Part shown: positions 1 to 64,000 of the stretch, one piece after another
Position numbering within the stretch: position 1 is the first letter of the stretch
How the letters are laid out: every line of letters begins with the position of its first letter
DNA from: Klebsiella phage fENko-Kae01
Sequence record: OR228459.1
DNA length: 64,000 nt
Strand: one strand, 5' to 3'
The notes under the pieces: model-generated
Seen by the model: the letters and a program-made list of their open reading frames with translations, nothing else
Databases searched by the model: none
Told to the model about the DNA's origin: nothing
Translations under genes and position numbers: made by a program

Positions 1-164
1 GACTTTATATGATATGGTTAAATTCAATAAATTATTTGACATGCAAGAAGAATACGAAAAAGAAAATGTAATATATTGGATGTTAGTAATTACCTTTGGT
101 AATGGATTTGATTTGGAATATTTTGATGAAGGTATTCTATGCAATTCTCGTGCAGAGGTATAAT

Positions 165-1097
165 ATGATTACTAAAGATGATTTTTATGAATTTCTGAAA
201 GCGTTTTATAATAAGTTCAGGTCAGCGGGTGAATATTTCAATGTTCACCCATATAATGAATTTCAAAGAAAAGAAAAGGAATATCATAACTTATGTGATG
301 AATTGGGATTTTATGCTCGTGTTAGTTATAACACCTCCCCTCATGCACACAACATATATGGAATGTACGGAATTGATTTTCGTGATTTAATAACATTAGG
401 GTATATTCAAAATAAAGAATATTATTTAGAAATTCGCAATGATGAAGAAAATCCAACTTACTTAACACCAGACGACAGTACTTTTGAAAAGATAGCTAAA
501 GCATTTATTTATGGTCAAGGAAAATTCACTATTCTTCCAGATGATGTTATTACAATTGGTGATGTGTCTTTAACAGTTTTTGAAATCCATAAAGCAATTG
601 AAGAATATTCAGTACCACATCGTCTTAAAAAAATAGCAATCGATGATTTGTATGTTTTCCCATCAAAGGGTGACGATTACTCCTTTGGGGTTGGGGAACG
701 TTACACGGAAGAATATTGTGATATGGTAGAAGATATTGATACACGTTTATCACCTTATTTCTTTTCTGCTGATGGAATAGTGAATGCTGATATTTCTCCT
801 GAACATCAACGGTACTCATGGGATACATTCAAAGATAAAATAGTTGACGATATTACTGATATGGATGCCGTTTGGATTTGTAAAACAAAACCAGATGTTC
901 AATTTAATGTTAACATTGATACTTTAAAAAACTTGATTTCTTCTTTAGTAAAATCTAAAAATCCAGTAGCAGGATTATTAATGATACGTGTATTGACACA
1001 AAACAAAATCACTATAAATTACACTGATGTTCCAGAATTCAAAGTATTTGTGGAACAACATGGTCAAATAATGCGTGAATTGAGAACAATGCACTAA
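165..1097 (+). CDS. hypothetical protein (310 aa)
   Basis: Long ORF (track 96..1097). Start moved to ATG 165, which follows a GAGGT RBS. Hairpin terminator follows at 1101-1128. Confidence 0.6.
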   Translation: MITKDDFYEFLKAFYNKFRSAGEYFNVHPYNEFQRKEKEYHNLCDELGFYARVSYNTSPHAHNIYGMYGIDFRDLITLGYIQNKEYYLEIRNDEENPTYLTPDDSTFEKIAKAFIYGQGKFTILPDDVITIGDVSLTVFEIHKAIEEYSVPHRLKKIAIDDLYVFPSKGDDYSFGVGERYTEEYCDMVEDIDTRLSPYFFSADGIVNADISPEHQRYSWDTFKDKIVDDITDMDAVWICKTKPDVQFNVNIDTLKNLISSLVKSKNPVAGLLMIRVLTQNKITINYTDVPEFKVFVEQHGQIMRELRTMH

Positions 1098-1100
1098 TAT

Positions 1101-1128
1101 ATGGGAAGCAATGCTTCCCATTTTCTTT
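1101..1128 (+). terminator. rho-independent terminator (GGGAAGC-aat-GCTTCCC + T-tract)
   Basis: Perfect 7-bp stem followed by attttcttt. Confidence 0.6.
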
Positions 1129-1139
1129 AAGAGAATTTT

Positions 1140-1550
1140 ATGAATTTAGAAAAAACATTAAAATACATTGATGATAATTTTGAAAAACTGTATTCAGAAA
1201 AAAGTAAATCAAACACTAGAATTGATATTGAAAACAGTTTTATGGGTATTATTTTTGATTGGGATTTTTCTACTAAAGATACAGTACTGAAACTTGAATG
1301 GTTTCCGCATCAATATAAGTATTCTATTATCATTGAACTTTATAGTGAGACCGAATTTATATTAAACACATGGAATTCTAGAAGTTATTTGTGGTATGAA
1401 GATTTTATTATAGATTTTGATATTGAACGTGGTTATTTTGATTGTTTAGATACTGTATATCCTATGGCATCTAACTTCAAATTTAAGTACTTAAAAATAC
1501 TGAAAAGTATTTCTGTGAAATACATGATTAAGAAGGGTATAAACAAATGA
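1140..1550 (+). CDS. hypothetical protein (136 aa)
   Basis: ORF with AAGAG RBS. Confidence 0.55.
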   Translation: MNLEKTLKYIDDNFEKLYSEKSKSNTRIDIENSFMGIIFDWDFSTKDTVLKLEWFPHQYKYSIIIELYSETEFILNTWNSRSYLWYEDFIIDFDIERGYFDCLDTVYPMASNFKFKYLKILKSISVKYMIKKGINK

Positions 1551-1551
1551 G

Positions 1552-1800
1552 GTGAATATGAAAACCGATAAAGCTATTGAAAAGATGCGTCGTAATAAGC
1601 GTAATTGGACTATCCCTAAACTGAAAGTAATCGCCGCACGTTGTGGTATTTCGTGCGTGTCGAATGGCAGTACTCATCACGTTTTCAGGTTAGAGGGTGT
1701 TGTAGAACATTTGTCAATTCCATTCAATGGTAAGGACATTCACCCTGATTATATAACTAAATTTCTACGCCTAATAGATAAGGCAACAGGAGAGAAGTAA
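1552..1800 (+). CDS. HicA/YcfA-like small protein (82 aa)
   Basis: Motifs NGSTHHVFRLEG...IPFNGKDIHPDYITKFLRLI resemble the HicA mRNA-interferase fold signature (GSHH...P.H..KDI...IL). GAGGTG RBS. Confidence 0.5.
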   Translation: MNMKTDKAIEKMRRNKRNWTIPKLKVIAARCGISCVSNGSTHHVFRLEGVVEHLSIPFNGKDIHPDYITKFLRLIDKATGEK

Positions 1801-3035
1801 TGATTTCTGAATACATGGCAATGTTTTCAAAAATGATGAATGACTATCCGTGGATGATGGGTCTTTATTCATTATATGGAATGGCAGTAATAACGTATCT
1901 AACAAAATTCATTCCTAAGATTTGGAACTTTATCTACAGTCAAAGTATTACAACATTAGAATTGAATAATGCTGGTTGGTCTGGAAATGAAGCTCACTTT
2001 TTGGCATTTATGGAATGGTACTTAAAAAGTCCATATGCTAAGTGGTCACGCTATCTTTCACTAGATGGTAAATTTCACAGATGGGAAGATGATGAACCTA
2101 CGAATAAAACTTATGTAATTGGTGCTGGTTATGGTACACACTTCTTCTTTTACAAGAAGCGTCTATTTTGGTTCTCTAAAGGAACATTACAAAGTTCGGG
2201 TTCGGAGAAAGAAAAACAAAATATTGTAATTAAAACACTAGGACGCACACAGAAACCATTAGTAGATTTAGTTGCTGATTTTGCAGTTAAACCTAAAGAA
2301 ACTGATATTAGTATCTTTAACTATAAAGATGATTGGGAACAGATTTCATCAGTAACTAAACGTCCACTATCATCAGTAATTCTACGTAAAGATATTAAAG
2401 ATGAATTGGTTGGAAATCTTGAGTACTTCTATGCTAATCGTGAATGGTACGTGTCACGTGGTCTAGCATATAAACAAACTTATATCCTACACGGTTTACC
2501 CGGTACAGGTAAAAGTAGTACTATCAAAGCACTAGCATCACACTTCAAAAAGAATATCTGTATCATTGATATTACTACAATGAGTAACATGGCATTCGAA
2601 AAAGCAATGGCATCCGTTCCTCGTGGTTCAATCGTTCTAATCGAAGATTTTGATTCGTGTCGTGCATTACATTCACGTGAAGATAGTGAAGATAATACAA
2701 ATGGGATGGCTGAATTGGTCGAAGTACTCTCACTATCTAAAGTACTAAATGTTCTTGATGGTGTAGTTAGTCTAGATGATACTGTGGTATTTTTGACCAC
2801 CAACCACCTAGAGAAGATTGACGCTGCAATGACACGTAAAGGCCGGGTTGATTATTGCATCGAGATTCCACACCTAGAAGATGCAGAAGTGAAAGAATAT
2901 ATTCATCTTATGTATCCAGATAAAGAAATTCCACAAAAAACATTTGACACCATCGCGGGTTGTGATATACAATCTCTTTACCTCGAACATAAAGAAGATT
3001 TCAACAGCTTCATTGGAAGTCTAAAGGAGAAATAA
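1800..3035 (+). CDS. AAA+ family ATPase (411 aa)
   Basis: Walker A LHGLPGTGKSST, Walker B VLIEDFD, sensor-1 VVFLTTNH and arginine finger region RKGRVDYCIEIP. Overlaps the upstream stop (TAATG). Confidence 0.75.
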   Translation: MISEYMAMFSKMMNDYPWMMGLYSLYGMAVITYLTKFIPKIWNFIYSQSITTLELNNAGWSGNEAHFLAFMEWYLKSPYAKWSRYLSLDGKFHRWEDDEPTNKTYVIGAGYGTHFFFYKKRLFWFSKGTLQSSGSEKEKQNIVIKTLGRTQKPLVDLVADFAVKPKETDISIFNYKDDWEQISSVTKRPLSSVILRKDIKDELVGNLEYFYANREWYVSRGLAYKQTYILHGLPGTGKSSTIKALASHFKKNICIIDITTMSNMAFEKAMASVPRGSIVLIEDFDSCRALHSREDSEDNTNGMAELVEVLSLSKVLNVLDGVVSLDDTVVFLTTNHLEKIDAAMTRKGRVDYCIEIPHLEDAEVKEYIHLMYPDKEIPQKTFDTIAGCDIQSLYLEHKEDFNSFIGSLKEK

Positions 3036-3445
3036 TGGCTGAACTTAAACTCAAGTTGCGTGAGCGTTGGGTTAATGTTAGCGATAATACGGTAATTCAA
3101 AGTCTCGTCACTGAGGAAACTATTCACATTGATGATGACTTAGATTTTGAAGAAATGGCACATTATTATATGTGCCTCCGTGTTGGGTCGAGTATTGTAG
3201 ATGGTGTCCGTCATGAAGTTTCAGTTTATGACGGTTCATTGACAAAAGAAGAAATGTTTGATTTCATTCTAAACAATACAGTAACATTATCTCCTGATGG
3301 ATCTACTTGGAAGAAACATAATGAAGACGGTACTGAAGAAAAAGTAGTACTGAAATATAATGTATCAATTAATGGCTGTAGTATGAGTGGTTATGATTTA
3401 GAAGATGCTATTAATCACTACGTTAAGGAGATTCAAAATAAATGA
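3035..3445 (+). CDS. hypothetical protein (136 aa)
   Basis: ORF with AAGGAG RBS, start/stop-coupled to the AAA gene. Confidence 0.55.
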   Translation: MAELKLKLRERWVNVSDNTVIQSLVTEETIHIDDDLDFEEMAHYYMCLRVGSSIVDGVRHEVSVYDGSLTKEEMFDFILNNTVTLSPDGSTWKKHNEDGTEEKVVLKYNVSINGCSMSGYDLEDAINHYVKEIQNK

Positions 3446-3765
3446 TTTCAGTAATGTGTGTAATTTGTGCTACTATCGTAATTTGTACTTTTATTAAGTA
3501 CCGTTGCATTTGGAAATGTCAGCAACAAGAATACAAATTATATCGTGAGAAAAACAAGAAATCACCGTTTGTTATTCGTCCACATTTATATAAGCATCCA
3601 CATGATGCATCTAAACATTATTGGGGTTATGTAGTATTCAATACTGACACTGACCACCCATATACTGGCATTGATAAAAACAATACATCTTTTACTGTAT
3701 ATCGCGAAAAGGCCGATGCAGATAAGCGTCGTAAAGAATTGGATGAATTATATGAATACAATTGA
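3442..3765 (+). CDS. small membrane-anchored protein (107 aa)
   Basis: ATGA overlap with the upstream gene. N-terminal hydrophobic segment MISVMCVICATIVICTFI. Confidence 0.5.
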   Translation: MISVMCVICATIVICTFIKYRCIWKCQQQEYKLYREKNKKSPFVIRPHLYKHPHDASKHYWGYVVFNTDTDHPYTGIDKNNTSFTVYREKADADKRRKELDELYEYN

Positions 3766-3943
3766 TTATAATGATGCCATAAAATTGATGGAGAAATTCA
3801 TCAATACTTACAAAGTAAAAGGAAAATTAAAAGGGTATTCTTATTCATTCAGTTCACGTAAGATAGAATTACGAGACAATAGTACTTCCGAATCTGTTAT
3901 TATATGCAACGATCGTCTGATATATGTACAATCAATAACCTGA
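3743..3943 (+). CDS. hypothetical small protein (66 aa)
   Basis: Track ORF 3671..3943 trimmed to the internal ATG 3743 near the upstream stop. Weak RBS. Confidence 0.3.
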   Translation: MNYMNTIDYNDAIKLMEKFINTYKVKGKLKGYSYSFSSRKIELRDNSTSESVIICNDRLIYVQSIT

Positions 3944-4109
3944 TTCAAAACTACATCCTTTAAACGTTACTTATGTGAAGAAGAATGTTTTCAGGATTCT
4001 TGTATTGGTGAAGTCGGTTGCGATGAAAAGATGGAGTTGCTTATCAAAGAATGTGTTGACGTGTACTACCAAAGTGTGATAAACTCGCTTAACATAGGTG
4101 GTTGGGTTG

Positions 4110-4508
4110 ATGAGTGAAAATGTTGTTAATCGTAATAAACTATTAGAACGAGGTTTAATGTTGATAGTTGGTGCTACTATGTCATTAGAAGATACTGGTA
4201 GTACTGGTCAATACCTCGTGAAAATGGGTACAATGAAGTTAGTACTATCTAGAAACTTTACAGAGGTTGCTATTTCAAAACACTATGTAACTATTAGATG
4301 GATGAGTGAAAGTATTGTATTAAGTCGGGCAACATCAGAAGAAGATTATTTTCAGAAGATGTGTCTTGATGATTCGTATTGTGATGAAGAGTACGAAAAA
4401 GGTATTAAAGAATTTTTTGATTTATATATGAAATCCTTGTATCGCAATTTTGCAATAGGGGGTTTCCTAGAAGGTGCTTATGCAGAAGATATCGAAAACG
4501 ATCAGTAA
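4110..4508 (+). CDS. hypothetical protein (132 aa)
   Basis: Track ORF 4098..4508. ATG 4110 follows an AGGTGG RBS. Confidence 0.5.
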   Translation: MSENVVNRNKLLERGLMLIVGATMSLEDTGSTGQYLVKMGTMKLVLSRNFTEVAISKHYVTIRWMSESIVLSRATSEEDYFQKMCLDDSYCDEEYEKGIKEFFDLYMKSLYRNFAIGGFLEGAYAEDIENDQ

Positions 4509-4578
4509 GTATCTCGCTGGTTTGAGTAAGTTTAAACAAGGCGAAGAATACGAAAGTAACAACATAAAATATAGGATT

Positions 4579-4809
4579 ATGTTTGATCCACAATCCTATG
4601 ATCAAGTACTATTATTTTTCAGTAAAGAGAATGGGCGAGAATCAATCCAATTTGCTTGTACTGAATTTGGTATTTACATTCGTGAAGAAGATAGTGATTC
4701 ACCATCTCACTATTACTATCACACCCTTATGTACACACGTGATTTTGGATTTACCCTTTACGATCTAGCCAATGTGTATCACATTTTCAAAGAAATGAAA
4801 AAATCTTGA
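4579..4809 (+). CDS. hypothetical small protein (76 aa)
   Basis: Track ORF 4474..4809 trimmed to ATG 4579, downstream of the previous stop. Weak RBS. Confidence 0.35.
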   Translation: MFDPQSYDQVLLFFSKENGRESIQFACTEFGIYIREEDSDSPSHYYYHTLMYTRDFGFTLYDLANVYHIFKEMKKS

Positions 4810-4864
4810 GACAAATCTTAGCTTTTGTGATATAATAACGAGAGTCAATCAATGGAGATAAAAT

Positions 4865-5725
4865 ATGTTTACTAAATTTCACAATGTAAGTTTCATCACT
4901 TCAACTGTCACTGGTCTAGAGGTCGAAGGCAATCATCTAGTGATTCACACAACTGGTAGTTCTTACGAAGTTCCTTTCAAGAGTGGGGCTGAAGCAAAAT
5001 CTGGTCTAGATGAACTAACTGATATTCTAAACAATAATAATATTAATACCAATAAAAAAGAAGAAACCGCATCCAAGACCGATGATATTCTAAATCTTGC
5101 ACAGGAAGCCGTAGAATCGCTTCAAGGCGTTCTAGGAACCCTACGTAGTGCTGCTACTTCTAAAGTGGCTGACGTAGCAGTTAAAAGCGTTTTAGACCGT
5201 ATTGATGGTCGTCTATCTTCTGTACTTGATGCAAAAGATGATCTTATTGCCAAAGCTAAGAGCATCTTTGAACATGCGGAACCAGAAAATAAACCAAAAG
5301 CACAACCAAAAACTAAAGAAAAGTCAGTAGTAAAAGAACCTAAGAACAGCGATGTATCAGTAGGTGATAACATTTTTGGTGATATTCTAAATGATATCTT
5401 CACTGGTACTTCTTGTGTGGATGTTTCACATGAGCATGGTGCTAAGAAAATCACAGTGGACGAATTCAAACAAGTATTTGGTACTGAGTCTGAACCACTA
5501 ATCGGTGATCTAACCGATAAACAATTACGTGAGTTCATTTCTGAGTTTGTTGATGGTGCACTAGAGAATGAGCGTGTACAAGTACTATTCAATAATATCA
5601 AAGAACAATTTGGCGTTGAAGAAGCAGAAAAAGCAATTGAAGGATATAAGAAACTAATTCATACATTCTGTAACCAAAATGTTGAGATGACACTATCTCA
5701 AGTAATTGCTCGTTACTTCTCCTAA
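4865..5725 (+). CDS. hypothetical acidic/Lys-rich protein (286 aa)
   Basis: GGAG RBS. Bidirectional terminator follows at 5733-5758. Confidence 0.6.
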   Translation: MFTKFHNVSFITSTVTGLEVEGNHLVIHTTGSSYEVPFKSGAEAKSGLDELTDILNNNNINTNKKEETASKTDDILNLAQEAVESLQGVLGTLRSAATSKVADVAVKSVLDRIDGRLSSVLDAKDDLIAKAKSIFEHAEPENKPKAQPKTKEKSVVKEPKNSDVSVGDNIFGDILNDIFTGTSCVDVSHEHGAKKITVDEFKQVFGTESEPLIGDLTDKQLREFISEFVDGALENERVQVLFNNIKEQFGVEEAEKAIEGYKKLIHTFCNQNVEMTLSQVIARYFS

Positions 5726-5732
5726 TAAAAAA

Positions 5733-5758
5733 GGCGACCGAAAGGCCGCCTTTTTTGT
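5733..5758. terminator. bidirectional rho-independent terminator
   Basis: aaaaaGGCGACCgaaaGGCCGCCtttttt. Lies between the convergent genes 4865..5725(+) and 5760..6902(-). Confidence 0.65.
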
Positions 5759-5759
5759 T

Positions 5760-6902
5760 TTAGTCTTTACCAACTATTACAATTTTACCAGTTAATTCAA
5801 TATTGCTATGTAGAATTATTTCTTCATCACTTTCTAAATCTACTTCAAGCATAACTACGTTATTACCTTCGTACACAGTAAAGGAAATATTCTTCTTACC
5901 ATGTTCAGACGCTGCGATGTTCATCAAGAATTTTTCACCTGATGCAGTCCACGCTAGAGGTGCTACATATGGAGTTGTTTTGAGAGTTTTACCAATAATT
6001 ACAGCACGATATGGAGTATCATCGTATTTGGTTACTGTAATATTCCCATTCACTACTGATACGTCTGCATCATAAAGTACAAAATTAGTTTGATCTAATG
6101 ATTGAAGTTGGATTACAATATCATTACCACGTCCATGAACAGAAGCAGGTATGGTTGATACGAATACATTACCAGATTGTTGTTGTTCTGAACTTGGAAT
6201 TGAAATTGACGTAACATAATCTGAGTCTTGGTCATCCATGATAATTGGAACTGTTACTGACTTGTCATTATAGTTTGGAGAGGTTACTTTAATAGTAACT
6301 GTACCCGGCCCTACTATTGGGGTAACAGTGTCGATAACGAATGAACCATCTGGATTTACAATACCGGTTACTTCTCTACCATCTGGTAGTGTTGCTGTTA
6401 TCACCATACCATTAGTGTTTACTGTTCCACTAGGAACTGTTATCACACCGGTAATACTGGTATCACCATTTTTAATTGGATTTGCTATGATATTAGAAAT
6501 ATCAATGGGTGGAATTCCACATTCAGGAATGTACATATCATAAAGTACTTTTCCGTTACTTAGAATCTTTTTATTAGTTAAGAATCTGATTACAAAACCT
6601 TCAATTGTGTGTTGCGGGTTATAGCCACGAACAAAGAAAGTATTTCTTGGAATCATATTAACTAATTGCGAATCGGATAACGAATAATCTAAAAATACGC
6701 CTGTTACGTCTACGCCTGTTAGTAATAGCTTTTGGTATACAATTTCAGTACTTGGATCAATTAAGTCAAACATTACATCTGAACGTTGTTTGTAGATGCG
6801 AAGGTTTGTAGTCTTAGTGTGATCGTGGAAGTGTACACCGTTAGCAATATACCCACAGACACCGTAAGGATATTCATTAATTCCAGCTATCGGTCTTGCC
6901 AT
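5760..6902 (-). CDS. Ig-like (BIG-type) domain protein, possible virion/surface protein (380 aa)
   Basis: Only minus-strand gene in the left block. RBS AAGGGGGAAAA precedes the ATG. Repeated beta-sandwich-like segments (ATLPDGREVTGIVNPDGSFVIDTVTPIVGPGTVTIKVT). Confidence 0.55.
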   Translation of the reverse strand: MARPIAGINEYPYGVCGYIANGVHFHDHTKTTNLRIYKQRSDVMFDLIDPSTEIVYQKLLLTGVDVTGVFLDYSLSDSQLVNMIPRNTFFVRGYNPQHTIEGFVIRFLTNKKILSNGKVLYDMYIPECGIPPIDISNIIANPIKNGDTSITGVITVPSGTVNTNGMVITATLPDGREVTGIVNPDGSFVIDTVTPIVGPGTVTIKVTSPNYNDKSVTVPIIMDDQDSDYVTSISIPSSEQQQSGNVFVSTIPASVHGRGNDIVIQLQSLDQTNFVLYDADVSVVNGNITVTKYDDTPYRAVIIGKTLKTTPYVAPLAWTASGEKFLMNIAASEHGKKNISFTVYEGNNVVMLEVDLESDEEIILHSNIELTGKIVIVGKD

Positions 6903-6956
6903 TTTTCCCCCTTAAACATGAGTGTTATATCAATATTTACCTCAAAGAATAAAAAA

Positions 6957-6986
6957 TTGACACCATACATGATTTACGGTATAATG
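6957..6986 (+). promoter_or_regulatory. sigma70-type promoter (TTGACA-17-TATAAT)
   Basis: Read directly: ttgacaccatacatgatttacggtataat, upstream of the 7042 gene. Confidence 0.55.
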
Positions 6987-7041
6987 TGTTTTGTTGATTG
7001 GGAGACCGATTGATCTCAAATTTATAAATTCAGGAGTTGTT

Positions 7042-7614
7042 ATGAGTCGTTTAATTATTAAGAATAACAAGATGACAGTTCGCTTGCACAATGATGAGGC
7101 TGATTCGTTCATGGCTAAAGCTATTGCGAAATCAGAAAAATTTGAACGCATTGCGTCAGCAGCGAAGTCACCTTATGGTTTCAATCATCCACACGCTCAT
7201 TTCGTTGGGATGGTTGCAGAACACGCTTCATGGATTCTGTTTAATAGTATTGAAGAACTAACCGGGAATGACCTGAAAATTGATCCTGCATATCGCGATG
7301 AGAACCGTGAGGCTGAATGTGACCTGTACGTTAACGGATTACGTATTGAAGTTAAAGGTATTAAGTATGGGTCGTGGTTAAACTTCGGGCCATGTATTAG
7401 CTCTCGTCAATTGAAAAAAATTGAGAAAAAAGCTGACATTGTTTTGTGGGCGTTGTATAATGAACGTCGTCAGGAATTTTCATTCGAAGGATTTAACTAC
7501 GTTAAAGATATTCGTTCTATTCCTACTGTAGTTACAGGTGCAGTGGGTCGTCCACAAATCGAAAATCATCCAGTACTGGATATTCTTAAACCACTTCAGG
7601 AGCTTGCACTATGA
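7042..7614 (+). CDS. hypothetical protein (190 aa), possible PD-(D/E)xK-like motif
   Basis: Track ORF 6991..7614. Start placed at ATG 7042, which follows a CAGGAG RBS and lies downstream of the promoter. CDLYVNGLRIEVK resembles a D..E.K nuclease motif, but only weakly. Confidence 0.5.
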   Translation: MSRLIIKNNKMTVRLHNDEADSFMAKAIAKSEKFERIASAAKSPYGFNHPHAHFVGMVAEHASWILFNSIEELTGNDLKIDPAYRDENREAECDLYVNGLRIEVKGIKYGSWLNFGPCISSRQLKKIEKKADIVLWALYNERRQEFSFEGFNYVKDIRSIPTVVTGAVGRPQIENHPVLDILKPLQELAL

Positions 7615-7820
7615 AAGCATGGGTATATGTTGATGGATATGCAAAAGTAGAAGCTGATTTCCCAGAACTACCACGGGTGGGAGATGAAATCTCTATTAAA
7701 AGCATGACCGACTCATTTGGAACTAAGTACATTGTTGATTATGTACAGCATGAAATTCGCCACGGCGATCTAACAACTAAAGTAACTATTAATATCTACA
7801 CAAAGGAGGTTCCACTATGA
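7611..7820 (+). CDS. hypothetical small protein (69 aa)
   Basis: ATGA overlap with the upstream gene. CAGGAG RBS. Confidence 0.5.
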   Translation: MKAWVYVDGYAKVEADFPELPRVGDEISIKSMTDSFGTKYIVDYVQHEIRHGDLTTKVTINIYTKEVPL

Positions 7821-8290
7821 TTCTCTCGTGTATTGCAATTTTAATTCTATTCTGTGTGATTCTTTCTTGGACTGATTTACATTCACACGTAGGGTATGCT
7901 TTCTATGTAGCAAAGAATGAAGGATGGCATCTATTTCCAATTGTTTGGTTTCAATCATTCTTTCTACCTACAGCATTTTTACGTAGTGGTAAGTCTGCTT
8001 TTGATTATACTGAATTGTCCAAATTGGAACGTACACTAAGGGCGTACTTTAGTAACGAGGAAGGAATCGAAGCAGAATGGGAATCACGGCGTGGACAGTA
8101 TTTTGAAATCAGTCGTAAGGGATTTAAAGGAATTCGTTTCCATATACCAAAAGATGATAGTGTTTCAATCAATGGTTATGATCGCTTAGTTCCACCACGC
8201 CTAGCATTTTTGATGCTAGCATGTGCTAAACAGATTGTAAACGATCATAAAAAGAAAAAAAATACGAGTGAAAAACCACTTTTCAGTTGA
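7817..8290 (+). CDS. membrane-anchored protein (157 aa)
   Basis: AAGGAGG RBS. N-terminal TM segment MILSCIAILILFCVILSW. Confidence 0.55.
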   Translation: MILSCIAILILFCVILSWTDLHSHVGYAFYVAKNEGWHLFPIVWFQSFFLPTAFLRSGKSAFDYTELSKLERTLRAYFSNEEGIEAEWESRRGQYFEISRKGFKGIRFHIPKDDSVSINGYDRLVPPRLAFLMLACAKQIVNDHKKKKNTSEKPLFS

Positions 8291-8343
8291 CAGATTGGTA
8301 ATACCTAGATATAATACTTTCACTAACTAAGGAGATAATTTGT

Positions 8344-8826
8344 ATGAATATCGTAGCAACTAAACTCTCAAGTTCAATGAGTAAACGTCAAGGTTATCTT
8401 TCAATCTCTGATGCAATGGAACCAAATCTAAAAAGCTATACATTCAGCCATTGCCTTAAACTCAAAAAAGATGCACTCGGATTTACAAAATGGGTTCTAT
8501 ATTGGGATGATACCGATTTCGTAGTAGTATTCACTGTTATTACCACTGTTCTCAGTACTGGTTATATCAAAGCAACTATAATTGATCGTGAATTGACTGA
8601 TGTGCAAACTGTTGGTGCTTACACTGGTAAAAACTCATTCACTGAAGTTCATCTTGTACAAGGAAAATATCTAAGTACTAAAGAACGTGCGAACGCTATA
8701 AGTACTGCTCTTAGTACTCATGATTTCCGTGGGAATAACACTTCAACAAAAGAAGATCCCGAAAAACTACAAGCACAGATTGACGCCATTGCTGAATCTT
8801 GGGGAATTAAACCCAAAAAATCATAA
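8344..8826 (+). CDS. hypothetical protein (160 aa)
   Basis: TAAGGAG RBS. Confidence 0.55.
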   Translation: MNIVATKLSSSMSKRQGYLSISDAMEPNLKSYTFSHCLKLKKDALGFTKWVLYWDDTDFVVVFTVITTVLSTGYIKATIIDRELTDVQTVGAYTGKNSFTEVHLVQGKYLSTKERANAISTALSTHDFRGNNTSTKEDPEKLQAQIDAIAESWGIKPKKS

Positions 8827-8835
8827 CCAGTTCAG

Positions 8836-8860
8836 GCCACTCAGTGGCCTTCTTTAAGGA
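8836..8860 (+). terminator. rho-independent terminator
   Basis: AGGCCACTcaGTGGCCT + tcttt. Confidence 0.5.
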
Positions 8861-8870
8861 GTTGATAAAA

Positions 8871-9314
8871 ATGATTACTTCAAAATTTTTCAAATATTAT
8901 GTAGCATTTTATTTTTGTCTTTTATATTTGTTTGTAGGGTATTATACTAATATCATTACATGGGAAACTCCGTCACATTTACGGATTCTTATGAGTATTA
9001 TTCTTAGTCTTGGAACATGTTTCTTTGCTGCAATGGTATTATCTTGTATGGCAGAAGATATGATGGCTGCTAAAGAATCATTCAGTATTTTTGGAAAGAA
9101 AAAACTATTTCGCATTTGGCAATACTTAGCAGCACCAATTTTCATTTGGGAAATTTATAAATGGGAACATTTCGGAATTATTATTCCATCATTATTGATG
9201 TACATGGGTATGAAAGCACTAATCACTAATCACAATAATCATGTTGAAGCATTCAACGAAGAAGAACTTAAACGTAAAGCACGTCAGGAACAAGCGGAAC
9301 AGGTGACATTATGA
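8871..9314 (+). CDS. multi-pass membrane protein (147 aa)
   Basis: Track ORF 8844..9314. ATG 8871 follows an AAGGAG RBS. Several hydrophobic helices. Confidence 0.55.
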   Translation: MITSKFFKYYVAFYFCLLYLFVGYYTNIITWETPSHLRILMSIILSLGTCFFAAMVLSCMAEDMMAAKESFSIFGKKKLFRIWQYLAAPIFIWEIYKWEHFGIIIPSLLMYMGMKALITNHNNHVEAFNEEELKRKARQEQAEQVTL

Positions 9315-9724
9315 TCAAAGGTCTTTATATTTTCTTTTCAGTACTGATCGGTATTAAAGTACTAGAAGGAATTCCATTTCTAGATGTATTATCAGGTTCG
9401 TGGCATATTGTAAGTACTGTTGCATTACGTTCTTTTATGTTTTTAGCACTTTTTCTGGTTGCTTTTAACACCGCAGCGTTTATGGAAGAAAAAGATAACC
9501 ATGACAGTTCTTTTGTGCAATTTTATCTACGCCAGTTCATAGGTCTTAAATTATTACCATTATGGCCTTTGTACTTTTGGTTTGGGGCAGCAGCATTTCA
9601 AGTACAAGTGAATAACGTTATCGATGCAGTAGCAATTTTCATTATTACTTTACTAGCAACAAGCGTTGTTCTTGTTCAGAATGGCTTGTATAAGCGGTTC
9701 CTAATGGAAGAAGTAAAAAAGTAA
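9311..9724 (+). CDS. multi-pass membrane protein (137 aa)
   Basis: ATGA overlap with the upstream gene. Hydrophobic throughout. Confidence 0.55.
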   Translation: MIKGLYIFFSVLIGIKVLEGIPFLDVLSGSWHIVSTVALRSFMFLALFLVAFNTAAFMEEKDNHDSSFVQFYLRQFIGLKLLPLWPLYFWFGAAAFQVQVNNVIDAVAIFIITLLATSVVLVQNGLYKRFLMEEVKK

Positions 9725-9732
9725 ACATAATC

Positions 9733-9763
9733 ATTGACCGCCTAGGCGGTCATTGTTATAATA
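9733..9763 (+). promoter_or_regulatory. hairpin-embedded promoter module (TTGACC in stem, TATAAT downstream)
   Basis: attGACCGCCtaGGCGGTCattgttataat. The hairpin contains the -35 hexamer. Confidence 0.5.
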
Positions 9764-9792
9764 TATGCATACAAACAAAAGAGGAAATAAGA

Positions 9793-10215
9793 ATGTCTTG
9801 GAAACATGTTGACCGTGCTGAACTGAACCAATTTGATATCTTTGCTTTTGTAAATCTCAAACAAAATGTAGTGATGAAAGGTCGTGTTTTCACAGGTTCC
9901 GATTTAGTTACTAAAGTGCTAGTAATGGATAGTGAAGGTGAAATTCAAGGCGTACTCGATCTCCCTGATTGGGCCTATTACAGTACTGAAGATGCCATGC
10001 TTAAAGCATTCTATGAAGAAGTTGGAGCACTTCCTGGGGGTGACTTCAAGAATAAAGTATGGAACATGACGCATAATAATTATCGCATGGAACAACTTTC
10101 GGCAATGATTCAGCGTCTTACTGACATTGCATTTGAAACACCAGAAGCAATCATTTTAAAATACGTTCCCGATTTGACCATTACTGATTCAATGCTTGAG
10201 CAATTCAAGTTCTAA
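9793..10215 (+). CDS. hypothetical protein (140 aa)
   Basis: AAAGAGG RBS. Confidence 0.55.
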   Translation: MSWKHVDRAELNQFDIFAFVNLKQNVVMKGRVFTGSDLVTKVLVMDSEGEIQGVLDLPDWAYYSTEDAMLKAFYEEVGALPGGDFKNKVWNMTHNNYRMEQLSAMIQRLTDIAFETPEAIILKYVPDLTITDSMLEQFKF

Positions 10216-10288
10216 TAGAAAAAAAGCAGTTGACGTTTAATACGTTGGCTGCTATAATTTCTATACTTAATCAAAGGAGAATAATATC

Positions 10289-10645
10289 ATGAGACACCGT
10301 TCCGAATTCATTCGCAACCGTACTGAATATCTAATGAATAAAGGCATAGATGTAGATACTGCTTCCAAGCAAGCAAATCTTGATTTCCGTAGTATGACTG
10401 AGTTGGCGGCTGAATGTGTAATGACTTGTGCTGATGAAGAACTTCCCGGTAAAGGTAATACTCGTTGTAATCGTACAGCTTGTCAAAGTGATAAGCATGT
10501 GTTATTTTATAATTTCGTTATGGGAAAGAATTATTGCGTCAATTGTGCAACTGATATTCGTTTCTGTAACAATCTTAACAAATTAGATTTATACCCTGAG
10601 TACAATAAATCTTTGGATAAACTGTTAGAGGACAATGCAAAATGA
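10289..10645 (+). CDS. Cys-rich putative zinc-binding protein (118 aa)
   Basis: AAGGAG RBS. Cys pairs at CVMTC, CNRTAC and CVNC...C. Confidence 0.5.
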   Translation: MRHRSEFIRNRTEYLMNKGIDVDTASKQANLDFRSMTELAAECVMTCADEELPGKGNTRCNRTACQSDKHVLFYNFVMGKNYCVNCATDIRFCNNLNKLDLYPEYNKSLDKLLEDNAK

Positions 10646-10890
10646 GTCAAGCTGAAATCACCGCAGACATTATCATCACTGAACAGCAACACATTGAAGA
10701 ACTCCGTATGCACATCAAAGACCTGTACCAGCAAGTTTCTGATGGTCTAATGGAAAGTGGTAATGTAGTTACTAAGGCTATTGAAAATCTGTACAAAGAG
10801 ATCGATGCATCCTTTAATAAAAAAAGTAAGTACGAACAGAACGTACTAGCACTTAAACGTCAAATCTTCAAAGAATTGGGAGTACTGTAA
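10642..10890 (+). CDS. hypothetical small protein (82 aa)
   Basis: ATGA overlap with the upstream gene. Predicted helical. Confidence 0.5.
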   Translation: MSQAEITADIIITEQQHIEELRMHIKDLYQQVSDGLMESGNVVTKAIENLYKEIDASFNKKSKYEQNVLALKRQIFKELGVL

Positions 10891-11181
10891 ATGTTCAAGA
10901 GCTTTGCCCCTTGGGATAAAAAACCAGAAGAAAATGGTGCATACATCGTTGTGGTCTATTCTCGTGATGGTGTACCAGTGATGCGTATTGCATTTTATGA
11001 TGTTGAGTCAAATACGTGGACACAGCAGCATATTGAAGAATATGGGTATTCCACTACTTCCAAACTTAACGACAACATTATTTCTTATTATAAGAAAATT
11101 GATGGTGTTTCTTTTGAGGTAATCCCTGAATCCTATAAGATCAAAATGGATGGGGTTAAACTTAACGAAGATGACGAATGA
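10891..11181 (+). CDS. hypothetical protein (96 aa)
   Basis: GGAG RBS. Starts at TAAATG, coupled to the upstream stop. Confidence 0.5.
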   Translation: MFKSFAPWDKKPEENGAYIVVVYSRDGVPVMRIAFYDVESNTWTQQHIEEYGYSTTSKLNDNIISYYKKIDGVSFEVIPESYKIKMDGVKLNEDDE

Positions 11182-11681
11182 CAACAATCTACGTTAACCA
11201 CAAATTGGGTGTCGTAATGACCGACACCCGTACTACAACTACAGTACAAGAAACATTTCTAGGTATCCCAATAGCAACGTATGATACATTCAATGATGAT
11301 GGTGTAAAAGCTATTAATGTACATGATCGTATCTTTGTTGAAAGTGGTTCATGTGAAGAGAGTACTAAAATTCTTCAGTACTTAGCACATGGAACACCGA
11401 TTAAACCTGCACCAAAAAAGTATAAACTTCTAAGTAATTGTTTTCTAGTGGATAAGAATTGGCTACTCCAAATTTATATCCAGAAAGGTAAGGTACATAA
11501 GCGTTTCCACGTTGTAAAAGAAGACTCTTGGTATTGCACTGGAAGCGGTAGCAATGCGTTGTATGAAGCATTAAAGGTTTATGACTTTAAGCCAACGTTA
11601 GAAGAAGCTATATCGGCCTTTAAGACCGTTCATTTCAGTGATCGTTTTACAAGCAATCAGGTACTGATTTACAAAATCTGA
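11178..11681 (+). CDS. hypothetical protein (167 aa)
   Basis: ATGA overlap with the upstream gene. Confidence 0.5.
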   Translation: MTTIYVNHKLGVVMTDTRTTTTVQETFLGIPIATYDTFNDDGVKAINVHDRIFVESGSCEESTKILQYLAHGTPIKPAPKKYKLLSNCFLVDKNWLLQIYIQKGKVHKRFHVVKEDSWYCTGSGSNALYEALKVYDFKPTLEEAISAFKTVHFSDRFTSNQVLIYKI

Positions 11682-11714
11682 TTGACACAAATTTTAAATA
11701 TTAGTATTATAGAT

Positions 11715-11740
11715 GCCAGCAACAAAGCTGGCATTTTTTT
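11715..11740 (+). terminator. rho-independent terminator/attenuator
   Basis: GCCAGCaacaaaGCTGGC + attttttt. Lies between a TTGACA...TATTAT promoter-like sequence at 11682 and the sigma-factor gene. Confidence 0.5.
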
Positions 11741-11759
11741 ATCAAATTAGGAGTTATGC

Positions 11760-12728
11760 GTGAAAAAACTAAATCTAGAATCTATCCACGATGAAGTACT
11801 AGACGAATGTTTCCACAATGAGAACAATACTGTAAAAAGTTTGCTTCAAAGTTCGGCTGATGATATTGATGATGAAAGCACCGCAGTTGTAAGCAGTGAA
11901 GCATACAATACAAAAGAACGTTTGCCAGCAGGTTTGACCAACGAAATTCTTATTGACCGCATTAACAGCGGTATTGATGTGGCTAAAAACATGGACATGC
12001 TAGTACGTTGCAACAGTGGTTTAGTTTATGCAATTGCTCGTAAATGTACTTGTAACATTCAATTCCAAGATAAAGTACAATATGGTTTCGAAGGATTGAT
12101 ACATGCAATCCGCAAATTCGATACTTCTAAAAAAACCAGCTTTAGTACTTATGCTACTACTGCAATCAGGCAGACTATGTATAACTACGGTAACGAAGAG
12201 TCTCGTATGGTAGCACTACCCAAGTATCAATCAGTTAACAACGTAACGATTCAGAACTTCATTGAGCGTTTCATTGCAAACAACGGTCGTAACCCAACGC
12301 ATGAGCAGATTTCAGAAGGTACTGGTATTGACCTAACTTCAGTATCTCGTGTAATGAAATACACAAGCAATGCAATCAGTCTTGATACACCAGTTAATGA
12401 AGATGGGTCTGTAATGCTTCAGGACGTGATTAAAGGTGAAAGCGAAGACTTCCATTTAGATCCGGGTCTAATCACCGATGAGAGCATTATGAACGAACTT
12501 TTGGAAGTAATTTTTCATGACCTATCGCCAGATGATCGTGCATTAGTTGAAGCAGTACACGGCTTGAATCACGAAGATGAAAAATCTTTTTGGACTCTAG
12601 CATCGGAAGGTTTTGTTTACACTGATAGTAAAGGGCGTCAATATTCTTCACGTACCTCTTTACATCGCTGCTACAATGATGTAGTATCACGTATTCGTCG
12701 TCATATGAATGAGCGTGGTATCAAATGA
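11760..12728 (+). CDS. sigma-70 family RNA polymerase sigma factor (322 aa, GTG start)
   Basis: Region 2.2-2.4 signature GLIHAIRKFD....FSTYATTAIRQTMYNY (cf. FSTYATWWIRQ). C-terminal region-4-like HTH. AGGAG RBS 7 nt upstream of the GTG. Confidence 0.7.
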   Translation: MKKLNLESIHDEVLDECFHNENNTVKSLLQSSADDIDDESTAVVSSEAYNTKERLPAGLTNEILIDRINSGIDVAKNMDMLVRCNSGLVYAIARKCTCNIQFQDKVQYGFEGLIHAIRKFDTSKKTSFSTYATTAIRQTMYNYGNEESRMVALPKYQSVNNVTIQNFIERFIANNGRNPTHEQISEGTGIDLTSVSRVMKYTSNAISLDTPVNEDGSVMLQDVIKGESEDFHLDPGLITDESIMNELLEVIFHDLSPDDRALVEAVHGLNHEDEKSFWTLASEGFVYTDSKGRQYSSRTSLHRCYNDVVSRIRRHMNERGIK

Positions 12729-13054
12729 AAATAGATGCGTTGGGTGTTGGTATTGTGTTAGCAGTGGTAGGAATACTTTCCATGCCATTCTGGAAGCCAC
12801 CACTTGATAAGATTGTGTTGAATGCACTTGATAATCCATATAAGTGCAATATGATTGTTGCGAAAACCGATGGTGAAGTAGTTAGTTCTCATGAAATCAT
12901 AAAACGTTCGACATTGGTTGAATATAAATCCAAAAAGAGTGTATTAGATGGTGTGAATCTATATCCTTATTTGGAATTTAATGACACATTTAGTACTAAT
13001 GCAGTACCGAATGCGTCTATTCAATCAGCGTTGGTATTGTGTTCAAAGGTTTAA
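12725..13054 (+). CDS. membrane-anchored protein (109 aa)
   Basis: ATGA overlap with the upstream gene. N-terminal TM segment. Confidence 0.5.
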   Translation: MKIDALGVGIVLAVVGILSMPFWKPPLDKIVLNALDNPYKCNMIVAKTDGEVVSSHEIIKRSTLVEYKSKKSVLDGVNLYPYLEFNDTFSTNAVPNASIQSALVLCSKV

Positions 13055-13060
13055 AAATAA

Positions 13061-13093
13061 AGGGTTGACTTCGGTCAGCCCTTTTGTTATTAT
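13061..13093 (+). promoter_or_regulatory. terminator-promoter module (hairpin GGGTTGACttcgGTCAGCCC + T-tract; TTGACT-17-TATTAT)
   Basis: The -35 hexamer sits inside the terminator stem and the -10 lies 17 nt downstream. Read directly. Confidence 0.6.
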
Positions 13094-13124
13094 ATGTCTA
13101 CACCAACTGATGAGGATTAATTAA

Positions 13125-13451
13125 ATGAAACATTCGACTTTTGACAAACAAGAAATTATGTCTCTTTTGTTCAACAATGAACAAGTCTATATCGAGCTAC
13201 CATTCAATGACCATAGTGGTATGATGATCTCACGTACCATCTCTCACTTCCACGGATATAAGAAGCAACCAAATATTGAAGTTCGTTTTTATGAAAAAGA
13301 CGGGAATTATATGTCATATGCAACAGAATACTTCAATGTATATAATATTGAAAACGCCACTGATGCAGTTCTTTCTCGCTATTACAGTGAAGATCCATTA
13401 GTGTATTCAAAATATAGTACTGATTTCGAATCAACCTTTGTGAAAGAATAA
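13125..13451 (+). CDS. hypothetical protein (108 aa)
   Basis: GAGGA RBS. Confidence 0.55.
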   Translation: MKHSTFDKQEIMSLLFNNEQVYIELPFNDHSGMMISRTISHFHGYKKQPNIEVRFYEKDGNYMSYATEYFNVYNIENATDAVLSRYYSEDPLVYSKYSTDFESTFVKE

Positions 13452-13471
13452 CACGACAAGGAATCATAATA

Positions 13472-13747
13472 ATGCAAGTAATAAAAATTGAATATGAAGT
13501 AACTGACCATAAACTTGGTGGCAATTATCATTTCACTGAAATTGCAGCGAATGTTGATGCGGCGGTCACATACTTAGAAAAGAACTTCACTGGACTAGTA
13601 GATGTTACTACTAATATGGTAGATTATAGTGATAATCCACCAGTAAGAGTATACCATCATACAAAAGAACGTGTAGATGAAGACGGTGATTGGGATTACC
13701 CACGCGAAACAAAAATCGAATTATACTTTGAAGAGGTTATCGAATAA
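13472..13747 (+). CDS. hypothetical protein (91 aa)
   Basis: AAGGAA RBS. Confidence 0.55.
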   Translation: MQVIKIEYEVTDHKLGGNYHFTEIAANVDAAVTYLEKNFTGLVDVTTNMVDYSDNPPVRVYHHTKERVDEDGDWDYPRETKIELYFEEVIE

Positions 13748-14034
13748 TGAAAGGTATCAAAGAAGATGACCAATTACGTTCAGTACTAGAAAAAGATTAT
13801 AATGATATTGTAAACTTTAAGTACTGTGGTGATGAGTACAAAAAGAATACAAAAATACGTGATTTCTTGAATAATATCTTTACAGCTAATATCAAAGCGG
13901 TGTATACTGTCAATTCCAAGACTAACATTGATAATGGATGGGATTGGAGCGGGGAAATCGTTATCATAGTTAATGGTAAAGGTAAAGTAATTATCATGTC
14001 TAATTCTGAATGGTCTTCTATCCGCTTACTTTAA
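13747..14034 (+). CDS. hypothetical protein (95 aa)
   Basis: TAATG overlap with the upstream gene. Confidence 0.5.
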   Translation: MKGIKEDDQLRSVLEKDYNDIVNFKYCGDEYKKNTKIRDFLNNIFTANIKAVYTVNSKTNIDNGWDWSGEIVIIVNGKGKVIIMSNSEWSSIRLL

Positions 14035-14043
14035 GGAATTAAA

Positions 14044-14355
14044 ATGAAAGGTACTACAATCATAATCAGCATTTTATTTGTATTATTCGGAATTGGTGTT
14101 AAAACTGTTGTACAGAAAGCAATGGTTCAAGATTTAAATTGTGAAGTGCGTGTAATCTACGATGATTATCGTATTAATGTAAACACCGGAACATTCCAGT
14201 CAGATGAACTTGATAAAATTGTTGAATATGGTGGTGCTATGCTCGGTGAACACATCAATGATTTGAAGAAAGTCAATAAAGGTTTGTATGCTGGATCAGG
14301 TAAGAAACATGATGATGTATTGGCATCGGTCGTAACATGTAAAAAAGTAGAATAA
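14044..14355 (+). CDS. secreted/membrane-anchored protein (103 aa)
   Basis: TAAGGAA RBS. N-terminal hydrophobic signal-like segment. Confidence 0.55.
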   Translation: MKGTTIIISILFVLFGIGVKTVVQKAMVQDLNCEVRVIYDDYRINVNTGTFQSDELDKIVEYGGAMLGEHINDLKKVNKGLYAGSGKKHDDVLASVVTCKKVE

Positions 14356-14366
14356 ATTAAAGCAAA

Positions 14367-14399
14367 GGGTTGACTTCGGTCAGCCCTTTTGTTATTATA
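14367..14399 (+). promoter_or_regulatory. terminator-promoter module (same family as 13061)
   Basis: aaGGGTTGACttcgGTCAGCCCttttgttattatat, near-identical to the 13061 copy. Confidence 0.6.
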
Positions 14400-14430
14400 T
14401 CTACAACGAAACGAATATTAAGAGGAAATC

Positions 14431-14856
14431 ATGTCAGCCCTTAAAACTAAAGATGGCATTGCACCCGGTAAAATTATGTACCACGTATACGGTACAGTAC
14501 TTGCAAAAAGAAGACATAAACTTACTGAAGATAATATCGACGTTCACATTGAACGTTGTATTATTACGTCTTTCCCGAAATATTATCATTACAGCTTAAG
14601 TACTCGTACTGATAGTTTGTTCGTTGATTGTATTATGTTTGGGACGATGGGAGAGTTTCGGAGTGGGTTTAGTCTTAAAGATTGTGGTATTGGTAATAAA
14701 AAGAATTACAACCTAAATCGGCTGTTCACTTCAATTGGTGATGCACGTGAATTCATTGGTGAAATCATGGAGGGAAAGTTCTTTGACGTTGAAGAACAAA
14801 TGTTGTATAATGAAGAAAAATACTATTATGACATTTGTAATAGCATTACACTTTAA
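14431..14856 (+). CDS. hypothetical protein (141 aa)
   Basis: AAGAGGAAA RBS. Confidence 0.55.
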   Translation: MSALKTKDGIAPGKIMYHVYGTVLAKRRHKLTEDNIDVHIERCIITSFPKYYHYSLSTRTDSLFVDCIMFGTMGEFRSGFSLKDCGIGNKKNYNLNRLFTSIGDAREFIGEIMEGKFFDVEEQMLYNEEKYYYDICNSITL

Positions 14857-14865
14857 GGAGAAATT

Positions 14866-15159
14866 ATGAAATATGATGTTATCATTCGTACTGAACAGAC
14901 TATCCCATCTTTGAAGTACATCCATAAAGATGACCAATTTGATGAAGAACGTAGTCAAGAATTAGAACGCAGTATTCTACGTATTTTCAATAAGGCATAT
15001 CGCCCACATGGTATCGAATTAGTACCACATGAGGTTGAGTACTTGCACTTTACTATTCGTACTCTAAACTATGATGGTGAATGTAAGACGGATGAACTAC
15101 GTATAGCGTATCATTTCTTCACTGGTATCTGTGAAGCCTTAGAACTTAAAGTTGCATAA
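14866..15159 (+). CDS. hypothetical protein (97 aa)
   Basis: AAGGAG RBS. Confidence 0.55.
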   Translation: MKYDVIIRTEQTIPSLKYIHKDDQFDEERSQELERSILRIFNKAYRPHGIELVPHEVEYLHFTIRTLNYDGECKTDELRIAYHFFTGICEALELKVA

Positions 15160-15181
15160 ACCAGATAAATGAGGATTTAAT

Positions 15182-15511
15182 ATGCCTATTCCATTATTCC
15201 ATGAAACAAATACATTCACCGTATATAAAAAGAATGAAGAACTAAAGAGAATCAACTTCACTGGTCACAAAGTTGGTTTGTATTATAAATTATATTCAGT
15301 ACTAAAAAAGAAGCATGACTACCATTTACAAACATCAACAGTGCGTGATATTACCGGACGTGTATTAATGAATGGTAATTTCATAGATATCTTAATGCGG
15401 TTGATTGAAGAACTTAAGAAAAAATATAAGTACTCAATCATTAGTTACAAAGGGAAGGTATTGAAGTCTATCATTGGTATGATGACGAAGAAGGTGTTGC
15501 CTCACAACTAA
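15182..15511 (+). CDS. hypothetical protein (109 aa)
   Basis: GAGGA RBS. Confidence 0.55.
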   Translation: MPIPLFHETNTFTVYKKNEELKRINFTGHKVGLYYKLYSVLKKKHDYHLQTSTVRDITGRVLMNGNFIDILMRLIEELKKKYKYSIISYKGKVLKSIIGMMTKKVLPHN

Positions 15512-15795
15512 TGAATTTAAAAGAGAAGTATACTAAAAGTGGTGATCCACGTTTATTCCGCAAAGTACAAGTACTTGACAACGAATCCCAACGTAGTACG
15601 TATGAAAGTCTTGATGATCTAATTGATATGTTCCGAACTACCAAAGATGCTAAAGAACCAGAATTTGGTGTATACCTTAGCTTTGAAGAAGTACTAGAAG
15701 ATATGCGTCCATTTATTGTTAATGGTTCAGACAAAGAAAAGATTGAAGCTAAAGCAATCTTGGCTTATGTTGCTGCTAAACTAGCGGAGAAATAG
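15511..15795 (+). CDS. hypothetical protein (94 aa)
   Basis: TAATG overlap with the upstream gene. Confidence 0.5.
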   Translation: MNLKEKYTKSGDPRLFRKVQVLDNESQRSTYESLDDLIDMFRTTKDAKEPEFGVYLSFEEVLEDMRPFIVNGSDKEKIEAKAILAYVAAKLAEK

Positions 15796-15835
15796 TTGGG
15801 ACAAACATGAATTAATGTCCTATAATAAGATATAA

Positions 15836-16330
15836 ACCGATTACGGGGAGTCCAATGGACTCCCTGATGTTGTTATTCCTGATCCACTTGAAAATGTAAA
15901 GGGCAGATGAGTTGATAATCGCAACGAAGTGCAGATGAAACCCGCTCGGCGGCAATGCGGCACTATAAACGAGAACGTAAGGCACGTAACCTCGCTAGAT
16001 AGACATATGAGAGTACTCACCAGATTGCTAAGGGAGTTTATTAAAGGGTTAGTCACACCCATAATAAACACATTCTATCGTGGACTGTATCGCGTTAGAA
16101 TGAGTGTAGTAGGACTACGACCGTTGCATAGAACAGAGATAGGGAGAAACAGGGCAACTCGCTTCCGTGTCATTGACAATTCTCTATACAGTAAAGCCGA
16201 TGCCACCAGCGTCAAGTTTTAATTCTTCCTCCCCAGCGGGGGGATGAAATTGCCTCTACAAACCTCGTCAATATAAAAGGTTGACATAATCAAATAAATG
16301 AATTACACTGAACGAAGTGAAGAGTAATTC
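15836..16330 (+). ncRNA. candidate structured non-coding RNA (ORF-free, GC-elevated 0.5-kb region)
   Basis: No credible ORF on either strand; the track ORFs here are R/S-rich and non-protein-like. GC is locally elevated. Several perfect hairpins (GGGGAGTCCaatGGACTCCC, CCCCagcGGGG, CGTTGCTATCgaaGATAGTAACG). Promoter-like TTGGGA...TATAAT at 15796-15829. Confidence 0.3.
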
Positions 16331-16370
16331 CGTTGCTATCGAAGATAGTAACGTTTGATAGGAGTTCAAA

Positions 16371-17237
16371 ATGATCCACCTAAAATTATCAATTCCAGAT
16401 ATGGATTATGCCAATCTCAATCCTGATTTTTATCCATACATTGACTGGAATAAATTGCGAGATACAGAAATCTCATTAATGCCGAAAGATGTAATTCTAT
16501 ATGCACCAATTCGTAAAATCATTTCCCATTTAGGTACACAAGAAAAATCAGGTACAAGTGATATCCAAGTACTAGAAGTAATCGCACGTTGCTTTAATGA
16601 ATTGAATGAAAAAAAACATTTATTTTCACGCGATGTAGATTTGTTCAACTTCATTAATGAATTTTGTAGTTTTGAATTTCGTAAGAAATATCATAGACAA
16701 TTACTTGCTAAACGCCACCCAGAACATACATATCAGTTTGTCTGTACATTGGTCGCAGATTATATTGTTGGTTTGGAGTTTTTAGATAAACTACCTTACC
16801 ATAAAATGACAATTGATGTATTCAACAAACTAAAACTGGAAGATATGAGAAAATTAATCTTCAATACTAATTACATTCAAAATACATTAACATATCAAGT
16901 ACCGATGGATGAAGCCGCTTTTGCATTACCATCGTCTGATTTAGAAAAATTAAAAATGCCAGTTCCCCGAAATGTTATGTTTACAAAAACACTACAGAAA
17001 TTATGCACGAGTGAACAGTTTTCGGTAGTTGTAAAACAACAAGAAGAAATTAATTGGGATGAAATGGTTAACTTATACCATAAATGTGAAATAGTATACA
17101 GTGACTTATTTCTAGTTTGGAAAAAGTTTATTGAAGAAAGTAATGAGGATTATATTCGCGATTCTGAAGAATTTGTAAGAGAATCTTTCAACAACAACTT
17201 TGATAGAAGTTACTTTAATATTAAGGATTACTTATGA
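16371..17237 (+). CDS. hypothetical protein (288 aa)
   Basis: TAGGAG RBS. Preceded by TTGACA-17-TACACT at 16289-16317. Confidence 0.6.
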   Translation: MIHLKLSIPDMDYANLNPDFYPYIDWNKLRDTEISLMPKDVILYAPIRKIISHLGTQEKSGTSDIQVLEVIARCFNELNEKKHLFSRDVDLFNFINEFCSFEFRKKYHRQLLAKRHPEHTYQFVCTLVADYIVGLEFLDKLPYHKMTIDVFNKLKLEDMRKLIFNTNYIQNTLTYQVPMDEAAFALPSSDLEKLKMPVPRNVMFTKTLQKLCTSEQFSVVVKQQEEINWDEMVNLYHKCEIVYSDLFLVWKKFIEESNEDYIRDSEEFVRESFNNNFDRSYFNIKDYL

Positions 17238-17530
17238 TTCTAAACATTTTTGTACTAATGATTGTTTTCATCCCTTTTTGGACTTCACTAGTCTATAAAC
17301 ACTCAACTTGGATTACTAAAGTAATGGTGTTCATTTGGTGTTCGTTGGTTGCATTTGTATTGTTCATGGTACGGGATGCTTCTATATCACTTGAACAGTA
17401 CGGATATCCAATTGATTGGTTCCCAATAACGTTAATATGTTCTTGGTTTATATTTGGACAATTTATTGGTTTAAAGGCAGTATTATCTGAATTACCCCGG
17501 TACAATTCTCTAAATAGTACTAATGATTAA
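17234..17530 (+). CDS. multi-pass membrane protein (98 aa)
   Basis: ATGA overlap with the upstream gene. Hydrophobic. Confidence 0.55.
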   Translation: MILNIFVLMIVFIPFWTSLVYKHSTWITKVMVFIWCSLVAFVLFMVRDASISLEQYGYPIDWFPITLICSWFIFGQFIGLKAVLSELPRYNSLNSTND

Positions 17531-17550
17531 ATCTTTTTAGGAGAATTTAT

Positions 17551-17931
17551 ATGGCACACGACCAATGGGATCGCAAAGATCCGTCACATGATGTAGATGC
17601 ATCGAAACTAGACGACAAACACAAAACCAAGTACTTTGATGAATTGGGGCTATTGAAGCCAGATCAATCTCTTTCGCATGATCGTCCTTCACGTGAGAAG
17701 TCTTTCAGTCTAGAATCATTAGGCCATGAGCTACGTGAAGTTTTCAGTAATCACCCAATCTATGTGCGTGACATTATTGAAAAACTCAAGGTAACACCAA
17801 AAGAACACTTTAAAGCCACAGTACACGCCGCTTTCAAAGCACTACACGAAGCACGTGGCAGTGAGCGTAAGATCCATGCTGCAATCATTGACGCGATTGA
17901 GTCAGTGAAGCACAAATTTAGTAAGAAATAA
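17551..17931 (+). CDS. hypothetical protein (126 aa)
   Basis: TAGGAG RBS. Confidence 0.55.
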   Translation: MAHDQWDRKDPSHDVDASKLDDKHKTKYFDELGLLKPDQSLSHDRPSREKSFSLESLGHELREVFSNHPIYVRDIIEKLKVTPKEHFKATVHAAFKALHEARGSERKIHAAIIDAIESVKHKFSKK

Positions 17932-17935
17932 CACA

Positions 17936-17972
17936 AAAGGGTTGACGAGAGTCAGCCCTTTTTCGTATAATA
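17936..17972 (+). promoter_or_regulatory. terminator-promoter module (GGGTTGACgagaGTCAGCCC + T-tract; TATAAT)
   Basis: Same family as 13061. Confidence 0.55.
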
Positions 17973-18006
17973 AGAGTATCGAAACAAAACTATTAAGGAA
18001 ATCATA

Positions 18007-18966
18007 ATGCCACATTTCACTTTTGCAGAACCAACACAAACCAGTACTAAAAAGACAAAGGTTAAAACCGACAATGCTGCTGGTTTAATCTACACTGCAA
18101 TGAAGAAATCCAAGGTTCGTAATCCTAAATTTAAACCAGCATTTGTTGCTAGTTTACCACGTCAGCACAACTACTCTAAAACAGTACTTGTACTGTTGAA
18201 TATGTATAAATCATCGGGTTCTTTGAAATGTTCCTGCTGTAATTCATCTGAAGCATACTTTGTAATACATGTCGAATGTGGTCGTGCAACATTTCGTGCT
18301 ATGGTAGATACTAATAGTGGTCGTCAAGTCCTGACCGTTGACCATGATGTACTGAAATCGTTAGGCGGTAAAGATGAAGAACAAAACTACAATCCGTTGT
18401 GCTATAAATGCAATCAGATTCGTGGTTCTCGTTTCGCTGGATTTAAAGAATTCAAAGAATGGTATGATTCACAAGAAGTAATTGATACCATCAGTGGTTT
18501 ACCATCAGCAAACTTCTGTCATATAGATTTTAAAAGTAATCTTAACAATAATATCCATTGTGAAACCATTAATGGTGCAACTGCGTTGCCACCAAATATG
18601 ATGAATGAACTTAAGAAAGAAATGCGTCGTGACCAATATGACATTTTCTCTAAACTATCGATAAAGATTTGGTTGAAGATGGATCGTGATAGTGCTAATA
18701 CTATCTTAAATGAATTAGTACTCGAACGTATACAAAAACGTCACAACAAGAAACATATTAAATTACAAAATCATAACTTTTTTAACTACCAGAAGAATAT
18801 TACTGATCATCGTAAAATAAAGATGCATATCGAAGAACAATTACGTGCACAGGTTCGCAAGTTACGTAATACACCAGTACATGTCAGTACTGAAGAAGTT
18901 AAAAAAGTCAATACTGCATTTAGTTTTAAAAATATTTGGTCAGCCTTGAAAAATATCTTTGCCTAA
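18007..18966 (+). CDS. HNH (His-Me finger) nuclease-like protein (319 aa)
   Basis: CSCC...TVDHDVLKSLGGKDEEQNYNPLCYKCNQ matches the HNH pattern C..C / (H/D)H...GG / N...LC..CN. TAAGGAAA RBS. Confidence 0.5.
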   Translation: MPHFTFAEPTQTSTKKTKVKTDNAAGLIYTAMKKSKVRNPKFKPAFVASLPRQHNYSKTVLVLLNMYKSSGSLKCSCCNSSEAYFVIHVECGRATFRAMVDTNSGRQVLTVDHDVLKSLGGKDEEQNYNPLCYKCNQIRGSRFAGFKEFKEWYDSQEVIDTISGLPSANFCHIDFKSNLNNNIHCETINGATALPPNMMNELKKEMRRDQYDIFSKLSIKIWLKMDRDSANTILNELVLERIQKRHNKKHIKLQNHNFFNYQKNITDHRKIKMHIEEQLRAQVRKLRNTPVHVSTEEVKKVNTAFSFKNIWSALKNIFA

Positions 18967-18969
18967 GTA

Positions 18970-19003
18970 TTGACACGATCAGGGAGTATGTTATAATACT
19001 CCC
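18970..19003 (+). promoter_or_regulatory. promoter with palindrome centred on -10 (TTGACA ... GGGAGTATgttataATACTCCC)
   Basis: 22-bp perfect inverted repeat enclosing TATAAT. Read directly. Confidence 0.55.
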
Positions 19004-19026
19004 ATAGAAAATAAAGAGGACATATC

Positions 19027-19353
19027 ATGAATTATCAACTAGTACTTGCTGCATTAAATGAACTTAAATCTGGTCATATTGAAGACACCAGTAAAGGTAT
19101 TTGTTTCAATCTAGCATGGAAACTTGATATGGATCGTAACAATCCATTGAACATGAGTACTCATTTCATTGAGGAAGCATTTACTTCAATTTTTGGTTCA
19201 GTACTGACTTCTCCAGTTGAAGGTGATATTATTTCGTATTTGAACAACAAAAATAAATGGGATAAAGAAACAGAAATGGGCTTGCGTCGTTTTGATTTAC
19301 TTGATAAAATGATTGCATACGCTGAAGAACAACTCAACAAAGAGGAAGCATAA
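19027..19353 (+). CDS. hypothetical protein (108 aa)
   Basis: AAGAGGA RBS. Confidence 0.55.
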   Translation: MNYQLVLAALNELKSGHIEDTSKGICFNLAWKLDMDRNNPLNMSTHFIEEAFTSIFGSVLTSPVEGDIISYLNNKNKWDKETEMGLRRFDLLDKMIAYAEEQLNKEEA

Positions 19354-19354
19354 G

Positions 19355-19519
19355 ATGAAATACTTAATCGCATTTGCACTGATTATTGGTTTGGCTGGTG
19401 GTTTCTGGATTGGTAAAGCAACTTATCAGGTCAAACTCACTGCTGGTTCTTGTCTCGATGCAACTACTCAAAGCATTGGAGAAAGTATCGATAACTTTAT
19501 TAGCAACATTAAGGGGTAA
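19355..19519 (+). CDS. small membrane protein (54 aa)
   Basis: Track ORF 19313..19519 trimmed to ATG 19355, which follows an AAGAGGAAG RBS. TM segment LIAFALIIGLAGGFWIG. Confidence 0.5.
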   Translation: MKYLIAFALIIGLAGGFWIGKATYQVKLTAGSCLDATTQSIGESIDNFISNIKG

Positions 19520-19522
19520 CAT

Positions 19523-19810
19523 ATGATTCAATACTTCCAAACTCGTCGTATTTCTGACATGACTGAAGGCTGTGGTCACATGGTTAATGACCGTGCTTTT
19601 ACGGAATGGCAATATGCAGCAGATTATATTAACTCCCAACCGGGCGTAATGGGTCGTCGTGTGAAATGGACAGAAGAAAAATATGCTGGTGATTGGGATA
19701 TCCAAACCATTAATGTATATGATTCTCCATTTGATCCAGAAGCAGAAGCACGTGCAAACGCACTTGCTAAACTAACACCACAAGAACGCAAACTATTGGG
19801 GCTTGAATAA
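19523..19810 (+). CDS. hypothetical protein (95 aa)
   Basis: AAGGGG RBS. Confidence 0.55.
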   Translation: MIQYFQTRRISDMTEGCGHMVNDRAFTEWQYAADYINSQPGVMGRRVKWTEEKYAGDWDIQTINVYDSPFDPEAEARANALAKLTPQERKLLGLE

Positions 19811-20022
19811 TGAGTGTAGAACTTACTACCTTCAATGAAGGTAATAAAACTTACTTAGCTGTCGGTTTCATTGAAGATCGTGGTTTTGATGATTCTAATG
19901 TATGTCAGTACCGTTGTGTTGATGCTCAAGGTTATGAGTTTTACACTGATGATCACGGTGAAGCAATGGAATTTATCAGTAATGGTCTAACACAGCCTAA
20001 GAACACATGGACGCTTCCATGA
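19810..20022 (+). CDS. hypothetical protein (70 aa)
   Basis: TAATG overlap with the upstream gene. Confidence 0.5.
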   Translation: MSVELTTFNEGNKTYLAVGFIEDRGFDDSNVCQYRCVDAQGYEFYTDDHGEAMEFISNGLTQPKNTWTLP

Positions 20023-20279
20023 AGTACATAATGATTGTACTGGCTATGCTTTTCCTAAGTGCATGTGATGATGAACCAGTGATCGATGCCAAGTATTTGG
20101 CTATGCATGAGTGCGTCTACACTGGTAAATCATTTCAAACTGATGAAAAGACGTGGATTTCTAACGGGCGTGGTGGTTCATGGAAAGATGTAACTAATCG
20201 TTACTATGTCTATGATTGTCCACCGGGAAAGCAAAAAACTTTATCAACTGTTAGGCTTGTTATTGATACTGAGCATTGA
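20019..20279 (+). CDS. putative lipoprotein (86 aa)
   Basis: Track ORF 20007..20279 trimmed to ATG 20019. Signal peptide with lipobox LSAC. Confidence 0.5.
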   Translation: MKYIMIVLAMLFLSACDDEPVIDAKYLAMHECVYTGKSFQTDEKTWISNGRGGSWKDVTNRYYVYDCPPGKQKTLSTVRLVIDTEH

Positions 20280-20310
20280 CAACATTCGGGAGTATGTTAT
20301 AATACTCCCA
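20276..20310 (+). promoter_or_regulatory. promoter with -10-centred palindrome (copy of the 18970 element)
   Basis: ttgacaacattcGGGAGTATgttataATACTCCC. Confidence 0.55.
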
Positions 20311-20332
20311 TATTAAGAAAACAGGAGCTACA

Positions 20333-20491
20333 ATGGAAAATATTTACGTTAATGCATTTAATGGTTTAGTTCGTAAGTTCGTTGGTGGTAAAGGTTTCAA
20401 TTTGCAAGATGATGGAACATGGGTTAAAACCGGCATATCTGAGAAATTGATTAAAAATCTTCCTTACTATAAGTTACAGGAAAACAAATAA
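20333..20491 (+). CDS. small hypothetical protein (52 aa, not in ORF track)
   Basis: Strong ACAGGAG RBS 8 nt upstream. Its stop overlaps the start of the next gene (TAATG). Confidence 0.5.
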   Translation: MENIYVNAFNGLVRKFVGGKGFNLQDDGTWVKTGISEKLIKNLPYYKLQENK

Positions 20492-20781
20492 TGAAAGTAG
20501 ATATCCATTATACTAGTTTTAATATGCGTAAAGATACTGAAAGTATTGTGGCTACTTCTGGTGCAATTGCATTTTTTAATGATCACGACATTCCTTATGT
20601 TCTTGAAGAACATGATAGGTTCGGCGGCGGTAAGAAAGAAATGATAACTTGGCATGAAAGTGCAACACCAATCGAACTTGTTGATTTCTCTATTGATGTT
20701 ATGCATGAATACGCTCAACGCTATAATCTCATTTTCCAGATTGGTAAAGAAACCGTAGTTATTAAATTCGATGAAAAATAA
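20491..20781 (+). CDS. hypothetical protein (96 aa)
   Basis: Translationally coupled to the upstream small ORF. Confidence 0.55.
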   Translation: MKVDIHYTSFNMRKDTESIVATSGAIAFFNDHDIPYVLEEHDRFGGGKKEMITWHESATPIELVDFSIDVMHEYAQRYNLIFQIGKETVVIKFDEK

Positions 20782-20790
20782 GGAATTCTT

Positions 20791-21438
20791 ATGTTAAAAG
20801 ATCCTAACTTTGAACCAATGGATTTATTTTTTAAGAATAAAGATCACGGTTTGTATTTCTCTTACATTATGGTTAAGAGTCCTATTGATGGACGTATTAT
20901 CCCTGCCATGAGTGGATACACTGATCCTTCTCATGAACGCTGGGAAGGTGAAAAGAAATCTATTAAGGTATTTTTAACAGCACGTCATGCACCGGGAATC
21001 TATTTGGGTTTTCCAATGGAAGACATGCTCGCATTGAGTCCCACCCGCCATATTGAAAGTGTTGGAAATTTCGACTTGAGTACTGGTATGTACTATACAT
21101 ATGAAGAAATGAAAGAACAATTCAATCGTGGTTATCATTTACAGAATGAACCATTAAGTACTGGAAAACCAGCAGCACATATGAATTCAATAGCCAATCC
21201 ATATGGGTTAGCTGATAACATCTCTCAAGTACTAAAATATTACCGGAAGGTTGTGACTAATCCCAATGTTAATGTCGTCCTGCATGTACAGCAGCACGAT
21301 AAGACTAAAAATACAGTGGGGATGCGTTGGCATAAATCCGGTAAGTATATCGGTAATCATAATCCAAAGCATGAATATATTAATGATGAAGAAGGGTTTG
21401 ATCGCTTTATTTCTTACCATTTCTATGTTATAGAGTAG
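20791..21438 (+). CDS. hypothetical protein (215 aa)
   Basis: AAGGAA RBS. Confidence 0.6.
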   Translation: MLKDPNFEPMDLFFKNKDHGLYFSYIMVKSPIDGRIIPAMSGYTDPSHERWEGEKKSIKVFLTARHAPGIYLGFPMEDMLALSPTRHIESVGNFDLSTGMYYTYEEMKEQFNRGYHLQNEPLSTGKPAAHMNSIANPYGLADNISQVLKYYRKVVTNPNVNVVLHVQQHDKTKNTVGMRWHKSGKYIGNHNPKHEYINDEEGFDRFISYHFYVIE

Positions 21439-21444
21439 GTGTGT

Positions 21445-21648
21445 ATGGGTAAATTTCTAGTAATTGGATTTGTAATAGGATTTCTAGTAATATTAGGTAT
21501 TTTTGGGGCTGTCTTTATGATTACATATTGGGATTCATTGTATCCTGAATGGGATCGCATTGGAACAGATGAAATCGCGAACACCTGTTTAATATCATCA
21601 TTTGGTGGACTAATAGGTATGTTTATAACTCTTTGGATAATTGATTAA
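21445..21648 (+). CDS. small membrane protein (67 aa)
   Basis: Track ORF 21439..21648; ATG 21445 chosen. Two predicted TM helices. Confidence 0.5.
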   Translation: MGKFLVIGFVIGFLVILGIFGAVFMITYWDSLYPEWDRIGTDEIANTCLISSFGGLIGMFITLWIID

Positions 21649-22028
21649 TGCATAAAATAATTATTGTAGTACTTCTAATGTTTGGTGTATCATATTCTGC
21701 ATTAGCTGAAAAGATTCTTTGTGTTGATGTGAAGCATAAAGCTCACGTTATTGAATTTGTCACCGATAGTATTGACTTTGTGTATCTAGATGGTGTAGAA
21801 TATCAACGTCAACCACATATGGCAAAAATAAGTACTGAGTACTTTACAAGTGATAAGAAAATGTTAACATTTTTCTTTGATCCAAATCCAGAAAAACGTG
21901 ATTGGTTTAATATTTTGTTAACATCAATCCCAAAGAAAAATGAAAAAGTACTTGAAGATTTCTTCGCATTGTGCGATAATGTAAACCTTCTCGAAGAAGA
22001 ACAACAACCTCAACTCGTTAAACAATAA
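21648..22028 (+). CDS. secreted protein (126 aa)
   Basis: TAATG overlap with the upstream gene. N-terminal signal peptide ...SYSALA. Confidence 0.55.
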   Translation: MHKIIIVVLLMFGVSYSALAEKILCVDVKHKAHVIEFVTDSIDFVYLDGVEYQRQPHMAKISTEYFTSDKKMLTFFFDPNPEKRDWFNILLTSIPKKNEKVLEDFFALCDNVNLLEEEQQPQLVKQ

Positions 22029-22037
22029 GGAAACTAC

Positions 22038-22370
22038 ATGTTTATTCTATCTCTAGGTTATATTATTTTTGTCGCTACTATGATTATTTCTATCTTCCGT
22101 GTTCACGTTAATAAAGAAGATTTTGATGTAATTGGCTCTTATTTCAATAATACCCCAGAACACAGTAATTTCGCAAAATATGTATATTACTGTCTTTATG
22201 CTTGGGTGATTGCTTGGGGACTATCTCTTATTCTACCAGTACTTGCTATCGTATGTATGGTAATTAATCTAGTACTTTACATTGCAGCTTGGATTTGGAT
22301 TTACGAATGTTATAAAGATGGTCACATGGTACGTTGGTTCAACGACATTAAAGCTAAATTAAATCCATAA
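22038..22370 (+). CDS. multi-pass membrane protein (110 aa)
   Basis: TAAGGAAA RBS. Hydrophobic. Confidence 0.55.
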   Translation: MFILSLGYIIFVATMIISIFRVHVNKEDFDVIGSYFNNTPEHSNFAKYVYYCLYAWVIAWGLSLILPVLAIVCMVINLVLYIAAWIWIYECYKDGHMVRWFNDIKAKLNP

Positions 22371-22379
22371 GATGAAAAA

Positions 22380-22415
22380 AAGGGTTGACGAAAGTCAGCC
22401 CTTTTTGTTATAATA
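22380..22415 (+). promoter_or_regulatory. terminator-promoter module (GGGTTGACgaaaGTCAGCCC)
   Basis: Same family as 13061. Confidence 0.55.
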
Positions 22416-22440
22416 ATTTCATCAACTAAAGGAGAACTAT

Positions 22441-22863
22441 ATGCCTCGTGCTTCATTTAAAGTAACTGATTGTGATGTAAATCTTATTAGGCGTGATATG
22501 TTTGAAACAAAAAAATCCTATGAATATTTTCTCATTGGTTTCCACGCAGCACGTGAATTGCAGATGTTGAAAGATTCTGGAAATATTATCATGGATTCTG
22601 GAACCCCACTTGAATCTAATTGTGATTTTTATATTGCATTTGACCAGTGGAAAGATGAACTATCAATGCCTCGGCTTGGGCCATCGGTAGATGGTAAGAG
22701 TATGACTATGTGGTTTGGTGCAACAATGGGTAACATTCCAAATACCACTTTTGTATATAAACGCGAATTGAAAGATGCGTTTGGTAAGATCACATATGTA
22801 GTACCAACAAATCAAAAAAAATTTGAAATAAAAGAGTTGACTGACTACAATTCTATGGTATAA
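22441..22863 (+). CDS. hypothetical protein (140 aa)
   Basis: AAGGAG RBS. Confidence 0.55.
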   Translation: MPRASFKVTDCDVNLIRRDMFETKKSYEYFLIGFHAARELQMLKDSGNIIMDSGTPLESNCDFYIAFDQWKDELSMPRLGPSVDGKSMTMWFGATMGNIPNTTFVYKRELKDAFGKITYVVPTNQKKFEIKELTDYNSMV

Positions 22864-22893
22864 TAGTAGTACTTAATTGGAGAGAACTCTAAA

Positions 22894-23124
22894 ATGTTCG
22901 ATGAAGATATGTCGGAATTACCACCAGTACTAGAAGAAACGCTTGAAGAAATTAACAAAATGGGTAAGAAAGATCTACGTGAGTTTGCCTGTAGTATTCT
23001 TTTAAACTTAGTAGATCTTCAAGAAAAGCATTTAGAACTTCAACGTCGTTACAATCGTAATCGTGCAGACTATCTTTCACGTTGCACCAGTTCGGGTGGG
23101 ATTACTATCCCTCCACGTTTTTAA
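22894..23124 (+). CDS. hypothetical protein (76 aa)
   Basis: GGAGAG RBS. Confidence 0.5.
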   Translation: MFDEDMSELPPVLEETLEEINKMGKKDLREFACSILLNLVDLQEKHLELQRRYNRNRADYLSRCTSSGGITIPPRF

Positions 23125-23134
23125 GGAGTTGTAT

Positions 23135-23464
23135 ATGGTTATTGTACTTAATTCTATTTCTCAAATACTTTGGTTTTTTGTCTCGGTATTCGGATTAGTT
23201 TCTTTGATCCTTATGTTCTTTAAAAAGAAATCATGGCTAAGACGTATTAATATGGACGAATGGGATTCTCCTTTTTTGGCGTGGGTTTCATTTATTGGGG
23301 GTATGTTCATTTTTGGTATGCATTTAGTGATGGATGAAAGTGGTGTTTCATTGAATGGTTTTAGTGTCGGTTTTATGATTTCAATAATGCTTATTGGGTT
23401 TTGTTTAGTAGAGTTTTTATTTTCATTAATCTCAGATTGGCGTAAAAATATACCGGAGTCCTAA
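23135..23464 (+). CDS. multi-pass membrane protein (109 aa)
   Basis: Track ORF 23063..23464 trimmed to ATG 23135, which follows an AAGGAG RBS. Confidence 0.55.
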   Translation: MVIVLNSISQILWFFVSVFGLVSLILMFFKKKSWLRRINMDEWDSPFLAWVSFIGGMFIFGMHLVMDESGVSLNGFSVGFMISIMLIGFCLVEFLFSLISDWRKNIPES

Positions 23465-23797
23465 ATGAAACTAGCATTGCAAAATATTTTACTACTAATC
23501 ATCACTGTAAGTATTGCATTTGGCTTTTATTATGTGTATAATAATGCTATGCAAAAACGTTTGGAAAAGCCATACCATTGTTATCTGATTGTTAAACCGA
23601 AAAATGATTATGGAATAACTGAACGTTTCAATACAACCAGAAAAGAATTGAGTACTCTCTCTGTTGGACAGGTATATCATGGTTACACCGTATCAAGTAT
23701 CAATTCAACAATGAGTAAAAGTGTGTACACAATTCGCTACAATCCTGATAATAATTCTGAACTAATTGAAGGTTCAGTGTCATGTTTTGAAGATTAG
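23465..23797 (+). CDS. membrane-anchored protein (110 aa)
   Basis: TAAATG start coupled to the upstream stop. N-terminal TM segment. Confidence 0.5.
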   Translation: MKLALQNILLLIITVSIAFGFYYVYNNAMQKRLEKPYHCYLIVKPKNDYGITERFNTTRKELSTLSVGQVYHGYTVSSINSTMSKSVYTIRYNPDNNSELIEGSVSCFED

Positions 23798-23805
23798 AGG
23801 TTTAA

Positions 23806-24123
23806 ATGAATTTCAGTACTACAACGAAGTCGGGTATGATTCAATACGCTAAAATCGACCCAACTAAAAACATCAACGTCTTAGAAGTCGAGCAGAATAT
23901 TATTGAAAAATTTAATAAGAAATGGAAAAATAAAAATATTGAAGTTCAAAAATATTCTGAACATTTACCATTTGCTTTTGTAATTTCTGCTACAACAACA
24001 TATAGTACTGTAACTGGTGTTAAAGAACAACATCCAGAATATAGTGAGTTTGTTCTATGTGCTGGTTATCTCGATGGTTGTGCAGACAATTTTGGGTTGA
24101 AGTGTACACGTTCTGGATTGTAA
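23806..24123 (+). CDS. hypothetical protein (105 aa)
   Basis: AGAGG RBS. Confidence 0.5.
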   Translation: MNFSTTTKSGMIQYAKIDPTKNINVLEVEQNIIEKFNKKWKNKNIEVQKYSEHLPFAFVISATTTYSTVTGVKEQHPEYSEFVLCAGYLDGCADNFGLKCTRSGL

Positions 24124-24129
24124 TGAAAA

Positions 24130-24165
24130 AAGGGATTGACTTCGGTCATCCCTTTTAATATAATA
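24130..24165 (+). promoter_or_regulatory. terminator-promoter module (GGGATTGACttcgGTCATCCC; TTGACT-17-TATAAT)
   Basis: Same family as 13061. Read directly. Confidence 0.6.
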
Positions 24166-24176
24166 AAGGAAATAAT

Positions 24177-24359
24177 ATGAGAACTTGTCTAACATTTCTT
24201 ATTATTTTTGTATTAAGTTGCACCTTTATGTATGGCATACCTATATATAAAGAATGGAATGAACTTGGTAAGTATGTTGATAGTTTGGACACACTAAACA
24301 AGTTTGCTCCTGTATTAATTTCTGCATGTATTGCAACTTTTTTTTACATTAATGAATGA
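24177..24359 (+). CDS. small membrane protein (60 aa)
   Basis: AAGGAAA RBS. Two hydrophobic helices. Confidence 0.5.
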   Translation: MRTCLTFLIIFVLSCTFMYGIPIYKEWNELGKYVDSLDTLNKFAPVLISACIATFFYINE

Positions 24360-24380
24360 AATCTTTTTGGAGATTAATTA

Positions 24381-24704
24381 ATGACTATGAATAAATTAAT
24401 ATTTCTTGTAATTCTTACTATTGTTGTAGTTGGCTTATCCTCCCAATCACATGCTGATGAATTGGACGAACCAATCTGTAAAGTACGGGTATGTAATAAG
24501 ATTGAACGCTTCTCTTTAGACTTGTTTGCTCATGTGAAAGATTCAATGGGTGAAGTATGTGACACTATTATTATTCCACAATCACAATTAGGTCAAGGTG
24601 TAGGTCAAGTACTGAACTCCGAATCAAGATGGTATCAAGGTTCTAGTATTAACCCTACTAAGAAATCAGTTACTCGTATTCAAGAAATTATTCGTTGCAA
24701 ATAG
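24381..24704 (+). CDS. secreted Cys-containing protein (107 aa)
   Basis: GGAG RBS. Signal peptide ending SHA-DE. Confidence 0.55.
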   Translation: MTMNKLIFLVILTIVVVGLSSQSHADELDEPICKVRVCNKIERFSLDLFAHVKDSMGEVCDTIIIPQSQLGQGVGQVLNSESRWYQGSSINPTKKSVTRIQEIIRCK

Positions 24705-24718
24705 TATGTGAGGAAAGT

Positions 24719-24925
24719 ATGATTAAAGAATTTCCAGATGGTGTAAGTGTTCGTGTTCTAAAAGAACTAATCAAAGATTGGCCTGAAGTAAGAGAAAATG
24801 GCGAAGATACGATGGTATACTTGGGTGATGGAAATGGCTACAGTAACCAAGCAATTGAGGTTAGTACTATTGATCAAGATGAACATGGAGTAAGTGATTT
24901 ATTCATTGCTCATAATTCCAAATAA
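24719..24925 (+). CDS. hypothetical small protein (68 aa)
   Basis: Track ORF 24695..24925 trimmed to ATG 24719, which follows a GAGGAAAG RBS. Confidence 0.5.
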   Translation: MIKEFPDGVSVRVLKELIKDWPEVRENGEDTMVYLGDGNGYSNQAIEVSTIDQDEHGVSDLFIAHNSK

Positions 24926-24942
24926 AACAATTGGAGGAAGAA

Positions 24943-25137
24943 GTGACCAGTACTATTCATTCTACTTTAACGTTTATTGTGTCACAAATAATCCTTGTGT
25001 GTTTGATGCTGTTAGGGTATAATGTATATCAAAGTACAGGAAAGTTCTGGCACTTCTTAGCATTAGGAATGGTAGCCGTCTGTACTGCATTATTGTTTAT
25101 TGAGTTGATGAACAGATACATCAAGGTGAAGCAATGA
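24943..25137 (+). CDS. small membrane protein (64 aa, GTG start)
   Basis: A GGAGG RBS precedes GTG 24943. Two predicted TM helices. Confidence 0.45.
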   Translation: MTSTIHSTLTFIVSQIILVCLMLLGYNVYQSTGKFWHFLALGMVAVCTALLFIELMNRYIKVKQ

Positions 25138-25775
25138 CTAAACAAGAAATCTTTAAGCACATTATTACGATCCTACGTCCCGAAACCCTCCGTCGCCAAA
25201 TGGAGTTTGATATTGTTCAAGCAGAACGTATCATCAAAGAGAAAGTACAAGAAGTTGGCCTGACCTTTATTGGTATTGGGATGTATGCTGTCGTAGTCGA
25301 ACATCCTGACTATCCTGAACGTGTATTCAAAGTAACTACTTCTCGCTGGGATGGTTATCGTGAATATGTAAAGTACTGTATAGCTAACAAGGGTAAAAAG
25401 TTTCTACCTGTTATCCATAGTGCTAATGAGAAAGGAAACTTCGGATGGTATGAACTTGATAAGTACTACCCCATCCTAGACCCAAACGGTGGCTATGAGG
25501 CGTTCGTTAGTATCTATGTAGAGGATATGTATGCCTATGCTCATGCGGGGCAGTACAGTGATTCTGTTAAGGATTTAGAGGGTAGACCAGAAGCTATTGA
25601 GATTTATAAACGTGCAAAAGAGATTGCTGATTTATACAAAAATAGCTTTACATTGGATATTCACACTGGTAATATAATGCTTAGTAAAGATGGTGAAGTA
25701 ATTATTACTGATCCACTAGCGGCTGATGTACGCAGGGAAATCCCTGTATCAGAAGCTGATCCCGAATTCGATTAG
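25134..25775 (+). CDS. kinase-like fold protein (213 aa)
   Basis: A Gly-rich segment (IGIGMYAVVV), FKV, then LDIHTGNIMLSKDGEVIITDPLA, which resembles the catalytic-loop and DFG-like region of protein-kinase/APH-like enzymes (HxDxxxxN...D). ATGA overlap with the upstream gene. Confidence 0.4.
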   Translation: MTKQEIFKHIITILRPETLRRQMEFDIVQAERIIKEKVQEVGLTFIGIGMYAVVVEHPDYPERVFKVTTSRWDGYREYVKYCIANKGKKFLPVIHSANEKGNFGWYELDKYYPILDPNGGYEAFVSIYVEDMYAYAHAGQYSDSVKDLEGRPEAIEIYKRAKEIADLYKNSFTLDIHTGNIMLSKDGEVIITDPLAADVRREIPVSEADPEFD

Positions 25776-25783
25776 GAGCTATT

Positions 25784-25954
25784 ATGAACTCAAATAACCT
25801 CATTCTGAAAGAAGCAATTCATACTCTGTGTGTTCTTCGTTGTCAAAATCTTCAGATGATTTATGAAGGAAACGATAACACTTCAAAAGAAAAAGAAATC
25901 GAAGCACAGGAGAAATTCATCAAAGAGTTAATTGATGAACATGTGCCTAACTAA
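25784..25954 (+). CDS. small hypothetical protein (56 aa, not in ORF track)
   Basis: An AGGAG RBS 6 nt upstream of the ATG. Fills the gap to the next gene. Confidence 0.45.
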   Translation: MNSNNLILKEAIHTLCVLRCQNLQMIYEGNDNTSKEKEIEAQEKFIKELIDEHVPN

Positions 25955-25964
25955 TGGTGAATGT

Positions 25965-26543
25965 ATGAGAAAAATAGTTCTTGCACTTGCATTAACACTA
26001 TTCAGTACTACAGCTTTTAGTACTCAATACCAATGCAGTGTATCAAGAAGTACAGGACAATTCACAAAAGGTATCATCACTGAACGTGGTGATGCCGTAT
26101 CCTTTACGACCTTTGACAATAAAGAAACTTATACGTCTGGTTCCTTATTTGAACTACAGACGAATAACATCATGCTAAAGCATAAAGCAAAGGATAACGT
26201 AGCTTTCTGTACTAACGTCATGACTACTGCTACTGAAGATAACTTTGGTAATAAGTCTTTCAAGTTCAAAAATACTGGTAGTGGTGAAAGTTTAACCTTC
26301 TATGATTGTGAAGAGTTTCAGCAACCAGAAGGGGAAGAAGCATGTGATATACCCCTCCCAGAACCATCTGTATGCCACGCTACTGAGCCTAAAAAACTAG
26401 CTGATAAGCTAGATGGTAATGGTGACAAACCCCCTGAGAAGAAGTCTGGTAAGCCACATAAACCTAAGAATCCATTCAACAAAGCTAACAAACCGAAGCC
26501 AAAATCGAAGATGCCAACACCAGATAATATGTGTCCTACTTAA
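25965..26543 (+). CDS. secreted Pro/Lys-rich protein (192 aa)
   Basis: Track ORF 25932..26543 trimmed to the ATG that precedes the signal peptide MRKIVLALALTLFSTTAFS. C-terminal basic/proline-rich tail. Confidence 0.55.
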   Translation: MRKIVLALALTLFSTTAFSTQYQCSVSRSTGQFTKGIITERGDAVSFTTFDNKETYTSGSLFELQTNNIMLKHKAKDNVAFCTNVMTTATEDNFGNKSFKFKNTGSGESLTFYDCEEFQQPEGEEACDIPLPEPSVCHATEPKKLADKLDGNGDKPPEKKSGKPHKPKNPFNKANKPKPKSKMPTPDNMCPT

Positions 26544-26548
26544 AAATA

Positions 26549-26585
26549 AAGGGTTGACTTTGGTCATCCCTTTTGATATTATATA
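26549..26585 (+). promoter_or_regulatory. terminator-promoter module (GGGTTGACtttgGTCATCCC)
   Basis: Same family as 13061. Confidence 0.55.
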
Positions 26586-26611
26586 TGCATACCAACAAAG
26601 GGGATTACGTG

Positions 26612-26782
26612 ATGAAAATCGAACTAACTACTCATGATAAAAAACCAGCATTCAAAATCCTTACTGGTTATCGTGCTGGTAACTACATTGAAAGTAAAGA
26701 AGGTTGTGTTCAACACTTTCAAAGTACTGAATCAGCTATCAAATGGGCTGAAGAAATTGGTTATAAAATAATTATTAAGTGA
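26612..26782 (+). CDS. hypothetical small protein (56 aa)
   Basis: Track ORF 26573..26782 trimmed to ATG 26612, which follows an AAAGGGGA RBS and lies downstream of the module promoter. Confidence 0.5.
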   Translation: MKIELTTHDKKPAFKILTGYRAGNYIESKEGCVQHFQSTESAIKWAEEIGYKIIIK

Positions 26783-26789
26783 GGATAAT

Positions 26790-27017
26790 ATGAAAATTGC
26801 ATACGTAGGTAGCCATAAATTTATTACACGTAATGAACGTCTGTACTTTATTTGTGAGCGTACAAAAGACGCTGCTGTACAGGCTGAATGGGCTGATGAT
26901 GTATTGAAACGTGCTAACGTACAATTTGATAATGGTCGTTGGTCACATGAAGCTGCTGGTGAAATACTAGAGAAAGCGGAAGATGTACTTTCTAACTATC
27001 TTGTTGTTACTGCTTAA
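26790..27017 (+). CDS. hypothetical small protein (75 aa)
   Basis: GAGGA RBS. Confidence 0.5.
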   Translation: MKIAYVGSHKFITRNERLYFICERTKDAAVQAEWADDVLKRANVQFDNGRWSHEAAGEILEKAEDVLSNYLVVTA

Positions 27018-27028
27018 GAGGAAATATT

Positions 27029-27223
27029 ATGAAACTTAAACGTTATGAACGCAATCGTATTATGGATGCACTGTACCGTGAAGAAACTTCAATCAAAGCG
27101 GTGAAACAACATTTTGTTTTGGGATTCCGTATGCCAGCACGTAAAGCAAAGCAGACCGCAGTTGACCTTTTGAATGAAGGAATTGAGTACTGGAACTCTG
27201 ATGTGATGGATGACATTTACTGA
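27029..27223 (+). CDS. hypothetical small protein (64 aa)
   Basis: AAGAGGAAA RBS. Confidence 0.5.
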   Translation: MKLKRYERNRIMDALYREETSIKAVKQHFVLGFRMPARKAKQTAVDLLNEGIEYWNSDVMDDIY

Positions 27224-27378
27224 TGAGTGGATTTATATTCACGGTAGTAGTAACATGCATTGTTTGTGCAATATCTTACTATTATCTTCATATACATCCA
27301 GAAGGTGCATTTTCTAAAAAGAAATCGCCATCAAAACCAGTCGTGGATGAAGATTATGTAAATAATTTTTGGAAGTAG
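27223..27378 (+). CDS. small membrane protein (51 aa, not in ORF track)
   Basis: ATG overlaps the upstream stop (TGATG). TM segment FIFTVVVTCIVCAISYYY. Confidence 0.4.
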   Translation: MSGFIFTVVVTCIVCAISYYYLHIHPEGAFSKKKSPSKPVVDEDYVNNFWK

Positions 27379-27394
27379 ACATTTATCTGTATAA

Positions 27395-27432
27395 AAGGGT
27401 TGACTTAGGTCAGCCTTTTTTGCTATTATATA
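27395..27432 (+). promoter_or_regulatory. terminator-promoter module (GGGTTGACttagGTCAGCC)
   Basis: Same family as 13061. Confidence 0.55.
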
Positions 27433-27459
27433 TGCATACCAACGAAGGAGATTAAGTAA

Positions 27460-28227
27460 ATGACCCGCGAAGAGAAAGCAATCCAAATTGAGAAAAACTT
27501 CAATAGCATGATGGATGCATTGGAATGTCTTCTGTCTCCTGAGAGCACCGTAAACAGCATGATCGTTAGCGGTAAAGGCGGCGTCGGGAAAACATATAAC
27601 ATTGAGCAACGCCTTATGCAAGCTGACAGTAACCTTGAATGCACATACAAAAGCATTTCTGGTAAAATCACTACTATGGGTCTGTTCAAAGCTCTCTACG
27701 AATCACGTCACAGTACTGATGTGCTTCTGCTTGACGATGTTGATGTATTCGCAAATGAAACAACTATCGATTTATTGAAAGCAGTACTTGACACTACTGA
27801 TGTTCGTACTGTATCATACATCACAAGCTCAAAAGCACTAGCTGAATCTGGCATCCCACAGCAATTTGATTTCCGTGGCAAAGTAATCTTTATCACTAAC
27901 AAAAATTTAGCTCGTATGGCTAAAGCTGAGAATGCCTTGTCACCACACGTTGATGCATTGCTTACTCGTAGTATCTTTATTGATCTTCAACTCTTCACAA
28001 ACGAAGAAGTGATGATCCACATAGAAAACCTTATGCGTAAGCATAACATGCTTGTTAAGCATGGTATTAACAAACAAGGTTCTGATATGATCCTGAATTG
28101 GATGCTTAAACATGAATCTAAACTTCGTTCACCTTCATTGCGTATGCCAGTACTAATCGCTGGTATGTACAATAAATTCCCATTTGATTGGGAAGAAAAA
28201 TGTGAAAACATGTTCCTTGAAAAATAA
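27460..28227 (+). CDS. P-loop NTPase, AAA+-like (255 aa)
   Basis: Walker A SGKGGVGKT, Walker B VLLLDDVD and sensor-1-like VIFITNKN. AAGGAG RBS. Confidence 0.55.
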   Translation: MTREEKAIQIEKNFNSMMDALECLLSPESTVNSMIVSGKGGVGKTYNIEQRLMQADSNLECTYKSISGKITTMGLFKALYESRHSTDVLLLDDVDVFANETTIDLLKAVLDTTDVRTVSYITSSKALAESGIPQQFDFRGKVIFITNKNLARMAKAENALSPHVDALLTRSIFIDLQLFTNEEVMIHIENLMRKHNMLVKHGINKQGSDMILNWMLKHESKLRSPSLRMPVLIAGMYNKFPFDWEEKCENMFLEK

Positions 28228-28237
28228 TGGAGAATCC

Positions 28238-28555
28238 ATGATTACTTTAAACGTCATTCTAGCTCTACTCGGTGCAGTATTTCTTGTTGTTGGTTGGTAT
28301 TCAATTTGGAAAGAAACAGTATTCACTGACTTCTTTGAATTCTATATTGAAAAAAATAACATTTGGGCTGTTGTTCTACAATCATTCAACCACTCTCTAA
28401 TTCTAATTGGTTATGCTTGTGGTATTCTACGCGAAACAACAGGAGAAACATTACTGCTACTAGCATATCTAGTACTATCACTTGTATTAATGCTAGGTAC
28501 AGCATTTTTCTTTGCACCCGGTCGTTTCAAGAAGTTAAAAGGTAAACAGAAATGA
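28238..28555 (+). CDS. multi-pass membrane protein (105 aa)
   Basis: Track ORF 28184..28555 trimmed to ATG 28238, which follows a GGAGAA RBS. Hydrophobic. Confidence 0.5.
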   Translation: MITLNVILALLGAVFLVVGWYSIWKETVFTDFFEFYIEKNNIWAVVLQSFNHSLILIGYACGILRETTGETLLLLAYLVLSLVLMLGTAFFFAPGRFKKLKGKQK

Positions 28556-28911
28556 ATTGGCACAACGTTAATATTGTGGTAAGCATTTACACTATACTAG
28601 TAGTGATGTTATCATTGCTAGCGTTAGGTAAGTTCTTTTGTGTAAAAGTACTGTACGATTTATATGACCGAATTAATAATTATATTGACGAAACACTTCC
28701 CGGTATATTTTGTATAGGTCTAGTCGTTGAAATAGCAACATTAATATGTTATCATTATGAGTGGAAACCGGGATTGATGTTATTATTATTTGCTATTTCG
28801 ATTATAACACTCATCGGTATTGTATTTTTAGTACTTGGGTTATTTTTCATTACATCAAAGTTTTTATCTGATTATCATCGTAAACTTAAAGAACGTAAAA
28901 ACATTTACTAG
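28552..28911 (+). CDS. multi-pass membrane protein (119 aa)
   Basis: ATGA overlap with the upstream gene. Hydrophobic. Confidence 0.55.
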   Translation: MNWHNVNIVVSIYTILVVMLSLLALGKFFCVKVLYDLYDRINNYIDETLPGIFCIGLVVEIATLICYHYEWKPGLMLLLFAISIITLIGIVFLVLGLFFITSKFLSDYHRKLKERKNIY

Positions 28912-28920
28912 GAGATTATT

Positions 28921-29250
28921 ATGTTTCTACAATATTATGGCATGATTGGTTTTGCTATTGGTATTATAATCTGCTTAGTTTTTCTTTACCAATGGTATTT
29001 CAATGTAAAAGAATTTAAAGAACTAAAATACTTTGGTTCTTTCTTTTGTGTAATTGGTACTATTATGTCAGTGGTTGGTTATGTAGTATTGGTTATTTTT
29101 GATGTTGGTGGTGATAATCCCGAACAGATGTTGCGTTTCTGGAACAGATGTGGTATTATATATTCAACAATTACGATATTATTCGTGATTGAGATGCTAT
29201 TACATTATCGTTCCAAGTATATTATTGGAGATAAGAACAATGAAACCTGA
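28921..29250 (+). CDS. multi-pass membrane protein (109 aa)
   Basis: TAGGAG RBS. Hydrophobic. Confidence 0.55.
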   Translation: MFLQYYGMIGFAIGIIICLVFLYQWYFNVKEFKELKYFGSFFCVIGTIMSVVGYVVLVIFDVGGDNPEQMLRFWNRCGIIYSTITILFVIEMLLHYRSKYIIGDKNNET

Positions 29251-29368
29251 TTCATGGGTTATTGAAGATATTCGCAGAATGCGGCAAACAAAAACCCGTA
29301 CACAAATCGAAGAATCATATTTAGAACTTCTATTGTGGTATGTGAAAGTACTTAATTCTAAGGAGTAA
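29240..29368 (+). CDS. small hypothetical protein (42 aa, not in ORF track)
   Basis: A GGAG RBS 8 nt upstream of the ATG. Overlaps the end of the upstream gene. Confidence 0.3.
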   Translation: MKPDSWVIEDIRRMRQTKTRTQIEESYLELLLWYVKVLNSKE

Positions 29369-29371
29369 TAT

Positions 29372-29710
29372 ATGTTCGGAACTACTAGTGATTTTATTGT
29401 TATTATCAGCCTAACATTAATGGTTATGTTATTCCTTGATTATGTCTTCGGTGCTGACAAACTTGAATTTGCCCGGACATTACTTGTAAAGAATCAGGAA
29501 TGGATTTTTGCACTAGGTTGGATTGGTGTTGGAACTATATTCAAATGTATTGGAATCTTCACTGATAGTGAAACACTATATGGTTTAGGAACTTTTTATG
29601 TTTGGATTATTATTGGTGCTTTCGGTATATATTATGGTTCCTTATATGTGGTAAAATTTATTTTAAATCTACGTTCTGCTAATATTGCAAAACGCAAAAA
29701 GCCCCGCTAA
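29372..29710 (+). CDS. multi-pass membrane protein (112 aa)
   Basis: TAAGGAG RBS. Stop lies inside the bidirectional terminator. Confidence 0.55.
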   Translation: MFGTTSDFIVIISLTLMVMLFLDYVFGADKLEFARTLLVKNQEWIFALGWIGVGTIFKCIGIFTDSETLYGLGTFYVWIIIGAFGIYYGSLYVVKFILNLRSANIAKRKKPR

Positions 29711-29722
29711 GGGGCTTTTTTA
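29696..29722. terminator. bidirectional rho-independent terminator
   Basis: aaaaaGCCCCgctaaGGGGCtttttt. Separates the convergent plus-strand block and the minus-strand MIPF array. Confidence 0.7.
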
Positions 29723-30367
29723 TTCAAATGGATATGTTGGTGGAGTTATGGATGATTCTGTATACAACGCAGAATTGCTTATTCTGATTTGGTCATAGTA
29801 AGCATTAGCAGAAGTTTCATACCCACCAATTCGTAATGGTGTGTTATAAACACCCCATCGATCACCATTAAGAATCATTTTCAAAGAACCACTGATATAT
29901 AAACGAACATCGGTTCCGCTCTGTACTAATGCTACATGTGTCCATACATTAAGTGGTATATTACTTGAAATTAGGCTAGTACCTTTCGTTCTACCCTGTA
30001 AGTACAAATTACTTGTATAGATTTTTACACCACCAGTAACACCAGTACCATTACTGATATACCAGTTATTGGTATTTCTACCAACAGCATACATGTAAAA
30101 TTCAATAGTATAATCACCTTCTTGTTTAGATACGTTAAGATCTTTCATTTGATCCACAGCTAAACTGATAAAACCAGAAGTGAATCTAAATGATTTCTCT
30201 TGTTCGGGTAATACTATAGTACTGTCTATAGAAGGAGTACTGTTTAATGTAATAACCCTTCCCGGATTCCAAACATCTTTGAATCCATCTTTAGCTCTCA
30301 TGAGCATACCATATTTTTTATCTGGTGCTGTATTAGCATATGTTAATAATCTTGAAAATGGTATCAT
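29720..30367 (-). CDS. MIPF-family paralog 1: ConA/LamG-like lectin-fold protein (215 aa)
   Basis: N-terminus MIPFSRLLTYAN. Jelly-roll-like motifs (NVWTHVALVQSGTDVRLYISG). AAGGAAAA RBS on the minus strand. Confidence 0.6.
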   Translation of the reverse strand: MIPFSRLLTYANTAPDKKYGMLMRAKDGFKDVWNPGRVITLNSTPSIDSTIVLPEQEKSFRFTSGFISLAVDQMKDLNVSKQEGDYTIEFYMYAVGRNTNNWYISNGTGVTGGVKIYTSNLYLQGRTKGTSLISSNIPLNVWTHVALVQSGTDVRLYISGSLKMILNGDRWGVYNTPLRIGGYETSANAYYDQIRISNSALYTESSITPPTYPFE

Positions 30368-30440
30368 TTTATTTTCCTTAATTTTGCAGACATATATTTA
30401 ATTAGAAAAATCCCCTAACTTTGACAGTACATGGATACAT

Positions 30441-31571
30441 TTAAAAAGGTAAATCCGTCTGTTCAGAAATAATATAACTCAATGGTGTTTGGCATATCGA
30501 ATAATTTTTACCAGCCATACTACTAGGTGGATATCCACTCATCCAAATTTTATTACCTGACCAGAAATAATTAATATACGTTCCACCACTATATGACATA
30601 TTCGTATTATAAGAACTGAAATCTACTTCTTTCCATGATTCAAAATATGGTAAATTATTGCTGGACTGACTATTAATAGGACTATACCCTGTACTAACAA
30701 GTTTATTTGTATCAGAATTGTGTAGATATAATCTACTAGGAGATGGAGATATATTGTCATTATAAAATTTACTCATGTCACCTATATTGAATCCAACATT
30801 AATACTTTTTTGACTTAAACCTGAAACCCCTGTATTTGATGTACCGGTAACATGGATAATATTATCAGTACTTATAACAATTATACCATTATTATAATAA
30901 ATGGTATTAGGTGTGAAAGATATATCTTTAAGTACTTCGGTAAACGTAACTTTATCTCCCGGTTGGTCATTTATTTGCAGGGAGTTATTATTTCCAGCAC
31001 CCCAAATAGTATTATCATTTTTTACAATAAAACATGTGTCTCCGCCAGCATCACCAAAAACACTTTTAACATTTTCAGACATTAATACCCAATCACTAAC
31101 AAATGTTTTAGTTCCATTTCCAATAGAACCATTGCGATTATATCCTCTACCATAAAGTTTACCATCATTTAACAAAACAAAGACAGTGTATCCAGCGATA
31201 ATATTTTTAATATTAGATATATCGAAAGCTGAAAAGTACTGACTTACATCTGTAAATCCCTGCTGGATTGTATTCGCATTATGAAAGCAATATAATGATC
31301 CAGTAGCATACATTTTACCATCAGTCTTATGAGCAAAAGTAACATACCCTGTCCAGAAGTTTACAACATCTTGTGCAGACAAGACAATATCTCCTGTTAT
31401 ATTCAAAGCTGTACTTCCACCCCATAGGTAATCATTATCAACACCATGTGCATATAAATCCCCGTTTTCTAAGAGGATCAGACCACGGGTGTTATATGAC
31501 AAAATTTTTTTAATACTTGGTAATCCGGGTGCTATATTAGCATAATTTAATATACGAGTGAATGGTATCAT
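30441..31571 (-). CDS. MIPF-family paralog 2: RCC1-like beta-propeller repeat protein (376 aa)
   Basis: Track ORF 30441..31595 trimmed to the MIPFTRILNYAN start, with an AAGGAG RBS 6 nt upstream. Repeated G.N..G.LG.G-type blades. Confidence 0.65.
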   Translation of the reverse strand: MIPFTRILNYANIAPGLPSIKKILSYNTRGLILLENGDLYAHGVDNDYLWGGSTALNITGDIVLSAQDVVNFWTGYVTFAHKTDGKMYATGSLYCFHNANTIQQGFTDVSQYFSAFDISNIKNIIAGYTVFVLLNDGKLYGRGYNRNGSIGNGTKTFVSDWVLMSENVKSVFGDAGGDTCFIVKNDNTIWGAGNNNSLQINDQPGDKVTFTEVLKDISFTPNTIYYNNGIIVISTDNIIHVTGTSNTGVSGLSQKSINVGFNIGDMSKFYNDNISPSPSRLYLHNSDTNKLVSTGYSPINSQSSNNLPYFESWKEVDFSSYNTNMSYSGGTYINYFWSGNKIWMSGYPPSSMAGKNYSICQTPLSYIISEQTDLPF

Positions 31572-31582
31572 TTTATTTCTCC

Positions 31583-32761
31583 TTACGTGTTCCACGGTAA
31601 TTTTATTGGTGTGAATTTTGGATACAAAATAGTTGCTTCTAAACCGGGTAAGTACTTACCTTGTCCAGCACCATAAACATTCCCATTAACATCACACAGT
31701 ATTGTTGAATAATTTCCACATGCAGTTATTGTTTTTATTTCTGAACCTTTTACTTGTACATCCCCTCCACCAAAAATAGTTGGTAGGTAATTAACAATAG
31801 TTGCCACAGTAGAACCAGTACCAGATGAATACGAACTCGCATTATTATATCCATTAACCATCAATCTATCATAACCATCAACAATATATGTAAGAACATT
31901 AAATGTAGTGAATGATGATTTTGCAGGTAATGACAATGTATTAGTAACTAATGTTGGTTTTTGAACCGGGGCAGGTGAAGCAGTACTTCCCGGTGTTGCA
32001 GTACTATAATAATTTGTACCCCATGAATATACATTACCATCAATTGTGATACATTTATAGGATAATGCATCGCTTGATAACGATTTACACTTTTGATTAT
32101 TTGGTAACACCAATCTTGTAAATGATAAAAGTGTAACCCCGTTATTGGCAATGCCAGAATTATTATCATTTCCACATCGGTATAGTTCTCCGGTTTTAGT
32201 AAGGAGCCATGTTGCAATATTTCCATTAACATCAAGTACTTCCTCTACTGGCCCACCAGTATGCTGTAACATAGTCCATGTTAATGGTGCGGTACTTAAT
32301 CCAAATGATGGATAATTAGTTGGACTAATTACTTTTACAACCCCAGAACTATCAATTTTATATAATCCATGTCTAGTAGTAAATAACTTATGAATATCAT
32401 TGCCATCTGATAGCATTAGATCAGTGAAATCAGTAAATGTATTTGTATTCGATGCATTTGGTATAACAGACGCAATCCAACCCGTATAAAACCATTTTCC
32501 ATCTACTGTTTTGATTATACATCCCGGAGTCATATCTTCTATCCAAAAGTCTTCTACGTCATCGCGAAGAATATGCCATCCATCTAAAAAATTATTAATG
32601 TCTTGACCATTGCCAAATTCACCATTACTACTTTCACCGAATGCATATAATATATTATTATTATCTAACAGATAAAGTGCTTTTTGCCATCCTGCTATTT
32701 TCTTTACAAATTTGTTTTGTACGGTATTTCCATACGTTAATATCCTTGCGAATGGTATCAT
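31583..32761 (-). CDS. MIPF-family paralog 3: RCC1-like repeat protein (392 aa)
   Basis: N-terminus MIPFARILTYGN. GESSNGEFGNGQ-type repeats. Confidence 0.65.
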   Translation of the reverse strand: MIPFARILTYGNTVQNKFVKKIAGWQKALYLLDNNNILYAFGESSNGEFGNGQDINNFLDGWHILRDDVEDFWIEDMTPGCIIKTVDGKWFYTGWIASVIPNASNTNTFTDFTDLMLSDGNDIHKLFTTRHGLYKIDSSGVVKVISPTNYPSFGLSTAPLTWTMLQHTGGPVEEVLDVNGNIATWLLTKTGELYRCGNDNNSGIANNGVTLLSFTRLVLPNNQKCKSLSSDALSYKCITIDGNVYSWGTNYYSTATPGSTASPAPVQKPTLVTNTLSLPAKSSFTTFNVLTYIVDGYDRLMVNGYNNASSYSSGTGSTVATIVNYLPTIFGGGDVQVKGSEIKTITACGNYSTILCDVNGNVYGAGQGKYLPGLEATILYPKFTPIKLPWNT

Positions 32762-33954
32762 TTTATATCTCCTTGATTTACATTCAATCCATGTTTCATT
32801 GATTCTTTCGTTAAATCTTTTGGGAATTTACCAAATTTGTCTGATATATTAGTATAAGTATCATATGTAATTATTTCTGTTTTAGTATTAAATCTACCAC
32901 ACATATATATTGAACCATCTTTCAAGTATACATAAGTTGCTGAGTTACCTAAATCAAGATACACAATATCATTAGTATTAAATGGAACTTGAACTTTTAC
33001 TGGAGATACTCTAACGGTTCCATCATTTAATCCTCTAAATGAAGTATTTCCGGTAACATACATACCTTCATTTGTGTAATACATAGTTGTATTACAGTTT
33101 GAAAATGAATTATCAGCAAGACCTATAATACTGGTTCTCATAGGCCATGAATTACTTATTATAGTGGTTGACGTTAGATTATTAGTAGAACCATTACCAA
33201 ATACACCATTAAAACCAAATCCTCTTCCATACCACGTTTTATCAACATAAGAAGGAAAAATTATTGCATATTGATGATCCTGTAGTGATTTACCATATAT
33301 CTCATCAGTACTAGCATTTCCAATTAATACTGGATATGAATAAAAAGTACTTTCAGGGGCTGATGAAAATATACTAGCTATATTTTGACCACCACCATGT
33401 ACTTGACCCGATGTATTAATTGTCCACCAGTTTGTACCACTATTACCTATAGCTATAATATTTGTACTTACTAAATTCCAATTTGTATATGGCACTGTAC
33501 TAGAGTTTAAACCCCTTTGTGAACCAATCACTCTGAAAAAATTATTATTATCTATGAAACCAATACTAGGGGAACCTGTATTAAATGAAACTGTATCAAT
33601 AATAATAGAGCCTGAAGAAAAGAAAATATCTTCTTTGAAAGTTGTTTCCATTGTATTGTCATTACTAGTACGATAAACTCTAGAACCCGTATAATAGACT
33701 TTATTATTAGTTTCTTGAAGCATCAAAGAGTTCCCAAATTGATCCATCCAGAAATTTTTTACGTTATTTCTTATAAGTGTCCAATCTTCATGCCATACTT
33801 TTGCTTGACCATCACCAAAAGCACCATTGCCTCTACCATGCAATTCCCCATTACTTAATAAAATCATCCAAGATGCTGTACTGAATTGTATTTTAACAAT
33901 CTTAGAATCTTCCGCTATATTGCCATAATTTAACATTCTTGTGAACGGTATCAT
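32758..33954 (-). CDS. MIPF-family paralog 4: RCC1-like repeat protein (398 aa)
   Basis: N-terminus MIPFTRMLNYGN. ATGA overlap with paralog 3. Confidence 0.65.
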   Translation of the reverse strand: MIPFTRMLNYGNIAEDSKIVKIQFSTASWMILLSNGELHGRGNGAFGDGQAKVWHEDWTLIRNNVKNFWMDQFGNSLMLQETNNKVYYTGSRVYRTSNDNTMETTFKEDIFFSSGSIIIDTVSFNTGSPSIGFIDNNNFFRVIGSQRGLNSSTVPYTNWNLVSTNIIAIGNSGTNWWTINTSGQVHGGGQNIASIFSSAPESTFYSYPVLIGNASTDEIYGKSLQDHQYAIIFPSYVDKTWYGRGFGFNGVFGNGSTNNLTSTTIISNSWPMRTSIIGLADNSFSNCNTTMYYTNEGMYVTGNTSFRGLNDGTVRVSPVKVQVPFNTNDIVYLDLGNSATYVYLKDGSIYMCGRFNTKTEIITYDTYTNISDKFGKFPKDLTKESMKHGLNVNQGDIK

Positions 33955-33964
33955 CCCCTTCTCC

Positions 33965-35131
33965 TTATATTATTCTTGGTTGCATTGGAACTTTATTCCA
34001 TTTGGTAAAATCTTCAGTTGACCCCGGTATCCATCTTGAATTACCCACTGCATATACCGTATTTTCATGCCAATAATACACGTAATAACCACCTTGAACA
34101 ACATGTGTTGGATCGAAGATAATATCTTGAAGAAAACCATTTTGCACTAAGGTTGAATATATTATTGTTGATGTATTACCTATTCCAAATCTACCATAGT
34201 AATCAGAACCAGAACTATATATAGATTCTGAAGTACAAAGATAAATTGCTCCTTCACTGCAAAAACTATTTGTGTACTGAACAAATTTACTGGCTAATTC
34301 AGAATCAATTAATGTATTTTTTGTTAGTGTCGTGTAATAAGAAGATGCAGTAGTCCCATCAGCACATAAACCATTACCACGAAACCCGCTCATATATACA
34401 TCATTGCTTTCTGTAATAATCAAGACATTATTAGCACTTAAAATAATGGTTTTTATTGGCAATGTAAACGGTACTTTATAGAATATAGGTTGCTCACTTG
34501 AAAATCCTAGACCTAAAGTTCCATATAAATTTCTTCCAGTACCGAAAAGTTCACCTGATGTACTAATATAAAATGAGGCATCACTTGATGAACTTAATGA
34601 ACTATAAATTTCTTTCACTCCACTAGCTACACGTTTAAATGATGCTGAAGGTGTAGTACCTAAACCAATATTACCGTACTGATTATTTGATGCATATGTT
34701 CCTTGACCAATAGCATAAAGCTGTTCATCTTGTAATAAAAATAATCCTCTACTTCCAAACATTAATTTGGCTTTGTTTAAATCAAAGTTATTGAAAGTTG
34801 ATGTTATTTCAGTAAATGTATTTAAATATCCAGATGATGCTCCCAATGATGCTCGATAACCAGTAAAAAACACTTTATTATTTTCAGTAATAATTAAAGT
34901 ACAGTCAACACCAACATATATATCTTTTATATTTTCGATTGGACATTTTACCCATGTATTTTTGTTTACTAATGTTCCATCACCTAATTGACCACTTGTA
35001 TTATCACCAGTACCAAATGCTTGACCATCATCAAATAGTACAAAAATAAATCCATAATACGAAACAACTTTTTTAATTTTAGTTTTTGGTAAAATATTAC
35101 CATATGATATAATTCTTGCAAATGGAATCAT
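33965..35131 (-). CDS. MIPF-family paralog 5: RCC1-like repeat protein (388 aa)
   Basis: N-terminus MIPFARIISYGN. GDNTSGQLGDGT, a classic RCC1 blade motif. Confidence 0.65.
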   Translation of the reverse strand: MIPFARIISYGNILPKTKIKKVVSYYGFIFVLFDDGQAFGTGDNTSGQLGDGTLVNKNTWVKCPIENIKDIYVGVDCTLIITENNKVFFTGYRASLGASSGYLNTFTEITSTFNNFDLNKAKLMFGSRGLFLLQDEQLYAIGQGTYASNNQYGNIGLGTTPSASFKRVASGVKEIYSSLSSSSDASFYISTSGELFGTGRNLYGTLGLGFSSEQPIFYKVPFTLPIKTIILSANNVLIITESNDVYMSGFRGNGLCADGTTASSYYTTLTKNTLIDSELASKFVQYTNSFCSEGAIYLCTSESIYSSGSDYYGRFGIGNTSTIIYSTLVQNGFLQDIIFDPTHVVQGGYYVYYWHENTVYAVGNSRWIPGSTEDFTKWNKVPMQPRII

Positions 35132-35170
35132 AATCCCCTCATAATTCTTGTAATTATATTATATTTAATT

Positions 35171-35208
35171 AAAAAAGGTCAGTACTGGTATTGTACTGAC
35201 CTTTTTAT
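35171..35208 (-). terminator. intra-array terminator hairpin (bidirectional) followed by conserved leader
   Basis: aaaaaaGGTCAGTACtggtattGTACTGACCttttt. On the minus strand it is followed by a conserved ~35-nt leader (aattaaatataatataattacaagaattatgagggg) ahead of paralog 5. Confidence 0.55.
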
Positions 35209-36329
35209 TATTTCCAAGGCATTTTTTCATCGGCAAGTCGAGTAAGCCTATTAAAAAATGAAATTCCATTTATTGGTGTATTACCACATACAAACATATC
35301 ATCGTTATTATCAATAACCATTGAAAATAAATTATCACCACCAAATGAAACAATATTAGATACTGTACCGAATATCATTGGTGTTAGTGTAGCTTGTGCT
35401 GATGAAGATGCACCATTACCACATTGTCCATAGCTATTAAATCCACAACGCCATATTTGATTGTTAATCCATATCATCGGTGACATACCCAAACTGTTTG
35501 TTAAAGAACCAATTACTCTTAATGGTACAGAAGGATCAAATTGAGTACTGATCTGTACTGAATTAAGTACTGGATTTGTATTACCAACCGAACCTTGACC
35601 TTGTGTGTTAATTGATGCAGTTCGTATAGAACCATCTTTCATAAAATAATATGTTGTATAAAACGTATTAGCAGTGTACAATACATCATCCAATGTTTTC
35701 GTAAATGTAGGTACTGAGGTTGGTGTAGTACCAGATAACATCATCATTCCTGCATAATAACAACTTCCATCACTTAATATTAAACAGGTTGTATTGAATG
35801 AACAGGACATGTACTGAACGTTTTCGATTGAACTATATGTGAATTTAGTAACACTAGCAGAACTACCAGTACCGAAACACCCAGCACTATTGCTTCCATA
35901 AAAGAACCATTTTCCATTATTCAATAATACTCTAATACCTTCAGCAATGTAAACACTTTTTATATCATCTGGCGATACCCCAAAATCTGAAAAGTACTTC
36001 GTTACATTAACAAAGGATCTTGTATTTTGTGCTATTGGCATACCATATGTACTTCCAGTGTACCACATTATATTATCTTCATCTATAGCCAGTGTTCCAT
36101 GTACACCACCGAAATATCTTTTCACTCTGGTTAATACCTTAGTCCACGATGATAGGTTCGTTGTATCACCAGTTCCTAATTGACCCAAGTTATTCTGTCC
36201 AATTGCATATAGATCACCATTACGGTGTAAATACCATGCTGCACTGTAATTTACCTGAACTCGTTCACCCAATATAGTCGGTGCTTTAACTTCATTGCCA
36301 TAACTTAATATTCTTGTAAATGGTATCAT
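35208..36329 (-). CDS. MIPF-family paralog 6: RCC1-like repeat protein (373 aa)
   Basis: N-terminus MIPFTRILSYGN. GQNNLGQLGTGD. Confidence 0.65.
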   Translation of the reverse strand: MIPFTRILSYGNEVKAPTILGERVQVNYSAAWYLHRNGDLYAIGQNNLGQLGTGDTTNLSSWTKVLTRVKRYFGGVHGTLAIDEDNIMWYTGSTYGMPIAQNTRSFVNVTKYFSDFGVSPDDIKSVYIAEGIRVLLNNGKWFFYGSNSAGCFGTGSSASVTKFTYSSIENVQYMSCSFNTTCLILSDGSCYYAGMMMLSGTTPTSVPTFTKTLDDVLYTANTFYTTYYFMKDGSIRTASINTQGQGSVGNTNPVLNSVQISTQFDPSVPLRVIGSLTNSLGMSPMIWINNQIWRCGFNSYGQCGNGASSSAQATLTPMIFGTVSNIVSFGGDNLFSMVIDNNDDMFVCGNTPINGISFFNRLTRLADEKMPWK

Positions 36330-36351
36330 TATTATTCCTCGATTATTTTAA

Positions 36352-37521
36352 TTACATTGGCAATACCAACGGAAGTACTGAACCAATACCATATGTTGGA
36401 ACATTACTTTGTATTGTTGGTGCTGTATTTTTTGGTGAAGATGTGGCTATATTAGGAAAAGATGAAGATGGATTAAACAATACTATATTACCAGAACCAC
36501 TCATAAGCATCAACCCATCGTATTTCTCATTTTGTGCACATTTCTCGAATGTTCCAATGTCAACTGTAGAATTCACATAGTTTTTACTTCTATGTCCACA
36601 ACCATATATTTCATTATCAACTGTCATGTAATATGATACGCTTCCTGAACTCGTATTAATAAATTTAAAATAGCTACGGAAATTAGCTGGTAGAATTGGT
36701 AATGTTCCTGATACGAATCCATAAAACCCACTATTAGTATTACCATTACCCAACGAACCATATGATCCCCATCCAGTTCCGTAATATGTCCCATCAGATA
36801 AAAAAATTATACAATTGTTATTGCACATTTTAATTTGATTGATTTTTTGAACATCCACACCCGGAAATGATTCAGTAAATGTTAATACATTAGAAACACT
36901 ACTTGCATTACATTGGTTTTGTGTATTACGTCCAGATGATAGTACTGTGCCATCTTCTAAGATAATTCTTGCTGCTCCAGTACCAGACATACATGCTACC
37001 GCATTTGATGAATTAAACAATTTCTTTAACGAAAAAAAACCAACATTGGCTTTCCCTTGACCTGACCAACCTTCTGTATCAGTACCAATACCCCACACCG
37101 AACCATCATTATGAATAAGCATAAGACCATTTCTATCAATATTAATGTATTTTATCTCATTAATATCTATTCCGACAAAACTAGATGTAACGTCAATCCA
37201 TGTATTCGAAACTGTTACAGAACTTTTCAATACGTTGTGACCCGTTAACATAACTTTACCAGTACTTGTAATATATATTGTTTGTGAAAAACCAGTACTA
37301 CATAACCTAACTTCATCAACTTCGGGAACCATAATCCACTCATTAAATGAATTTGTGTTATTTCCAGTACCCAATTGACCATTGGCATTACTACCAGACA
37401 AATATAACTTTTCATTGTAAATCAATGAATACGTTTCACTATATTCTGAAGTACTCAATAAAATTGATTTTGGTATTGGTGGTGTATTTCCATATAACAT
37501 GATTCTAGCAAATGGTATCAT
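36352..37521 (-). CDS. MIPF-family paralog 7: RCC1-like repeat protein (389 aa)
   Basis: Track ORF 36352..37536 trimmed to the MIPFARIMLYGN start, which follows a GGGAGG RBS. GSNANGQLGTGN. Confidence 0.65.
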   Translation of the reverse strand: MIPFARIMLYGNTPPIPKSILLSTSEYSETYSLIYNEKLYLSGSNANGQLGTGNNTNSFNEWIMVPEVDEVRLCSTGFSQTIYITSTGKVMLTGHNVLKSSVTVSNTWIDVTSSFVGIDINEIKYINIDRNGLMLIHNDGSVWGIGTDTEGWSGQGKANVGFFSLKKLFNSSNAVACMSGTGAARIILEDGTVLSSGRNTQNQCNASSVSNVLTFTESFPGVDVQKINQIKMCNNNCIIFLSDGTYYGTGWGSYGSLGNGNTNSGFYGFVSGTLPILPANFRSYFKFINTSSGSVSYYMTVDNEIYGCGHRSKNYVNSTVDIGTFEKCAQNEKYDGLMLMSGSGNIVLFNPSSSFPNIATSSPKNTAPTIQSNVPTYGIGSVLPLVLPM

Positions 37522-38220
37522 ATTTGAACCTCCCACATCTTAACATATTGTATCCTACCTTTGAATAAAACTGGATTAGCATTATTATCTCCAGCAACAT
37601 ATGAGCCAAATAAACTAAAATACTGATTATCTGGTGATAATATTTGATACCAAGGAAATGTTTGTGTTTCATTAAAAAGTTCAGAATGTACAGTAACAGA
37701 AATACCTTTTCTAAACTCCATTTTTATAGTATCCCATGCATTGGGGTTAGACCATGTTGGAAGTATTCGGGCAAAATTATTTCCCCAATCTATGAATACT
37801 TGATTATATGTAGCACTATATTGGTTGAATGCATTAACAAATCCCGATATTCTTCTGCTATTATAATTACCAGTTTCAAATAACGTTTGCCCCCCCAAGT
37901 GGTGAACATTTCATTCTATATTCTATGGCAAATGCATTATACAGACTGAAGTCTAATTTGATTCCTTTTACTGGATTTATAGTTCTAAAATAAACACTAC
38001 TATTTGTACAATCCAATACATTAGACCCTATTTCATCATCATATACCACAGTTCCGGCGATGGGATTAGTTATACCTATTTGTGAACGTTGTAAAAATGC
38101 ATTACCTGCTCTATCAGGAATACCAGTACTACCAATTTTTTGAGTACTGTAATCTACATCAAGTATCATTTTTTCGGGTGCAATATTCCCGTATTTTAAT
38201 ATCATTGAAAATGGTATCAT
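37518..38220 (-). pseudogene. MIPF-family paralog 8: ConA/LamG-like lectin-fold gene split by a frameshift at a G7 (coding-strand) run
   Basis: Two adjacent ORFs in different frames (37876..38220, which begins MIPFSMILKYGN, and 37518..37898). They fuse into one ~238-aa protein if the C7/G7 run at 37890-37896 loses one base. The fused size and fold resemble paralog 1. Confidence 0.55.
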
Positions 38221-38307
38221 AATCCCCTCATAATTCTTGTAATTATATTATATTTAACCAAAAAAAGCCAGTACACCATTTTTAGTACTACACGAAATTT
38301 AAGTTTA

Positions 38308-39492
38308 CTATAATTTCCACGGTAATTGCATTAGAGATTGAAAATATCCATTGAAAATATCATTTGTTAAACAAGTTGGGTTCGTGTTTTTCCCGCAGCC
38401 CAAAATAATATTTTCATCCCTGCATATATATCCATTATAATAATTACATATAATAATATCATGTTCTTTGCAAATTATATCAGGAACTATAGTATATGTA
38501 CCTATATATTGGGGTGATGTTCCTAAACCCAACGCATAATTATAATTATTTCCAGTACTATATAATCTATTATTAATATCAACATACATGGAAACGCCAC
38601 TATGCATTGTATATACTTTACCAAAATAATTATAATCATTACATGAATTCGGTAATTCCACGGTGATCATATTACCTGATGTATTTTGATTCGTATTCGT
38701 TGTATTTCCATCACCGAATGCCCCGGCTGAATTCGTACCAATACAATATGCTGTTGACTTAGTATACGCAATCGTATTGTTAGTAGACATCCTAACCTGA
38801 AGTATAGGTTCACTTACAGTACTAAACATTCGATGAAAACGAACAATATTCTCATTATTAATGCCACCCTCAGTACTGGTTTTTATACAATATGATGCAT
38901 TCCTACCAGCACCCCACACTGTCCCGTCTTTTTTAATATATACACTATTTTGTGAAGTAATAGAACAATCTTCAACATCAGTATCTATCAATGTCAATGG
39001 GAAATATCCAGTACTACCAACACCTAATTCACCATAACGATTAAGTCCAATACCATAAAGTTCACCATTGTTTAATAATACAAATGTATTATTCTCAGGA
39101 ACTATTTTTTTAATATCTGATATATTAATAGAACTAAACAAGTTAGAGATATCAGTAAATGTCGTATACCCTGATGCTGTACCACTGTTATTCTGAATTG
39201 CTCGATCGCCTGATAAAAATATTTTATCATCATGCGAAATATATATAGTACTTCCAATCCCATTAGTACATAACTTAATATCCGATTCTGGTATTTTAAA
39301 TAAAGATCTAGGTCTATCTGATTTATGACCCAACCCCAATTGACCATATGCGTTATACCCACCAACATAGGCATCGCCGGTGCTTAATAAAATACTATAA
39401 GAAACATTAGAACTAAAACTTAAATTCATTTGTTTGATATATGGTATTTCTCTTATATTACCGTATGTCAATATCCTAGCAAATGGTATCAT
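38308..39492 (-). CDS. MIPF-family paralog 9: RCC1-like repeat protein (394 aa)
   Basis: N-terminus MIPFARILTYGN. GYNAYGQLGLGH. Preceded on the minus strand by the conserved leader. Confidence 0.65.
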   Translation of the reverse strand: MIPFARILTYGNIREIPYIKQMNLSFSSNVSYSILLSTGDAYVGGYNAYGQLGLGHKSDRPRSLFKIPESDIKLCTNGIGSTIYISHDDKIFLSGDRAIQNNSGTASGYTTFTDISNLFSSINISDIKKIVPENNTFVLLNNGELYGIGLNRYGELGVGSTGYFPLTLIDTDVEDCSITSQNSVYIKKDGTVWGAGRNASYCIKTSTEGGINNENIVRFHRMFSTVSEPILQVRMSTNNTIAYTKSTAYCIGTNSAGAFGDGNTTNTNQNTSGNMITVELPNSCNDYNYFGKVYTMHSGVSMYVDINNRLYSTGNNYNYALGLGTSPQYIGTYTIVPDIICKEHDIIICNYYNGYICRDENIILGCGKNTNPTCLTNDIFNGYFQSLMQLPWKL

Positions 39493-39529
39493 ACATTCTC
39501 CTTATTTGTACAATTATATTATATTTAAT

Positions 39530-39566
39530 TAAAAATGACAGTACTTATGTAGTACTGTCATTTTTC
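39530..39566 (-). terminator. intra-array terminator hairpin
   Basis: aaaaaTGACAGTACTtatgtAGTACTGTCAttttt. Perfect 10-bp stem with T-tracts on both strands. Confidence 0.6.
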
Positions 39567-39569
39567 TTA

Positions 39570-40373
39570 TTATGTAGTTGGGCCTACATTACTTGTGGGA
39601 AATCTACGACCACCTCCCCAAATAATACGCACACCACCCAATCCTTCATCAGTACTTGTATTACCAGCACCACGATATATGGTTGTACCCGGAACCGCAC
39701 TACCTGAACTACCACGATAATGTGCAGCAGAACCACTTCCAGATTCACCCATACCAAATAAACCAACTGCACCACCTGAAGCAGCTATACCGCCCCCTCC
39801 GCCAGCACCACCAGCACCAGAACTGCCAGATGAACTACTTGCACCATTACCACCATTACCTTCATAGCCACCAGCACCACCTGAGCCGCCTCTTTCATAT
39901 CGATAAGTACCAGAAGTCGGCCCACTACCACCTCTACCACCATCGCCGCCGCCATCGTTTATTTGACTGGCATTCTTTCCACCAACACCTCCTGACCCTC
40001 CGGCACCACTAGACATTGTAGTACCATAACTGCCCATTTTTCCACCACCAGCAATGCAAGCATTTGAGTTATTTTGTAATACATAAGAATTTCCACCATC
40101 AGAATTGGCTGTATAACCATTTACACCAACTGTAACTGATAGTACTTCACCGGGAGTTACCACTACATCATTCCTATAACTTAAACCACCGCCACCGCCA
40201 CCACCACCAGTACTTCCAGTGCCAACCCTACCACCACCGCCAACACATAATATACATATAGATTCAACATCATCTGGTACTATAAACTCAAATGTTCCAG
40301 ATTGAACCCAGACCATTTCCCCTTTTGGTGGTAATTTATTTCCGTATGTTAGCATTTTTGTAAATGGTATCAC
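39570..40373 (-). CDS. MIPF-family paralog 10: glycine-rich protein (267 aa, GTG start)
   Basis: N-terminus (V/M)IPFTKMLTYGN followed by long GGxGG/GSG tracts. The opposite-strand ORFs 39584..39775 and 39656..40012 (His/Gln-rich) are mirror artefacts. Confidence 0.55.
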   Translation of the reverse strand: MIPFTKMLTYGNKLPPKGEMVWVQSGTFEFIVPDDVESICILCVGGGGRVGTGSTGGGGGGGGLSYRNDVVVTPGEVLSVTVGVNGYTANSDGGNSYVLQNNSNACIAGGGKMGSYGTTMSSGAGGSGGVGGKNASQINDGGGDGGRGGSGPTSGTYRYERGGSGGAGGYEGNGGNGASSSSGSSGAGGAGGGGGIAASGGAVGLFGMGESGSGSAAHYRGSSGSAVPGTTIYRGAGNTSTDEGLGGVRIIWGGGRRFPTSNVGPTT

Positions 40374-40383
40374 GATTGTCTCC

Positions 40384-41517
40384 TTAATTAATTCTTATTT
40401 TAGTAAAAATATTATTTTCTGAACCATCAGATTTTTTTCCCGGTAAAACACTAATACTTCCAACTCCCCAAATATCATTTCCATCAAATATTAAAGAATA
40501 AAAAGTTCCACCCAAAATCTGTACTTTTTTGTTATCTTGTACTGTTGTAAATTTAGGAATTTCTTTAAAAATAGAGGATGCCTGTGGTAAGCCACTATAT
40601 TCAACTAGACCCGTTGCATAAAATGTACCGTTAGTACCTAAAAATATATTTCTGTTTGGTGTACCCTTTAACTTTCCTCCAATAACCATTTGGGATGGCA
40701 TGTTTATTTTGGTTGACCAAGATTTAAGCTGAGTATTTGAATTTACACCGTCACCTAATATCCCATTAATTTGCCAACCAGAACCTGCTATTGTCGTTGG
40801 TGTCCAATATGATAATGTACTAGCACGTGTTGCCATAAAGGATGATGTGCCACCATTAAGTATTATCCCCCACGTATACTTATTTTCTGAATTACCAGAA
40901 CCAAATTGACCATAAGGCTGTTGTCCCGCTCCATACAAATATACGGAAGTGGGTGAAATTCCACGAGCTATCATAGAATAGTCTCCAACATATAATTCTT
41001 GATGGTAAGTAGTACCAACTCGCGTAAATGAACTTATCCGATTTGTAGATCCTAGACCACACGCCCCATTACTATTCCAACCTCTTGAATATAATTGATT
41101 GTCGATATCAATATATCCCATAGTGTATAAACCAATATCTAATTCTTTCACCGAATCATAAGATGGCATAGTATTAGTTATATCATCACCTTCTATTGGA
41201 GATAATCCACCAGTAGTATTCTTGGTTCCTAATACATCATAGTTTCCATTAAAAATCCATTTTCCATCCTTAGTATATATTAATGTACTCTTAGAACCAC
41301 ACCAAACATCTTCTGCATTTCTATCCAGTACTACAAACTCGTAGTACTGATATGTTGCTGTGCAATCCTTTAACTGATTAGAATTGTTATAACCAATACC
41401 ATATAGTAATCCACTTTCCATTAATACCACATAATGTGTATCACCACATGATATTTTCTTTATATTACTTGGTACAACTACATTACCATATCCCAATATC
41501 CTCGCAAATGGTATCAT
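40384..41517 (-). CDS. MIPF-family paralog 11: RCC1-like repeat protein (377 aa)
   Basis: Track ORF 40384..41535 trimmed to the MIPFARILGYGN start. Confidence 0.65.
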   Translation of the reverse strand: MIPFARILGYGNVVVPSNIKKISCGDTHYVVLMESGLLYGIGYNNSNQLKDCTATYQYYEFVVLDRNAEDVWCGSKSTLIYTKDGKWIFNGNYDVLGTKNTTGGLSPIEGDDITNTMPSYDSVKELDIGLYTMGYIDIDNQLYSRGWNSNGACGLGSTNRISSFTRVGTTYHQELYVGDYSMIARGISPTSVYLYGAGQQPYGQFGSGNSENKYTWGIILNGGTSSFMATRASTLSYWTPTTIAGSGWQINGILGDGVNSNTQLKSWSTKINMPSQMVIGGKLKGTPNRNIFLGTNGTFYATGLVEYSGLPQASSIFKEIPKFTTVQDNKKVQILGGTFYSLIFDGNDIWGVGSISVLPGKKSDGSENNIFTKIRIN

Positions 41518-41559
41518 ATATCCCCCATAATTCATGTAATTATACTATATTTAATTAAA

Positions 41560-41590
41560 AAAGGCTAGTACGCACTTGTACTAGCCATCT
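41560..41590 (-). terminator. intra-array terminator hairpin (minus-strand T-tract)
   Basis: GGCTAGTACgcactTGTACTAGCC followed on the minus strand by TTTTTTAATTAA, then the conserved leader. Confidence 0.5.
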
Positions 41591-41591
41591 C

Positions 41592-42737
41592 TCAATTAAT
41601 AGATTTAATATCAACTTCTGCACCCAATGACAATTTAGTAAAGGTAGTTGTATCTTGACTTAAGGAAGGAAAAGAAGAACCACTATACCAAATTGTATTT
41701 CTAGTTATTATCATAGTATTAGTTGAATTAGCACATATTCCAATTATATCATTAAGTACTAACTCATCTGGCAAATTAATAATTGTCTTATTTTGGGGCG
41801 TAACCTTATTACCTAAACCCAATTGTCCACTTGTATTATTTCCAGTACAATATAAATCATTATTCACACTAAAAAATGTACCATAACGTGTTAATATAGA
41901 ATATGGATGATTGAAAAACTTATTAGCACCAACCATACTATACAAACCCGTAATACCAATTTGGGCTGTACTTCCATTACCCATACAATAATAAGTACCT
42001 AATCCCGCTCCATATATCCAACTTTGATTAATAGACATAACCGCCGATGGCATTAAACTCCATGAAATGTTAGAAGTTCTAGGAGCAGAAGCAACTTGTA
42101 CTTCATTCGGCGTAGGTGATGTTCCAAGCATCGATGGTGCATTACCAAAACCACAGATAACATCATATGCACTGAACCATTTTCGATAAGCCGTTATGCC
42201 ATTATAAAGCTGTACATCTTTAACCCTAGAAACCATTAAAGTAGGTACTGATAACATTCCATTTAAGGCAACCTTATTACTTAAACTATAAGTACTATTC
42301 CTACCAACCATATATAAATCACCATATGTGCGATCAGTCGAATTCGGTATTAAATAAGCCATGTTGTTTAAAGTAGCTGTAATGTTATAAGCATCACTAG
42401 GAATAGTAAAGGGAAGTTTGGTAAAACTATATACATTACTATTAAGCCCTAAACATGTGCGGTTGCCAGATATATAGTACTGACCATCATTTCCTTGAAT
42501 GATCACACTCATATCAGTAGCACATACCACTTTTTTAATATTACCTGCAATCAATCTCCATTCAGATAATGGTGCAGAATCACCAGTACCCAATTGACCC
42601 TGACTATTATCCCCTAATGCAAATAAATTACCAATAGAATCTATATATAATGCAAAATAATTCAATCCACAGAATTGAACTATTTTTGCATCCGGTAATG
42701 TGTTCCCATAATCCAATATCCTAGCAAACGGTATCAT
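41592..42737 (-). CDS. MIPF-family paralog 12: RCC1-like repeat protein (381 aa)
   Basis: N-terminus MIPFARILDYGN. GDNSQGQLGTGD. Confidence 0.65.
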   Translation of the reverse strand: MIPFARILDYGNTLPDAKIVQFCGLNYFALYIDSIGNLFALGDNSQGQLGTGDSAPLSEWRLIAGNIKKVVCATDMSVIIQGNDGQYYISGNRTCLGLNSNVYSFTKLPFTIPSDAYNITATLNNMAYLIPNSTDRTYGDLYMVGRNSTYSLSNKVALNGMLSVPTLMVSRVKDVQLYNGITAYRKWFSAYDVICGFGNAPSMLGTSPTPNEVQVASAPRTSNISWSLMPSAVMSINQSWIYGAGLGTYYCMGNGSTAQIGITGLYSMVGANKFFNHPYSILTRYGTFFSVNNDLYCTGNNTSGQLGLGNKVTPQNKTIINLPDELVLNDIIGICANSTNTMIITRNTIWYSGSSFPSLSQDTTTFTKLSLGAEVDIKSIN

Positions 42738-43933
42738 ATATTATCCTCTCTTAAATTAAAATCTGTTATTAATGTAAAATTCTCAGATAATGGTGTACTT
42801 AATGGCGTAAATCCAACACCAGCACTTGTTGTTAACCCCGAACCCTTTGCATATAGTAACGGGGCCATATTCAATGCACAAAGAGCAAACATCCTCGTAT
42901 TTGTATAAGCCCTATATGTGTTCCCATTGCCCTGTACTGTATATCTTGGCGTGAATGTGAGAAGACGATCTCCACCACCTCCATCCATATAACCCGCAAA
43001 ATATAGTACACCATTAGTATCAGATAGGATATTCGTCCAATACGTCTGGATGGATGTCCCAAATAGTGATAATAAATTACCCGGCTTAAATGCTAATTGT
43101 GCAGTATATAACCGAACATTCGCATCTACACTAATATTACCTATCCCCCACGCACCAGCATAATTTCTTCCTGAACAATAATATTTTCCGTCCGTCCTAA
43201 AAAGCATAAAATGTGTTTGACTTATACGAAATGCATTATATTCATAATCTACCTCAGATGTAGCCTCAGAAAATAATTGTGTCCATGTAGTATATACAGT
43301 ACTTTGAGATGTAGTCTGCATCTGTTGATAAGTGTTATCTCCAGTACCCCAAAATGTTCCATCCAAATCCTGATATACTCCATTAATATTCGTTATCCAA
43401 CAATCCTGTACTGACGATTTTAATAGTACTGGCGTGAAACTAGGAGTTTTATTAGCACTACCAAAGTAACCATAATCGTTTTTTCCATGTGCATATAATG
43501 AACCATCATTCAACAAAATATAAACTGTGTTGTAATTCATTGTTATTTTCTTAATCTTTAATATATCAAAATACGTAGAATAAAATGAAGTCTTATCAAC
43601 CCATGTGGCTGTATTACTAGTACCATCATATATCGTCTGACGACCTGTATAAAATAATTTATCATCATTCGATAATACAAACGTTCCATATGTACTACCC
43701 CATGCAGTCTTTACATCCCTCTTAACTAAATGCATCTCACCATAGTAATTTACACCAACTGGAAAACCCAAAACATATCCATAATTCTTATCACAGGTTC
43801 CCCATAACTCTCCATTATTCAAATGCATCCACATCGTCGCGGCGGTATTATCCGAATCCAAAAAGAAGTCAATCACTTTTGCGGGTGCTGCTACCTTATT
43901 CCCATACTCTAATATCCTAGTAAATGGTATCAT
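42734..43933 (-). CDS. MIPF-family paralog 13: beta-propeller-like protein (399 aa)
   Basis: N-terminus MIPFTRILEYGN. ATGA overlap with paralog 12. First gene of the array, reading from the 43.9-45.6 kb control region. Confidence 0.6.
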   Translation of the reverse strand: MIPFTRILEYGNKVAAPAKVIDFFLDSDNTAATMWMHLNNGELWGTCDKNYGYVLGFPVGVNYYGEMHLVKRDVKTAWGSTYGTFVLSNDDKLFYTGRQTIYDGTSNTATWVDKTSFYSTYFDILKIKKITMNYNTVYILLNDGSLYAHGKNDYGYFGSANKTPSFTPVLLKSSVQDCWITNINGVYQDLDGTFWGTGDNTYQQMQTTSQSTVYTTWTQLFSEATSEVDYEYNAFRISQTHFMLFRTDGKYYCSGRNYAGAWGIGNISVDANVRLYTAQLAFKPGNLLSLFGTSIQTYWTNILSDTNGVLYFAGYMDGGGGDRLLTFTPRYTVQGNGNTYRAYTNTRMFALCALNMAPLLYAKGSGLTTSAGVGFTPLSTPLSENFTLITDFNLREDNI

Positions 43934-44747
43934 ATTATCCCCCTATAATTATCATTATATCATATTTACCCATATATATACCCTTTTTAATATATTAGAA
44001 AACTCTATAGTACTACCATATATACACCATATAAACGCATAGAAAGCCATAAGAGAAGACTTCTCCAATATTATACACAGGTGTAGCTCCTGTAGATAGC
44101 GGCTCTTAGACGCTTATCGAAAGGATTCAACACCTGTAAAAATACCCAATTGTTAATATGTACAGTACTTTTACTTTTAAAATTATTCAGGAAATAGTTA
44201 CACATTGAACTATATTAGTAAGTACTAATGGAAGCTACTATTCAGTACTTACCCCCTTCCGCTATATCTTCTCTGTATAAGAAGATAGAAAAGTACTAAA
44301 AAGTACTACACACCTTTTTTACAAAGTACCATTCAACCTTTTTCCCGAAAGTACTCCATCCTAAATCCCAATCCTAGAAATTTTGGAGTACCCTCCAACC
44401 TCCAGCTAAAATCTCAAAAGTACTCCATCCTAAATCTGAATCAACAAAATGCTGGACAACCATTCAGTACTAAATTATAATGTTATTAGTGGGAATCTAC
44501 CCTCGTATATATGATGCTGTATATAATATCAGTACTGAACGAATTAACAGTATTAGTAGATATACCAGTACTGAAAATATTTTGAAAATAGTTGTTGACA
44601 CCGTGGGAATATTTTGACATAATACACGGCATGGAAGATGTGGTGAGTTATCATCCTGACTTCTGTCTTGTTTATGAAAATAGATTGAAACAGTACTAAC
44701 ACGTTTATAACAACGTAACAGTACTGATATGAAGTGAAAAGTATTAC

Positions 44748-44767
44748 CCACCAGCTTAAGCTGGTGG
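44748..44767. repeat. perfect 20-bp palindrome carrying Chi in both orientations (CCACCAGCTTAAGCTGGTGG)
   Basis: Read directly. Contains 5'-GCTGGTGG-3' and its reverse complement. Confidence 0.8.
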
Positions 44768-44949
44768 ATGTGGTTAGAATAATAAGAAGGGGAATCCCCA
44801 ATCATACGATGAACTATATTCAATTCTACCAGTACTGCGAATAGTTACTCCACAAGAATGAGAAGACTGTTGTAGTACTGAACTTTTTATGACGAGAAAA
44901 TTTGAATAGATTTTGGGTGTACTTATCCTGTACTCTGGACGGATTAAGG

Positions 44950-45065
44950 GCGTGTTTGATTCTCATTCGCATATAAGAATGATAAACTTTCTCAACATGA
45001 GAATGGTTCTCAGTTGCAAATAAGAATAGTTCTCAAATGAGAATAATAATGATTATCGTTTTCAG
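44950..45065. promoter_or_regulatory. cluster of Fur-box-like / GAGAAT-ATTCTC palindromic repeats
   Basis: aagaatgataaac, tgagaatggttctca, aagaatagttctcaaatgagaataataatgattatcg. The last resembles the Fur box GATAATGATAATCATTATC. Confidence 0.35.
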
Positions 45066-45269
45066 TACTAGACTAATTTTTCCATTGGCTAGCCTACCGC
45101 GACGGAATATAATATTCCGGCAGTATCACGAATCAGCTTGTTTTAAATCTGCCGTTATTATCTCAATATCTGGGTAGAATGTCAAGCTAATATTTTAAAA
45201 AATAAATGCTTGACACGTTGGCAGTACTTTGCTATTATATACACATAGCAAGAACAATGCTCAAGCCCA

Positions 45270-45362
45270 CAGGGTGCGGAGGTGTATTCGTTAAAAGCTA
45301 AATGCGAATGATTATCATTTCGCTCATATGATACATTTCCGCACCCTCTAGGGTCTCCGCTT
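45270..45362. repeat. inverted pair of the ACCCACAGGGTGC element flanking a Fur-box-like palindrome
   Basis: CCACAGGGTGCGGAGG ... gcgAATGATTATCATTtcg ... TTCCGCACCCTCTAGGG. Confidence 0.5.
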
Positions 45363-45476
45363 TCTCGCGTCTATATAGTAATTATACGGTAATGCGGTTT
45401 ATGCGTCAAGTACTTTTTTAAAGAAAATCGAAAATAATTTAGTACTATATGTATATAAGGAAGGAAAAAGAATTTT

Positions 45477-45515
45477 CAAAAAGTACTTGCATTCTAATTT
45501 AACCTATTGCATAAT
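45477..45515 (+). promoter_or_regulatory. early-type promoter (AAAAAGTACTTGCAT...CATAAT)
   Basis: aaaaagtacttgcattctaatttaacctattgcataat, upstream of 45560. Confidence 0.45.
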
Positions 45516-45559
45516 AGCTACATCGAAACGAGATACACAAACACATTAAGGAAAACGAT

Positions 45560-45793
45560 ATGATTCGCATTGTTCGCATTAATTACTCTACCGGTGAAGC
45601 TGATAAAGTAGCGGTTATTGTATCAGAAAAGAATGATGATCATCTACACAATACGCTGATGCGTTTTGTTAGTGCGGTTGACCGTTGGGCTAGTATTGAG
45701 TACTTAGAAACGTTTAAAGTCCCTGCCGTCCAGCTTAACGGGCATGATATTAAAGCAATTTGGAATGCTGACGAAATGATCGCGAACATGTAA
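45560..45793 (+). CDS. hypothetical small protein (77 aa)
   Basis: AAGGAAAA RBS. Confidence 0.55.
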   Translation: MIRIVRINYSTGEADKVAVIVSEKNDDHLHNTLMRFVSAVDRWASIEYLETFKVPAVQLNGHDIKAIWNADEMIANM

Positions 45794-45884
45794 TTATTTC
45801 AAGTACTATCAAAATTTACTTGACTTACTTTGATAGTACTTTATAATACTTACATACAAACGAAGTACTATTAAGGAAAGCATT

Positions 45885-46016
45885 ATGATCACTATCGAGA
45901 AAATCCGTTTAGCAGTAGAAGAACTGATCGCGGCTGGCTGGATTGTCGCAGAAAGTGAAGAAGAAATTAACATTGTAGTAAATGGTATGTATTCAGTTAT
46001 GACAAACGTGGAGTAA
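45885..46016 (+). CDS. small hypothetical protein (43 aa, not in ORF track)
   Basis: Own promoter cassette (ttgact...tttataatacttacatacaaacgaagtactattaaggaaag) plus a TAAGGAAA RBS, identical in arrangement to the next gene. Confidence 0.5.
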   Translation: MITIEKIRLAVEELIAAGWIVAESEEEINIVVNGMYSVMTNVE

Positions 46017-46098
46017 GTTAGTATTAAAAGTACTTGCATTTACTTAGCGAGTACTTTATAATACTTACATACAAACGAAACACTATTAAGGAAATATC

Positions 46099-46716
46099 AT
46101 GGAAAACATTATCGACGTTATCAAGTCTGTTTCTTATGCTGATCTGAATGAAGCACAAAAAGAAAAAGCTATTGAGATCATGCGAGAGTTAGAGAATCAA
46201 GAAATGACTCCGTTTTGGTCTGTAGATATTACTGATCAATGGAAAGAAACTTTAGACACTGAATACGGCATTACTGATGCAGTGATTTATTGGTCTGGTT
46301 TTTGTTCACAAGGTGACGGTGCATCGATTAGTACTGAATACTATATTGATATTGAGAAGTTTTTACGTAAATGTAAAGCGTGGTCAAAATTCCGTGTACT
46401 GCACAAAATTATTGACCGTGAAGAAATTCATGCTAAGATTGATCGTAGCTCAAGCCGTTACAATCATGAAAACACTGTAAGCGGTAGCGTAGAGCTTGAT
46501 TATAACATTGATTGGACGGCGAAGCAGGAAAGCGAAGCTGAACGCTTAGAAGAATTTTTGACCGAAACTATTCGCGAACTTTCTTGTAAGCTGTATAAAG
46601 AACTTGATAATGAGAATGATTATCAAAACAGCGATGATGCCCTTTGGTCTACCATTGAAGCAAATGAATATGATTTTGCTGTAAACTCAAACGGCGACGT
46701 TTTGCGTATCGCCTAA
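46099..46716 (+). CDS. hypothetical acidic protein (205 aa)
   Basis: Duplicate of the upstream promoter cassette. TAAGGAAA RBS. Confidence 0.6.
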   Translation: MENIIDVIKSVSYADLNEAQKEKAIEIMRELENQEMTPFWSVDITDQWKETLDTEYGITDAVIYWSGFCSQGDGASISTEYYIDIEKFLRKCKAWSKFRVLHKIIDREEIHAKIDRSSSRYNHENTVSGSVELDYNIDWTAKQESEAERLEEFLTETIRELSCKLYKELDNENDYQNSDDALWSTIEANEYDFAVNSNGDVLRIA

Positions 46717-46733
46717 AGTACTGACATACTGTA

Positions 46734-46764
46734 AAACGCTCTATAACGCATTGTAGGGCGTTTT
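46734..46764 (+). terminator. putative rho-independent terminator
   Basis: AACGC...GCGTTTT hairpin. Confidence 0.4.
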
Positions 46765-47008
46765 AAGGAATAGCAGTATCATTTATCATCTTAATTAATT
46801 AAACGGCGTAGACGGCGATTTATGAGCAAACAAGATATATTGAAAGGGGATGTTTTATACTGGTTAGATCCTGATGATGGGATCTGTTCTGGATGGGTAA
46901 CAGTATTAGACGTTAATACTACAGTACTGGTAAAAGGTGCAACGGCAGAATTTGAAGTGCTACCCGAAGAACTTTATTCGCATGAAGTTTAAAAAGTACT
47001 TGCAAAGT

Positions 47009-47066
47009 AAATCTAAAAGCGTATAATGATTTGCATAGGGGGAAACATCTTCCCCCCACTATTAAG
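47009..47066 (+). promoter_or_regulatory. promoter (TTGCAA-16-TATAAT) + conserved 5'-leader hairpin type A (GGGGGAAacatcTTCCCCC)
   Basis: Member of a 10-copy leader family. Confidence 0.6.
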
Positions 47067-47076
47067 AGAAACGATT

Positions 47077-47517
47077 ATGACTATCTACTATCTGACTTAT
47101 AAAACCGCCGACAATGTAACTGATGCTAATGTGACCGCAAACACGGTACAGGAAGCAATGGAAGTACTGAAAGCGGAACTACCTGATATTCAGATCGTTT
47201 GTGTAGTTGATACCGAAACGAATCTTAAAACTATTATTGACCACTATGATTATTTCCGTGGGCGTAAGTTACAGGACTGGTATCATATCGAAATAGAAAC
47301 ACGTGAACTACCAGAAGAACAACAGCACTTTGAGCAGGGTACTAGCATTTGGGTTACTACCGATAAACGCATATATTTCTGTTCACGCATACACGTTAAC
47401 AAGCGTGTTAAAATTGGGGCAGATTCATATAGTGGACTGTTTACAAATAGTAACCTACTAAATGACAAGTACATAAAAGTTTATGAGCGTTTTGGAACTG
47501 ATATTTACGCTTCATAA
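47077..47517 (+). CDS. hypothetical protein (146 aa)
   Basis: Track ORF 47026..47517 trimmed to ATG 47077, which follows an AAGAGAAA RBS. The upstream part of the track ORF is the leader element. Confidence 0.55.
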   Translation: MTIYYLTYKTADNVTDANVTANTVQEAMEVLKAELPDIQIVCVVDTETNLKTIIDHYDYFRGRKLQDWYHIEIETRELPEEQQHFEQGTSIWVTTDKRIYFCSRIHVNKRVKIGADSYSGLFTNSNLLNDKYIKVYERFGTDIYAS

Positions 47518-47525
47518 TATCACAA

Positions 47526-47560
47526 AGGGGAAGCAATTGCTTCCCTGTTTATTTGTACAG
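47526..47560 (+). terminator. rho-independent terminator (GGGAAGCaattGCTTCCC + tgtttattt)
   Basis: Perfect palindromic stem with a T-rich tail. A near-copy lies at 55214. Confidence 0.6.
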
Positions 47561-47817
47561 TACTATAATCTATAGATACAATACCGCACCCCGTGGGCTA
47601 ATGTGTTTTCATGGGTATTATTATGCCAGTACTACAAACATTTGTCAATCATTATTTTCAATTAATTTAAACGCACTGTAACACTGTATAAGGCGTTTTG
47701 TTATTAAGGTAAGCAAACGTATTGAGTACTATCTAAAAGGCCGTTGTGGGCTTGCTGGTGGCGTTGTGTTGTAGTATTGAAATATAAGGAAAATATAAAA
47801 AAGGCTGTCAATGATTA

Positions 47818-47940
47818 AAAAAGTACTTGACGGATTGATTTAGTACTGTCATAATGTATCACATAGAGCGGCGGGATGGATAAACATTCCTAAGTAGACA
47901 GCCAGTAAGTCATACGAAAGACTGGTGCCGAACTGAAAGA
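47818..47940 (+). ncRNA. orphan promoter + ~80-nt structured ORF-free transcript (candidate sRNA)
   Basis: AAAAAGTACTTGACGG-18-TCATAAT at 47818-47858. Downstream region has the hairpin CCAGTaagtcatacgaaagaCTGG and no ORF, then runs into the next promoter at 47949. Confidence 0.3.
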
Positions 47941-48046
47941 AAGATTGAAAAGAGTTTTAAAAAGTACTTGACAAGCTGGTGGGAAATTGAGATAATGACC
48001 CCGTAGACAGCAAACAACCTAATTAAACTTTAAGAGGAAATATACA

Positions 48047-48634
48047 ATGACTACTACTACTGAAAATGCACGTGTTACCCTGAAATCTGCACTGGAAGCT
48101 GGCGACGTTAAAACCCTTGCTGTTATCCTTGCGAAAGTTGGTCATGATAAAGACGGCGTATCTAAATTGGGCTTGACTTTCTCACTGGCGGTTAAGGAAG
48201 CGAAGGAAGTACTTAAAGAGCAAGCCAAAGCAGCAGAAGAAGCTGCACGTCAGGCAGCAGAACGCCGCGAAGCTAAAAAGGCTGCACGTCAAGCCGAAGA
48301 AGAAAAGCGTCAGGCTGAGATCAAGGCAGAAAAAGAAAATATGCTCAAGTTCCTCATGGATACGGTTAACGGTATGGGCTTAGACCTTGAGGCGGCAGAA
48401 GCGGCAGCAGAAGCGGCAATTGTTAAAAAGTACGGCGATGTTAACAAAGTACCTAAGTATACTTTTAACCGTGTAGCGGTGATTGTAGACGGTAAAGAAT
48501 ACAACATGCCAACTTCTGGGAACATGGTAGAAGTACTTAAAAATGCACTTGAAGCAAGCGGTAAATCGCGTAAAGAGTTTATCATCGAACACGCGAAAGA
48601 CAAGGCAGAAGCGGAAGCGGCATTCGCTGAATAA
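48047..48634 (+). CDS. H-NS-like DNA-binding protein (195 aa)
   Basis: C-terminus KYTFNRVAVIVDGKEYNMPTSGNMVEVLKNALEASGKSRKEFIIEH aligns to the E. coli H-NS C-terminal domain ([40 protein letters not shown]). N-terminal part is coiled-coil with an Ala/Glu/Lys-rich linker. Strong promoter and RBS. Confidence 0.5.
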   Translation: MTTTTENARVTLKSALEAGDVKTLAVILAKVGHDKDGVSKLGLTFSLAVKEAKEVLKEQAKAAEEAARQAAERREAKKAARQAEEEKRQAEIKAEKENMLKFLMDTVNGMGLDLEAAEAAAEAAIVKKYGDVNKVPKYTFNRVAVIVDGKEYNMPTSGNMVEVLKNALEASGKSRKEFIIEHAKDKAEAEAAFAE

Positions 48635-48651
48635 TAACAGTACTAAACTAT

Positions 48652-48680
48652 AGGCGGCCTAAGTGGTCGCCTTTTTTTAA
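48652..48680 (+). terminator. rho-independent terminator
   Basis: GGCGGCCtaagtgGTCGCC + ttttttt. Confidence 0.55.
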
Positions 48681-48692
48681 TTGGGGGATTAT

Positions 48693-48953
48693 ATGGCTGT
48701 AGGATTCGCGAAAGACGGGGCAGAACAAGACGAGATTTTAGCGGTCATAAACGCCGCTGTAAGCCACGCAAGGAATCAGATAGGGGATAGTACTATTACA
48801 AGTAGAACGCACTGCCTAGACTGTTCTAGGACTATTCCTGAGCGTAGACGGGAAGTAGTAAAGGGTGTTAAGTACTGCGTAGAGTGTCAGGCTGATCATG
48901 ATAGTATATTTAAAAGAGATCCGCGTAATTGTTGGCACAGATCTATGAGATAG
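48693..48953 (+). CDS. TraR/DksA-family C4 zinc-finger protein (86 aa)
   Basis: CLDCSRTIPERRREVVKGVKYCVECQ, i.e. CxxC-17-CxxC with the IPE.RR motif typical of TraR/DksA. Track ORF 48681 trimmed to ATG 48693, which follows a GGGGGA RBS. Confidence 0.6.
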   Translation: MAVGFAKDGAEQDEILAVINAAVSHARNQIGDSTITSRTHCLDCSRTIPERRREVVKGVKYCVECQADHDSIFKRDPRNCWHRSMR

Positions 48954-48957
48954 TACT

Positions 48958-49013
48958 TGACATACTTTCTGATTAAAGTATAATGATTTGCATAGAGGGA
49001 AACATCTTCCTTC
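48958..49013 (+). promoter_or_regulatory. promoter + leader hairpin type A (GAGGGAAacatcTTCCTTC)
   Basis: Leader family copy. Confidence 0.5.
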
Positions 49014-49034
49014 ACTAATTAAGGAAATAGAATC

Positions 49035-49307
49035 ATGCGTACACCAATGACCCGCGAAGAAATACACACAGTACTGACAACTAACATTCAGGACTGGAAG
49101 AAATACGCAGATATTAACGAAGCTCAAGACTTGAACAATGAGCTAGATGGTGAAGATCTGGACGTAATTTGTTCCCCTGAGTTTTATGATGATATTCATT
49201 CCGATGATGATGTTTGGAATGTACTGGAAAAGCATTTCCTCGATACTGATTTAAGTATCTACTCGCGTGATACTTTTATTTTAATTCACAACATTTATAA
49301 CAAATAA
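49035..49307 (+). CDS. hypothetical acidic small protein (90 aa)
   Basis: TAAGGAAA RBS. Confidence 0.55.
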   Translation: MRTPMTREEIHTVLTTNIQDWKKYADINEAQDLNNELDGEDLDVICSPEFYDDIHSDDDVWNVLEKHFLDTDLSIYSRDTFILIHNIYNK

Positions 49308-49310
49308 TTG

Positions 49311-49367
49311 TTGACTTACTTATATAGTACTGTATAATGGTTTGCATAGGGGGAAACATCTTCCCCC
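49311..49367 (+). promoter_or_regulatory. promoter (TTGACT-16-TATAAT) + leader hairpin type A
   Basis: Leader family copy. Confidence 0.6.
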
Positions 49368-49386
49368 ATCAATTAAGGAAAAGAAA

Positions 49387-49596
49387 ATGACTCGATACAC
49401 TGTAGAAGTACGTACTACTAAAAACATTGCTACTGATGTGATTCGTTATTATAAGATGGTTTGTGGTGTTGCTCGCCGTATTAGTAAAGCGGATTATGAC
49501 AAGCTGGATCGCGAAGCTGATGGTATGGATTGTTTTTATACAGTAAACACAAAAACGCATACAAAGCAATTTAAAACATTGTCTTATTACATGTAA
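49387..49596 (+). CDS. hypothetical small protein (69 aa)
   Basis: Track ORF 49342..49596 trimmed to ATG 49387, which follows a TAAGGAAAAG RBS. Confidence 0.55.
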   Translation: MTRYTVEVRTTKNIATDVIRYYKMVCGVARRISKADYDKLDREADGMDCFYTVNTKTHTKQFKTLSYYM

Positions 49597-49757
49597 AAAG
49601 TTTTACTCCAGTACTTGACAATAGATGCGAGTACTGGCATAATAACTTTATTGAAACGAAATACTATTAAGGAAATATCATGGCTAATCTCATTGTTCGA
49701 TTGTATGAAGATTGTTTCTACTTTTAGTATTGTGGGAAACCTATATCCGTTAAAGAG

Positions 49758-50069
49758 ATGATCGCATCGGGCTATATGTTATCTAAGCATGATCACACTG
49801 GATTCATGGCTGAAATGGTTGCGGCTAGTTATAAGTTTGGTGAAGAATGGGAAGCACAATATTTTCCGGCTGTCAATGCAATGATTAAGCGGTTGGCAGA
49901 ACACACTGAGTTTATGGAATTTTGGACTGTTTTAAAAATGGTTGACGTGAATCAGAATGGGGAAACGTGTCAGCCATACGCACATTTTGACGCTGGGGAA
50001 GATATTAGCACAATTTGGAAATGGTTGGAAGATAAATTTACAACAATTAAAATTGCAGATTACTTGTAA
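49758..50069 (+). CDS. hypothetical protein (103 aa); possible longer form interrupted by in-frame TAG
   Basis: ORF with an AAAGAG RBS. An in-frame ATG at 49680 with a perfect TAAGGAAA RBS is separated from it by a TAG at 49725-49727. Confidence 0.45.
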   Translation: MIASGYMLSKHDHTGFMAEMVAASYKFGEEWEAQYFPAVNAMIKRLAEHTEFMEFWTVLKMVDVNQNGETCQPYAHFDAGEDISTIWKWLEDKFTTIKIADYL

Positions 50070-50075
50070 AAGTAC

Positions 50076-50132
50076 TTGCATTACTATCTGAAAAGCGTAT
50101 AATGGTTTGCATAGGGGGAAACATCTTCCCCC
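50076..50132 (+). promoter_or_regulatory. promoter (TTGCAT-16-TATAAT) + leader hairpin type A
   Basis: Leader family copy. Confidence 0.6.
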
Positions 50133-50153
50133 ACTAACTAAGAGAAGAATATC

Positions 50154-50534
50154 ATGGCTAATCAAATCACTCCAGCACAGACCTTCAATAAATTCAGTAC
50201 TGAAATCGTATTGAAAGAGTATGTGCCAGATTATGGTTGGACTGATGCATGTGTATGCACTGATGTAGCAGATGCAAAGCAACGCATTAAAGATTATCGT
50301 GCGGAGGGTTTACAGGTTAAAACTGCCCGTCGCCGTGTACTTAACAAAGATGCTTTCTTATGTCAAGCTCTTTTAAACTTCTGCCGTGACTACTATCGCC
50401 GTACTGGTGGATTATGGCCTAATGAGGTTGAAGTACTGAAATCTAACGGTAAAGTAAAATTTACCTTGACTTTAAAAGAAATTGAGGAAGTACTTGGTGA
50501 TGATTGTTTTTTAGTAACTTCACAGCCAGCATAA
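50154..50534 (+). CDS. hypothetical protein (126 aa)
   Basis: AAGAGAAG RBS. Confidence 0.55.
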   Translation: MANQITPAQTFNKFSTEIVLKEYVPDYGWTDACVCTDVADAKQRIKDYRAEGLQVKTARRRVLNKDAFLCQALLNFCRDYYRRTGGLWPNEVEVLKSNGKVKFTLTLKEIEEVLGDDCFLVTSQPA

Positions 50535-50543
50535 AAAAGTACT

Positions 50544-50576
50544 TGACACATAACGGGGATATGATACAATATCCCC
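50544..50576 (+). promoter_or_regulatory. promoter with -10-centred palindrome (GGGGATATgatacaATATCCCC)
   Basis: TTGACA, then an inverted repeat enclosing the -10. Confidence 0.5.
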
Positions 50577-50603
50577 ATATTGAAAAGTAATGGAAGTACT
50601 GAA

Positions 50604-50795
50604 ATGAATTATCAAAAGGTTAGCAAGCGAGTAGTTGAACTCTCTAAGAAAGCACGTAAAGAGTATACCTTAGAACGTTCAATTAACAACTATCATTTAA
50701 AGCAAGGTGATAAGTTTATTGTTATTGACGAACCTTTGGAAATCGTGTATATTGTAGTTAATGCGATGATTCGTGATAAAACGAGGATTAAGTAA
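50604..50795 (+). CDS. hypothetical small protein (63 aa)
   Basis: Track ORF 50580 (TTG start) trimmed to ATG 50604. Confidence 0.45.
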   Translation: MNYQKVSKRVVELSKKARKEYTLERSINNYHLKQGDKFIVIDEPLEIVYIVVNAMIRDKTRIK

Positions 50796-51050
50796 ATGCG
50801 TACATTAGACCAACTTATTGACCCTAATACGTCAGCACGTCGATCAATGGTTACTATCGGCGGTAATGGTAAACAACACTGGAGTGGTTACATTTGCTTT
50901 ATTGTTGGTGGAAAAATGTATGAGCGGGTAGTATATCACAAAGAGATTAATTATATACTATTCCGTAAAGAAGTCATAGCAGTCGATCCTACCGCCCTAA
51001 AACCGATTGCAGGGGCATGGAACAAAGAATCGCTGTACCTTACAGCTTAA
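50796..51050 (+). CDS. hypothetical small protein (84 aa)
   Basis: Start coupled to the upstream stop (TAAATG). AGGAT RBS. Confidence 0.5.
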   Translation: MRTLDQLIDPNTSARRSMVTIGGNGKQHWSGYICFIVGGKMYERVVYHKEINYILFRKEVIAVDPTALKPIAGAWNKESLYLTA

Positions 51051-51099
51051 CCAATAAAAGGCCGCTACGTGCGGCCTATCGCGTTCTAGAGGGTATATT

Positions 51100-51288
51100 A
51101 TGAATACTGTACAAGTACTAGATGAGATTGAAAAAATTGTTGACAGTACTAACAAACGTGATATACTGTTATCAAGAAATAAGGCTAACCAGTACGAAAA
51201 GAATTGCGTACAATCTGCACTAGGGGGTAACTTTGAATCGCTACACTCAACCATACTTCAAGGGAATAACAACCGCCCACCAGCGTAA
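51100..51288 (+). CDS. hypothetical small protein (62 aa)
   Basis: AGAGGG RBS. Preceded by the terminator hairpin GGCCGCtacgtGCGGCC. Confidence 0.5.
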   Translation: MNTVQVLDEIEKIVDSTNKRDILLSRNKANQYEKNCVQSALGGNFESLHSTILQGNNNRPPA

Positions 51289-51485
51289 AAAGAAACTACA
51301 CATAGTACAGAAACGAAAGCGTAAAGTACTTAAACTTAAACCAACATATAGTTGGGGATTGTCGTGGGATGAAATCAATCACGGACTATCATGGAATCAA
51401 TTATATGTTATTGGCTCAAGTGTTGGACGCTTTCATTTTAGTACTATATCACGACAAGAAACACGTGTAAACCCATATAAAAGTA

Positions 51486-51700
51486 CTTGACATATATCCG
51501 GCTTAGTGAGATAATACTTACAAGCCGGAGAAACGGCGTGACCCATAGGGTGCGAAGAAGTAATCAGTACTTGAGAATGATAATCATTTACAACACTAGA
51601 CAGATTTATGCACCCGATGGGTTAGATTGTTTTCATGCATATATAATATCAAAGTACTGTTATAGTGTCAAGCATTTTTATTTGATAATTATTTTAAAAA
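51486..51700 (+). ncRNA. orphan promoter (TTGACA...GATAAT inside the CCGGCTT/AAGCCGG palindrome) + ORF-free structured transcript (candidate sRNA)
   Basis: No protein-like ORF downstream; the track ORF 51487..51732 is low-complexity. Contains an inverted pair of the ACCCATAGGGTGC element flanking GAGAATGATAATCATTTAC (Fur-box-like, 16/19). Confidence 0.3.
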
Positions 51701-51764
51701 AAGTCTTGCATTACTTTCTGAATAACGTATAATACTTACATCAACCACTGAGAGGAAAGAAACA

Positions 51765-52136
51765 ATGTCTATTAAGCGTATTGTATTTGGTCGCGGTGCA
51801 AGTGAAGAAGTAGTACCTGTTGAACTGATCGCGATGTTAAATGAAATGATTCGCCGTGGTGATATTAATTTTAGTCCTGATGTAATGCCTTATGCGATTT
51901 CGTATGAGGTGCGTAAAAGTCCTAAGTACTGGAAGATTGACCGTGTAGAATTGGACAAAGAAACCGGAGAGATTCGCGAGTTTGGGCGTAGTTCTGTTGG
52001 TGCTGTAGATTTTGAAGGGAACGTGTTTAAATCTGCCAGCTATAAAGCCGTTGCTAAGGGTATCCGTGGAAACATCTTTGTTAACAATGGTTTTAGTGCA
52101 ATTACTGGTGACGGATATATTCGTTATTTAAATTAA
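51765..52136 (+). CDS. hypothetical protein (123 aa)
   Basis: GAGAGGAAAG RBS. Promoter tcttgcat...cgtataat upstream. Confidence 0.55.
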   Translation: MSIKRIVFGRGASEEVVPVELIAMLNEMIRRGDINFSPDVMPYAISYEVRKSPKYWKIDRVELDKETGEIREFGRSSVGAVDFEGNVFKSASYKAVAKGIRGNIFVNNGFSAITGDGYIRYLN

Positions 52137-52143
52137 AAAGTAC

Positions 52144-52205
52144 TTGCAAAGTAATCTGATTAGCGTATAATGTTTTACATAGAGAGGGGAAATAGTTTCC
52201 CCTCC
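52144..52205 (+). promoter_or_regulatory. promoter (TTGCAA...TATAAT) + leader hairpin type B (GAGGGGaaatagttTCCCCTC)
   Basis: Leader family copy with a covarying stem. Confidence 0.6.
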
Positions 52206-52223
52206 ATATTAAGGAAAAGTATC

Positions 52224-52460
52224 ATGGCACAGAAAATCACTCGCGATAACGTAGAATTTTACATTGATATCCTGAATACTAAACTTGAAAAGATGGGTGC
52301 TCCACTACGTTACAAAATGATCCCTGTTGCTGGTGGTTATGAGTTGCAAAAGTACAAGGGTGATATTCAGGTTGATTATTGTGTATCTGGTCAAAAACTC
52401 CGTGAAGTTTATGAGATTGTACGTTTTGCAGCTAACATGATTTCGGATAACGTGAAGTAA
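52224..52460 (+). CDS. hypothetical small protein (78 aa)
   Basis: Track ORF 52170 trimmed to ATG 52224, which follows a TAAGGAAAAG RBS. Confidence 0.55.
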   Translation: MAQKITRDNVEFYIDILNTKLEKMGAPLRYKMIPVAGGYELQKYKGDIQVDYCVSGQKLREVYEIVRFAANMISDNVK

Positions 52461-52540
52461 TTATTATCAAAAAGTACTATTGACAGAAACATGATAGTAC
52501 TTTATAATACTTACATCAATTAAGCAAAGAGGAAAACAAA

Positions 52541-52846
52541 ATGCAAATGTCTAACCTGTATGTAGCTCACATCACTATGCGTCATGGTGAATATGAAACA
52601 CTGGTTAAACGTCTGATTATTGCTAAGAGTTTAGCAGAGGCAGAATTATACGCCTATGAAGAAGGGATGGCAACATTTGACGGTAGCGAATTAGAAGATA
52701 AATCCAGCTATCAAGAAGCGGATCAACCTCATACGTGGTATTTCTCAGGCGGGGATTGGTGCGTTACTCTTAATGCAGTTACATGGATTGAGGATCGCGA
52801 AACAGCTAAAGTAATTGCTAAATCTGATTTACTGTCTTATCTGTAA
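52541..52846 (+). CDS. hypothetical protein (101 aa)
   Basis: Promoter cassette plus AAGAGGAAAA RBS. Confidence 0.55.
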   Translation: MQMSNLYVAHITMRHGEYETLVKRLIIAKSLAEAELYAYEEGMATFDGSELEDKSSYQEADQPHTWYFSGGDWCVTLNAVTWIEDRETAKVIAKSDLLSYL

Positions 52847-52853
52847 AAGTACT

Positions 52854-52888
52854 TGACAACCTTTCGGGGGTAGGATATACTATCCCCA
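52854..52888 (+). promoter_or_regulatory. promoter with -10-centred palindrome (GGGGTAGGATATactATCCCC)
   Basis: TTGACA, then an inverted repeat enclosing the -10. Confidence 0.5.
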
Positions 52889-52913
52889 TCAATTAAGCAA
52901 AGAGAGAAACAAA

Positions 52914-53324
52914 ATGTTTAAAATTACTAGCGTAGAAAAAAGCGGCGATTCCATGATTGTAAGTGCTTTCTGGAATGATGCTTGTCAAGTATCTATTAGC
53001 TTTAATCAAATGGGCGTAGTACAATCCTGTACTTTCGCAGAGGATACCAAAGAGCGAGCACAATTAGAAGATCATGCACGTTCGGTAATTAAATTCAATA
53101 TTCCTATTGAAATGGAACCTAATATCATTTATACTGATGATCAGGTCGAGCAAATGAAACGTTGGTATGAATCTTTGATTAAAGCGGAAAAGGTCATTGC
53201 AGAAATGGATCAATGTATCGTTGAAGCTGATTGGTTATCTGATATGTTCGGGCAAACATCCGGTAGCATTATTGATGCCCTGTTTAATGTTCGTGCGGCG
53301 TTAGATCCTCGCATCAATCAATAA
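52914..53324 (+). CDS. hypothetical protein (136 aa)
   Basis: AAGAGAGAAA RBS. Confidence 0.55.
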   Translation: MFKITSVEKSGDSMIVSAFWNDACQVSISFNQMGVVQSCTFAEDTKERAQLEDHARSVIKFNIPIEMEPNIIYTDDQVEQMKRWYESLIKAEKVIAEMDQCIVEADWLSDMFGQTSGSIIDALFNVRAALDPRINQ

Positions 53325-53330
53325 AGAAAA

Positions 53331-53368
53331 AAGGGGTTGACTTCGGTCGCCCCTTTTGTTATTATATA
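53331..53368 (+). promoter_or_regulatory. terminator-promoter module (GGGGTTGACttcgGTCGCCCC)
   Basis: Same family as 13061. Followed by the conserved cattggcagataagctactaacccatagggtgc element. Confidence 0.55.
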
Positions 53369-53501
53369 GTCATTGGCAGATAAGCTACTAACCCATAGGG
53401 TGCAATAGTCTGTCTGTAGTATTTTAGTACTGAAAAATAGTTCTTGCTTTTATGTGCTGGTGGTGTATAATACTTGTATTGAAACAAACGAGGGTTCAAT
53501 T

Positions 53502-53663
53502 ATGGAACATGATTTTGATTCATCGGATTTTGAGTTGGCTAGTGATTATGCATGGCATCTTATGCAAAAAGAAGGTAAATCCGAAACTGATGCATTAATG
53601 CAGGCGGCTAACCAATATAATATTAATTACGTATCATTACAAGGATATTGGGATCAAGCATAA
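53502..53663 (+). CDS. hypothetical small protein (53 aa)
   Basis: Track ORF 53454 trimmed to ATG 53502, which follows a CGAGGG RBS. Promoter ttgctt...GCTGGTGG...tataat upstream. Confidence 0.45.
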   Translation: MEHDFDSSDFELASDYAWHLMQKEGKSETDALMQAANQYNINYVSLQGYWDQA

Positions 53664-53670
53664 AAAGTAC

Positions 53671-53727
53671 TTGCATTACATATTCAGTACTGTATAATGG
53701 TTTGCATAGGGAAAAACAACTTCCCCC
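53671..53727 (+). promoter_or_regulatory. promoter (TTGCAT-16-TATAAT) + leader hairpin type A
   Basis: Leader family copy. Confidence 0.6.
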
Positions 53728-53747
53728 ACTAATTAAGGAAATGAATT

Positions 53748-54212
53748 ATGAATAGCATCCAGTTCGTAGAAGCCATTGAAAAAGAATTCCTGTCAGTATT
53801 TCCTAACGGTTTCTTTATTGCCCGACCTTTACCGTTGGGCGGTGATGTAGGGATCACTATGGGACTGACTCGCGAACAGGCCGATTGTCCTCATAATATC
53901 CGTGATAATGATCGTATGCGTATGACCTTCGCGATCCACGGTATGAAGTTTGGGGATAGTGAAGATTATAACGACAAGTTAATTATGGAACCGTACTATT
54001 CAGCGATTAGCACGATTCCACGCAAGCCATACTACGCTATGGGACACGATAAGATCAAGACACGCAAAACCACTAACACGCCGGAAAAATTGATTGTAAC
54101 GCTTTCTAAGTACATTAAAACCGCAGGGCAGCAAGTAAAAGAGCTAGCAGAAGTAAACGAGATTTATCAGCAGGAACAGATTAAACCTCAGTACTTAGAA
54201 ATTAACGTGTAA
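53748..54212 (+). CDS. hypothetical protein (154 aa)
   Basis: TAAGGAAATG RBS. Confidence 0.6.
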   Translation: MNSIQFVEAIEKEFLSVFPNGFFIARPLPLGGDVGITMGLTREQADCPHNIRDNDRMRMTFAIHGMKFGDSEDYNDKLIMEPYYSAISTIPRKPYYAMGHDKIKTRKTTNTPEKLIVTLSKYIKTAGQQVKELAEVNEIYQQEQIKPQYLEINV

Positions 54213-54280
54213 TTATTATCAAAAGTACTTTACAAATACAGTAGAGTACTTTATAATACTTACATCAATTAAGCAAAGAG
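54209..54280 (+). repeat. ~70-bp promoter cassette repeat (copy 1 of >=3 near-identical)
   Basis: gtaattattatcaaaagtactttacaaatacagtagagtactttataatacttacatcaattaagcaaagag. Begins at the upstream stop codon. Near-identical copies at 54512 and 56392, and a diverged copy at 52449. Confidence 0.7.
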
Positions 54281-54289
54281 GGTTACAAA

Positions 54290-54514
54290 ATGGCGGCTAA
54301 AACTTTTGAACAGTTAAAATGGGTTGCTGGTCAAATCACTGATGATCTGATGTATTCCCGAATGAATGAAGCAGTACTAAAAACCGTTTTCAATCGCCGG
54401 ACTAAATCTACTGAAATGGCTACCTTATGCGGCCTTGTATGTGCTAGTGCAATGGAACGTAAAATTAATACAGAAGTAATTGAGCGTTATTTACGCAACG
54501 TACATACTGAGTAA
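54290..54514 (+). CDS. hypothetical small protein (74 aa)
   Basis: Cassette promoter plus RBS. Confidence 0.55.
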   Translation: MAAKTFEQLKWVAGQITDDLMYSRMNEAVLKTVFNRRTKSTEMATLCGLVCASAMERKINTEVIERYLRNVHTE

Positions 54515-54591
54515 TTATTATCAAAAGTACTTTACAAATATAGTAGAGTACTTTATAATACTTACATCAATTAAGCAACGGGATTTATACT

Positions 54592-54822
54592 ATGGATAAT
54601 CGTGAAATCATTGCTCAAGTACTGACACGTATTTTAATGTCAACTCGACTTTCACAGGTACGCAACATCACAGCCGCACATGAAAATACATGGCGTGAAG
54701 CCTTAAATGGTAGTAATGCAAGTCAGCTAGCGGCGGATAATAAGCTGAAAGAAGTTATCAAGTCTGCTATGGCAGAATTGAATGATGATGCAGTAAATTA
54801 TGTTTTAAATTCTTTCAAATAG
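54592..54822 (+). CDS. hypothetical small protein (76 aa)
   Basis: Cassette promoter (copy 2, 54512-54583). Confidence 0.55.
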   Translation: MDNREIIAQVLTRILMSTRLSQVRNITAAHENTWREALNGSNASQLAADNKLKEVIKSAMAELNDDAVNYVLNSFK

Positions 54823-54825
54823 TAA

Positions 54826-54892
54826 TTGCATTACTTCTGAAATAACGTATAATGGTTTGCATAGGGGGAAACAACTTCCCCCACTAATTAAG
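54826..54892 (+). promoter_or_regulatory. promoter (TTGCAT-16-TATAAT) + leader hairpin type A
   Basis: Leader family copy. Confidence 0.6.
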
Positions 54893-54902
54893 GAAATATA
54901 AT

Positions 54903-55211
54903 ATGATTGCTAACGTTCAAGCCAACTTTGAAAACCAATTCATCAATGAAATATTGCGACTGGATGATGGGGTCGCACGTATTAACTACGGTTTTAACTC
55001 CGGTGGTTATGAAAGTAACGTGTACTTTTATACTGCTGACGGTGGTACACTGGCAATCGATACGGTAATTGTTGAAATACAAAAAGTAAACTTCAATGAT
55101 GAAAATGATCCACAGTGGTATATCATCGGCTATGACGTGAACTATGAAGATCAAGATCTTTATGACTCACATACAGGCCAGCAAATCATTCCCGCTTATG
55201 GGGATGAATAA
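54903..55211 (+). CDS. hypothetical acidic protein (102 aa)
   Basis: TAAGGAAATA RBS. Confidence 0.55.
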   Translation: MIANVQANFENQFINEILRLDDGVARINYGFNSGGYESNVYFYTADGGTLAIDTVIVEIQKVNFNDENDPQWYIIGYDVNYEDQDLYDSHTGQQIIPAYGDE

Positions 55212-55213
55212 TA

Positions 55214-55246
55214 ACACAAAGGGGAGCTAACACTCCCCTGTTTATT
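55214..55246 (+). terminator. rho-independent terminator (GGGGAGctaacaCTCCCC + tgtttattt)
   Basis: Homologous to the 47526 module. Followed by the same ~60-nt conserved segment (gtacagtacta.atc.tatagatacaat.ccgcaccc.gtggg). Confidence 0.6.
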
Positions 55247-55426
55247 TGTACAGTACTAAATCATATAGATACAATTCCGCACCCTGTGGGTTAGATTGTT
55301 TTCATGACAATAATTATACTTAAAATCGGGTGACGTGTCAAGCATTTATTTTATTAAAAACGTACTTGCAATTTTTCAGTACTGTAGTATAATACTTGTA
55401 TTGAAACGAGATAAGGGAAACACAAA

Positions 55427-55966
55427 ATGATTACACAAATCTATCACGGCAGCACCCGTTTTGATACTGCTGGTGGATATAAAGGCGGCAAGCCTAACAG
55501 CTTTCAATATGGTGTAGGTCTGTATTGTACTAATGCTTACTTGTGGGCTGAGAAGTACGGTCGAAGTGTTTATGTATTAGATGTGGAACTCAAACCAGAA
55601 CACCACGCCGACAATGTAGAAATTACAATTGAAAACTTGCAATATTGGGTTAACTGCTATTGCTCGCAAAAAGTAGCAAAGATCTTTAAAAAGGAATTCA
55701 GCCAGCGTAAAACTATGACTGCAAATCGCTTTGAATTGTGGTTGTACTGGAATGTAAGACGCTTTAAACCAATCGCCGTACAATTAGCTGCTTTCTTTGC
55801 TGCACAAGGTGTAACCCATAATAGCGAGGTTGGCAATTATGGTGGTAAACTCATTCGTATCTATGACTTTGATATTATCAAAGGTTACACAAAGGATAAA
55901 GAAGTACTACAAAAGTTAAACTACAACAATACAGAATTACCTGATTATCTGAAAGAAAAAGTTTGA
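55427..55966 (+). CDS. hypothetical protein (179 aa)
   Basis: ORF downstream of promoter acttgcaat...tagtataat. Confidence 0.55.
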   Translation: MITQIYHGSTRFDTAGGYKGGKPNSFQYGVGLYCTNAYLWAEKYGRSVYVLDVELKPEHHADNVEITIENLQYWVNCYCSQKVAKIFKKEFSQRKTMTANRFELWLYWNVRRFKPIAVQLAAFFAAQGVTHNSEVGNYGGKLIRIYDFDIIKGYTKDKEVLQKLNYNNTELPDYLKEKV

Positions 55967-55997
55967 CAGTACTAAGGGAGTATTATATAATACTCCC
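55963..55997 (+). promoter_or_regulatory. promoter with -10-centred palindrome (GGGAGTATtatataATACTCCC)
   Basis: Third copy of the GGGAGTAT/ATACTCCC palindrome. Confidence 0.55.
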
Positions 55998-56023
55998 ATC
56001 TTAAGAAAACAAGGAATTACAAA

Positions 56024-56248
56024 ATGTCTTTATACTCACTGGAAGTTGAACATCATAACTTTAGTACTAAAATGATTGTAAGTACTGATGCAAAAGAGAG
56101 AGAAGATCAGTACAATGAAGTTATGACATGGGCTAAAGGTTTCTATCCTGCTGGGACTATTTTAAAGGCTAAGTGGGTATCACATGAAACTAAACTTGAT
56201 TTTCATTCAGCTATTGCTGGTGGTTATGAGGGGATTAAACTGTTATGA
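56024..56248 (+). CDS. hypothetical small protein (74 aa)
   Basis: AAGGAATTAC RBS. Confidence 0.55.
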   Translation: MSLYSLEVEHHNFSTKMIVSTDAKEREDQYNEVMTWAKGFYPAGTILKAKWVSHETKLDFHSAIAGGYEGIKLL

Positions 56249-56394
56249 AAAAAGAATTTATCTTGCGAGTACAAATGAAAGGCGGTGCACAACGTACTTT
56301 TCGTGAATGGGGTTGGTCTGCTGGTATGGCCTTTGAACAGCTTAAAAAAGATAATCCCGATGTTCAATACAAAATAGAATCAAAAGAGGCGTAA
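56245..56394 (+). CDS. small hypothetical protein (49 aa, not in ORF track)
   Basis: ATGA overlap with the upstream stop. Ends exactly at the start of promoter cassette copy 3. Confidence 0.45.
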   Translation: MKKEFILRVQMKGGAQRTFREWGWSAGMAFEQLKKDNPDVQYKIESKEA

Positions 56395-56471
56395 TTATTA
56401 TCAAAAGTACTTTACAAATATAGTAGAGTACTTTATAATACTTACATCAACTAAGCAAAGAGGATAGGAAA

Positions 56472-56609
56472 ATGAAAGAATCTCAATACGAAGCAGTACT
56501 GGCACAGACTGGTGAAGATCTGACTACTGAGCAGTACGCTAAAATTGAAGAGATGCTTTTAGCTGGTAAATCTGTTAAAGACACTGTGAAAGCAGTTCGT
56601 AAGATGTAA
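56472..56609 (+). CDS. small hypothetical protein (45 aa, not in ORF track)
   Basis: Cassette promoter (56392-56463) plus AAAGAGGATAGG RBS. Confidence 0.5.
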   Translation: MKESQYEAVLAQTGEDLTTEQYAKIEEMLLAGKSVKDTVKAVRKM

Positions 56610-56683
56610 AATAATTAGTCAGTACTCTTGACATTATCATAGAGTACTGCTATAATTACTTTACTTAATCAGGAGAACATACG

Positions 56684-57001
56684 ATGGCTTTACATTCAGC
56701 AATGCGAAAAACTGTTAATATCTATGCAGATAAAAACATTATGGATTGTACTCTTGGACATACTGATAATCAATATGCCATTATTGTAAAAAACCCGTTC
56801 ACTGGTGAAGATTGCATTTACAGTGGACAGTACTTAGAAAGTAATTTATTACCTGCCACAAAACGCAGTGAAATGAAAGGGTATATTACCCGGCACAGAG
56901 CAGAACGTGACATTGCAACAATCTTTTTACCCGGTCAAAATGCTCGCGTGGTAACGATGGAAGAAGCAGAGATTTTTCTTGGCAGCCGCTTTAAAGTGTA
57001 G
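56684..57001 (+). CDS. hypothetical protein (105 aa)
   Basis: CAGGAG RBS. Promoter cttgacat...tgctataat upstream. Confidence 0.55.
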   Translation: MALHSAMRKTVNIYADKNIMDCTLGHTDNQYAIIVKNPFTGEDCIYSGQYLESNLLPATKRSEMKGYITRHRAERDIATIFLPGQNARVVTMEEAEIFLGSRFKV

Positions 57002-57212
57002 TATAATACTTTTATCAAATCAAGTGGAGTACTAAAAAGATGATTACACCTATTGCACCAATTCACAAGACAGTGTATAATACTTATAGTACTCCAAAGC
57101 AGCAACATATTATCGAGGAACTGAAAGAACAGAAAAAAGAAGTAAAAAGTACTGGTAACCGAATCGATATTAAAGTATAATACTTACATCAACCACAAAG
57201 AGGAATACAAAA

Positions 57213-57551
57213 ATGGCTATTACTTCTATCTTCTGCAACACCCGAAACGAAGCACGTCAGGCTAAAATCGATTTCAACGGTAAAATTGTTGACAATGGTT
57301 CTGATGCACCCAAGGGACAGCGTTGGGAAGTACAATACGAAGTAGCCCCCGTATCTGATGCCATCGCGGAACTTGCAGCAATCATGCAAGCGGAAGTACA
57401 AGACATGGCACTAGAAGAAGTGTCTCCACGTGAGATTATGGGTCTTCCACGTCCTGTAAGCAAGAATAAAAAAACCCGTGCTGTGATCATGAAAGATCGC
57501 AAAGGTAATTCAGTTACTGTACAGGTTCGTCGTCGCCGCATTACTGCCTAA
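57213..57551 (+). CDS. hypothetical basic-tailed protein (112 aa)
   Basis: AAGAGGAATA RBS downstream of the tataatacttacatcaacc cassette tail. Confidence 0.55.
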   Translation: MAITSIFCNTRNEARQAKIDFNGKIVDNGSDAPKGQRWEVQYEVAPVSDAIAELAAIMQAEVQDMALEEVSPREIMGLPRPVSKNKKTRAVIMKDRKGNSVTVQVRRRRITA

Positions 57552-57591
57552 CCGAAAGGGGGAGCAATCCCCCAAACTTTTAAGAGGATTT

Positions 57592-57843
57592 ATGAAGAAG
57601 CAAGTACAACTAATTAATGGTAATTTCATGCGATTGCATTATAAACCGCAAAAGAAAATCATTGAGAAAGCTACAAAGGTAGCAAATGATTTTGTTAGTG
57701 GGACAGTTCGCCCCCGTAAACTATCTAACGGATTGTTTCAAGTACTGGATATTAGCAGAACAGAACGTATCGTAATTGATAAGGAAAAGCAAATACATTT
57801 AATGAGTCACGAAAAGTACAATGATTTTGTGAATCAGCGTTGA
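57592..57843 (+). CDS. hypothetical small protein (83 aa)
   Basis: AAGAGGA RBS. Preceded by the hairpin GGGGGAGCAATCCCCC. Confidence 0.5.
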   Translation: MKKQVQLINGNFMRLHYKPQKKIIEKATKVANDFVSGTVRPRKLSNGLFQVLDISRTERIVIDKEKQIHLMSHEKYNDFVNQR

Positions 57844-57897
57844 CAGACTACCGACAACATAGTATAATACTTTCATCAACTAAACGATGGTTCTAAA

Positions 57898-58287
57898 ATG
57901 AAAAATATTGTTTCTGCTATCGCTATCGCTGTTATGTTTTCTTCAACTCCAGTTATGGCATACACTGTTAATCTGAATGAATTGACAGATTGGGGAAATC
58001 AAATGCGTGATCGCTTTGCAGTACCAGACCATATCCAGCCGCAGCAAAAACAAGGTAGTGAAATGTTATGCCGTGGGGTAATGACTAACGAGCAAACCGG
58101 ACAACAAATCCGCGAACAATTCAGTACTAGTGGTGAACGTTCGGTATCGGGTAATGATATCATCTATCATGATGAAGATGAAACCGGAAGCACTACATTG
58201 CAAATTAATGCAAAAACTGGTAAAGGCTTTATTACGATGATGGACACTGAAAAAGTTATCGTAACTGGTAATGTAGTTTGCAAATAA
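57898..58287 (+). CDS. secreted protein (129 aa)
   Basis: Signal peptide MKNIVSAIAIAVMFSSTPVMA. Confidence 0.55.
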   Translation: MKNIVSAIAIAVMFSSTPVMAYTVNLNELTDWGNQMRDRFAVPDHIQPQQKQGSEMLCRGVMTNEQTGQQIREQFSTSGERSVSGNDIIYHDEDETGSTTLQINAKTGKGFITMMDTEKVIVTGNVVCK

Positions 58288-58297
58288 AGTACTAAAA

Positions 58298-58335
58298 AGG
58301 GGTTGACTTCGGTCGGCCCTTTTGCTATTATATAT
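58298..58335 (+). promoter_or_regulatory. terminator-promoter module (GGGGTTGACttcgGTCGGCCC)
   Basis: Same family as 13061. Followed by the TAACCCACAGGGTG element. Confidence 0.55.
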
Positions 58336-58400
58336 CCCATAGAAACAAGTTAACCCACAGGGTGGCGTAGTCCGTCCAAAATTTATTAAAAGTATAATAT

Positions 58401-58655
58401 ATGGAAATATGGAAAACAATCACTGATTCCCCTAATTATGAAGTAAGTAATTTAGGAAATATACGAAAAATACGTGATAATAAAGGTATGGCACAAACTA
58501 ATAGTAAACTTTCAGATGATGATATTAAATTCATCCGAGCTAATTTTAAAAAATGTGATCCTGTATATGGTGGAATACCACTAGCAAAGCGATTTGGTGT
58601 ATATAAAAGTACTATATACAAAATTGTACAAGGACGTGCATGGAAGCATATATAA
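58401..58655 (+). CDS. orphan NUMOD4 + HTH protein, homing-endonuclease-associated DNA-binding module without nuclease domain (84 aa)
   Basis: MEIWKTITDSPNYEVSNLGNIRKI matches the NUMOD4 signature (WK.I...YEVSN.G.VR). C-terminus LAKRFGVYKSTIYKIVQGRAWKHI is the HTH typical of HNH homing-endonuclease C-termini. No SD sequence upstream. Confidence 0.5.
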   Translation: MEIWKTITDSPNYEVSNLGNIRKIRDNKGMAQTNSKLSDDDIKFIRANFKKCDPVYGGIPLAKRFGVYKSTIYKIVQGRAWKHI

Positions 58656-58692
58656 ATATATTCATAATACCATTTTATATAAGGAGTATATT

Positions 58693-59226
58693 ATGCCGGG
58701 TAAATTTCAAGATAAAAATGGTGGGTTAATTGCAGGACATAGTGATCGCTGGTCTGATGAAAACCGCCGTAAAAATAGTTTTAATGCTGGTGCTGGAAGT
58801 CGAGCTAGTCGAAATCAAGGACTAGGACAAAAAGGACTCGACAATACTAAAACAGATACCATTGTAGATACTTCTAGGATGAAACCAGAAGAAAAACTAA
58901 AGTACTTCCAATCTTTGGGATTACTTGGTCATCAAGAGAAAGGTTCTAAAGAGCCTCCAAAAGCAGCACCACAAAAACCAATGCCTACCGATAGTAAATC
59001 ACTTATTAGTACTTTACAAGATCAATGGAAAGATGCGTTTAAAGGCGATGTACGCCATTCTAAGCGACTTATTGCAGAACTTAAGGACGTTGCCCCAGCT
59101 AAGATTAAAAAAGCTCTACAAGCTGCTTACAGGGCCACACAAGAGGTTACCGCACGTGAAGACGACCCTCTAACAATCGTTGAATATATCAGTGATGCTA
59201 TTGTTCCATTTACATATGAAGATTGA
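58693..59226 (+). CDS. hypothetical disordered Lys/Gly-rich protein (177 aa)
   Basis: Track ORF 58594 trimmed to ATG 58693, which follows a TAAGGAG RBS. Confidence 0.55.
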   Translation: MPGKFQDKNGGLIAGHSDRWSDENRRKNSFNAGAGSRASRNQGLGQKGLDNTKTDTIVDTSRMKPEEKLKYFQSLGLLGHQEKGSKEPPKAAPQKPMPTDSKSLISTLQDQWKDAFKGDVRHSKRLIAELKDVAPAKIKKALQAAYRATQEVTAREDDPLTIVEYISDAIVPFTYED

Positions 59227-59231
59227 AATAA

Positions 59232-59268
59232 AAGGTTGACATGAGTCAGCCTTTTTTGCTATCATAGT
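59232..59268 (+). promoter_or_regulatory. terminator-promoter module (GGTTGACatgaGTCAGCC)
   Basis: Same family as 13061. Confidence 0.5.
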
Positions 59269-59292
59269 CCTACACCAATAGGAGATAGTAAC

Positions 59293-59556
59293 ATGAAATA
59301 CTTACTAATCATCGCCGCATTATTCAGTACTCAAGCAATGGCAACAGATATGGTTTGTAGTGCTGATGGTTTCCAAACTGTATTCAAGGTAGATGGCAAC
59401 ACGCTTATTGACACAAACGAACACGTAGTAGCTGAAGAAATCAGTACTGGTAAGTTTATGGCACAAGATCAGTTCGGTGAAGTAGTTTATACTATTCACG
59501 GAAATAAGATTGTAATGCAATTCAGTGGCGTTATCAAAGAGTACAATTGCAAATGA
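59293..59556 (+). CDS. secreted protein (87 aa)
   Basis: Signal peptide MKYLLIIAALFSTQAMA. TAGGAG RBS. Confidence 0.55.
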   Translation: MKYLLIIAALFSTQAMATDMVCSADGFQTVFKVDGNTLIDTNEHVVAEEISTGKFMAQDQFGEVVYTIHGNKIVMQFSGVIKEYNCK

Positions 59557-59747
59557 TTGTACAAGTAACACTAAAAGGATTGAAGCCCGGAGAAGATGAC
59601 TACGAAACACATGTAGCCACTATTTCCGGGTTGACAATGGATGAGATTGATGGTAATATACTGTCATACATCTACGAATGGCGTAATGCAAACGGGTATT
59701 ACAAAATGAAATATATTCATAAAGAGGTAATCTCATGCGATAACTAA
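59553..59747 (+). CDS. hypothetical small protein (64 aa)
   Basis: Track ORF 59547 (TTG start) trimmed to ATG 59553, which overlaps the upstream stop (ATGA). Confidence 0.5.
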   Translation: MIVQVTLKGLKPGEDDYETHVATISGLTMDEIDGNILSYIYEWRNANGYYKMKYIHKEVISCDN

Positions 59748-59763
59748 CACAGGAGATTACACA

Positions 59764-59979
59764 ATGCCAACTCATTCACTAGTACTTAATGGGATTCGAT
59801 TCAAAATGACTGAGGGTGCATTGCAAAGTACTAACACGCAATTAGTACTTGATAAACTCACAAAAGAACAATGTGATGGTATCCTTCGCGAAGCAAATCG
59901 CATTAAGTCAACTGTATCAAATCACCCGGTTAAGCGTCAATTACTTCAGGGGATCATTATGGGATGTTTGCGTAAATGA
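59764..59979 (+). CDS. hypothetical small protein (71 aa)
   Basis: CAGGAG RBS. Confidence 0.5.
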   Translation: MPTHSLVLNGIRFKMTEGALQSTNTQLVLDKLTKEQCDGILREANRIKSTVSNHPVKRQLLQGIIMGCLRK

Positions 59980-60128
59980 TTTATCAACAAATTATTGCAG
60001 TACTGAAAACACTTGACTACGGAAATGCAATCCGTTATGCTAGTGCTAACGCCTTTGAACTCGCTCAAATGTATGAGCAAGGTAGTACCATTGATGAGCT
60101 GGTGGAGGTTTGTCTCAGTCATAAATAA
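59976..60128 (+). CDS. small hypothetical protein (50 aa, not in ORF track)
   Basis: ATGA overlap with the upstream stop. Replaces the track ORF 60013..60255, which overlaps the next well-supported gene. Confidence 0.4.
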   Translation: MIYQQIIAVLKTLDYGNAIRYASANAFELAQMYEQGSTIDELVEVCLSHK

Positions 60129-60154
60129 TCTTGTAATTATTACAGGAGATCATT

Positions 60155-60427
60155 ATGACAGACTTAAACGCAATCAAGCAATGGAGTACTATCCCATTAA
60201 ACGAACTACCGCAACTACTAAAGCAACAAGGTTTTCAATTCGTACCACGTTTTAGTACTGAAGATCATCGTATCTTCGTATCTCAAGACGGACAATATTT
60301 GATTAATATTATCCGTAATACTGGAAAAGTATACAGTACTAAAAATCAGAAATCACCTTTGCATATTTTTGGTATTCGTAATGGTGAGATCCCAAAAGGT
60401 GCAGATAAAGCATTCAGAACTGAATAA
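60155..60427 (+). CDS. hypothetical protein (90 aa)
   Basis: ACAGGAG RBS. Confidence 0.55.
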   Translation: MTDLNAIKQWSTIPLNELPQLLKQQGFQFVPRFSTEDHRIFVSQDGQYLINIIRNTGKVYSTKNQKSPLHIFGIRNGEIPKGADKAFRTE

Positions 60428-60432
60428 TAAAA

Positions 60433-60470
60433 AAAGGGTTGACTTAGGTCGGCCCTTTTTGTTATTATAT
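60433..60470 (+). promoter_or_regulatory. terminator-promoter module (GGGTTGACttagGTCGGCCC)
   Basis: Same family as 13061. Confidence 0.55.
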
Positions 60471-60496
60471 ACTTATTGAAGCGAAGGAGATAGAAC

Positions 60497-61087
60497 ATGT
60501 ACGTCACTAAAGCAGCAAAGAAACACTTAAAAGAACTTGACAAGTTACCAACTAATAAACAAATGTTAAAGTACTGTCGAGAAAATTTAACACGTTTGGG
60601 TAAGGGATCAAGTCGTGAAGTTTTTGCATTATCTGATACATTAGTAATCAAGATCGCTTTAGGTGGTGTAGGTGTAAAACAGAATGAAAATGAGATTCGT
60701 ATCTGGAATCTAGTTAGTTATTCATTTACTGGATTTAAGAGATCATTCGCTAAAGTACTGGTAAATTCATGCCACTGGAAAGAATTCTATATCGTCATGG
60801 AGCGTTTAAATACACAAACCGTGTCGCGGTCAATCTTTAATACAAGTACTGTTAGAGCGTGGCGTATGGATCGTACCGCAATGCATCCAATTGCTAAACG
60901 TATATTCAAAGATGTACAAGCCACTGATGATAATGCTTTTACTAATAACATAGCAGATATAACTCCACGAAATATGGGAACATCAAAAACAGGTGTTGTC
61001 AAGATGTTGGATTATGGTTTTAGTACTCCTATATGGAATGGACTCGCTAACGGTACATTAAAGAATAGAGAATTACTTATAAAATAG
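60497..61087 (+). CDS. small protein-kinase-like protein (196 aa)
   Basis: Gly-loop-like LGKGSSREVF and VIKIA (VAIK-like Lys). Catalytic-loop-like NIADITPRNMG (D.KP.N). DFG-like VKMLDYGFS. GAAGGAG RBS. Confidence 0.45.
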   Translation: MYVTKAAKKHLKELDKLPTNKQMLKYCRENLTRLGKGSSREVFALSDTLVIKIALGGVGVKQNENEIRIWNLVSYSFTGFKRSFAKVLVNSCHWKEFYIVMERLNTQTVSRSIFNTSTVRAWRMDRTAMHPIAKRIFKDVQATDDNAFTNNIADITPRNMGTSKTGVVKMLDYGFSTPIWNGLANGTLKNRELLIK

Positions 61088-61090
61088 TGC

Positions 61091-61127
61091 TTGACTACTT
61101 TATGCTGGTGGGATATACTTATCCCAT
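61091..61127 (+). promoter_or_regulatory. promoter (TTGACT; Chi octamer in spacer) with -10-centred palindrome (GGGATATacttATCCC)
   Basis: ttgactactttatGCTGGTGGgatatacttatccc. Confidence 0.5.
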
Positions 61128-61149
61128 CAACAACAAAGAGGAATACAAA

Positions 61150-61395
61150 ATGTTTAAAGTACGTAAATGGTCTGACTCTAACTCCCGCCCATATGATGTT
61201 GTTTATGTAGATGATATTCGAAACAATATCCACTATCAACCCGGCGTAGAATTTAGTACGATTGAAGGTGCTTATAAACATAAAGAAGTACTAATCAAAA
61301 GTACTGATGAAGATAGTATAGAATTTATCCGTAATCATTGGCCCACTGATGGTGCCGCTGATGAGGATAATTCAGAAGAACCAAAAATAGATTAA
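61150..61395 (+). CDS. hypothetical acidic-tailed protein (81 aa)
   Basis: Track ORF 61087 trimmed to ATG 61150, which follows an AAAGAGGAATA RBS. Confidence 0.5.
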   Translation: MFKVRKWSDSNSRPYDVVYVDDIRNNIHYQPGVEFSTIEGAYKHKEVLIKSTDEDSIEFIRNHWPTDGAADEDNSEEPKID

Positions 61396-61399
61396 TAAA

Positions 61400-61436
61400 A
61401 AGAGGTTGACTTCGGTCAGCCTTTTTTGTATTATAT
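61400..61436 (+). promoter_or_regulatory. terminator-promoter module (GAGGTTGACttcgGTCAGCC)
   Basis: Same family as 13061. Followed by the CTAACCCACAGGGTGC element. Confidence 0.55.
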
Positions 61437-61545
61437 ATATCAAGAAAACAGCTAACCCACAGGGTGCATAAATCCGTCTTTCAAATGTATATTTTTTCAT
61501 CGAAGTACTAAAACGAATACGAAACAAATAAATTTCAAAAAGTAC

Positions 61546-61608
61546 TTGACCACTATTACCGATTGTCGTATAATGTTTTACATCGAGAGGGGAAATGGTT
61601 CTACTCTC
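61546..61608 (+). promoter_or_regulatory. promoter (TTGACC-17-TATAAT) + leader hairpin type B (GAGAGgggaaatggttctaCTCTC)
   Basis: Leader family copy with a covarying stem. Confidence 0.6.
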
Positions 61609-61627
61609 TAACTTAAGGAATTAAATC

Positions 61628-62149
61628 ATGATTACTACTCCAGTACGCGATATGTTTAACGTTAACCCCAACACTGGTATTGCTTATGGATACATCAACG
61701 CGAACAACGTAAACAGTGAAGTACTGAATGAAATTTTCTGCAATGGTATTGATGTAGCTCGACTTGAAGCAGATATTGACTTCGCCAAACGTTATGATTT
61801 CGTAGTACCTGATCAAAAGGAATCAGAAGATTATACTGCTTATCTTGAGCGTGTACAATCCGATATGCTTGACTTCCTTAACAATCTGGGCGATGATGTG
61901 ATGGAAGAAGTGGAAGCACATGATCGCGAATATGAAGAGTTTACAGGTCATGTACACGCCGCCACAGTAGATAAGACTACAGTACTTTATAACACTGATA
62001 ACAATACTATCTGTGTTATGGATGGCATCAATGTTGGTTTTTTCTATGCTTGCTCTCCATGCTGCCCGAATGCTGGTGATCTTGATAGTGCTGGTGGAAG
62101 TGTAGAAACTTACGATGTACCTGTAAGCTGGCGTGAACTGGATTACTAA
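61628..62149 (+). CDS. hypothetical acidic protein (173 aa)
   Basis: TTAAGGAA RBS. Confidence 0.6.
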   Translation: MITTPVRDMFNVNPNTGIAYGYINANNVNSEVLNEIFCNGIDVARLEADIDFAKRYDFVVPDQKESEDYTAYLERVQSDMLDFLNNLGDDVMEEVEAHDREYEEFTGHVHAATVDKTTVLYNTDNNTICVMDGINVGFFYACSPCCPNAGDLDSAGGSVETYDVPVSWRELDY

Positions 62150-62150
62150 T

Positions 62151-62184
62151 TGACAACAACAAAGGGATAGTATATACTATCCCT
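62151..62184 (+). promoter_or_regulatory. promoter with -10-centred palindrome (GGGATAGTATatACTATCCC)
   Basis: TTGACA, then an inverted repeat enclosing the -10. Confidence 0.5.
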
Positions 62185-62208
62185 AACTTAAGAAAAGAGG
62201 AAATCAAA

Positions 62209-62388
62209 ATGGTTCACGTTGATCTTGAAGTACTGAAAAAAGTATGGTACGACATTGGCTATAAAAATATTAGCTGGACGGATAACCAGTACATCGAGCT
62301 TAAGGCACTGGATAACTGGCAGCGTAATGAAGTACTGAAAGCACACAAAAAAGGTGTAGATGATCGCTTTAACTTTCCTGTACTTTAA
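62209..62388 (+). CDS. small hypothetical protein (59 aa, not in ORF track)
   Basis: AAGAGGAAATC RBS downstream of the 62151 promoter. Confidence 0.5.
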   Translation: MVHVDLEVLKKVWYDIGYKNISWTDNQYIELKALDNWQRNEVLKAHKKGVDDRFNFPVL

Positions 62389-62401
62389 TAGAAAAAAGTA
62401 C

Positions 62402-62464
62402 TTGCATAGTATTCTGATTACTGTATAATGTTTTTCATAGAGAGGGGAATGGTTCTTCTCTCTA
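62402..62464 (+). promoter_or_regulatory. promoter (TTGCAT-16-TATAAT) + leader hairpin type B (TAGAGAGgggaatggttcttCTCTCTA)
   Basis: Leader family copy with a covarying stem. Confidence 0.6.
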
Positions 62465-62480
62465 AATTAAGGAAAACATT

Positions 62481-62663
62481 ATGACTAACAAATATCGTAC
62501 TCAGTTCTTCATGGTTGATGGTGCTCGATTAACTGCTGCTGACGTACACGAGTACTACGGAGTGAGCATTGATGATCTTCTGGTGATGCATGAAGATGAA
62601 ACACAATTCTTCCATGCTCATGGGTACGAGGTTAAAGTAACACGCTGCCCAGCATACAATTAA
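62481..62663 (+). CDS. hypothetical small protein (60 aa)
   Basis: TAAGGAAAAC RBS. Confidence 0.55.
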   Translation: MTNKYRTQFFMVDGARLTAADVHEYYGVSIDDLLVMHEDETQFFHAHGYEVKVTRCPAYN

Positions 62664-62708
62664 TCATTTGGGGAGAGAGGTAATACTCTCCCATATTAAG
62701 GAACGTCC

Positions 62709-62975
62709 ATGAAACTGATTAACACACTAACGCGATTGTTTGGCACTGATAATGTTGACGATTGGAACGATGTTAACGATGAAGATAATGTGATTGATTA
62801 CATCGTTATCTACCACAACAATGATGGTGATAATGAGTGTGAGCCTGATTACTTCCTACGCCACTACGACAACGGATCATACCAGCTTAATGATCTCAGT
62901 GGCAACGTAATTCACACTGGTAATGATCTGGCAGTACTAAAGAAAGTACTAAAGAATTTACCAAAAAGTAATTGA
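62709..62975 (+). CDS. hypothetical acidic protein (88 aa)
   Basis: TAAGGAAC RBS. Preceded by the GGGAGAGaggtaatacTCTCCC palindrome. Confidence 0.55.
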   Translation: MKLINTLTRLFGTDNVDDWNDVNDEDNVIDYIVIYHNNDGDNECEPDYFLRHYDNGSYQLNDLSGNVIHTGNDLAVLKKVLKNLPKSN

Positions 62976-63100
62976 CTATAATCTGCTGGTGGAGTATTAT
63001 ATATCCATTGGCAGATAAGCCACTAACCCACGGGGTGCATAGATCCATCTATTGGATTTAAGTACTAAAACCTTTTAAAAAAAGAATAAAGAAAGTACTT
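62973..63100 (+). ncRNA. orphan promoter (TTGACT-17-TATTAT with Chi in spacer) + conserved leader element, no ORF (candidate sRNA)
   Basis: The transcript would begin with cattggcagataagccactaacccacggggtgcatagATCCAtctatTGGAT, near-identical to the 53375 copy. It runs into the next promoter at 63099. Confidence 0.3.
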
Positions 63101-63160
63101 GCATTACTATCTCAGTACTGTATAATGTTTTACATCGAGAGGGGGAAATGGTTCTCCCTC
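63099..63160 (+). promoter_or_regulatory. promoter (TTGCAT-16-TATAAT) + leader hairpin type B (GAGGGggaaatggttctCCCTC)
   Basis: Leader family copy with a covarying stem. Confidence 0.6.
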
Positions 63161-63182
63161 CTAATCCAAAAGGATACGCACT

Positions 63183-63584
63183 ATGTTCACATTAAACCAT
63201 TTCTCCGATGTTGTTGCTGTTGCTAAAACCTTCGGCGTTGATGCACTTCGATACGCGATGGATAACAGCACCGTATCCGTTGGTGCATGTCACACTATCC
63301 GTGACTGCATGAAGTGGGCTGCTAACAAAGTTGTTAGTATTGATAACTTCAACGATGGTAACAATGAGTATAGCATTGATGCTGTATTCTCTACCGAGAA
63401 CGTAGCTGGTCTGTACATCACTGGCCTCGATGATATTCGTATCTCTCGTACTGGTTTCGGTTCCTTCTACGGCGATGCACGTGAAGCAATGGAGAAGGGT
63501 ATTATCAATGCCGAGCAGTTAGGCAAAGTACTAAAAGAGATTGCATTACGCAATGAAGCAGCTAAAGCCTTTGGTTTGCTGTAA
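63183..63584 (+). CDS. hypothetical protein (133 aa)
   Basis: AAAAGGATACG RBS. High-expression-like codon usage. Confidence 0.6.
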   Translation: MFTLNHFSDVVAVAKTFGVDALRYAMDNSTVSVGACHTIRDCMKWAANKVVSIDNFNDGNNEYSIDAVFSTENVAGLYITGLDDIRISRTGFGSFYGDAREAMEKGIINAEQLGKVLKEIALRNEAAKAFGLL

Positions 63585-63600
63585 TACATAACACACTATA

Positions 63601-63632
63601 CAAGGCCACTGGTTAACGCTGGTGGCCTTTTA
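63601..63632 (+). terminator. rho-independent terminator containing Chi (GGCCACtggttaacgctgGTGGCC + tttt)
   Basis: Hairpin plus T-tract. Confidence 0.55.
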
Positions 63633-63648
63633 CTATGGAGGTAATATC

Positions 63649-63855
63649 ATGACAACATATAGGGTAGAGGGTTGCTTAGGCGTGACTATAGGCAGCGTGA
63701 GCACCATAGATGATGCAACGGCTTTAGTACTAAAGCAAATACCTATCAGTGCTAAGACTACAGCACAGTTAGCGGGTAAGCTATCCCGTAAGGCAGTAGG
63801 TGGGAAGGTATACGTAGACTATGGCGGTACTGGCTGTACTGTATTTGTGGAATAA
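63649..63855 (+). CDS. hypothetical small protein (68 aa)
   Basis: Track ORF 63622 trimmed to ATG 63649, which follows a GGAGGTAATA RBS. Confidence 0.55.
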   Translation: MTTYRVEGCLGVTIGSVSTIDDATALVLKQIPISAKTTAQLAGKLSRKAVGGKVYVDYGGTGCTVFVE

Positions 63856-64000
63856 GGAATTTTTACCTAAGTCAGATTTTATCTAACTCATTTTTAAAAT
63901 AAGTCAAGAAAAAAATGAGTAAGGTATTGGTTGACTTTTCTATAAAAAATATTGATTGGACTATGAAAAATTTTTACCTTAGTGAAGGCCAGTCATGCCT

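Follow-up and report, generated by a model that had tools for sequence, protein, structure and literature searches.

Gene content and layout of the array

The analysed window (the whole 64-kb stretch of DNA) comes from a Munch/7t3-like jumbo phage. At positions 29720–43933 its minus strand carries 13 consecutive co-oriented genes, designated W01 to W13 by position, whose products begin with a common 12-residue peptide (hereafter, the tag). The open reading frame listing, the translations and a six-frame scan bear out the preliminary description in this respect. In all 13 genes the tag follows the pattern M/V-IPF-x-[RKM]-[ILM]-[ILM]-x-Y-[GA]-N. A six-frame search of the whole window with the regular expression IPF-x(3-5)-Y-[GA]-N returned exactly 13 matches, each at the start of an array gene and none elsewhere. 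Two of the reading frames are open upstream to a GTG codon; according to the annotation of phage Munch, the true start is the motif methionine. The genes are as tightly packed as had been claimed, with three ATGA overlaps and spacers of 10–87 nt. The paralogs are an old set, with 25–35% identity to each other in BLAST comparisons.

The array comprises ten RCC1-type seven-blade propellers, one LamG jelly-roll, one TNF-like/polyglycine domain and one split jelly-roll-like gene. The propellers are W02 (30441–31571, 376 aa, tag MIPFTRILNYAN; Pfam WD40_RLD and RCC1_2), W03 (31583–32761, 392 aa, MIPFARILTYGN), W04 (32758–33954, 398 aa, MIPFTRMLNYGN), W05 (33965–35131, 388 aa, MIPFARIISYGN), W06 (35208–36329, 373 aa, MIPFTRILSYGN), W07 (36352–37521, 389 aa, MIPFARIMLYGN), W09 (38308–39492, 394 aa, MIPFARILTYGN), W11 (40384–41517, 377 aa, MIPFARILGYGN), W12 (41592–42737, 381 aa, MIPFARILDYGN) and W13 (42734–43933, 399 aa, MIPFTRILEYGN), the last of these being the first gene of the array. 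Four of them have near-identical counterparts in phage Munch: W02 (gene 535, 100% identity), W03 (536, 99.7%), W06 (541, 98%) and W07 (542, 100%). RCC1-like repeats were found in all ten with the Pfam models PF25390, PF00415 and PF13540, from an E-value of 5e-39 for W05 to the lowest support for W04 (WD40_RLD, E 5.3e-5), whose kinship to the other paralogs is seen by BLAST. W13 additionally gives weak matches to PHROG families annotated as tail proteins. The AlphaFold2 model of W05 is a confident propeller (pLDDT 84, pTM 0.85) with UVR8, RPGR and RCC1 as the top Foldseek matches (TM-score about 0.73). The propeller fold proposed earlier is supported.

Two ConA/LamG-like jelly-rolls had also been proposed, one of which is supported by Pfam. 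W01 (29720–30367, 215 aa, MIPFSRLLTYAN), the last gene of the array, passes the Pfam cut-off for Laminin_G_3 (E 5.3e-9; 36.8 bits against 27.6). It is the array member best conserved across genera: its orthologs GAP32_530 and CBB_548 are 41–47% identical to it and both carry the tag, and CBB_548 was found in CBB virions. The second candidate, W08 (37518–38220, MIPFSMILKYGN), is a split gene. Alignment to the intact Munch gene 540 shows that it is broken into 37876–38220 and 37518–37898 by a +1 shift at a run of seven G (37893–37899). The intact version has no Pfam match and matches the LamG group only over part of the profile (hhalign 92%, columns 1–105). It belongs to a jelly-roll-like class annotated as virion structural protein (phrog_6011, E 1e-36), and the orthologs GAP32_002, GAP32_531, CBB_549 and CBB_553 are virion proteins.

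The remaining gene, W10 (39570–40373, 267 aa, GTG start, tag (V)IPFTKMLTYGN), had been regarded as a glycine-rich low-complexity protein. It proved to encode a folded TNF-like/polyglycine domain of the phage fibre-tip type (Pfam Gly_rich_2, 28.1 bits against a cut-off of 24.3; AlphaFold2 pLDDT 87). The top Foldseek matches are the cyanophage Pam3 fibre gp24 (7ypx_A, E 9e-6, good as an E-value but with a low TM-score of 0.36), the Bxb1 tail tip and the ALK glycine-rich domain; among the matches in BFVD are phage proteins named "tail fiber repeat" and "baseplate component". In the W05 and W10 models, residues 1–10 have pLDDT values of 52–54 versus 84–87 for the domains behind them. The tag is drawn as a helix in W05 (residues 2–11, pLDDT about 54) and as a coil in W10, both with low confidence; in these predictions it looks like a free appendage.

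The preliminary description considered the family undescribed. The array has in fact been published as tandem "DNA condensation/RCC1-like" genes in phages Munch, 121Q, PBECO4 and phAPEC6 (PMC8273493, PMC5259590, PMC7247149). No mention of the shared N-terminal tag was found in the literature searched, within which the tag and the reinterpretation of the array given below appear to be new. The published annotation would make these proteins regulators that condense or organise phage DNA; the fold is truly RCC1-like, and the annotation recurs in GenBank records and in papers up to 2026. However, the name was carried over from the eukaryotic fold only, and the annotating papers cite no evidence of DNA binding in phages. 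The same tag is found on LamG, Kelch and Gly-rich proteins with no link to DNA, and CBB possesses the tag family without any RCC1 member. Moreover, the array paralogs are weakly acidic to neutral (pI 5.3–7.5), with few charged residues and 35–40% N/S/T/G, a composition unlike that of basic DNA binders. We regard DNA condensation as extremely improbable.

Expression signals and rearrangements

Motifs resembling promoters, [G/T]TAAATAT, lie about 30 nt ahead of start codons in the array. On the minus strand they were located before W13 (43958–43969, late type, GTAAATATGATA), W11 (41543–41554, TTAAATATAGTA), W09 (39517–39528, TTAAATATAATA), W08 (38246–38257, TTAAATATAATA) and W05 (35157–35168, TTAAATATAATA), with a variant before W01 (30390–30401, TTAAATATATGT). 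The type of motif found before W13 also precedes a virion structural gene at 5760–6902, and the late (tail and baseplate) genes of Munch have ATAAATA at the same distance. The array shares its strand with the tail and baseplate genes, and its predicted expression signals are late-like. Strong terminator hairpins, also on the minus strand, divide it into transcription units: an intrinsic terminator with a U run after W12 (41563–41586; RNA fold −16 kcal/mol, z −4.9) and hairpins after W10 (39531–39565; −18.8 kcal/mol, z −7.4) and W06 (35172–35206; −19 kcal/mol, z −7.8). Every relative examined possesses the array, which has promoter-like and terminator signals.

Array content varies between close relatives. 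Five isolates at least 98.5% identical in DNA have 17, 16, 16, 13 and about 12–13 array genes. Comparison with Munch revealed four junctions at which megablast blocks end. The first (35094–35131) corresponds to the loss or gain of Munch 539–540, where two colinear blocks share the first 38 nt of W05. The second (37486–37522) covers the tag-coding 5′ end of W07, the third (38209–38274) covers the 5′ end of W08 with its ribosome-binding site and promoter, and the fourth (42703–42748) covers the tag-coding 5′ end of W12, where Munch 547–549 are absent from the window. All four fall inside 37–66-nt 5′ tag-coding segments. Some copies are frameshifted (W08 here, and Munch 541 and 543 as they occur in 7t3 and SE_PL), which indicates that individual members are dispensable.

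Conservation and distribution of the tag

The peptide had been described as better conserved at the protein level than at the DNA level. Within the window this holds only in part: amino acid identity over codons 2–12 is 0.74 and nucleotide identity 0.75. Identity drops to 0.55 at third positions, and where two genes encode the same residue they use different codons in 40% of pairs, with Gly encoded by all four codons and Arg by AGA, AGG and CGT. The first 12 nt (four codons) of the genes are nearly invariant as DNA which, together with the equal nucleotide and amino acid identities, indicates that gene conversion contributes to the conservation. Immediately behind the tag, at residues 13–24, identity between the paralogs falls to 0.15.

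The near-invariant first codons, the equal identities and the position of all four junctions would also suit a 5′ segment kept mainly as nucleic acid, whether as a substrate for recombination or gene conversion or as a translation-initiation context, the peptide having no function of its own. Nevertheless, it is other genera that argue more strongly for selection acting on the peptide. There the tag DNA diverges (for example, ATA Ile versus Leu codons), and P3, F4, R6, Y10, G11 and N12 stay nearly invariant across 74–117 proteins. Positions 5 and 9 are free to vary, a pattern typical of constraint acting on the protein, and the 12-mer is retained in paralogs that are only 25–35% identical elsewhere. 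Conservation mainly as nucleic acid is, in our estimation, very unlikely.

The family consensus is M-[IL]-P-F-x-R-[IM]-[LVI]-x-Y-G-N, and a short linker that often contains Pro comes after it. Nine phage genomes contain 74 unique tag proteins, and the addition of metagenomes raises the number to 117. These proteins span more than eight C-terminal classes unrelated by BLAST, all in RaK2-like jumbo phages, so that the modular design proposed earlier, a short common N-terminal address with varied binding modules, is real and extends far beyond the window. A search of 1.84 billion representative proteins with a 30-position tag profile gave 51 matches at E ≤ 1e-3, 49 of which begin at residue 1 (or at residues 5–13, where an upstream start had been assigned), the remaining two being false positives. 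The tag is rare and confined to protein N-termini. The contigs matched in DNA-pattern scans of IMG/VR are exclusively 348–378 kb long, and metagenome matches lie on contigs of about 355–366 kb or on short fragments with the same array spacing. No Pfam or NCBIfam model was found that covers the 12-mer, so it is not a commonly annotated tail-fibre N-terminal domain. Speaking against an anchoring role, 12 residues fall, to our knowledge, well short of every documented anchor domain of a tail fibre or tailspike. Outside the clade (in Vequintavirinae, a contig with a gene for an RNA polymerase beta-like subunit and other phage contigs) homologs of these LamG-like and Gly-rich domains carry other short N-terminal peptides (M.EMLL.GG, MLE.LLLG and MSG.LQAV..NQRSF). 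The tag follows the phage lineage, not the domain, and is independent of the fold.

Virion association and proposed role

Mass spectrometry of purified virions, an analysis that the preliminary description had called for, exists for the relatives phAPEC6, CBB and GAP32. It counts 18 tag proteins as virion components (eight, seven and three, respectively), without separating the outside of the particle from the inside. All eight "DNA condensation" proteins detected in phAPEC6 begin with MLPF[AG]RM.KYGN. In CBB, all nine products of genes 536, 537 and 548–554 carry the tag and seven were detected, with 9.5–50.7% coverage. The tag is likewise present in all three annotated virion proteins GAP32 001, 002 and 531. 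The presence of tag proteins in virions of the relatives indicates that the peptide most likely serves as a shared tag by which interchangeable binding modules are installed on the particle.

The peptide might instead be a handle, used in folding or oligomerisation or recognised by a dedicated chaperone or assembly factor, or else a signal for regulation or degradation, rather than the part that contacts the virion. Fibre proteins often depend on chaperones, as Pam3 gp24 does on gp25; a short amphipathic segment at the N-terminus could be the recognition site of such a factor, and the structural module of Munch holds a gene for an ATP-dependent Clp-like protease. However, no candidate chaperone gene travels with the array, whose neighbours encode small membrane proteins without a recognisable domain; monomeric propellers and jelly-rolls normally fold by themselves, and a handle would leave the tracking of phage lineage by the tag unexplained. 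We consider this quite unlikely.

The capsid-targeting sequence of phage T4 consists of about ten N-terminal residues common to otherwise unrelated internal proteins encoded at a plastic locus. The tag has the same format and could direct the proteins into the prohead, where they would end as internal or inner-body components, possibly ejected with the DNA. T4-like structural genes are present in the array-bearing phages (PMC8273493); the authors of the phAPEC6 study proposed the RCC1-like proteins for the unassigned inner body of that phage, and an internal location fits the mass spectrometry equally well. However, there is no conserved T4-type cleavage motif (L/I-x-E) in or after the tag, the residues following YGN being variable and often including Pro, and the array proteins are not basic. 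As payloads the tag carries lectin, propeller and fibre-tip binding modules, with no enzymes or inhibitors among them. The best solved match of W10, Pam3 gp24, is an external tail fibre whose N-terminal part docks to the baseplate and whose TNF-like and Gly-rich domains bind the receptor, and the PHROG families matched by related LamG-like domains bear the annotation baseplate wedge subunit or virion structural protein. Capsid targeting is accordingly judged unlikely.

On balance, we find it somewhat probable that the peptide is a virion-incorporation tag for interchangeable, probably external, ligand-binding modules that recombine at the tag segment. The 13 genes would represent one family of late-expressed accessory virion proteins limited to RaK2-like jumbo phages. 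The tag is short and amphipathic and could adopt either a two-turn helix or a donor beta-strand; it would mediate incorporation by binding a single type of acceptor site on the virion. The swappable folds behind it would be propellers (RCC1 and Kelch), several LamG-like jelly-rolls and the TNF-like/polyglycine fibre-tip domain. The modules would most likely be displayed outside the virion as auxiliary adhesins binding the host surface, giving a mosaic, multi-specific virion surface. The tag-coding 5′ segment and the repeated terminator–promoter spacer may double as recombination homology, by which cassettes would be gained, lost and moved between near-identical phages.

The tag-bearing array and its payload domains

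The ORF listing of the window gives 13 genes in succession on the minus strand at 29720–43933, designated W01–W13 by rising coordinate. The translation of every one of them starts with M/V-IPF-x-[RKM]-[ILM]-[ILM]-x-Y-[GA]-N, a 12-residue peptide referred to here as the tag. A six-frame scan of the full 64-kb window found exactly 13 matches to this motif, each at the start of an array gene, which confirms the preliminary description of 13 co-oriented genes with one near-invariant N-terminal peptide. Amino-acid identity among the paralogs is 0.74 within codons 2–12 and 0.15 for residues 13–24, and paralogs are 25–35% identical to each other outside the first 12 residues. The sign change of the GC skew in the window coincides exactly with the array, which is what transcription in the direction opposite to the neighbours should produce. 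Gene W08 (37518–38220) consists of two ORFs and, when aligned with the intact gene 540 of Salmonella phage Munch, has one additional base in a G7 run (37893–37899); a sequencing error, a pseudogene and a slippage-prone tract are all possible. Copies of Munch genes 541 and 543 in phages 7t3 and SE_PL are also truncated.

The array directly adjoins, and is convergent with, a plus-strand block (28184–29710, with 27460–28227) in which a P-loop NTPase gene stands before four tandem paralogous genes for small multi-pass membrane proteins of 105–123 aa, none with a Pfam match. The synteny of the block is kept in GAP32 (522–527, annotated 3 TM), CBB (539–545) and Munch (528–533). In the ~2.1 kb upstream of the array (43934–46098), the longest ORF is ≤108 aa, and in 7t3 this region has tiny annotated ORFs only. 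Upstream of the array, the genome end of Munch as defined by PhageTerm is 331 bp away, and the 22-kb terminal repeat of CBB starts 460 bp upstream of CBB_554; thus, the array adjoins the terminal-repeat boundary in both phages.

RCC1-like repeats, i.e., blades of ~50 residues with a G-x-N-x-x-G-Q-L-G signature recognised by family profiles, were found behind the tag in ten genes (PF00415, PF13540 and PF25390, E-values from 5e-5 to 5e-39). Nine of the ten exceed the threshold for PF00415 and/or PF13540, and all ten score below the whole-domain cut-off of 150 bits for PF25390. The weakest member, W04, matches PF25390 solely (E = 5.3e-5). W05, the single RCC1-like paralog modelled with AF2, is a confident seven-blade propeller (pLDDT 84, pTM 0.85), with UVR8, RPGR and RCC1 as the best Foldseek matches (E-values from 1e-16 to 1e-22, TM 0.65–0.74). 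The Pfam matches and this model bear out the earlier claim of ten RCC1-like propeller proteins.

Two further proteins had been described as ConA/LamG-like, and this was retained for one of them. W01 (29720–30367) passes Laminin_G_3 (PF13385; 36.8 bits, cut-off 27.6), whereas neither the W08 halves nor the intact Munch 540 have a Pfam match, PF13385 included. An hhalign comparison of W08-type proteins with the W01 group gave a 92% probability over columns 1–105 only, partly via the shared tag; a jelly-roll fold is plausible for W08. The remaining protein, W10 (39570–40373), had been described as glycine-rich and of low complexity. The former is correct (Gly_rich_2, PF21722; 28.1 bits, cut-off 24.3), while the latter was abandoned, as the AF2 model of W10 is a folded domain (pLDDT 87).

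Foldseek matches of W10 comprise the cyanophage Pam3 tail fibre gp24 (7ypx_A, E = 9e-6) and Bxb1 tail-tip chains (E = 9e-5), with TM of only 0.32–0.36, and also the ALK/LTK glycine-rich domain. The viral model library yielded many phage ‘glycine-rich domain’ proteins, some of which are annotated as tail fibre or baseplate. In Pam3 gp24, which its authors related to the S16 gp38 adhesin, an N-terminal helical part docks on the baseplate and a TNF-like and glycine-rich part recognises the receptor (PMC9608196). W10 has no N-terminal helical bundle of this trimerising, baseplate-docking kind; the tag and ~5 residues precede its domain. No phage entry for these proteins emerged when the PDB was searched, by sequence and by profile, with W05 and with alignments of the LamG-A, LamG-B and Gly-rich groups, and NCBIfam has no family for any payload class. 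The paralogs have a pI of 5.3–7.5 (8.9 for W01), few charged residues and 35–40% N/S/T/G, a composition more in line with modules for surface binding than with proteins that bind DNA.

Distribution of the tag and its carriers in virions

The tag is also present in more distant RaK2-like jumbo phages. In 121Q, its equivalent is MLPF-x-RM-x-KYGN, found also on the Gly-rich gene 243 inside the 121Q array. All four minus-strand genes 530, 531, 001 and 002 of GAP32 carry the tag (the true start of 531 spans the arbitrary record ends), and so do nine of the nine CBB genes 536, 537 and 548–554. CBB has no RCC1 gene, and its tag proteins are LamG proteins, Kelch propellers and unclassified proteins of ~220 aa. 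Just upstream of 19668–20465 in the CBB record, a remnant mini-ORF (MLPFPQLVVL and a stop) precedes CBB_554 and looks like a decayed tag from an earlier cassette event. A metagenome scan found the tag on ~355–366 kb contigs and on shorter fragments of equal array spacing, and the matches to degenerate DNA patterns in IMG/VR were confined to 348–378 kb contigs. There was no Klebsiella jumbo phage among the tblastn matches.

In total, 74 unique tag proteins were collected from nine genomes, or 117 with metagenomes added. In the 74-protein set, P3, F4, Y10, G11 and N12 are near-invariant, part of this invariance being built in by the search pattern used; R6 occurs in 64 of the 74, and positions 5 and 9 are free. 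With the first 20 residues masked, the payloads fall into more than eight BLAST-unrelated classes, labelled by Pfam as RCC1, Kelch, several LamG-like groups and Gly_rich_2, with some classes unlabelled. The 13 N-termini were also made into a profile of 30 positions, which gave 51 hits at E ≤ 1e-3 among 1.84 billion representative proteins. Two of these were false positives, and the other 49 were N-terminal, in proteins of 214–231 aa or 360–413 aa or in short fragments. Hence, the motif is rare, clade-specific and strictly N-terminal.

The AF2 models predict a helix for residues 2–11 of W05 (pLDDT ~54) and a coil for the first ten residues of W10 (pLDDT 52). A role of the tag as part of the fold, such as a propeller closure strand, was ruled out by this low model confidence and by the presence of the same tag on more than eight unrelated folds. 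A signal peptide or a lipoprotein signal was ruled out as well, since the tag sequence has neither a hydrophobic core nor a lipobox.

Mass spectrometry (MS) of virions, proposed in the preliminary description, is available for relatives and shows tag proteins in particles. Eight of these proteins were detected in phAPEC6 virions (PMC7247149), and all eight (gp003, 005, 006, 007, 009, 010, 549 and 551) start with MLPF[AG]RM.KYGN. The CBB virion proteome includes seven of the nine tag proteins (536, 537, 548, 549, 551, 552 and 553) with a coverage of 9.5–50.7%. Three of the four GAP32 tag proteins (001, 002 and 531) are annotated as virion structural, and gp001 is listed as a structural protein in the CBB paper (PMC5259590). 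This amounts to 18 tag-bearing proteins of at least five fold classes in purified particles of phAPEC6, CBB and GAP32. The reading best supported for the peptide is that it tags interchangeable binding modules for incorporation into the virion and is specific to this clade.

Short N-terminal peptides on unrelated proteins of one phage are found in the array as in T4, where the capsid-targeting sequence of IPI, IPII, IPIII and Alt, a peptide of ~10 residues at the extreme N-terminus of otherwise unrelated proteins, determines incorporation into the particle. The plastic, recombining locus in a T4-related myovirus is a further likeness. By analogy, the tag might alternatively send its carriers into the capsid, and the virion MS of relatives, which does not resolve the location of the proteins, agrees with this as well. 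However, the tag has no sequence similarity to the T4 peptide, and its payloads are non-basic proteins with binding folds. There is no L/I-x-E prohead-protease site at the tag end and no conserved Glu in or after the tag, with positions 13–20 variable, although this site is that of T4 and may not be that of the present clade. An external adhesin role is favoured in view of W10's kinship with fibre-tip domains, of the lectin or propeller character of the other payloads, of their composition and of the absence of T4-type cleavage motifs.

Modular receptor-binding proteins, such as S16/T2-type gp38 on gp37, Pam3 gp24 and the multiple tailspikes of CBA120 and RaK2/K64-1, similarly combine a conserved N-terminal attachment part with an exchangeable C-terminal binding domain, with several modules per phage. 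W10 and Pam3 gp24 have a TNF-like/polyglycine receptor-binding architecture in common. Nevertheless, known anchors measure tens to >100 residues, are either folded domains or helical bundles and belong to usually trimeric proteins, whereas the common part in the array is 12 residues long and is borne by propellers and jelly-rolls that appear to be monomeric. Short terminal peptides also bring diverse cargo to one shell or tube in encapsulins (cargo-loading peptides) and in extracellular contractile injection systems (N-terminal payload signals). Peptide position or sequence differs in these systems, and their cargo is enzymatic and internal; the analogy would be one of principle only.

A more speculative scheme, which we consider possible but rather doubtful, takes the tag as a universal 12-residue ‘plug’. 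Up to 17 monomeric modules (propellers, lectin-like jelly-rolls and fibre-tip domains) would be mounted on one repeated acceptor, making each particle a combinatorial adhesin mosaic; the repertoire would be reshuffled via recombination in the plug-coding sequence, and other lineages would have their own plugs (MLE.LLLG, etc.) for the same domains. One candidate acceptor would be the many unassigned hair-like fibres or capsid/tail decoration sites seen in phAPEC6, 121Q and CBB. A search for the acceptor among the largest Munch tail and baseplate proteins found no informative Pfam domain. Munch gp262 (3342 aa, baseplate module, 20710–30738 of the Munch record) has no Pfam match, and its sequence, being free of internal repeats, shows no repeated docking site. 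An ‘ATP-dependent Clp protease’ gene is located at 18403–20673 within the Munch structural module. If incorporation by the tag is correct, the tag proteins would offer a specific candidate for the decoration or fibre densities left unassigned in phAPEC6, 121Q and CBB. A very short portable peptide might then suffice for attaching foreign proteins to, or packing them inside, the particle of a jumbo phage, and would be of use in phage display and host-range engineering.

Array turnover and predicted promoters

The array DNA is 98.5–98.7% identical to that of Salmonella jumbo phages Munch, 7t3, PHA46 and SE_PL (~340–350 kb), and Munch genes 534–550 are 98–100% identical to the genes of the window. 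The number of tag genes in these five near-identical isolates is 17 in Munch, 16 each in 7t3 and SE_PL, 13 in the window and ~12–13 in PHA46. Compared to Munch, genes 539 and 547–549 are absent from the window, and the copy of Munch 540 is relocated upstream of W07 as a divergent allele (88–91% identical). All four block boundaries relative to Munch fall inside segments of 37–66 nt that the blocks on either side have in common, namely the tag-coding 5′ ends, in some cases extended by the ribosome-binding site and promoter located upstream. Given this location of the junctions, the tag-coding sequence doubles as the recombination substrate for the gain, loss and relocation of cassettes; through it, a large accessory binding repertoire would turn over among near-identical phages. 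Gene conversion adds to the conservation of the tag within a genome and does not account for its cross-genus invariance together with the free positions 5 and 9.

Late-type promoters were sought as the T4-like TATAAATA and as ATAAATA, reported to be the late motif in CBB and GAP32 (PMC5259590). A near-identical element, TTAATTAAATATAATATAAT, is present in five array spacers, with a variant at W01, and [G/T]TAAATAT, one base off ATAAATA, is located ~30 nt upstream of array start codons. In three of the five spacers, a strong hairpin with a U run (z from −4.9 to −7.8) is directly followed by the promoter-like element. The tail-fibre and baseplate genes of Munch, oriented as the array, have ATAAATA at a similar distance from the start codon. 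In the window, a lone virion gene at 5760–6902 on the minus strand (phrog_10468 ‘virion structural protein’, E = 6.5e-109) is preceded by GTAAATATTGATATAA, as at W13, with the same GTAAATAT-type motif. This gene stands among plus-strand small genes, and the middle part of its product is Ig-like-looking. The array elements are probably variant late promoters delimiting five or six transcription units. A scan for sigma-70 promoters gave no enrichment over shuffled sequence.

Published arrays and short peptides in other lineages

The preliminary description recognised neither the family nor the motif from a described phage system. The family is in fact described: the tandem ‘RCC1-like / DNA condensation protein’ arrays published for Munch, 121Q, PBECO4 and phAPEC6 are the same genes as those of the window. 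The CBB paper lists RCC1-like genes present in multiple copies in 121Q and PBECO4 (PMC5259590), the phAPEC6 paper speculated on an inner-body and DNA-ordering role (PMC7247149), and the non-RCC1 members were termed ‘three unrelated hypothetical proteins’ (PMC8273493). The published accounts thus take the non-RCC1 members as unrelated insertions, use a chromatin-derived name, still found in a 2026 Asteriusvirus paper (PMC13070987), and do not mention the shared peptide. Full-text literature searches for the motif strings found no mention of it either. Hence, the array is already known, and the tag is new as far as the searched literature goes. Literature searches on phage RCC1 propellers, capsid and cryo-EM found nothing relevant.

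In GenBank, the array genes are named ‘DNA condensation protein’ or ‘regulator of chromosome condensation’. The paralogs, with their pI range and few charges, have no sequence evidence of the functions of RCC1 proper (Ran, nucleosome or DNA binding), and the ‘DNA condensation’ name is supported by the fold alone. If the tag reading holds, a testable structural role would replace a misleading annotation still spreading through dozens of jumbo-phage genomes.

Homologs of the payload domains in other lineages begin with different short peptides. The rV5-like phage GAP31 has three LamG-like homologs, 094, 106 and 108 (2069–2719, 3275–3886 and 8004–8657 of its record), which align over the full length save for the first ~12 residues. 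Their N-termini are MFEAMLTAG, MQEMLLGG and MEEMLLTGG, and 108 is a virion protein. Gly-rich homologs in other phage contigs begin with MLESMLMG, MLETLLLG, MIELLLAS, MIEAMLMAGG or MSGALQAVYQNQRSF. A second and a third peptide class, M.E.[LM]L..G and MSG.LQAV..NQRSF, are thus found on LamG-like and Gly-rich domains (collected proteins P0060, P0062, P0063, P0076, P0089, P0092 and P0103). A second array based on an ‘MLE..L’ tag was ruled out for the surroundings of P0060, on a contig of 273 kb, where a single gene is present. Lineage-dependent N-termini on the same payload domains are what would be expected of a peptide that has to match a partner specific to its lineage, and the alternative peptides may be analogous address tags. 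Their carriers are Vequintavirinae, the 273-kb contig, which encodes an RNA polymerase beta-like subunit, and other phage contigs.

Follow-up and report, generated by a model that had tools for sequence, protein, structure and literature searches.

A 64,000-nucleotide stretch of the genome of Klebsiella phage fENko-Kae01 (GenBank OR228459.1; hereafter the window) contains two overlapping open reading frames (ORFs) that are the halves of a single gene coding for a predicted lectin-like virion protein, interrupted by a homopolymeric tract of seven guanines (G7). The split locus carries the GenBank CDSs ENKO_523c and ENKO_522c. We regard it as probably an accessory virion-protein gene in a genuine, heritably frameshifted form, which in effect makes it a recent pseudogene of the fENko-Kae01 lineage. 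Since the break is genuine but confined to this lineage, an ordinary inactivation, reversible in principle, is the most likely explanation rather than an evolved switch; interpretations of the tract as a switch or as a site of programmed frameshifting are unsupported.

The whole disrupted gene is a 703-nt cassette at positions 37518..38220 of the minus strand. Its 5' part, ORF A (ENKO_523c; 37876..38220, minus strand), begins with an ATG preceded by a Shine-Dalgarno (SD) sequence (GAGGGG) behind a promoter-like repeat unit, and codes for 114 residues, comprising 108 genuine codons and six out-of-frame codons followed by TGA. The 3' part, ORF B (37518..37898, minus strand), extends for 126 residues from a TTG and represents the last 125 codons of the ancestral gene; GenBank annotates just its last 67 residues, as ENKO_522c. 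There is no SD ahead of this TTG (upstream sequence AAATGTTCACCAC) and ORF B has no plausible start of its own. The frame of ORF B is +1 relative to that of ORF A, and the two overlap across the G7 tract at 37890..37896 (minus strand; C7 on the plus strand; tract-spanning window sequence TTCACCACTTGGGGGGGCAAACGTT), confirming the arrangement reported in a preliminary description of this DNA. The coding strand at the split reads TCA CCA CTT GGG GGG G CA AAC GTT ATT TGA, so that the out-of-frame tail of ORF A has ANVI after the Gly-Gly pair and meets the TGA about 5-6 codons past the tract. Deletion of one G gives the in-frame state, G6 (GGG GGG, Gly-Gly), and a continuous 702-nt ORF with the predicted junction peptide CSPLGGQTLFETGNYNSR; the earlier surmise that six guanines would fuse the halves thus holds, for a product of 233 rather than about 238 residues.

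Within the 64 kb the tract is the only G/C run of at least 7 nt (only three G/C runs reach 6 nt; runs of six are present at 47052..47057, C6, and 16238..16243, G6), and it is the sole mid-domain gene interruption among the 107 homopolymers of at least 6 nt. As a rough estimate, about 0.5 G/C runs of at least 7 nt would be expected by chance at 35% GC, so that a G7 run is not by itself improbable. No enrichment of G tracts was seen in the surrounding gene array or in the window. GGGGGG is used in none of the 55 Gly-Gly dicodons of the other array genes, and GGG is the second-rarest glycine codon of the array (8.8%, just above GGC at 6.9%).

This array comprises 14 kb of genes for binding-domain proteins, namely RCC1-like propellers, LamG proteins and one with a Gly-rich domain. 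Codons 1-12 of the split gene (38185..38220, minus strand; MIPFSMILKYGN) code for an N-terminal module that is common to all 13 array genes, with the consensus MIPFxRxLxYGN, and is disordered in the AF2 model (pLDDT 41). The promoter-like/SD repeat unit immediately upstream (38221..38257, minus strand; TTAAATATAATATAATTACAAGAATTATGAGGGGATT) recurs as an identical copy ahead of the gene starting at 35131, and a terminator and RBS are annotated at the homologous position in the record of the Salmonella phage Munch. At the other end, the ORF B frame and the next gene share an ATGA in which stop and start codon overlap (37518..37521, minus strand); this neighbor codes for a 389-residue RCC1-like protein (37521..36352, minus strand) and is preceded by an SD of its own (GGGAGG). 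Neither Rfam families nor tRNAs were found in the window. The literature retrieved on RCC1 arrays in jumbo phages was mostly eukaryotic, and the paper on phAPEC6 offers a speculation about DNA condensation.

Several lines of evidence indicate that ORFs A and B derive from one gene. The fused product matches the profile of PHROG 6011, a family of virion structural proteins, over its full length (E=1.7e-33; residues 1-230 on profile positions 1-219 of 221), and the alignment with homologs runs on without a break beyond the tract and through the block of highest conservation, QTLFETGNYNSRR. The fused protein is confidently modeled by AF2 (pLDDT 86.5, pTM 0.85) as an all-beta protein of 15 strands, which form a single jelly-roll domain with strands drawn from both halves: ORF A would supply the N-terminal module together with strands 1 to about 6 of the fifteen, and the G7 site would fall in a surface loop, where homologs vary. 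Foldseek searches with this model recovered the N-subdomain of BoNT Hc, domain 4 of AbnA, agrin LamG and viral ConA-like proteins, with probability 1.00 and TM-scores of about 0.55-0.75; matches in BFVD were to structural proteins of phages CBB and GAP32 and to ConA-like proteins. We accordingly predict that the fused product adopts a ConA-like/LamG jelly-roll fold. One homolog, CBB_549, was found in CBB virions by mass spectrometry (6 peptides, 50.7% coverage; PMC5259590). Proteins of the PHROG 6011/CBB_549 type in Rak2-like jumbo phages share with the fENko-Kae01 gene its full-length homology, size and N-terminal module, and their loci have the same neighborhood, an array of propeller and LamG proteins beside the terminal repeat; all other members are intact and the fENko-Kae01 copy is the only interrupted one that we found.

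The split gene had also been described as a paralog of the gene at 29720..30367, which is only partly right. The two share a fold class, but paralogy at the domain level is not supported, with BLASTP and hhalign detecting similarity only in the N-terminal 17-44 residues, that is, in the N-terminal module. The gene at 29720..30367 matches the Pfam family Laminin_G_3 (PF13385; 36.8 bits against a cut-off of 27.6), whereas the fused protein recovers no Pfam family at E<=1, Laminin_G_3 included. Laminin_G_3/ConA-like genes (29720..30367, CBB_548 and CBB_551) would thus have the predicted jelly-roll class, the N-terminal module and the array context in common with the fused protein, and lie adjacent to genes of the PHROG 6011 type in CBB and in one metagenome contig; profile similarity to the fused protein is confined to the first ~44 residues, and sugar binding by the latter is putative.

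We then considered the tract in relatives. In the Salmonella phages 7t3, SE_PL and Munch the ortholog is one 702-nt CDS with GGAGGA, one base fewer than G7, at the equivalent position. The sequence AATCGGAGGA is present in 7t3, Munch and three more Salmonella-derived contigs, where the window has ACTTGGGGGGG. Thus the tract itself is not kept: GGAGGA is read in frame in five orthologous sequences, and in more distant homologs the site is occupied by residues other than Gly. All six homolog clusters (226-233 residues) consist of single ORFs aligning through the tract, and most of 23 phage records match as one uninterrupted, near-full-length piece, 19 of the 23 over at least 80% of the query. 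A degenerate tract-spanning pattern gave zero hits in IMG/VR, the GTDB representative genomes and the JGI metagenomes, so that no other tract allele was recovered there, and no fused protein of the fENko type was found among protein clusters. The G7 tract itself recurs, in the Logan contig ERR2184199_134 from a metagenome of the Eliava PYO cocktail, which is 100% identical to the window over 3,107 bp. These comparisons point to a tract specific to the fENko-Kae01 lineage, and both available assemblies (the GenBank isolate and the PYO-cocktail metagenome) are in the G7, or OFF, state. The contig index held no exact match to ORF A, because ORF A runs to the contig end in the Logan contig, which ends on both sides at a repeat of the type seen at 38221..38257.

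The cassette as a whole is variably distributed. Phage PHA46 is collinear with the window and near-identical to it, yet is without exactly the segment 38208..37523; in 7t3 the cassette sits in a different slot, beside a gene for a 385-residue protein that is missing from fENko-Kae01, and is 91.8% identical to that of the window, while the backbone is 98-99% identical. These differences suggest that the gene is dispensable and the array plastic. In sibling genomes other array genes are broken by two slippage frameshifts from (AT)3 to (AT)4 and by one substitution.

Based on these observations, we propose that two synonymous A-to-G changes converted GGA GGA to GGG GGG, creating a G6 in a genome where such runs are otherwise avoided, whereupon replication slippage would have added one more G. 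As the frame is shifted by the extra G, ribosomes that begin at the normal start stop soon after the tract, and the product would be a 114-residue fragment, presumably non-functional, with under half of the jelly roll; the 3' half, whose own start signals are missing, is presumably untranslated. The loss is probably tolerated because the array cassettes appear to be individually dispensable and swapped by recombination at their conserved 5' codons. Slip-back from G7 to G6 is expected at the rate generic to short repeats, and rare ON revertants must therefore exist in large populations.

The ORF B half shows dN/dS of 0.16 relative to the 7t3 allele, with no further stops or indels; this undecayed state fits a recent frameshift, and would equally fit a product made via frameshifting or by ON revertants. 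From the 158 proteins that LC-MS/MS detected in the published fENko-Kae01 proteome (Table S3), CDS_522 and CDS_523 are both missing, as expected if the gene is broken, and the array members 517, 518, 525 and 526 are present; this negative result is a weak one, given that sensitivity was low, that the sample was only ultrafiltered and that the fused sequence was absent from the search database, and most RCC1-like array members were likewise undetected.

An alternative put forward in the preliminary description is that the G tract is a phase-variation switch, that is, a selected and reversible ON/OFF contingency locus for a virion lectin-like protein. In the form considered in this analysis, the OFF state would be favored on production hosts, and mixed populations would serve as bet-hedging for host range or evasion. 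Certain features are compatible with it: the tract is a mononucleotide run within a coding region, at a position predicted to lie in a variable surface loop; G6 restores the 233-residue frame, so that a change of one unit in either direction would alter expression; the 3' half is intact; and (AT)n slippage toggles other array genes in sibling genomes. Moreover, runs of at least 6 nt in T-even phages show an indel frequency of ~3e-4, and one such run switches T2 agt (PMC12633550). To fENko-Kae01, as a flagellotropic phage of narrow host range (PMC11218385), accessory binders could matter. Nevertheless, we consider such a switch unlikely, given that the tract is missing from all orthologs and homologs, that a single length state was seen in two independent data sets, that the ON allele (and likewise G8) was not found in the protein collection or scanned DNA collections, and that a near-identical phage, PHA46, is without the gene altogether. 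Furthermore, 7 nt is at the lower edge of hypermutability, and our comparison suggests that the tract would be slippage-prone only generically, like any phage-genome repeat of at least 6 nt (PMC12633550).

Comparison with known systems points in the same direction. Short homopolymers of lytic coliphages have been termed 'putative contingency loci' and are reported across all functional classes of genes (Gomez, Barrick & Waters 2025 preprint, PMC12633550); in the A9 run of T2 agt both states were seen, with measured switching and a demonstrated selective trade-off, and T4 rIIA is also cited there. The fENko-Kae01 locus resembles these in having an in-gene mononucleotide run at which slippage by one unit toggles the frame, reversibly in principle, but it differs from the A9 of T2 agt with its two states in being a G7 found in the OFF state alone and in one lineage. 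A second parallel is offered by the Campylobacter phages, in which the receptor-binding protein genes of Fletchervirus reportedly undergo polyG phase variation; their tracts are reported to be ~9-13 G long, to occur in several genes per genome, to be conserved in related phages and to be heterogeneous in reads. In both cases a virion binding protein (a putative one in fENko-Kae01) has a G homopolymer in its gene, and a frameshift truncates it, but the Campylobacter tracts are reportedly longer, multiple and conserved, whereas that of fENko-Kae01 is single, 7 nt long and lineage-specific, in an array and window without G-tract enrichment.

It is a little less probable again that the locus works as an ON/OFF switch in which most virions are without the lectin-like protein and ~1e-4 to 1e-3 are G6 revertants displaying it. 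Were a switch to exist, the population would always contain a minority whose adsorption or host range is altered, and, together with the (AT)n frameshifts of sibling genomes, the whole N-terminally tagged array might be a slippage-toggled repertoire of accessory binders; it would provide a jumbo-phage example of the newly proposed phage contingency loci, tied to an accessory binding-protein array. The evidence does not favor this.

Another proposal, a genuine requirement for a +1 frameshift, supposes that the gene is functional and that the G7 allele yields the 233-residue protein through +1 ribosomal frameshifting, or else through transcriptional slippage with loss of one G. The sequence GGG GGG G would allow perfect +1 re-pairing of tRNA-Gly(CCC) on GGG-G, and tRNA-Leu on CUU-G could re-pair partially in +1; CUU-G resembles the Ty1 CUU-AGG-C and prfB CUU-UGA contexts. 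The infrequency of GGG among the glycine codons of the array, the purifying selection on the 3' half relative to the 7t3 allele and the persistence of the allele in two cocktails may also be counted in its favor. Against this, the site shares with the prfB and Ty1 sites only the required +1 shift and a P-site codon able to re-pair. Neither a stop nor a hungry codon occupies the A site (the 0 frame continues with GGG, GCA and AAC, and its TGA lies five codons downstream), an upstream SD-like stimulator is lacking (there is no SD-like motif in AGAATGAAATGTTCACCA), and the need to frameshift is not conserved, orthologs being in frame and having no slippery site. For the 126 nt downstream, folding does not exceed that of shuffled sequences (z=0.04), with no Rfam match, and no product was detected by LC-MS/MS. 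Known sites of RNA-polymerase slippage are A/T runs of 8-9 nt or more, and G7 is both too short and of the wrong base type. We therefore hold recoding to be quite improbable.

That the true tract is G6 and the gene intact, the extra base being a sequencing or assembly artefact, is very unlikely, because an independent read set has the identical G7. [quoted passage not shown] The ERR2184199 data, in which G7 recurs, are Illumina reads produced in another laboratory from a different Eliava cocktail than the source of fENko-Kae01. Illumina sequencing comfortably resolves a run of 7.

Least probable of all is that the halves are separate, independently expressed small proteins: although GenBank lists two CDSs, the homolog alignment and the one-domain structural model rule this out, since every homolog is one ORF coding for one compact jelly-roll domain built from both halves, ORF B has neither an SD nor a credible start, and neither product was detected by LC-MS/MS.

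On the preferred reading, that of a recent inactivation, the annotation of ENKO_523c and ENKO_522c should be corrected from two hypothetical proteins to the halves of one frameshifted virion-protein gene. The lesion is a real one carried in independently sequenced Eliava cocktail stocks, which is useful for the engineering and quality control of a therapeutic jumbo phage. The OFF allele is common to two cocktail products of one institute, dated by list order to ~1997 and 2016, and has therefore persisted; a purely deleterious lesion might have reverted.

Examination of the minus strand at the split (...AGA ATG AAA TGT TCA CCA CTT GGG GGG G CA AAC GTT ATT TGA...) revealed two ORFs in adjacent frames whose overlap spans a run of seven Gs (37896..37890, minus strand). 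ORF A (38220..37876, minus strand; ENKO_523c) encodes 114 residues beginning MIPFSMILKYGN..., and ORF B (37898..37518, minus strand) encodes 126 residues from a TTG inside the overlap; ENKO_522c is a 67-residue, ATG-started piece of ORF B, and both annotated products are termed 'hypothetical protein'. Deletion of one G results in an unbroken 702-nt ORF. The sequence bears out the coordinates and geometry of the preliminary description, and the fused product, put there at about 238 residues, has 233. The tract is the only G or C run of at least 7 nt in the 64-kb window and, alone among 107 homopolymers of at least 6 nt, breaks a gene in mid-domain. Indels could merge ORFs at two other runs, both A6 (8815..8820 and 9715..9720, plus strand), which lie at the extreme ends of small neighboring genes, just before the stops in a tandem set (8344..8826, 8844..9314, 9311..9724 and 9793..10215); a +1 insertion in either would yield joined ORFs of 312-337 codons, but this adjacency is probably coincidental.

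Over its full length the fused translation fits PHROG 6011 ('virion structural protein'; E=1.7e-33, with residues 1-230 aligned to positions 1-219 of 221), and its six homolog clusters in a collection of 5.8 billion protein clusters are all single proteins of 226-233 residues. A tblastn search of 50,697 phage records recovered the family in 23, mostly Rak2-like jumbo phages (CBB, BF, GAP32, pEa_SNUABM); the matches listed are each one unbroken piece, with at least 80% query coverage in 19. The homolog of the Pectobacterium phage CBB, CBB_549, was seen in purified virions by ESI-MS/MS (6 peptides, 50.7% coverage; PMC5259590). Aligning the homologs puts the tract in a loop that varies among them (PLGG, PIGG, PSGI, STGI and others), directly ahead of the family's best-conserved block, QTxFETGNYNSRR. 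AlphaFold2 models the fused protein as a single 15-strand beta sandwich with strands from both halves (pLDDT 86.5, pTM 0.85), disorder being limited to residues 1-14. No Pfam family matches the protein; however, the 'lectin fold' label given to it earlier is supported at the fold level, because Foldseek places the model among ConA-like/LamG jelly-rolls, with PDB matches including the botulinum-toxin Hc N-subdomain, AbnA domain 4 and agrin LamG, and BFVD matches including CBB and GAP32 structural proteins and many 'ConA-like lectin' phage proteins. The sequence similarity behind the proposed paralogy with 29720..30367, which Pfam identifies as a true Laminin_G_3 protein, is confined to a shared N-terminal module.

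Across most of the window, identity to the Salmonella phages 7t3, SE_PL, Munch and PHA46 is about 98-99%. The ortholog in 7t3 (7t3_0126, 'structural protein') and Munch (CPT_Munch_540) is one 702-nt CDS, which reads CCA ATC GGA GGA CAA at the site where the window has CCA CTT GGG GGG G CAA; the former is also found in three phage-type contigs from Salmonella samples (two of about 350 kb from NCBI Salmonella assemblies and one of 21.7 kb from Logan). Given GGA GGA in the orthologs, the run arose within the window allele by two synonymous GGA-to-GGG changes and then, presumably, insertion of one G. Elsewhere in the array, GGG makes up only 8.8% of the Gly codons of the 12 remaining genes and GGGGGG none of their 55 Gly-Gly dicodons, the Gly-rich gene included; such runs are normally avoided. 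This Gly-rich gene (39570..40373, minus strand; 267 residues, GTG start, Pfam Gly_rich_2, PHROG 4474) encodes up to eight consecutive glycines, yet its G runs all stay below 6, which again suggests avoidance of slippery tracts. The fENko-Kae01 paper suggested a new genus and put the intergenomic similarity to every known phage below 31%, against the 98-99% seen here for the 64-kb window; either the related genomes were missed there or the similarity is restricted to parts of the genome.

The split gene forms a mobile cassette that the phage can evidently do without. PHA46 is collinear with the window minus exactly 38208..37523 (686 bp), with the junction lying within the ATGATACCATTT 5' codons common to successive genes, and 7t3-type genomes carry the cassette in another slot, between a 373-residue gene and a 385-residue gene lacking a window ortholog. 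The cassette shares only 91.8% identity with the 7t3 allele, against 98-99% for the backbone (dS 0.23; dN/dS 0.24 in the 5' half and 0.16 in the 3' half); it is therefore an imported allele under purifying selection, whose 3' half is undecayed. This fits a recent frameshift, yet is also compatible with ongoing expression. Other array genes are broken in sibling genomes: a 389-residue gene by an AT-dinucleotide insertion (ATATAT to ATATATAT) in the Salmonella-associated contig GCA_019551135.1, a 394-residue gene by an AT-dinucleotide difference in 7t3, SE_PL and PHA46, and the 373-residue gene by one substitution in 7t3. These genes are orthologs of window 38308..39492, 36352..37521 (the 389-residue gene) and 35208..36329, and over 6.8 kb 7t3 and Munch show five differences, two of them disruptive. 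Such breakage is recurrent, and single array members are evidently lost without death of the phage. The reading we favor, and consider probable, is that a lineage-specific slippage frameshift has knocked out an accessory virion-protein cassette that the phage can spare, with reversal expected only at the generic rate. Such an event is of an ordinary kind, and its main value lies in correcting the annotation.

A selected ON/OFF switch, in which the run would alternate between G6 and G7, had been proposed earlier and is unlikely. In T-even phages any SSR of at least 6 nt has been termed a 'putative contingency locus', with a mean indel frequency of about 3e-4 per tract (PMC12633550). The G7 run belongs to this broad category, as do about 106 other runs in the window. 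Stricter criteria for phase variation demand length polymorphism, tract conservation and multiple tracts per genome, the last as reported for the polyG Campylobacter phages, and the locus falls short on all three. No G6 or G8 allele or fused fENko-type protein was found in any collection searched, and the relatives, rather than keeping the tract as a device, are in frame without it.

Decoding of the G7 allele into full-length product would need a +1 shift, which we regard as quite improbable. GGG-G permits perfect re-pairing of tRNA-Gly, and CUU-G recalls the prfB and Ty1 sites. However, the defining features of those programmed sites are absent: no stop or hungry codon adjoins the shift site (GGG, GCA and AAC come next, and TGA lies five codons away), the tract has neither an SD-like element before it nor RNA structure after it (MFE z=0.04), and the orthologs do not conserve the frameshift requirement. 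The window has no Rfam elements or tRNAs, and none of the eight reported phage tRNAs is a tRNA-Gly. RNA-polymerase slippage is known from A/T runs of 8-9 or more, and G7 is not of that kind. In the published LC-MS/MS data CDS_522 and CDS_523 are not among the 158 proteins and CDS_517, 518, 525 and 526 of the array are (CDS_525, the Gly-rich protein, being the best detected array member with 17 spectra); this counts weakly, as most array members also went undetected and the fused sequence was absent from the database.

That the extra G is a sequencing or assembly artefact is highly improbable. The genome (360,105 bp), from a phage of the Eliava ENKO cocktail made 03/2016, was sequenced at Eurofins GATC and assembled from a 100,000-read subset, with all 20.9 M reads mapped as a check (PMC11218385). 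The exact 126-residue ORF B recurs on Logan contig ERR2184199_134, which is 100% identical to window 35139..38245 across 3,107 bp and has the same G7. ERR2184199 is an Eliava PYO-cocktail metagenome (runs listed as PYO97, PYO2000 and PYO2014, by which order it would be PYO97; bioRxiv 10.1101/2024.09.12.612727), and hence another product, laboratory and read set than the 2016 ENKO isolate. Uniform G6, the assembly-error outcome envisaged in the preliminary description, is not what these data show. As far as assemblies can tell, the lesion is genuine, and the observation was correct. Two separate genes are the least credible alternative, contradicted by the single-ORF homologs, in which the halves are never independent, by the one-domain model and by ORF B having no SD or credible start codon.

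The surrounding array is of more interest than the tract. All 13 of its genes (29720..43933, minus strand) begin with a module of about 12 residues, M-I-P-F-[ATS]-[RKM]-[ILM]-[ILM]-x-Y-[GA]-N, followed by unrelated domains: RCC1-like propellers, LamG, the PHROG 6011 jelly roll or a Gly-rich domain. Outside the window (loci L009, 2067..7335 and 11842..12489, and L004, 10001..11358), the module, as MLPFxRxxxYGN, also opens CBB 'structural proteins' of the Kelch-propeller and LamG types, as well as two neighboring genes in a metagenome contig. The module, for which we found no description in the literature searched, is disordered in the AlphaFold2 model, and has the look of a shared docking or targeting peptide that serves a varied set of binding domains. 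An intergenic repeat unit (38221..38257 and 35132..35168, with similar units upstream of 41517 and 39492), comprising a hairpin and T-run, then TTAAATATAATATAATTACAAGAATTATGAGGGGATT, then ATG, apparently splits the array into operons. Together with the conserved 5' codons, these units appear to be recombination sites for cassette shuffling; those preceding 38220 and 35131 match perfectly for about 45 nt, and both ends of the Logan contig coincide with the repeat.

Follow-up and report, generated by a model that had tools for sequence, protein, structure and literature searches.

Positions 43934–45559 of the DNA analysed here (the window: a 64,000-nucleotide stretch of Klebsiella phage fENko-Kae01, sequence record OR228459.1) probably mark, with a rough probability of three in four, the junction between the unique right-hand part of the genome and the left boundary of a direct terminal repeat (DTR) of ∼21.3 kb, followed by the gene-free leader of that repeat. 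The window belongs to a Rak2-like jumbo phage, and the region is 99.4–99.5% identical to phages 7t3, SE_PL, PHA46 and Munch (7t3 and Munch being Salmonella phages). Since base 1 of the Munch record corresponds to window position 44265, the region splits into 331 bp of unique DNA and a 1.3 kb ORF-free DTR leader; a position at a terminal-repeat boundary accounts both for the absence of genes and for the conservation. Rak2-like jumbo phages are studied and used for therapy against Salmonella, E. coli and Klebsiella, and their cis-acting DNA is essentially uncharted. All six features listed in an earlier note on this region were found in place, each above chance. The features of the region are as follows.

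43934–44264, no strand assigned: unique-side spacer, from the start codon of the last RCC1-like 'MIPF' gene to the DTR boundary, with four AGTACT hexamers.
44077–44138, no strand assigned: stem-loop ACAGGTGT...ACACCTGT with inner helices; −24.5 (+) and −25.6 (−) kcal/mol, z = −4.3 and −3.5.
44265–44288, + strand: predicted physical left terminus of the packaged DNA and start of the ∼21.3 kb DTR, TATCTTCTCTGTATAAGAAGATAG; base 1 of Munch.
44343–44397 and 44412–44466, + strand: end-proximal conserved element in two tandem copies, core AAAGTACTCCATCCTAAATC...AAATTTTGGAGTACCC.
44453–44481, + strand: putative sigma-70 promoter TGGACA-17-TATAAT with AGTACT in the spacer; 11/12, estimated start ∼44488.
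44595–44623, + strand: putative sigma-70 promoter TTGACA-17-CATAAT with TG; 11/12, estimated start ∼44630.
44748–44767, no strand assigned: inverted Chi pair CCACCAGC-TTAA-GCTGGTGG, exact octamers in the perfect 20 bp palindrome CCACCAGCTTAAGCTGGTGG.
44957–45063, no strand assigned: run of GAGAAT/AAGAAT...TTCTC half-palindromes, ending in overlapping Fur-like 19-mers (45039–45057 and 45045–45063).
45085–45113, + strand: putative sigma-70 promoter TTGGCT-17-TATAAT; 10/12, with the −10 within the 17 bp palindrome CGGAATATAATATTCCG.
45157–45185, − strand: putative sigma-70 promoter TTGACA-17-GATAAT with TG; 11/12, back-to-back with the promoter at 45210.
45210–45238, + strand: putative 'P1-type' promoter TTGACA-17-TATTAT with AGTACT in the spacer; 11/12, estimated start ∼45245, a conserved arm lying downstream.
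45265–45352, no strand assigned: composite palindromic module with left arm GCCCACAGGGTGCGGAGG, central box GCGAATGATTATCATTTCG and right arm CCGCACCCTCTAGGG.
45381–45409, − strand: putative promoter TTGACG-17-TATAAT with AGTACT fused to the −35 (AGTACTTGACG); 11/12, estimated start ∼45374.
45482–45515, + strand: putative promoter of the first DTR gene, AGTAC-TTGCAT-17-CATAAT, read from the sequence; followed by the RBS AAGGAA and an ATG at 45560.

The virion chromosome is predicted to begin at 44265, a placement supported by a published prediction and by comparison of related records. The Munch genome was reopened at the PhageTerm-predicted boundary of a 21,296 bp direct terminal repeat (PMC8273493), a call made at 12.4-fold coverage and combined here with a comparative alignment, in which the final base of the Munch record falls at 44264. 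Base 1 of Serratia phage BF, of pEa_SNUABM_50 and of Pectobacterium phage CBB was placed at the same spot to within ∼10 bp (collinear landmark offsets of 44256–44271). The records of BF and pEa_SNUABM_50 start with TATCTTCTCC, that of Munch with TATCTTCTCT and that of CBB with TATCCGTTCC, all having TATC(T/C)... in common, a likeness judged by eye as MAFFT was unreliable over the first ∼40 nt of the five termini, and with the start of the BF record possibly set by homology to CBB. According to the CBB paper (PMC5259590), the DTR of that phage was derived from read depth and pulsed-field gels. The sequence at the predicted end opens with the 8 bp inverted repeat TATCTTCT/AGAAGATA. A common 12-mer, GATTGGACTATG, lies 36 nt before the right DTR boundary in Munch (21296) and 35 nt before it in vB_Ec-M-J (21525). 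The records of vB_Ec-M-J and Muenster open with a different sequence (AGT...), and the start of vB_Ec-M-J aligns ∼110 bp further away from the conserved end-proximal element. A scan of IMG/VR with the 15-mer AAATTTTGGAGTACC for contigs ending at the terminus was non-specific: it returned over 120 unrelated contigs, and the single Rak2-like contig among its hits does not end at the homologous site. Genome architecture also shifts at the DTR boundaries when gene size, spacers, AGTACT and Chi are compared: the interior of the repeat contains small genes, ∼80 bp spacers, AGTACT at 6.2 per kb and frequent Chi, and the 2.2 kb examined beyond the right boundary contains neither AGTACT nor Chi. A packaging signal was among the functions that the earlier note had considered for this region, and the published Munch boundary together with the homologous record starts of BF, pEa_SNUABM_50 and CBB supports the reading as a packaging terminus.

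In all related records examined that begin at this boundary, a leader of 1.3–1.8 kb without credible genes comes after the first base. The start of the first gene lies at 1297 in Munch, 1304 in Muenster, 1760 in vB_Ec-M-J, 1786 in BF, 1784 in pEa_SNUABM_50 and 1427 in CBB, the last value disregarding a small annotated ORF at 20–187 that we deem doubtful. Islands within the leader are collinear with vB_Ec-M-J and partly with BF and CBB and are more conserved than the neighbouring genes, the adjacent coding DNA having given no alignment. The most end-proximal of the features noted earlier inside the leader, two direct 20 bp repeats, consists of exact copies of AAAGTACTCCATCCTAAATC at 44348–44367 and 44417–44436; the extended copies span 55 nt with 75% identity at a spacing of 69. 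This element is 93% identical to vB_Ec-M-J 205–247 and 75–77% identical to BF and CBB at ∼105–168, and its matches in all three lie less than 250 bp from the first base of the genome. The end, together with the conserved tandem element 80–200 bp inside it, may be where the packaging nuclease makes the left end, the element being a candidate recognition element for end formation that the terminase would recognise. A defined predicted cut site of this kind could serve genome-end engineering. On the unique side of the boundary, the 8 bp inverted repeat ACAGGTGT/ACACCTGT is located at 44078–44085 and 44131–44138; the stem-loop has no U-tract behind it. The tRNA-like appearance of 44078–44138 is not supported, ARAGORN having given no tRNA or tmRNA.

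The distribution of Chi sites adds to the picture of a terminal repeat. The perfect 20 bp palindrome described earlier lies exactly at 44748–44767 and carries Chi on both strands, with an exact GCTGGTGG at 44760 (+) and the complementary octamer at 44748; the distance of the palindrome from the left end is 484 bp. It can form a hairpin with a 10 bp stem (z = −3.5 on the + strand and −5.2 on the − strand), scored as terminator-like on the − strand (44769–44746). Both octamers are kept in the E. coli phage vB_Ec-M-J (588–607), where the spacer is ACAA and the flanks have diverged. The whole window contains 13 top-strand and six bottom-strand Chi sites, against 0.2 expected per strand, and 12 of the 13 top-strand sites are in its DTR part, which contains just two on the bottom strand (∼0.07 expected per strand). 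These two are 484 and 7013 bp from the left end, with equivalents at 588 and 7402 in vB_Ec-M-J, a phage with nine top-strand and two bottom-strand Chi sites inside the 21.5 kb DTR and none in the next 28.5 kb. The DTR fragments of Muenster and CBB have three top-strand and no bottom-strand sites each. The flanks differ at every site, and four Chi are located in promoter spacers. No Chi was found within the first 3–4 kb of BF, CBB or Muenster, and the end-proximal pair is therefore not universal in the family.

The orientation rule of RecBCD for Chi is established biochemistry. Chi in the DTR part, with the same pattern in vB_Ec-M-J, is above chance and oriented for entry from a DNA end; the first half of the palindromic pair has the orientation recognisable to RecBCD entering at the left end. 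We know of no earlier description of a back-to-back Chi pair 0.5 kb from an end. The pair would stop RecBCD entering at the left end after ∼0.5 kb, and the top-strand DTR sites, the last of which is ∼0.4 kb from the right end, would do likewise for entry there. The RecA-loaded tails of the two repeat copies could then recombine into circles or concatemers, as proposed for P1. In P1, as here, exact Chi sites are far above chance and concentrated in terminally repeated virion DNA (Subramaniam and Smith), their orientation fits RecBCD entry from the ends and their proposed role is RecBCD/RecA recombination between the repeats; however, P1 is temperate and is packaged by the headful with variable ends, whereas the present phage is virulent and its ends are predicted to be fixed. 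The placement at the terminal-repeat boundary yields the prediction that these virulent phages depend on host RecBCD–Chi recombination between their repeats.

Early control is the other reading supported for this region, along with the packaging terminus. Near-consensus sigma-70 promoters are concentrated in it, with five sites at 11/12 against 0.15 expected. The early-promoter cluster bears out part of the regulatory-switch idea put forward in the earlier note; a 'master switch' is not established. The cluster would use host sigma-70 to start early transcription, some of its promoters having AGTACT boxes joined to the −35 and immediately before the −10; three to four of the promoters would read right toward ∼50 small DTR genes and two would read left. 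The CBB paper describes RpoD-like promoters with an UP-like element (PMC5259590). Several of the sites are conserved or symmetrically arranged. The stretch 45077–45185 is 70% identical to vB_Ec-M-J 936–1042, and an inverted repeat (45180–45196/45199–45215) renders the 45157 (−) and 45210 (+) promoters mirror images. A transcript from the former is predicted to extend ∼400 nt leftward to the Chi-palindrome hairpin. The segment 45224–45287 is 87–93% identical to multi-copy elements of Klebsiella, Pectobacterium, Cronobacter and Erwinia relatives, and the 45381–45409 (−) promoter is convergent with that at 45210 (+). The promoter of the first gene is 82% identical to vB_Ec-M-J 1656–1694, directly upstream of the first gene of that phage, and its architecture, AGTACTTG(A/C)(A/C), was found at 16 further DTR sites. 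This set of strong predicted early promoters may be useful as a handle. For the leftward RCC1-like array no promoter was recognisable, and the T4 late promoter TATAAATA had no meaningful match near the region.

The region is comparable to known terminal regions of non-permuted virulent phages, such as those of T5, the left end of T7 with promoters A1–A3 and the terminal redundancy of SPO1. For Rak2-like phages, we know of no demonstration of two-step injection or of transcription-driven DNA entry. As in T5, T7 and SPO1, a long exact direct repeat is full of small early genes on host sigma-70 promoters. The left terminal repeat of T5 has a conserved 1.66 kb untranslated region of repeats and palindromes (bioRxiv 10.1101/866236). 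That region lies at the inner (right) edge of the repeat and has paired DnaA boxes (bioRxiv 10.1101/866236), unlike the present leader, which is at the outer (left) boundary and has no DnaA boxes. The leader has no sequence similarity to the terminal regions compared.

The hexamer AGTACT links the leader to the rest of the repeat. The 'AGTACT forest' of the earlier note holds as a count, with 20 exact copies in 43934–45559 against ∼0.45 expected, but not as a specific mark of this region: the hexamer is found throughout the window (248 against 17.6 expected, 14-fold) and also marks the phage family, its density being highest in the terminal repeat. Other intergenic DNA already has 7.7 copies per kb, so the local excess is just ∼1.6-fold over other spacers. 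AGTACT is part of the DTR early promoters, and a recognisable promoter context was seen for only four of the 20 sites in the region. A literature search combining AGTACT with 'jumbo phage' found no report, and excerpts of the CBB paper (PMC5259590) mention neither an AGTACT nor a Chi feature. AGTACT is a candidate operator for a factor timing early transcription. A fuller proposal, possible but tentative, is that the hexamer is a dedicated phage-wide signal for a protein, probably phage-encoded and dimeric, which would switch the whole early programme on or off through the paired boxes at −40/−36 and −19/−14 of DTR promoters and through the (T)CAGTACTG(A) palindromes that are crowded in the leader. 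At the same time the repeat, rich in Chi and with a properly oriented site no more than ∼0.5 kb from either end, would bring in host RecBCD/RecA so that the repeats are joined. If this were true, the leader would serve as a joint hub for end protection and timing, of a type so far undescribed in jumbo phages.

Two putative convergent promoters flank the composite module, and the inverted pair of elements noted earlier was confirmed as its arms (45266–45287 and 45331–45352; 22 nt, 82% complementary) around the 13 bp palindrome AATGATTATCATT (45307–45319). The module folds with −45.5 (+) and −48.1 (−) kcal/mol (z = −5.3 and −5.4), and a second copy of the whole convergent module is present at 51487–51671. 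The motif CCCAYRGGGTG occurs ten times against 1.2 expected, nine of the ten in the DTR. With its Fur-box-like centre between two arms, the module is probably a protein-binding site or an RNA hairpin that would limit or time transcription.

The second possibility bears on a doubtful reading, itself compatible with the junction and leader described above, in which the region would chiefly yield small non-coding RNAs that regulate the early genes or the leftward RCC1-like array. The candidates would be a ∼130 nt sense/antisense pair from the promoters at 45210 and 45409 and the ∼400 nt leftward RNA from 45185 to the Chi hairpin. Strong predicted promoters without a downstream ORF fit this reading, as do hairpins that are very stable on both strands, the terminator-like − strand hairpin at 44769–44746 and the CCC-loop-GGG stem, which is kept while its loop varies in sequence and length (3–4 nt) among the copies, as expected of a hairpin rather than of a duplex site with fixed spacing. 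However, an alignment of ten hairpin regions from eight phages, in which arms and box are conserved, has zero compensatory changes: RNAalifold retained only the invariant GGGTGC/GCACCC stem, with one pair showing a double change and a covariation term of −0.01. As the long hairpin has no compensatory substitutions, the alignment offers no evidence of a conserved RNA fold and an RNA role is unproven. There is also no clear intrinsic terminator behind the + strand hairpin, and Rfam gave no match at the gathering score in the whole window; a permissive scan of 42000–47000, with a cutoff of E = 1, gave only three chance-level hits (E of 0.21–0.82), all outside 43934–45559.

A switch that responds to iron or Fur was raised as a possibility in the earlier note. 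In such a reading, host Fur would control early transcription by binding the Fur-like boxes (45039–45063 and 45304–45322, with further sites at 46606 and 51573). The likeness to Fur boxes is statistically real. The run of GAGAAT/ATTCTC palindromes is present and ends in two 19-mers, GAGAATAATAATGATTATC (45039) and AATAATGATTATCGTTTTC (45045), that match the Fur consensus at 16/19 each, a score that 200 shuffles of the region never reached; in the module, the central box (45304–45322) matches GATAATGATAATCATTATC at 14/19. Window sites with at most three mismatches to this consensus number four against 0.07 expected, all four in the DTR. The layout is that of a Fur box (two direct hexamers, one base, one inverted hexamer), the leader of Muenster has five sites at three mismatches, and relatives from Klebsiella, Serratia, Erwinia and Yersinia retain the hairpin module's central box as GAGAATGA(T/G)AATCATT. 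Conservation is uneven, however: boxes are present in Muenster, K64-1, BF, Hallingskeid and Yen9-04 but absent from vB_Ec-M-J and CBB, the E. coli and Pectobacterium relatives, where the best sites in the vB_Ec-M-J DTR and the CBB leader have 5–7 mismatches. Moreover, the boxes, which are putative sites read from sequence, overlap no −35 or −10, being 22–46 bp upstream of the 45085 −35 or at about +50 to +60 from both convergent starts, and the site at 46606 is inside a gene. The recurrent change of T to G at hexamer position 3 points to some other binder, which may be encoded by the phage, and regulation by host Fur is unlikely.

It is similarly improbable that the leader is mostly recombination debris, left by mobile promoter–terminator cassettes (PeSL-like, after the promoter-early stem-loops of T4-type phages) that have lost their genes and holding only the end and the first-gene promoter. 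The unit of promoter plus arm is multi-copy here and in relatives (2–4 places per record), occurs in both orientations and resembles the compound promoter–terminator elements of T4-type phages (PMC4122927), and the inverted pair could have come from two head-to-head insertions. Like a PeSL, it is a multi-copy intergenic sigma-70 early promoter with a stem-loop, set between small variable early genes (PMC4122927). The DTR spacers at 53325, 58288, 60428 and 61396 have a terminator hairpin with TTGACT in its loop followed by TATTAT (TATTATATA); the 45210 promoter has no terminator hairpin, and its −10 and arm are common to these PeSL-like units. The AGTACT boxes and the arm ACCCAYRGGGTGC...ATCCGTCTATT, ∼20–28 nt past the −10, are not described for PeSLs. 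Against debris stands the order of the islands (end, tandem element, Chi pair, 45077–45185 block, arm, first-gene promoter), which is the same in vB_Ec-M-J and, in part, in BF and CBB, members of genera between which the flanking genes can no longer be aligned; in addition, the complete convergent module, central box included, is found again at 51.5 kb and in other genera.

A replication origin, also suggested in the earlier note, is very improbable. In this reading, divergent and convergent promoters together with palindromes would melt the DNA or supply primers for its replication, perhaps by way of an R-loop like those of T4 oriF and oriG. The back-to-back promoters at 45185 (−) and 45210 (+), the conserved non-coding architecture and a cumulative GC-skew minimum at 44–45 kb would suit it, but the sign of the skew follows gene orientation exactly (− strand genes at 29.7–43.9 kb, + strand elsewhere), 43500–46000 holds a single 8/9 DnaA-box match against 24 window-wide (the background rate), no IHF consensus was found in the region, GC per 100 bp is 0.23–0.41 with no long AT-rich block and its minimum (0.23–0.25) only at the two edges of the region, and the sole multi-copy direct repeat has two copies, with no iteron array and no repeat family of three or more long copies.

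The absence of a credible ORF, as claimed in the earlier note, agrees with the curated Munch annotation, which has no gene here. All 12 ORFs of at least 30 aa in the region score as non-coding, with codon-usage log-odds of −0.28 to +0.12 against 0.14–0.39 in nearly all DTR genes. A 108 aa ORF on the − strand (44497–44823) was rejected as a gene, its tblastn matches being confined to four sister phages and its codon score non-coding. Because the codon-usage score puts all of the small ORFs in the non-coding range, their annotation in 7t3 was likewise rejected. The genes to the left do begin with M-I-P-F, as had been stated, and were identified as encoding RCC1-repeat proteins, the last of them at 42734–43933 on the − strand. 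Two annotation corrections follow, namely of nine small 'hypothetical proteins' in 7t3 and of the label 'DNA condensation protein' on the RCC1-repeat genes.

The 1,626-bp region at 43934–45559 is 99.4–99.5% identical to its counterparts in the Salmonella jumbo phages 7t3, SE_PL, PHA46 and Munch, and short islands of it match RaK2, K64-1 and Muenster (Klebsiella), GAP32 (Cronobacter) and jumbo phages of Erwinia and Escherichia, which together are the Rak2-like group. Genes run rightward over 1–29.7 kb, leftward over 29.7–43.9 kb and rightward again from 45,560. The leftward block (29720–43933, − strand) is a tandem array of paralogues of about 380–400 residues, each with an M-I-P-F start (13 in Munch); their products are RCC1-repeat proteins, and their label in Munch, 'DNA condensation protein', was carried over from the InterPro RCC1 entry. 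Neither a near-consensus sigma-70 promoter (28–44.4 kb) nor an exact T4-late motif was found for this array. The rightward block to its left (1–28000, + strand) carries fifteen near-consensus sigma-70 promoters, in line with the account of phage CBB (PMC5259590), which speaks of an 'early region upstream of the terminal repeat'. The view of the region as gene-free is borne out by codon usage: all 12 ORFs of at least 30 residues score like antisense ORFs, and the longest (108 residues) has relatives in the four sister phages and nowhere else. In the curated record of Munch the first 1,296 bp are free of annotated genes; the automatic annotation of 7t3 makes nine calls of 31–84 residues.

The predicted boundary of the direct terminal repeat in Munch has already been published (PMC8273493), and the first base of the Munch record corresponds to window position 44265 and its last to 44264. 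The records of BF (Serratia) and pEa_SNUABM_50 (Erwinia) open with TATCTTCTCC, that of Munch with TATCTTCTCT and that of CBB (Pectobacterium), whose repeat was put at 22,456 bp because read depth doubled there and from pulsed-field electrophoresis (PMC5259590), with TATCCGTTCC; placed from conserved landmarks further in, base 1 of BF and CBB falls at 44256–44271. Muenster (PhageTerm repeat 1–20,030) and vB_Ec-M-J (E. coli; annotated repeat 1–21,525) share a related but different start, AGT...GAAGTC. The right boundary is homologous in two genera: it lies 36 nt (Munch, 21,296) or 35 nt (vB_Ec-M-J, 21,525) past a common GATTGGACTATG, in both cases within the last wide spacer, with tightly packed genes beyond. 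Each determined boundary, as read in the sequence, adjoins a short inverted repeat. Because of the ends of the Munch record, the agreeing records and the conserved right boundary, we read 44265 as the left physical end, with 43934–44264 as the last stretch of unique DNA, 44265–45559 as the leader of the repeat and the remainder of the window up to 64,000 as repeat interior.

All related records examined that open at the repeat boundary begin with a leader lacking credible genes. The first gene starts at 1297 in Munch, 1304 in Muenster, 1760 in vB_Ec-M-J, 1786 in BF, 1784 in pEa_SNUABM_50 and 1427 in CBB, a small annotated ORF (20–187) of the last being set aside as doubtful. Alignment of the leader with vB_Ec-M-J is limited to short islands whose order is kept, and none of the coding DNA adjacent to the leader aligned with this phage.

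Islands shared by the leader and vB_Ec-M-J (window; vB_Ec-M-J; identity)
44350–44392; 205–247; 93%: tandem end-proximal element
44719–44769; 559–609; 81%: Chi palindrome
45077–45185; 936–1042; 70%: promoter block
45337–45388; 1312–1363; 94%: right arm of the hairpin module
45466–45503; 1656–1694; 82%: first-gene promoter

BF and CBB, too, have a recognisable form of the tandem element, in which AAATTTTGGAGTACCC hardly varies. Published prediction and comparison together support a terminal-repeat boundary at 44265, a conserved gene-free leader, and enrichment of Chi, sigma-70 promoters, AGTACT and an arm element (CCCAYRGGGTG). In kind, the region belongs with the terminal control regions of phages whose repeats are long and exact.

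The six sequence features listed in the earlier note were all found, where it placed them or a few bases away. The direct repeat is a 20-mer, AAAGTACTCCATCCTAAATC, at 44348 and 44417, lying within a longer repeat of 55 nt whose copies are 75% identical; the inverted repeat ACAGGTGT/ACACCTGT (44078/44131) folds into a stem of −24.5 kcal/mol (z = −4.3); and CCACCAGCTTAAGCTGGTGG is a perfect palindrome at 44748–44767. The GAGAAT/TTCTC run (44957–45063) ends with two overlapping 19-mers, each matching the Fur consensus at 16/19, a match seen in none of 200 shuffles of the region. Inverted arms at 45266–45287 and 45331–45352 flank AATGATTATCATT (fold of −45.5 kcal/mol, z = −5.3). The hexamer AGTACT, for which about 20 sites had been claimed, occurs exactly 20 times in the region but is not local to it (248 in the window versus 17.6 expected). 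Five matches to TTGACA-N16-18-TATAAT at 11/12 also lie in the region (0.15 expected; maximum 2 in 300 simulations), along with two weaker promoters.

Predicted promoters in the region
44453, + strand: rightward sigma-70 promoter, 11/12
44595, + strand: rightward sigma-70 promoter, 11/12
45085, + strand: weaker rightward promoter, 10/12
45185, − strand: leftward sigma-70 promoter, 11/12
45210, + strand: rightward sigma-70 promoter, 11/12
45409, − strand: leftward sigma-70 promoter, 11/12
45487, + strand: first-gene promoter, TTGCAT-17-CATAAT, a weaker match from direct sequence reading

In spacers of the repeat, AGTACT is fused to the −35 (AGTAC-TTGACA) at 16 rightward sites and directly precedes the −10 (AGTACT-k-TATAAT) at 12, the two boxes of repeat promoters being 20–23 bp apart; within the region, the first arrangement is seen at 45482 and 45409 and the second at 44466 and 45223. 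The other sites of the region are mostly (T)CAGTACTG(A) palindromes, and the vB_Ec-M-J, Muenster, BF and CBB leaders are likewise rich in them (8.4–10.8 AGTACT per kb). AGTACT density is 12.3 per kb in the region versus 7.7 in other intergenic DNA, and 6.2 per kb in the repeat versus 2.85 outside; Munch has 13 sites in the last 2.3 kb of its repeat versus none in the following 2.2 kb. Within genes the hexamer is 3–4-fold above synonymous-codon shuffles in all three reading frames. Its sites, from 477 to 63,9xx and densest over 44265–64000, make it the lone outlier of the 64 palindromic hexamers in the window (11.4-fold, runner-up 2.6-fold; expected count 17.6–21.7), and six others (AAGCTT, ACGCGT, AGCGCT, AGGCCT, CAGCTG and CCATGG) are at zero, a pattern that suggests strong restriction-site avoidance plus one positively selected signal. 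A hypothetical AGTACT-reading protein would be the simplest explanation of the excess.

The window has 13 top-strand and six bottom-strand copies of the Chi octamer GCTGGTGG, with about 0.2 expected per strand, and 12 of the 13 top-strand sites fall within the 19.7 kb of repeat (44265–64000). Two bottom-strand sites fall inside the repeat, one at 44748 (484 bp from the left end) and one at 51277. Three of the four outside it lie in one glycine-rich gene (39570–40355, − strand; 'PE-PGRS family protein' in 7t3), on the coding strand at 39808, 39868 and 40045, where they form part of GGTGCTGGTGG repeats and probably arise as a side effect of what the gene encodes. Munch has more top-strand sites at 20,279 and 20,913 (the latter 383 bp short of the right end), whereas the 2.2 kb beyond the right boundary lack them. 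The first 50 kb of vB_Ec-M-J hold nine top-strand and two bottom-strand sites (588 and 7402), all within its 21.5-kb repeat, with none in the next 28.5 kb; the repeat fragments of Muenster and CBB each hold three top-strand and no bottom-strand sites. Chi sites of the window have unrelated flanks, half are non-coding and four occupy free 17-bp promoter spacers (47975, 53456, 61104 and 62985); their enrichment is thus explained neither by duplication of a module nor by codon usage. Both octamers of the Chi palindrome are identical in the window and vB_Ec-M-J, whereas the spacer (TTAA versus ACAA) and flanks differ. According to established RecBCD biochemistry, 5'-GCTGGTGG-3' is recognised on the strand whose 3' end is the entry point; top-strand Chi are accordingly oriented for RecBCD that comes in from the right end, and the first half of the palindrome for RecBCD that comes in from the left. 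Phage P1 has 50 Chi sites, which are concentrated in or around its terminal redundancy and have been proposed to drive RecBCD-dependent circularisation. Chi orientation in the present repeat mirrors that interpretation, and by analogy RecBCD may act on this phage.

The 'ACCCACAGGGTGC element' of the earlier note is present, not as a single element but as one of the arm family (CCCAYRGGGTG), of which the window has 10 copies versus 1.2 expected, nine of them in the repeat. Forward copies lie 20–28 nt past the −10 of a 'P1-type' promoter, a promoter class of the repeat, in which the −35 is often located in the loop of the terminator hairpin just before it and is followed by TATTATATA; these promoter and hairpin units resemble the PeSL compound promoter–terminator cassettes of T4-type phages (PMC4122927). 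In the region, two promoter-plus-arm units meet head-on (45210 rightward, 45409 leftward) across GCGAATGATTATCATTTCG, an architecture repeated in a second complete convergent module at 51487–51671 (P1-type promoter, arm ACCCATAGGGTGC, box GAGAATGATAATCATTTAC, inverted arm, leftward promoter). In an alignment of 10 module sequences from eight phages, the arms are invariant, the central box AATGAGAATGA(T/G)AATCATT is conserved and compensatory changes are absent; the small CCC...GGG stem is kept, with a loop varying in sequence and length. In Muenster, a reverse-oriented arm element (GCACCCAGTGGGC, within 1–40) sits just 19 nt away from where the left end is predicted, and the arm family may for this reason be linked to end formation too.

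Matches to the Fur consensus reach 14–16/19 in the central boxes and in the run at 45039–45063, which may bind Fur as suggested: all four sites of the window with at most three mismatches (0.07 expected) are in the repeat, and the Muenster leader has five of that grade. However, vB_Ec-M-J and CBB lack such sites, none of the boxes overlaps a promoter hexamer, and common to the boxes is a T-to-G change from the Fur hexamers; a binder other than Fur is at least as likely. The best match in the window (46606–46624, GATAATGAGAATGATTATC, 17/19) lies not in a spacer but inside the 3' end of gene 46099–46716. A near-perfect palindromic hairpin 3' of this gene (46721–46776) is probably a bidirectional terminator; its Rfam 'rox1' hits, on both strands at E 0.2–0.5, are at chance level and not meaningful.

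A replication origin of the transcription-primed type, an unlikely reading, would be compatible with the sequence, and the skew inflection sought as a sign of one is present as a cumulative GC-skew minimum at 44–45 kb, but this minimum coincides with the coding-strand switch, and a DnaA-box cluster, an IHF site, an iteron array and an extended AT-rich block were not found in the region. 

In the favoured mechanism, the left end and adjacent tandem element would be the target of the packaging nuclease, and RecBCD, otherwise a danger to the phage, would be converted by Chi near both ends into a recombinase joining the repeats. The promoter cluster would start early transcription of the approximately 50 small repeat genes, with the convergent module and AGTACT boxes serving as binding sites that time or limit it. 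The T7 left-end promoter cluster and the SPO1 terminal redundancy are similar to the region. Its nearest analogue is the conserved 1.66-kb untranslated repeat/palindrome region at the repeat boundary of T5 (bioRxiv 10.1101/866236). In the literature searched, we found no description of the conserved internal anatomy, inverted Chi pair, repeat-restricted Chi bias, AGTACT promoter architecture or convergent Fur-like module.

The two leftward promoters of the region might produce non-coding RNAs or, from the right-hand copy of the repeat, read into the RCC1-like array. Leftward P1-type promoter-plus-arm units also occur at 47587–47648 and 55280–55341 (− strand), against the surrounding gene direction and pointing to the bidirectional terminator of the upstream gene; they could give rise to antisense or non-coding RNAs of about 100 nt.
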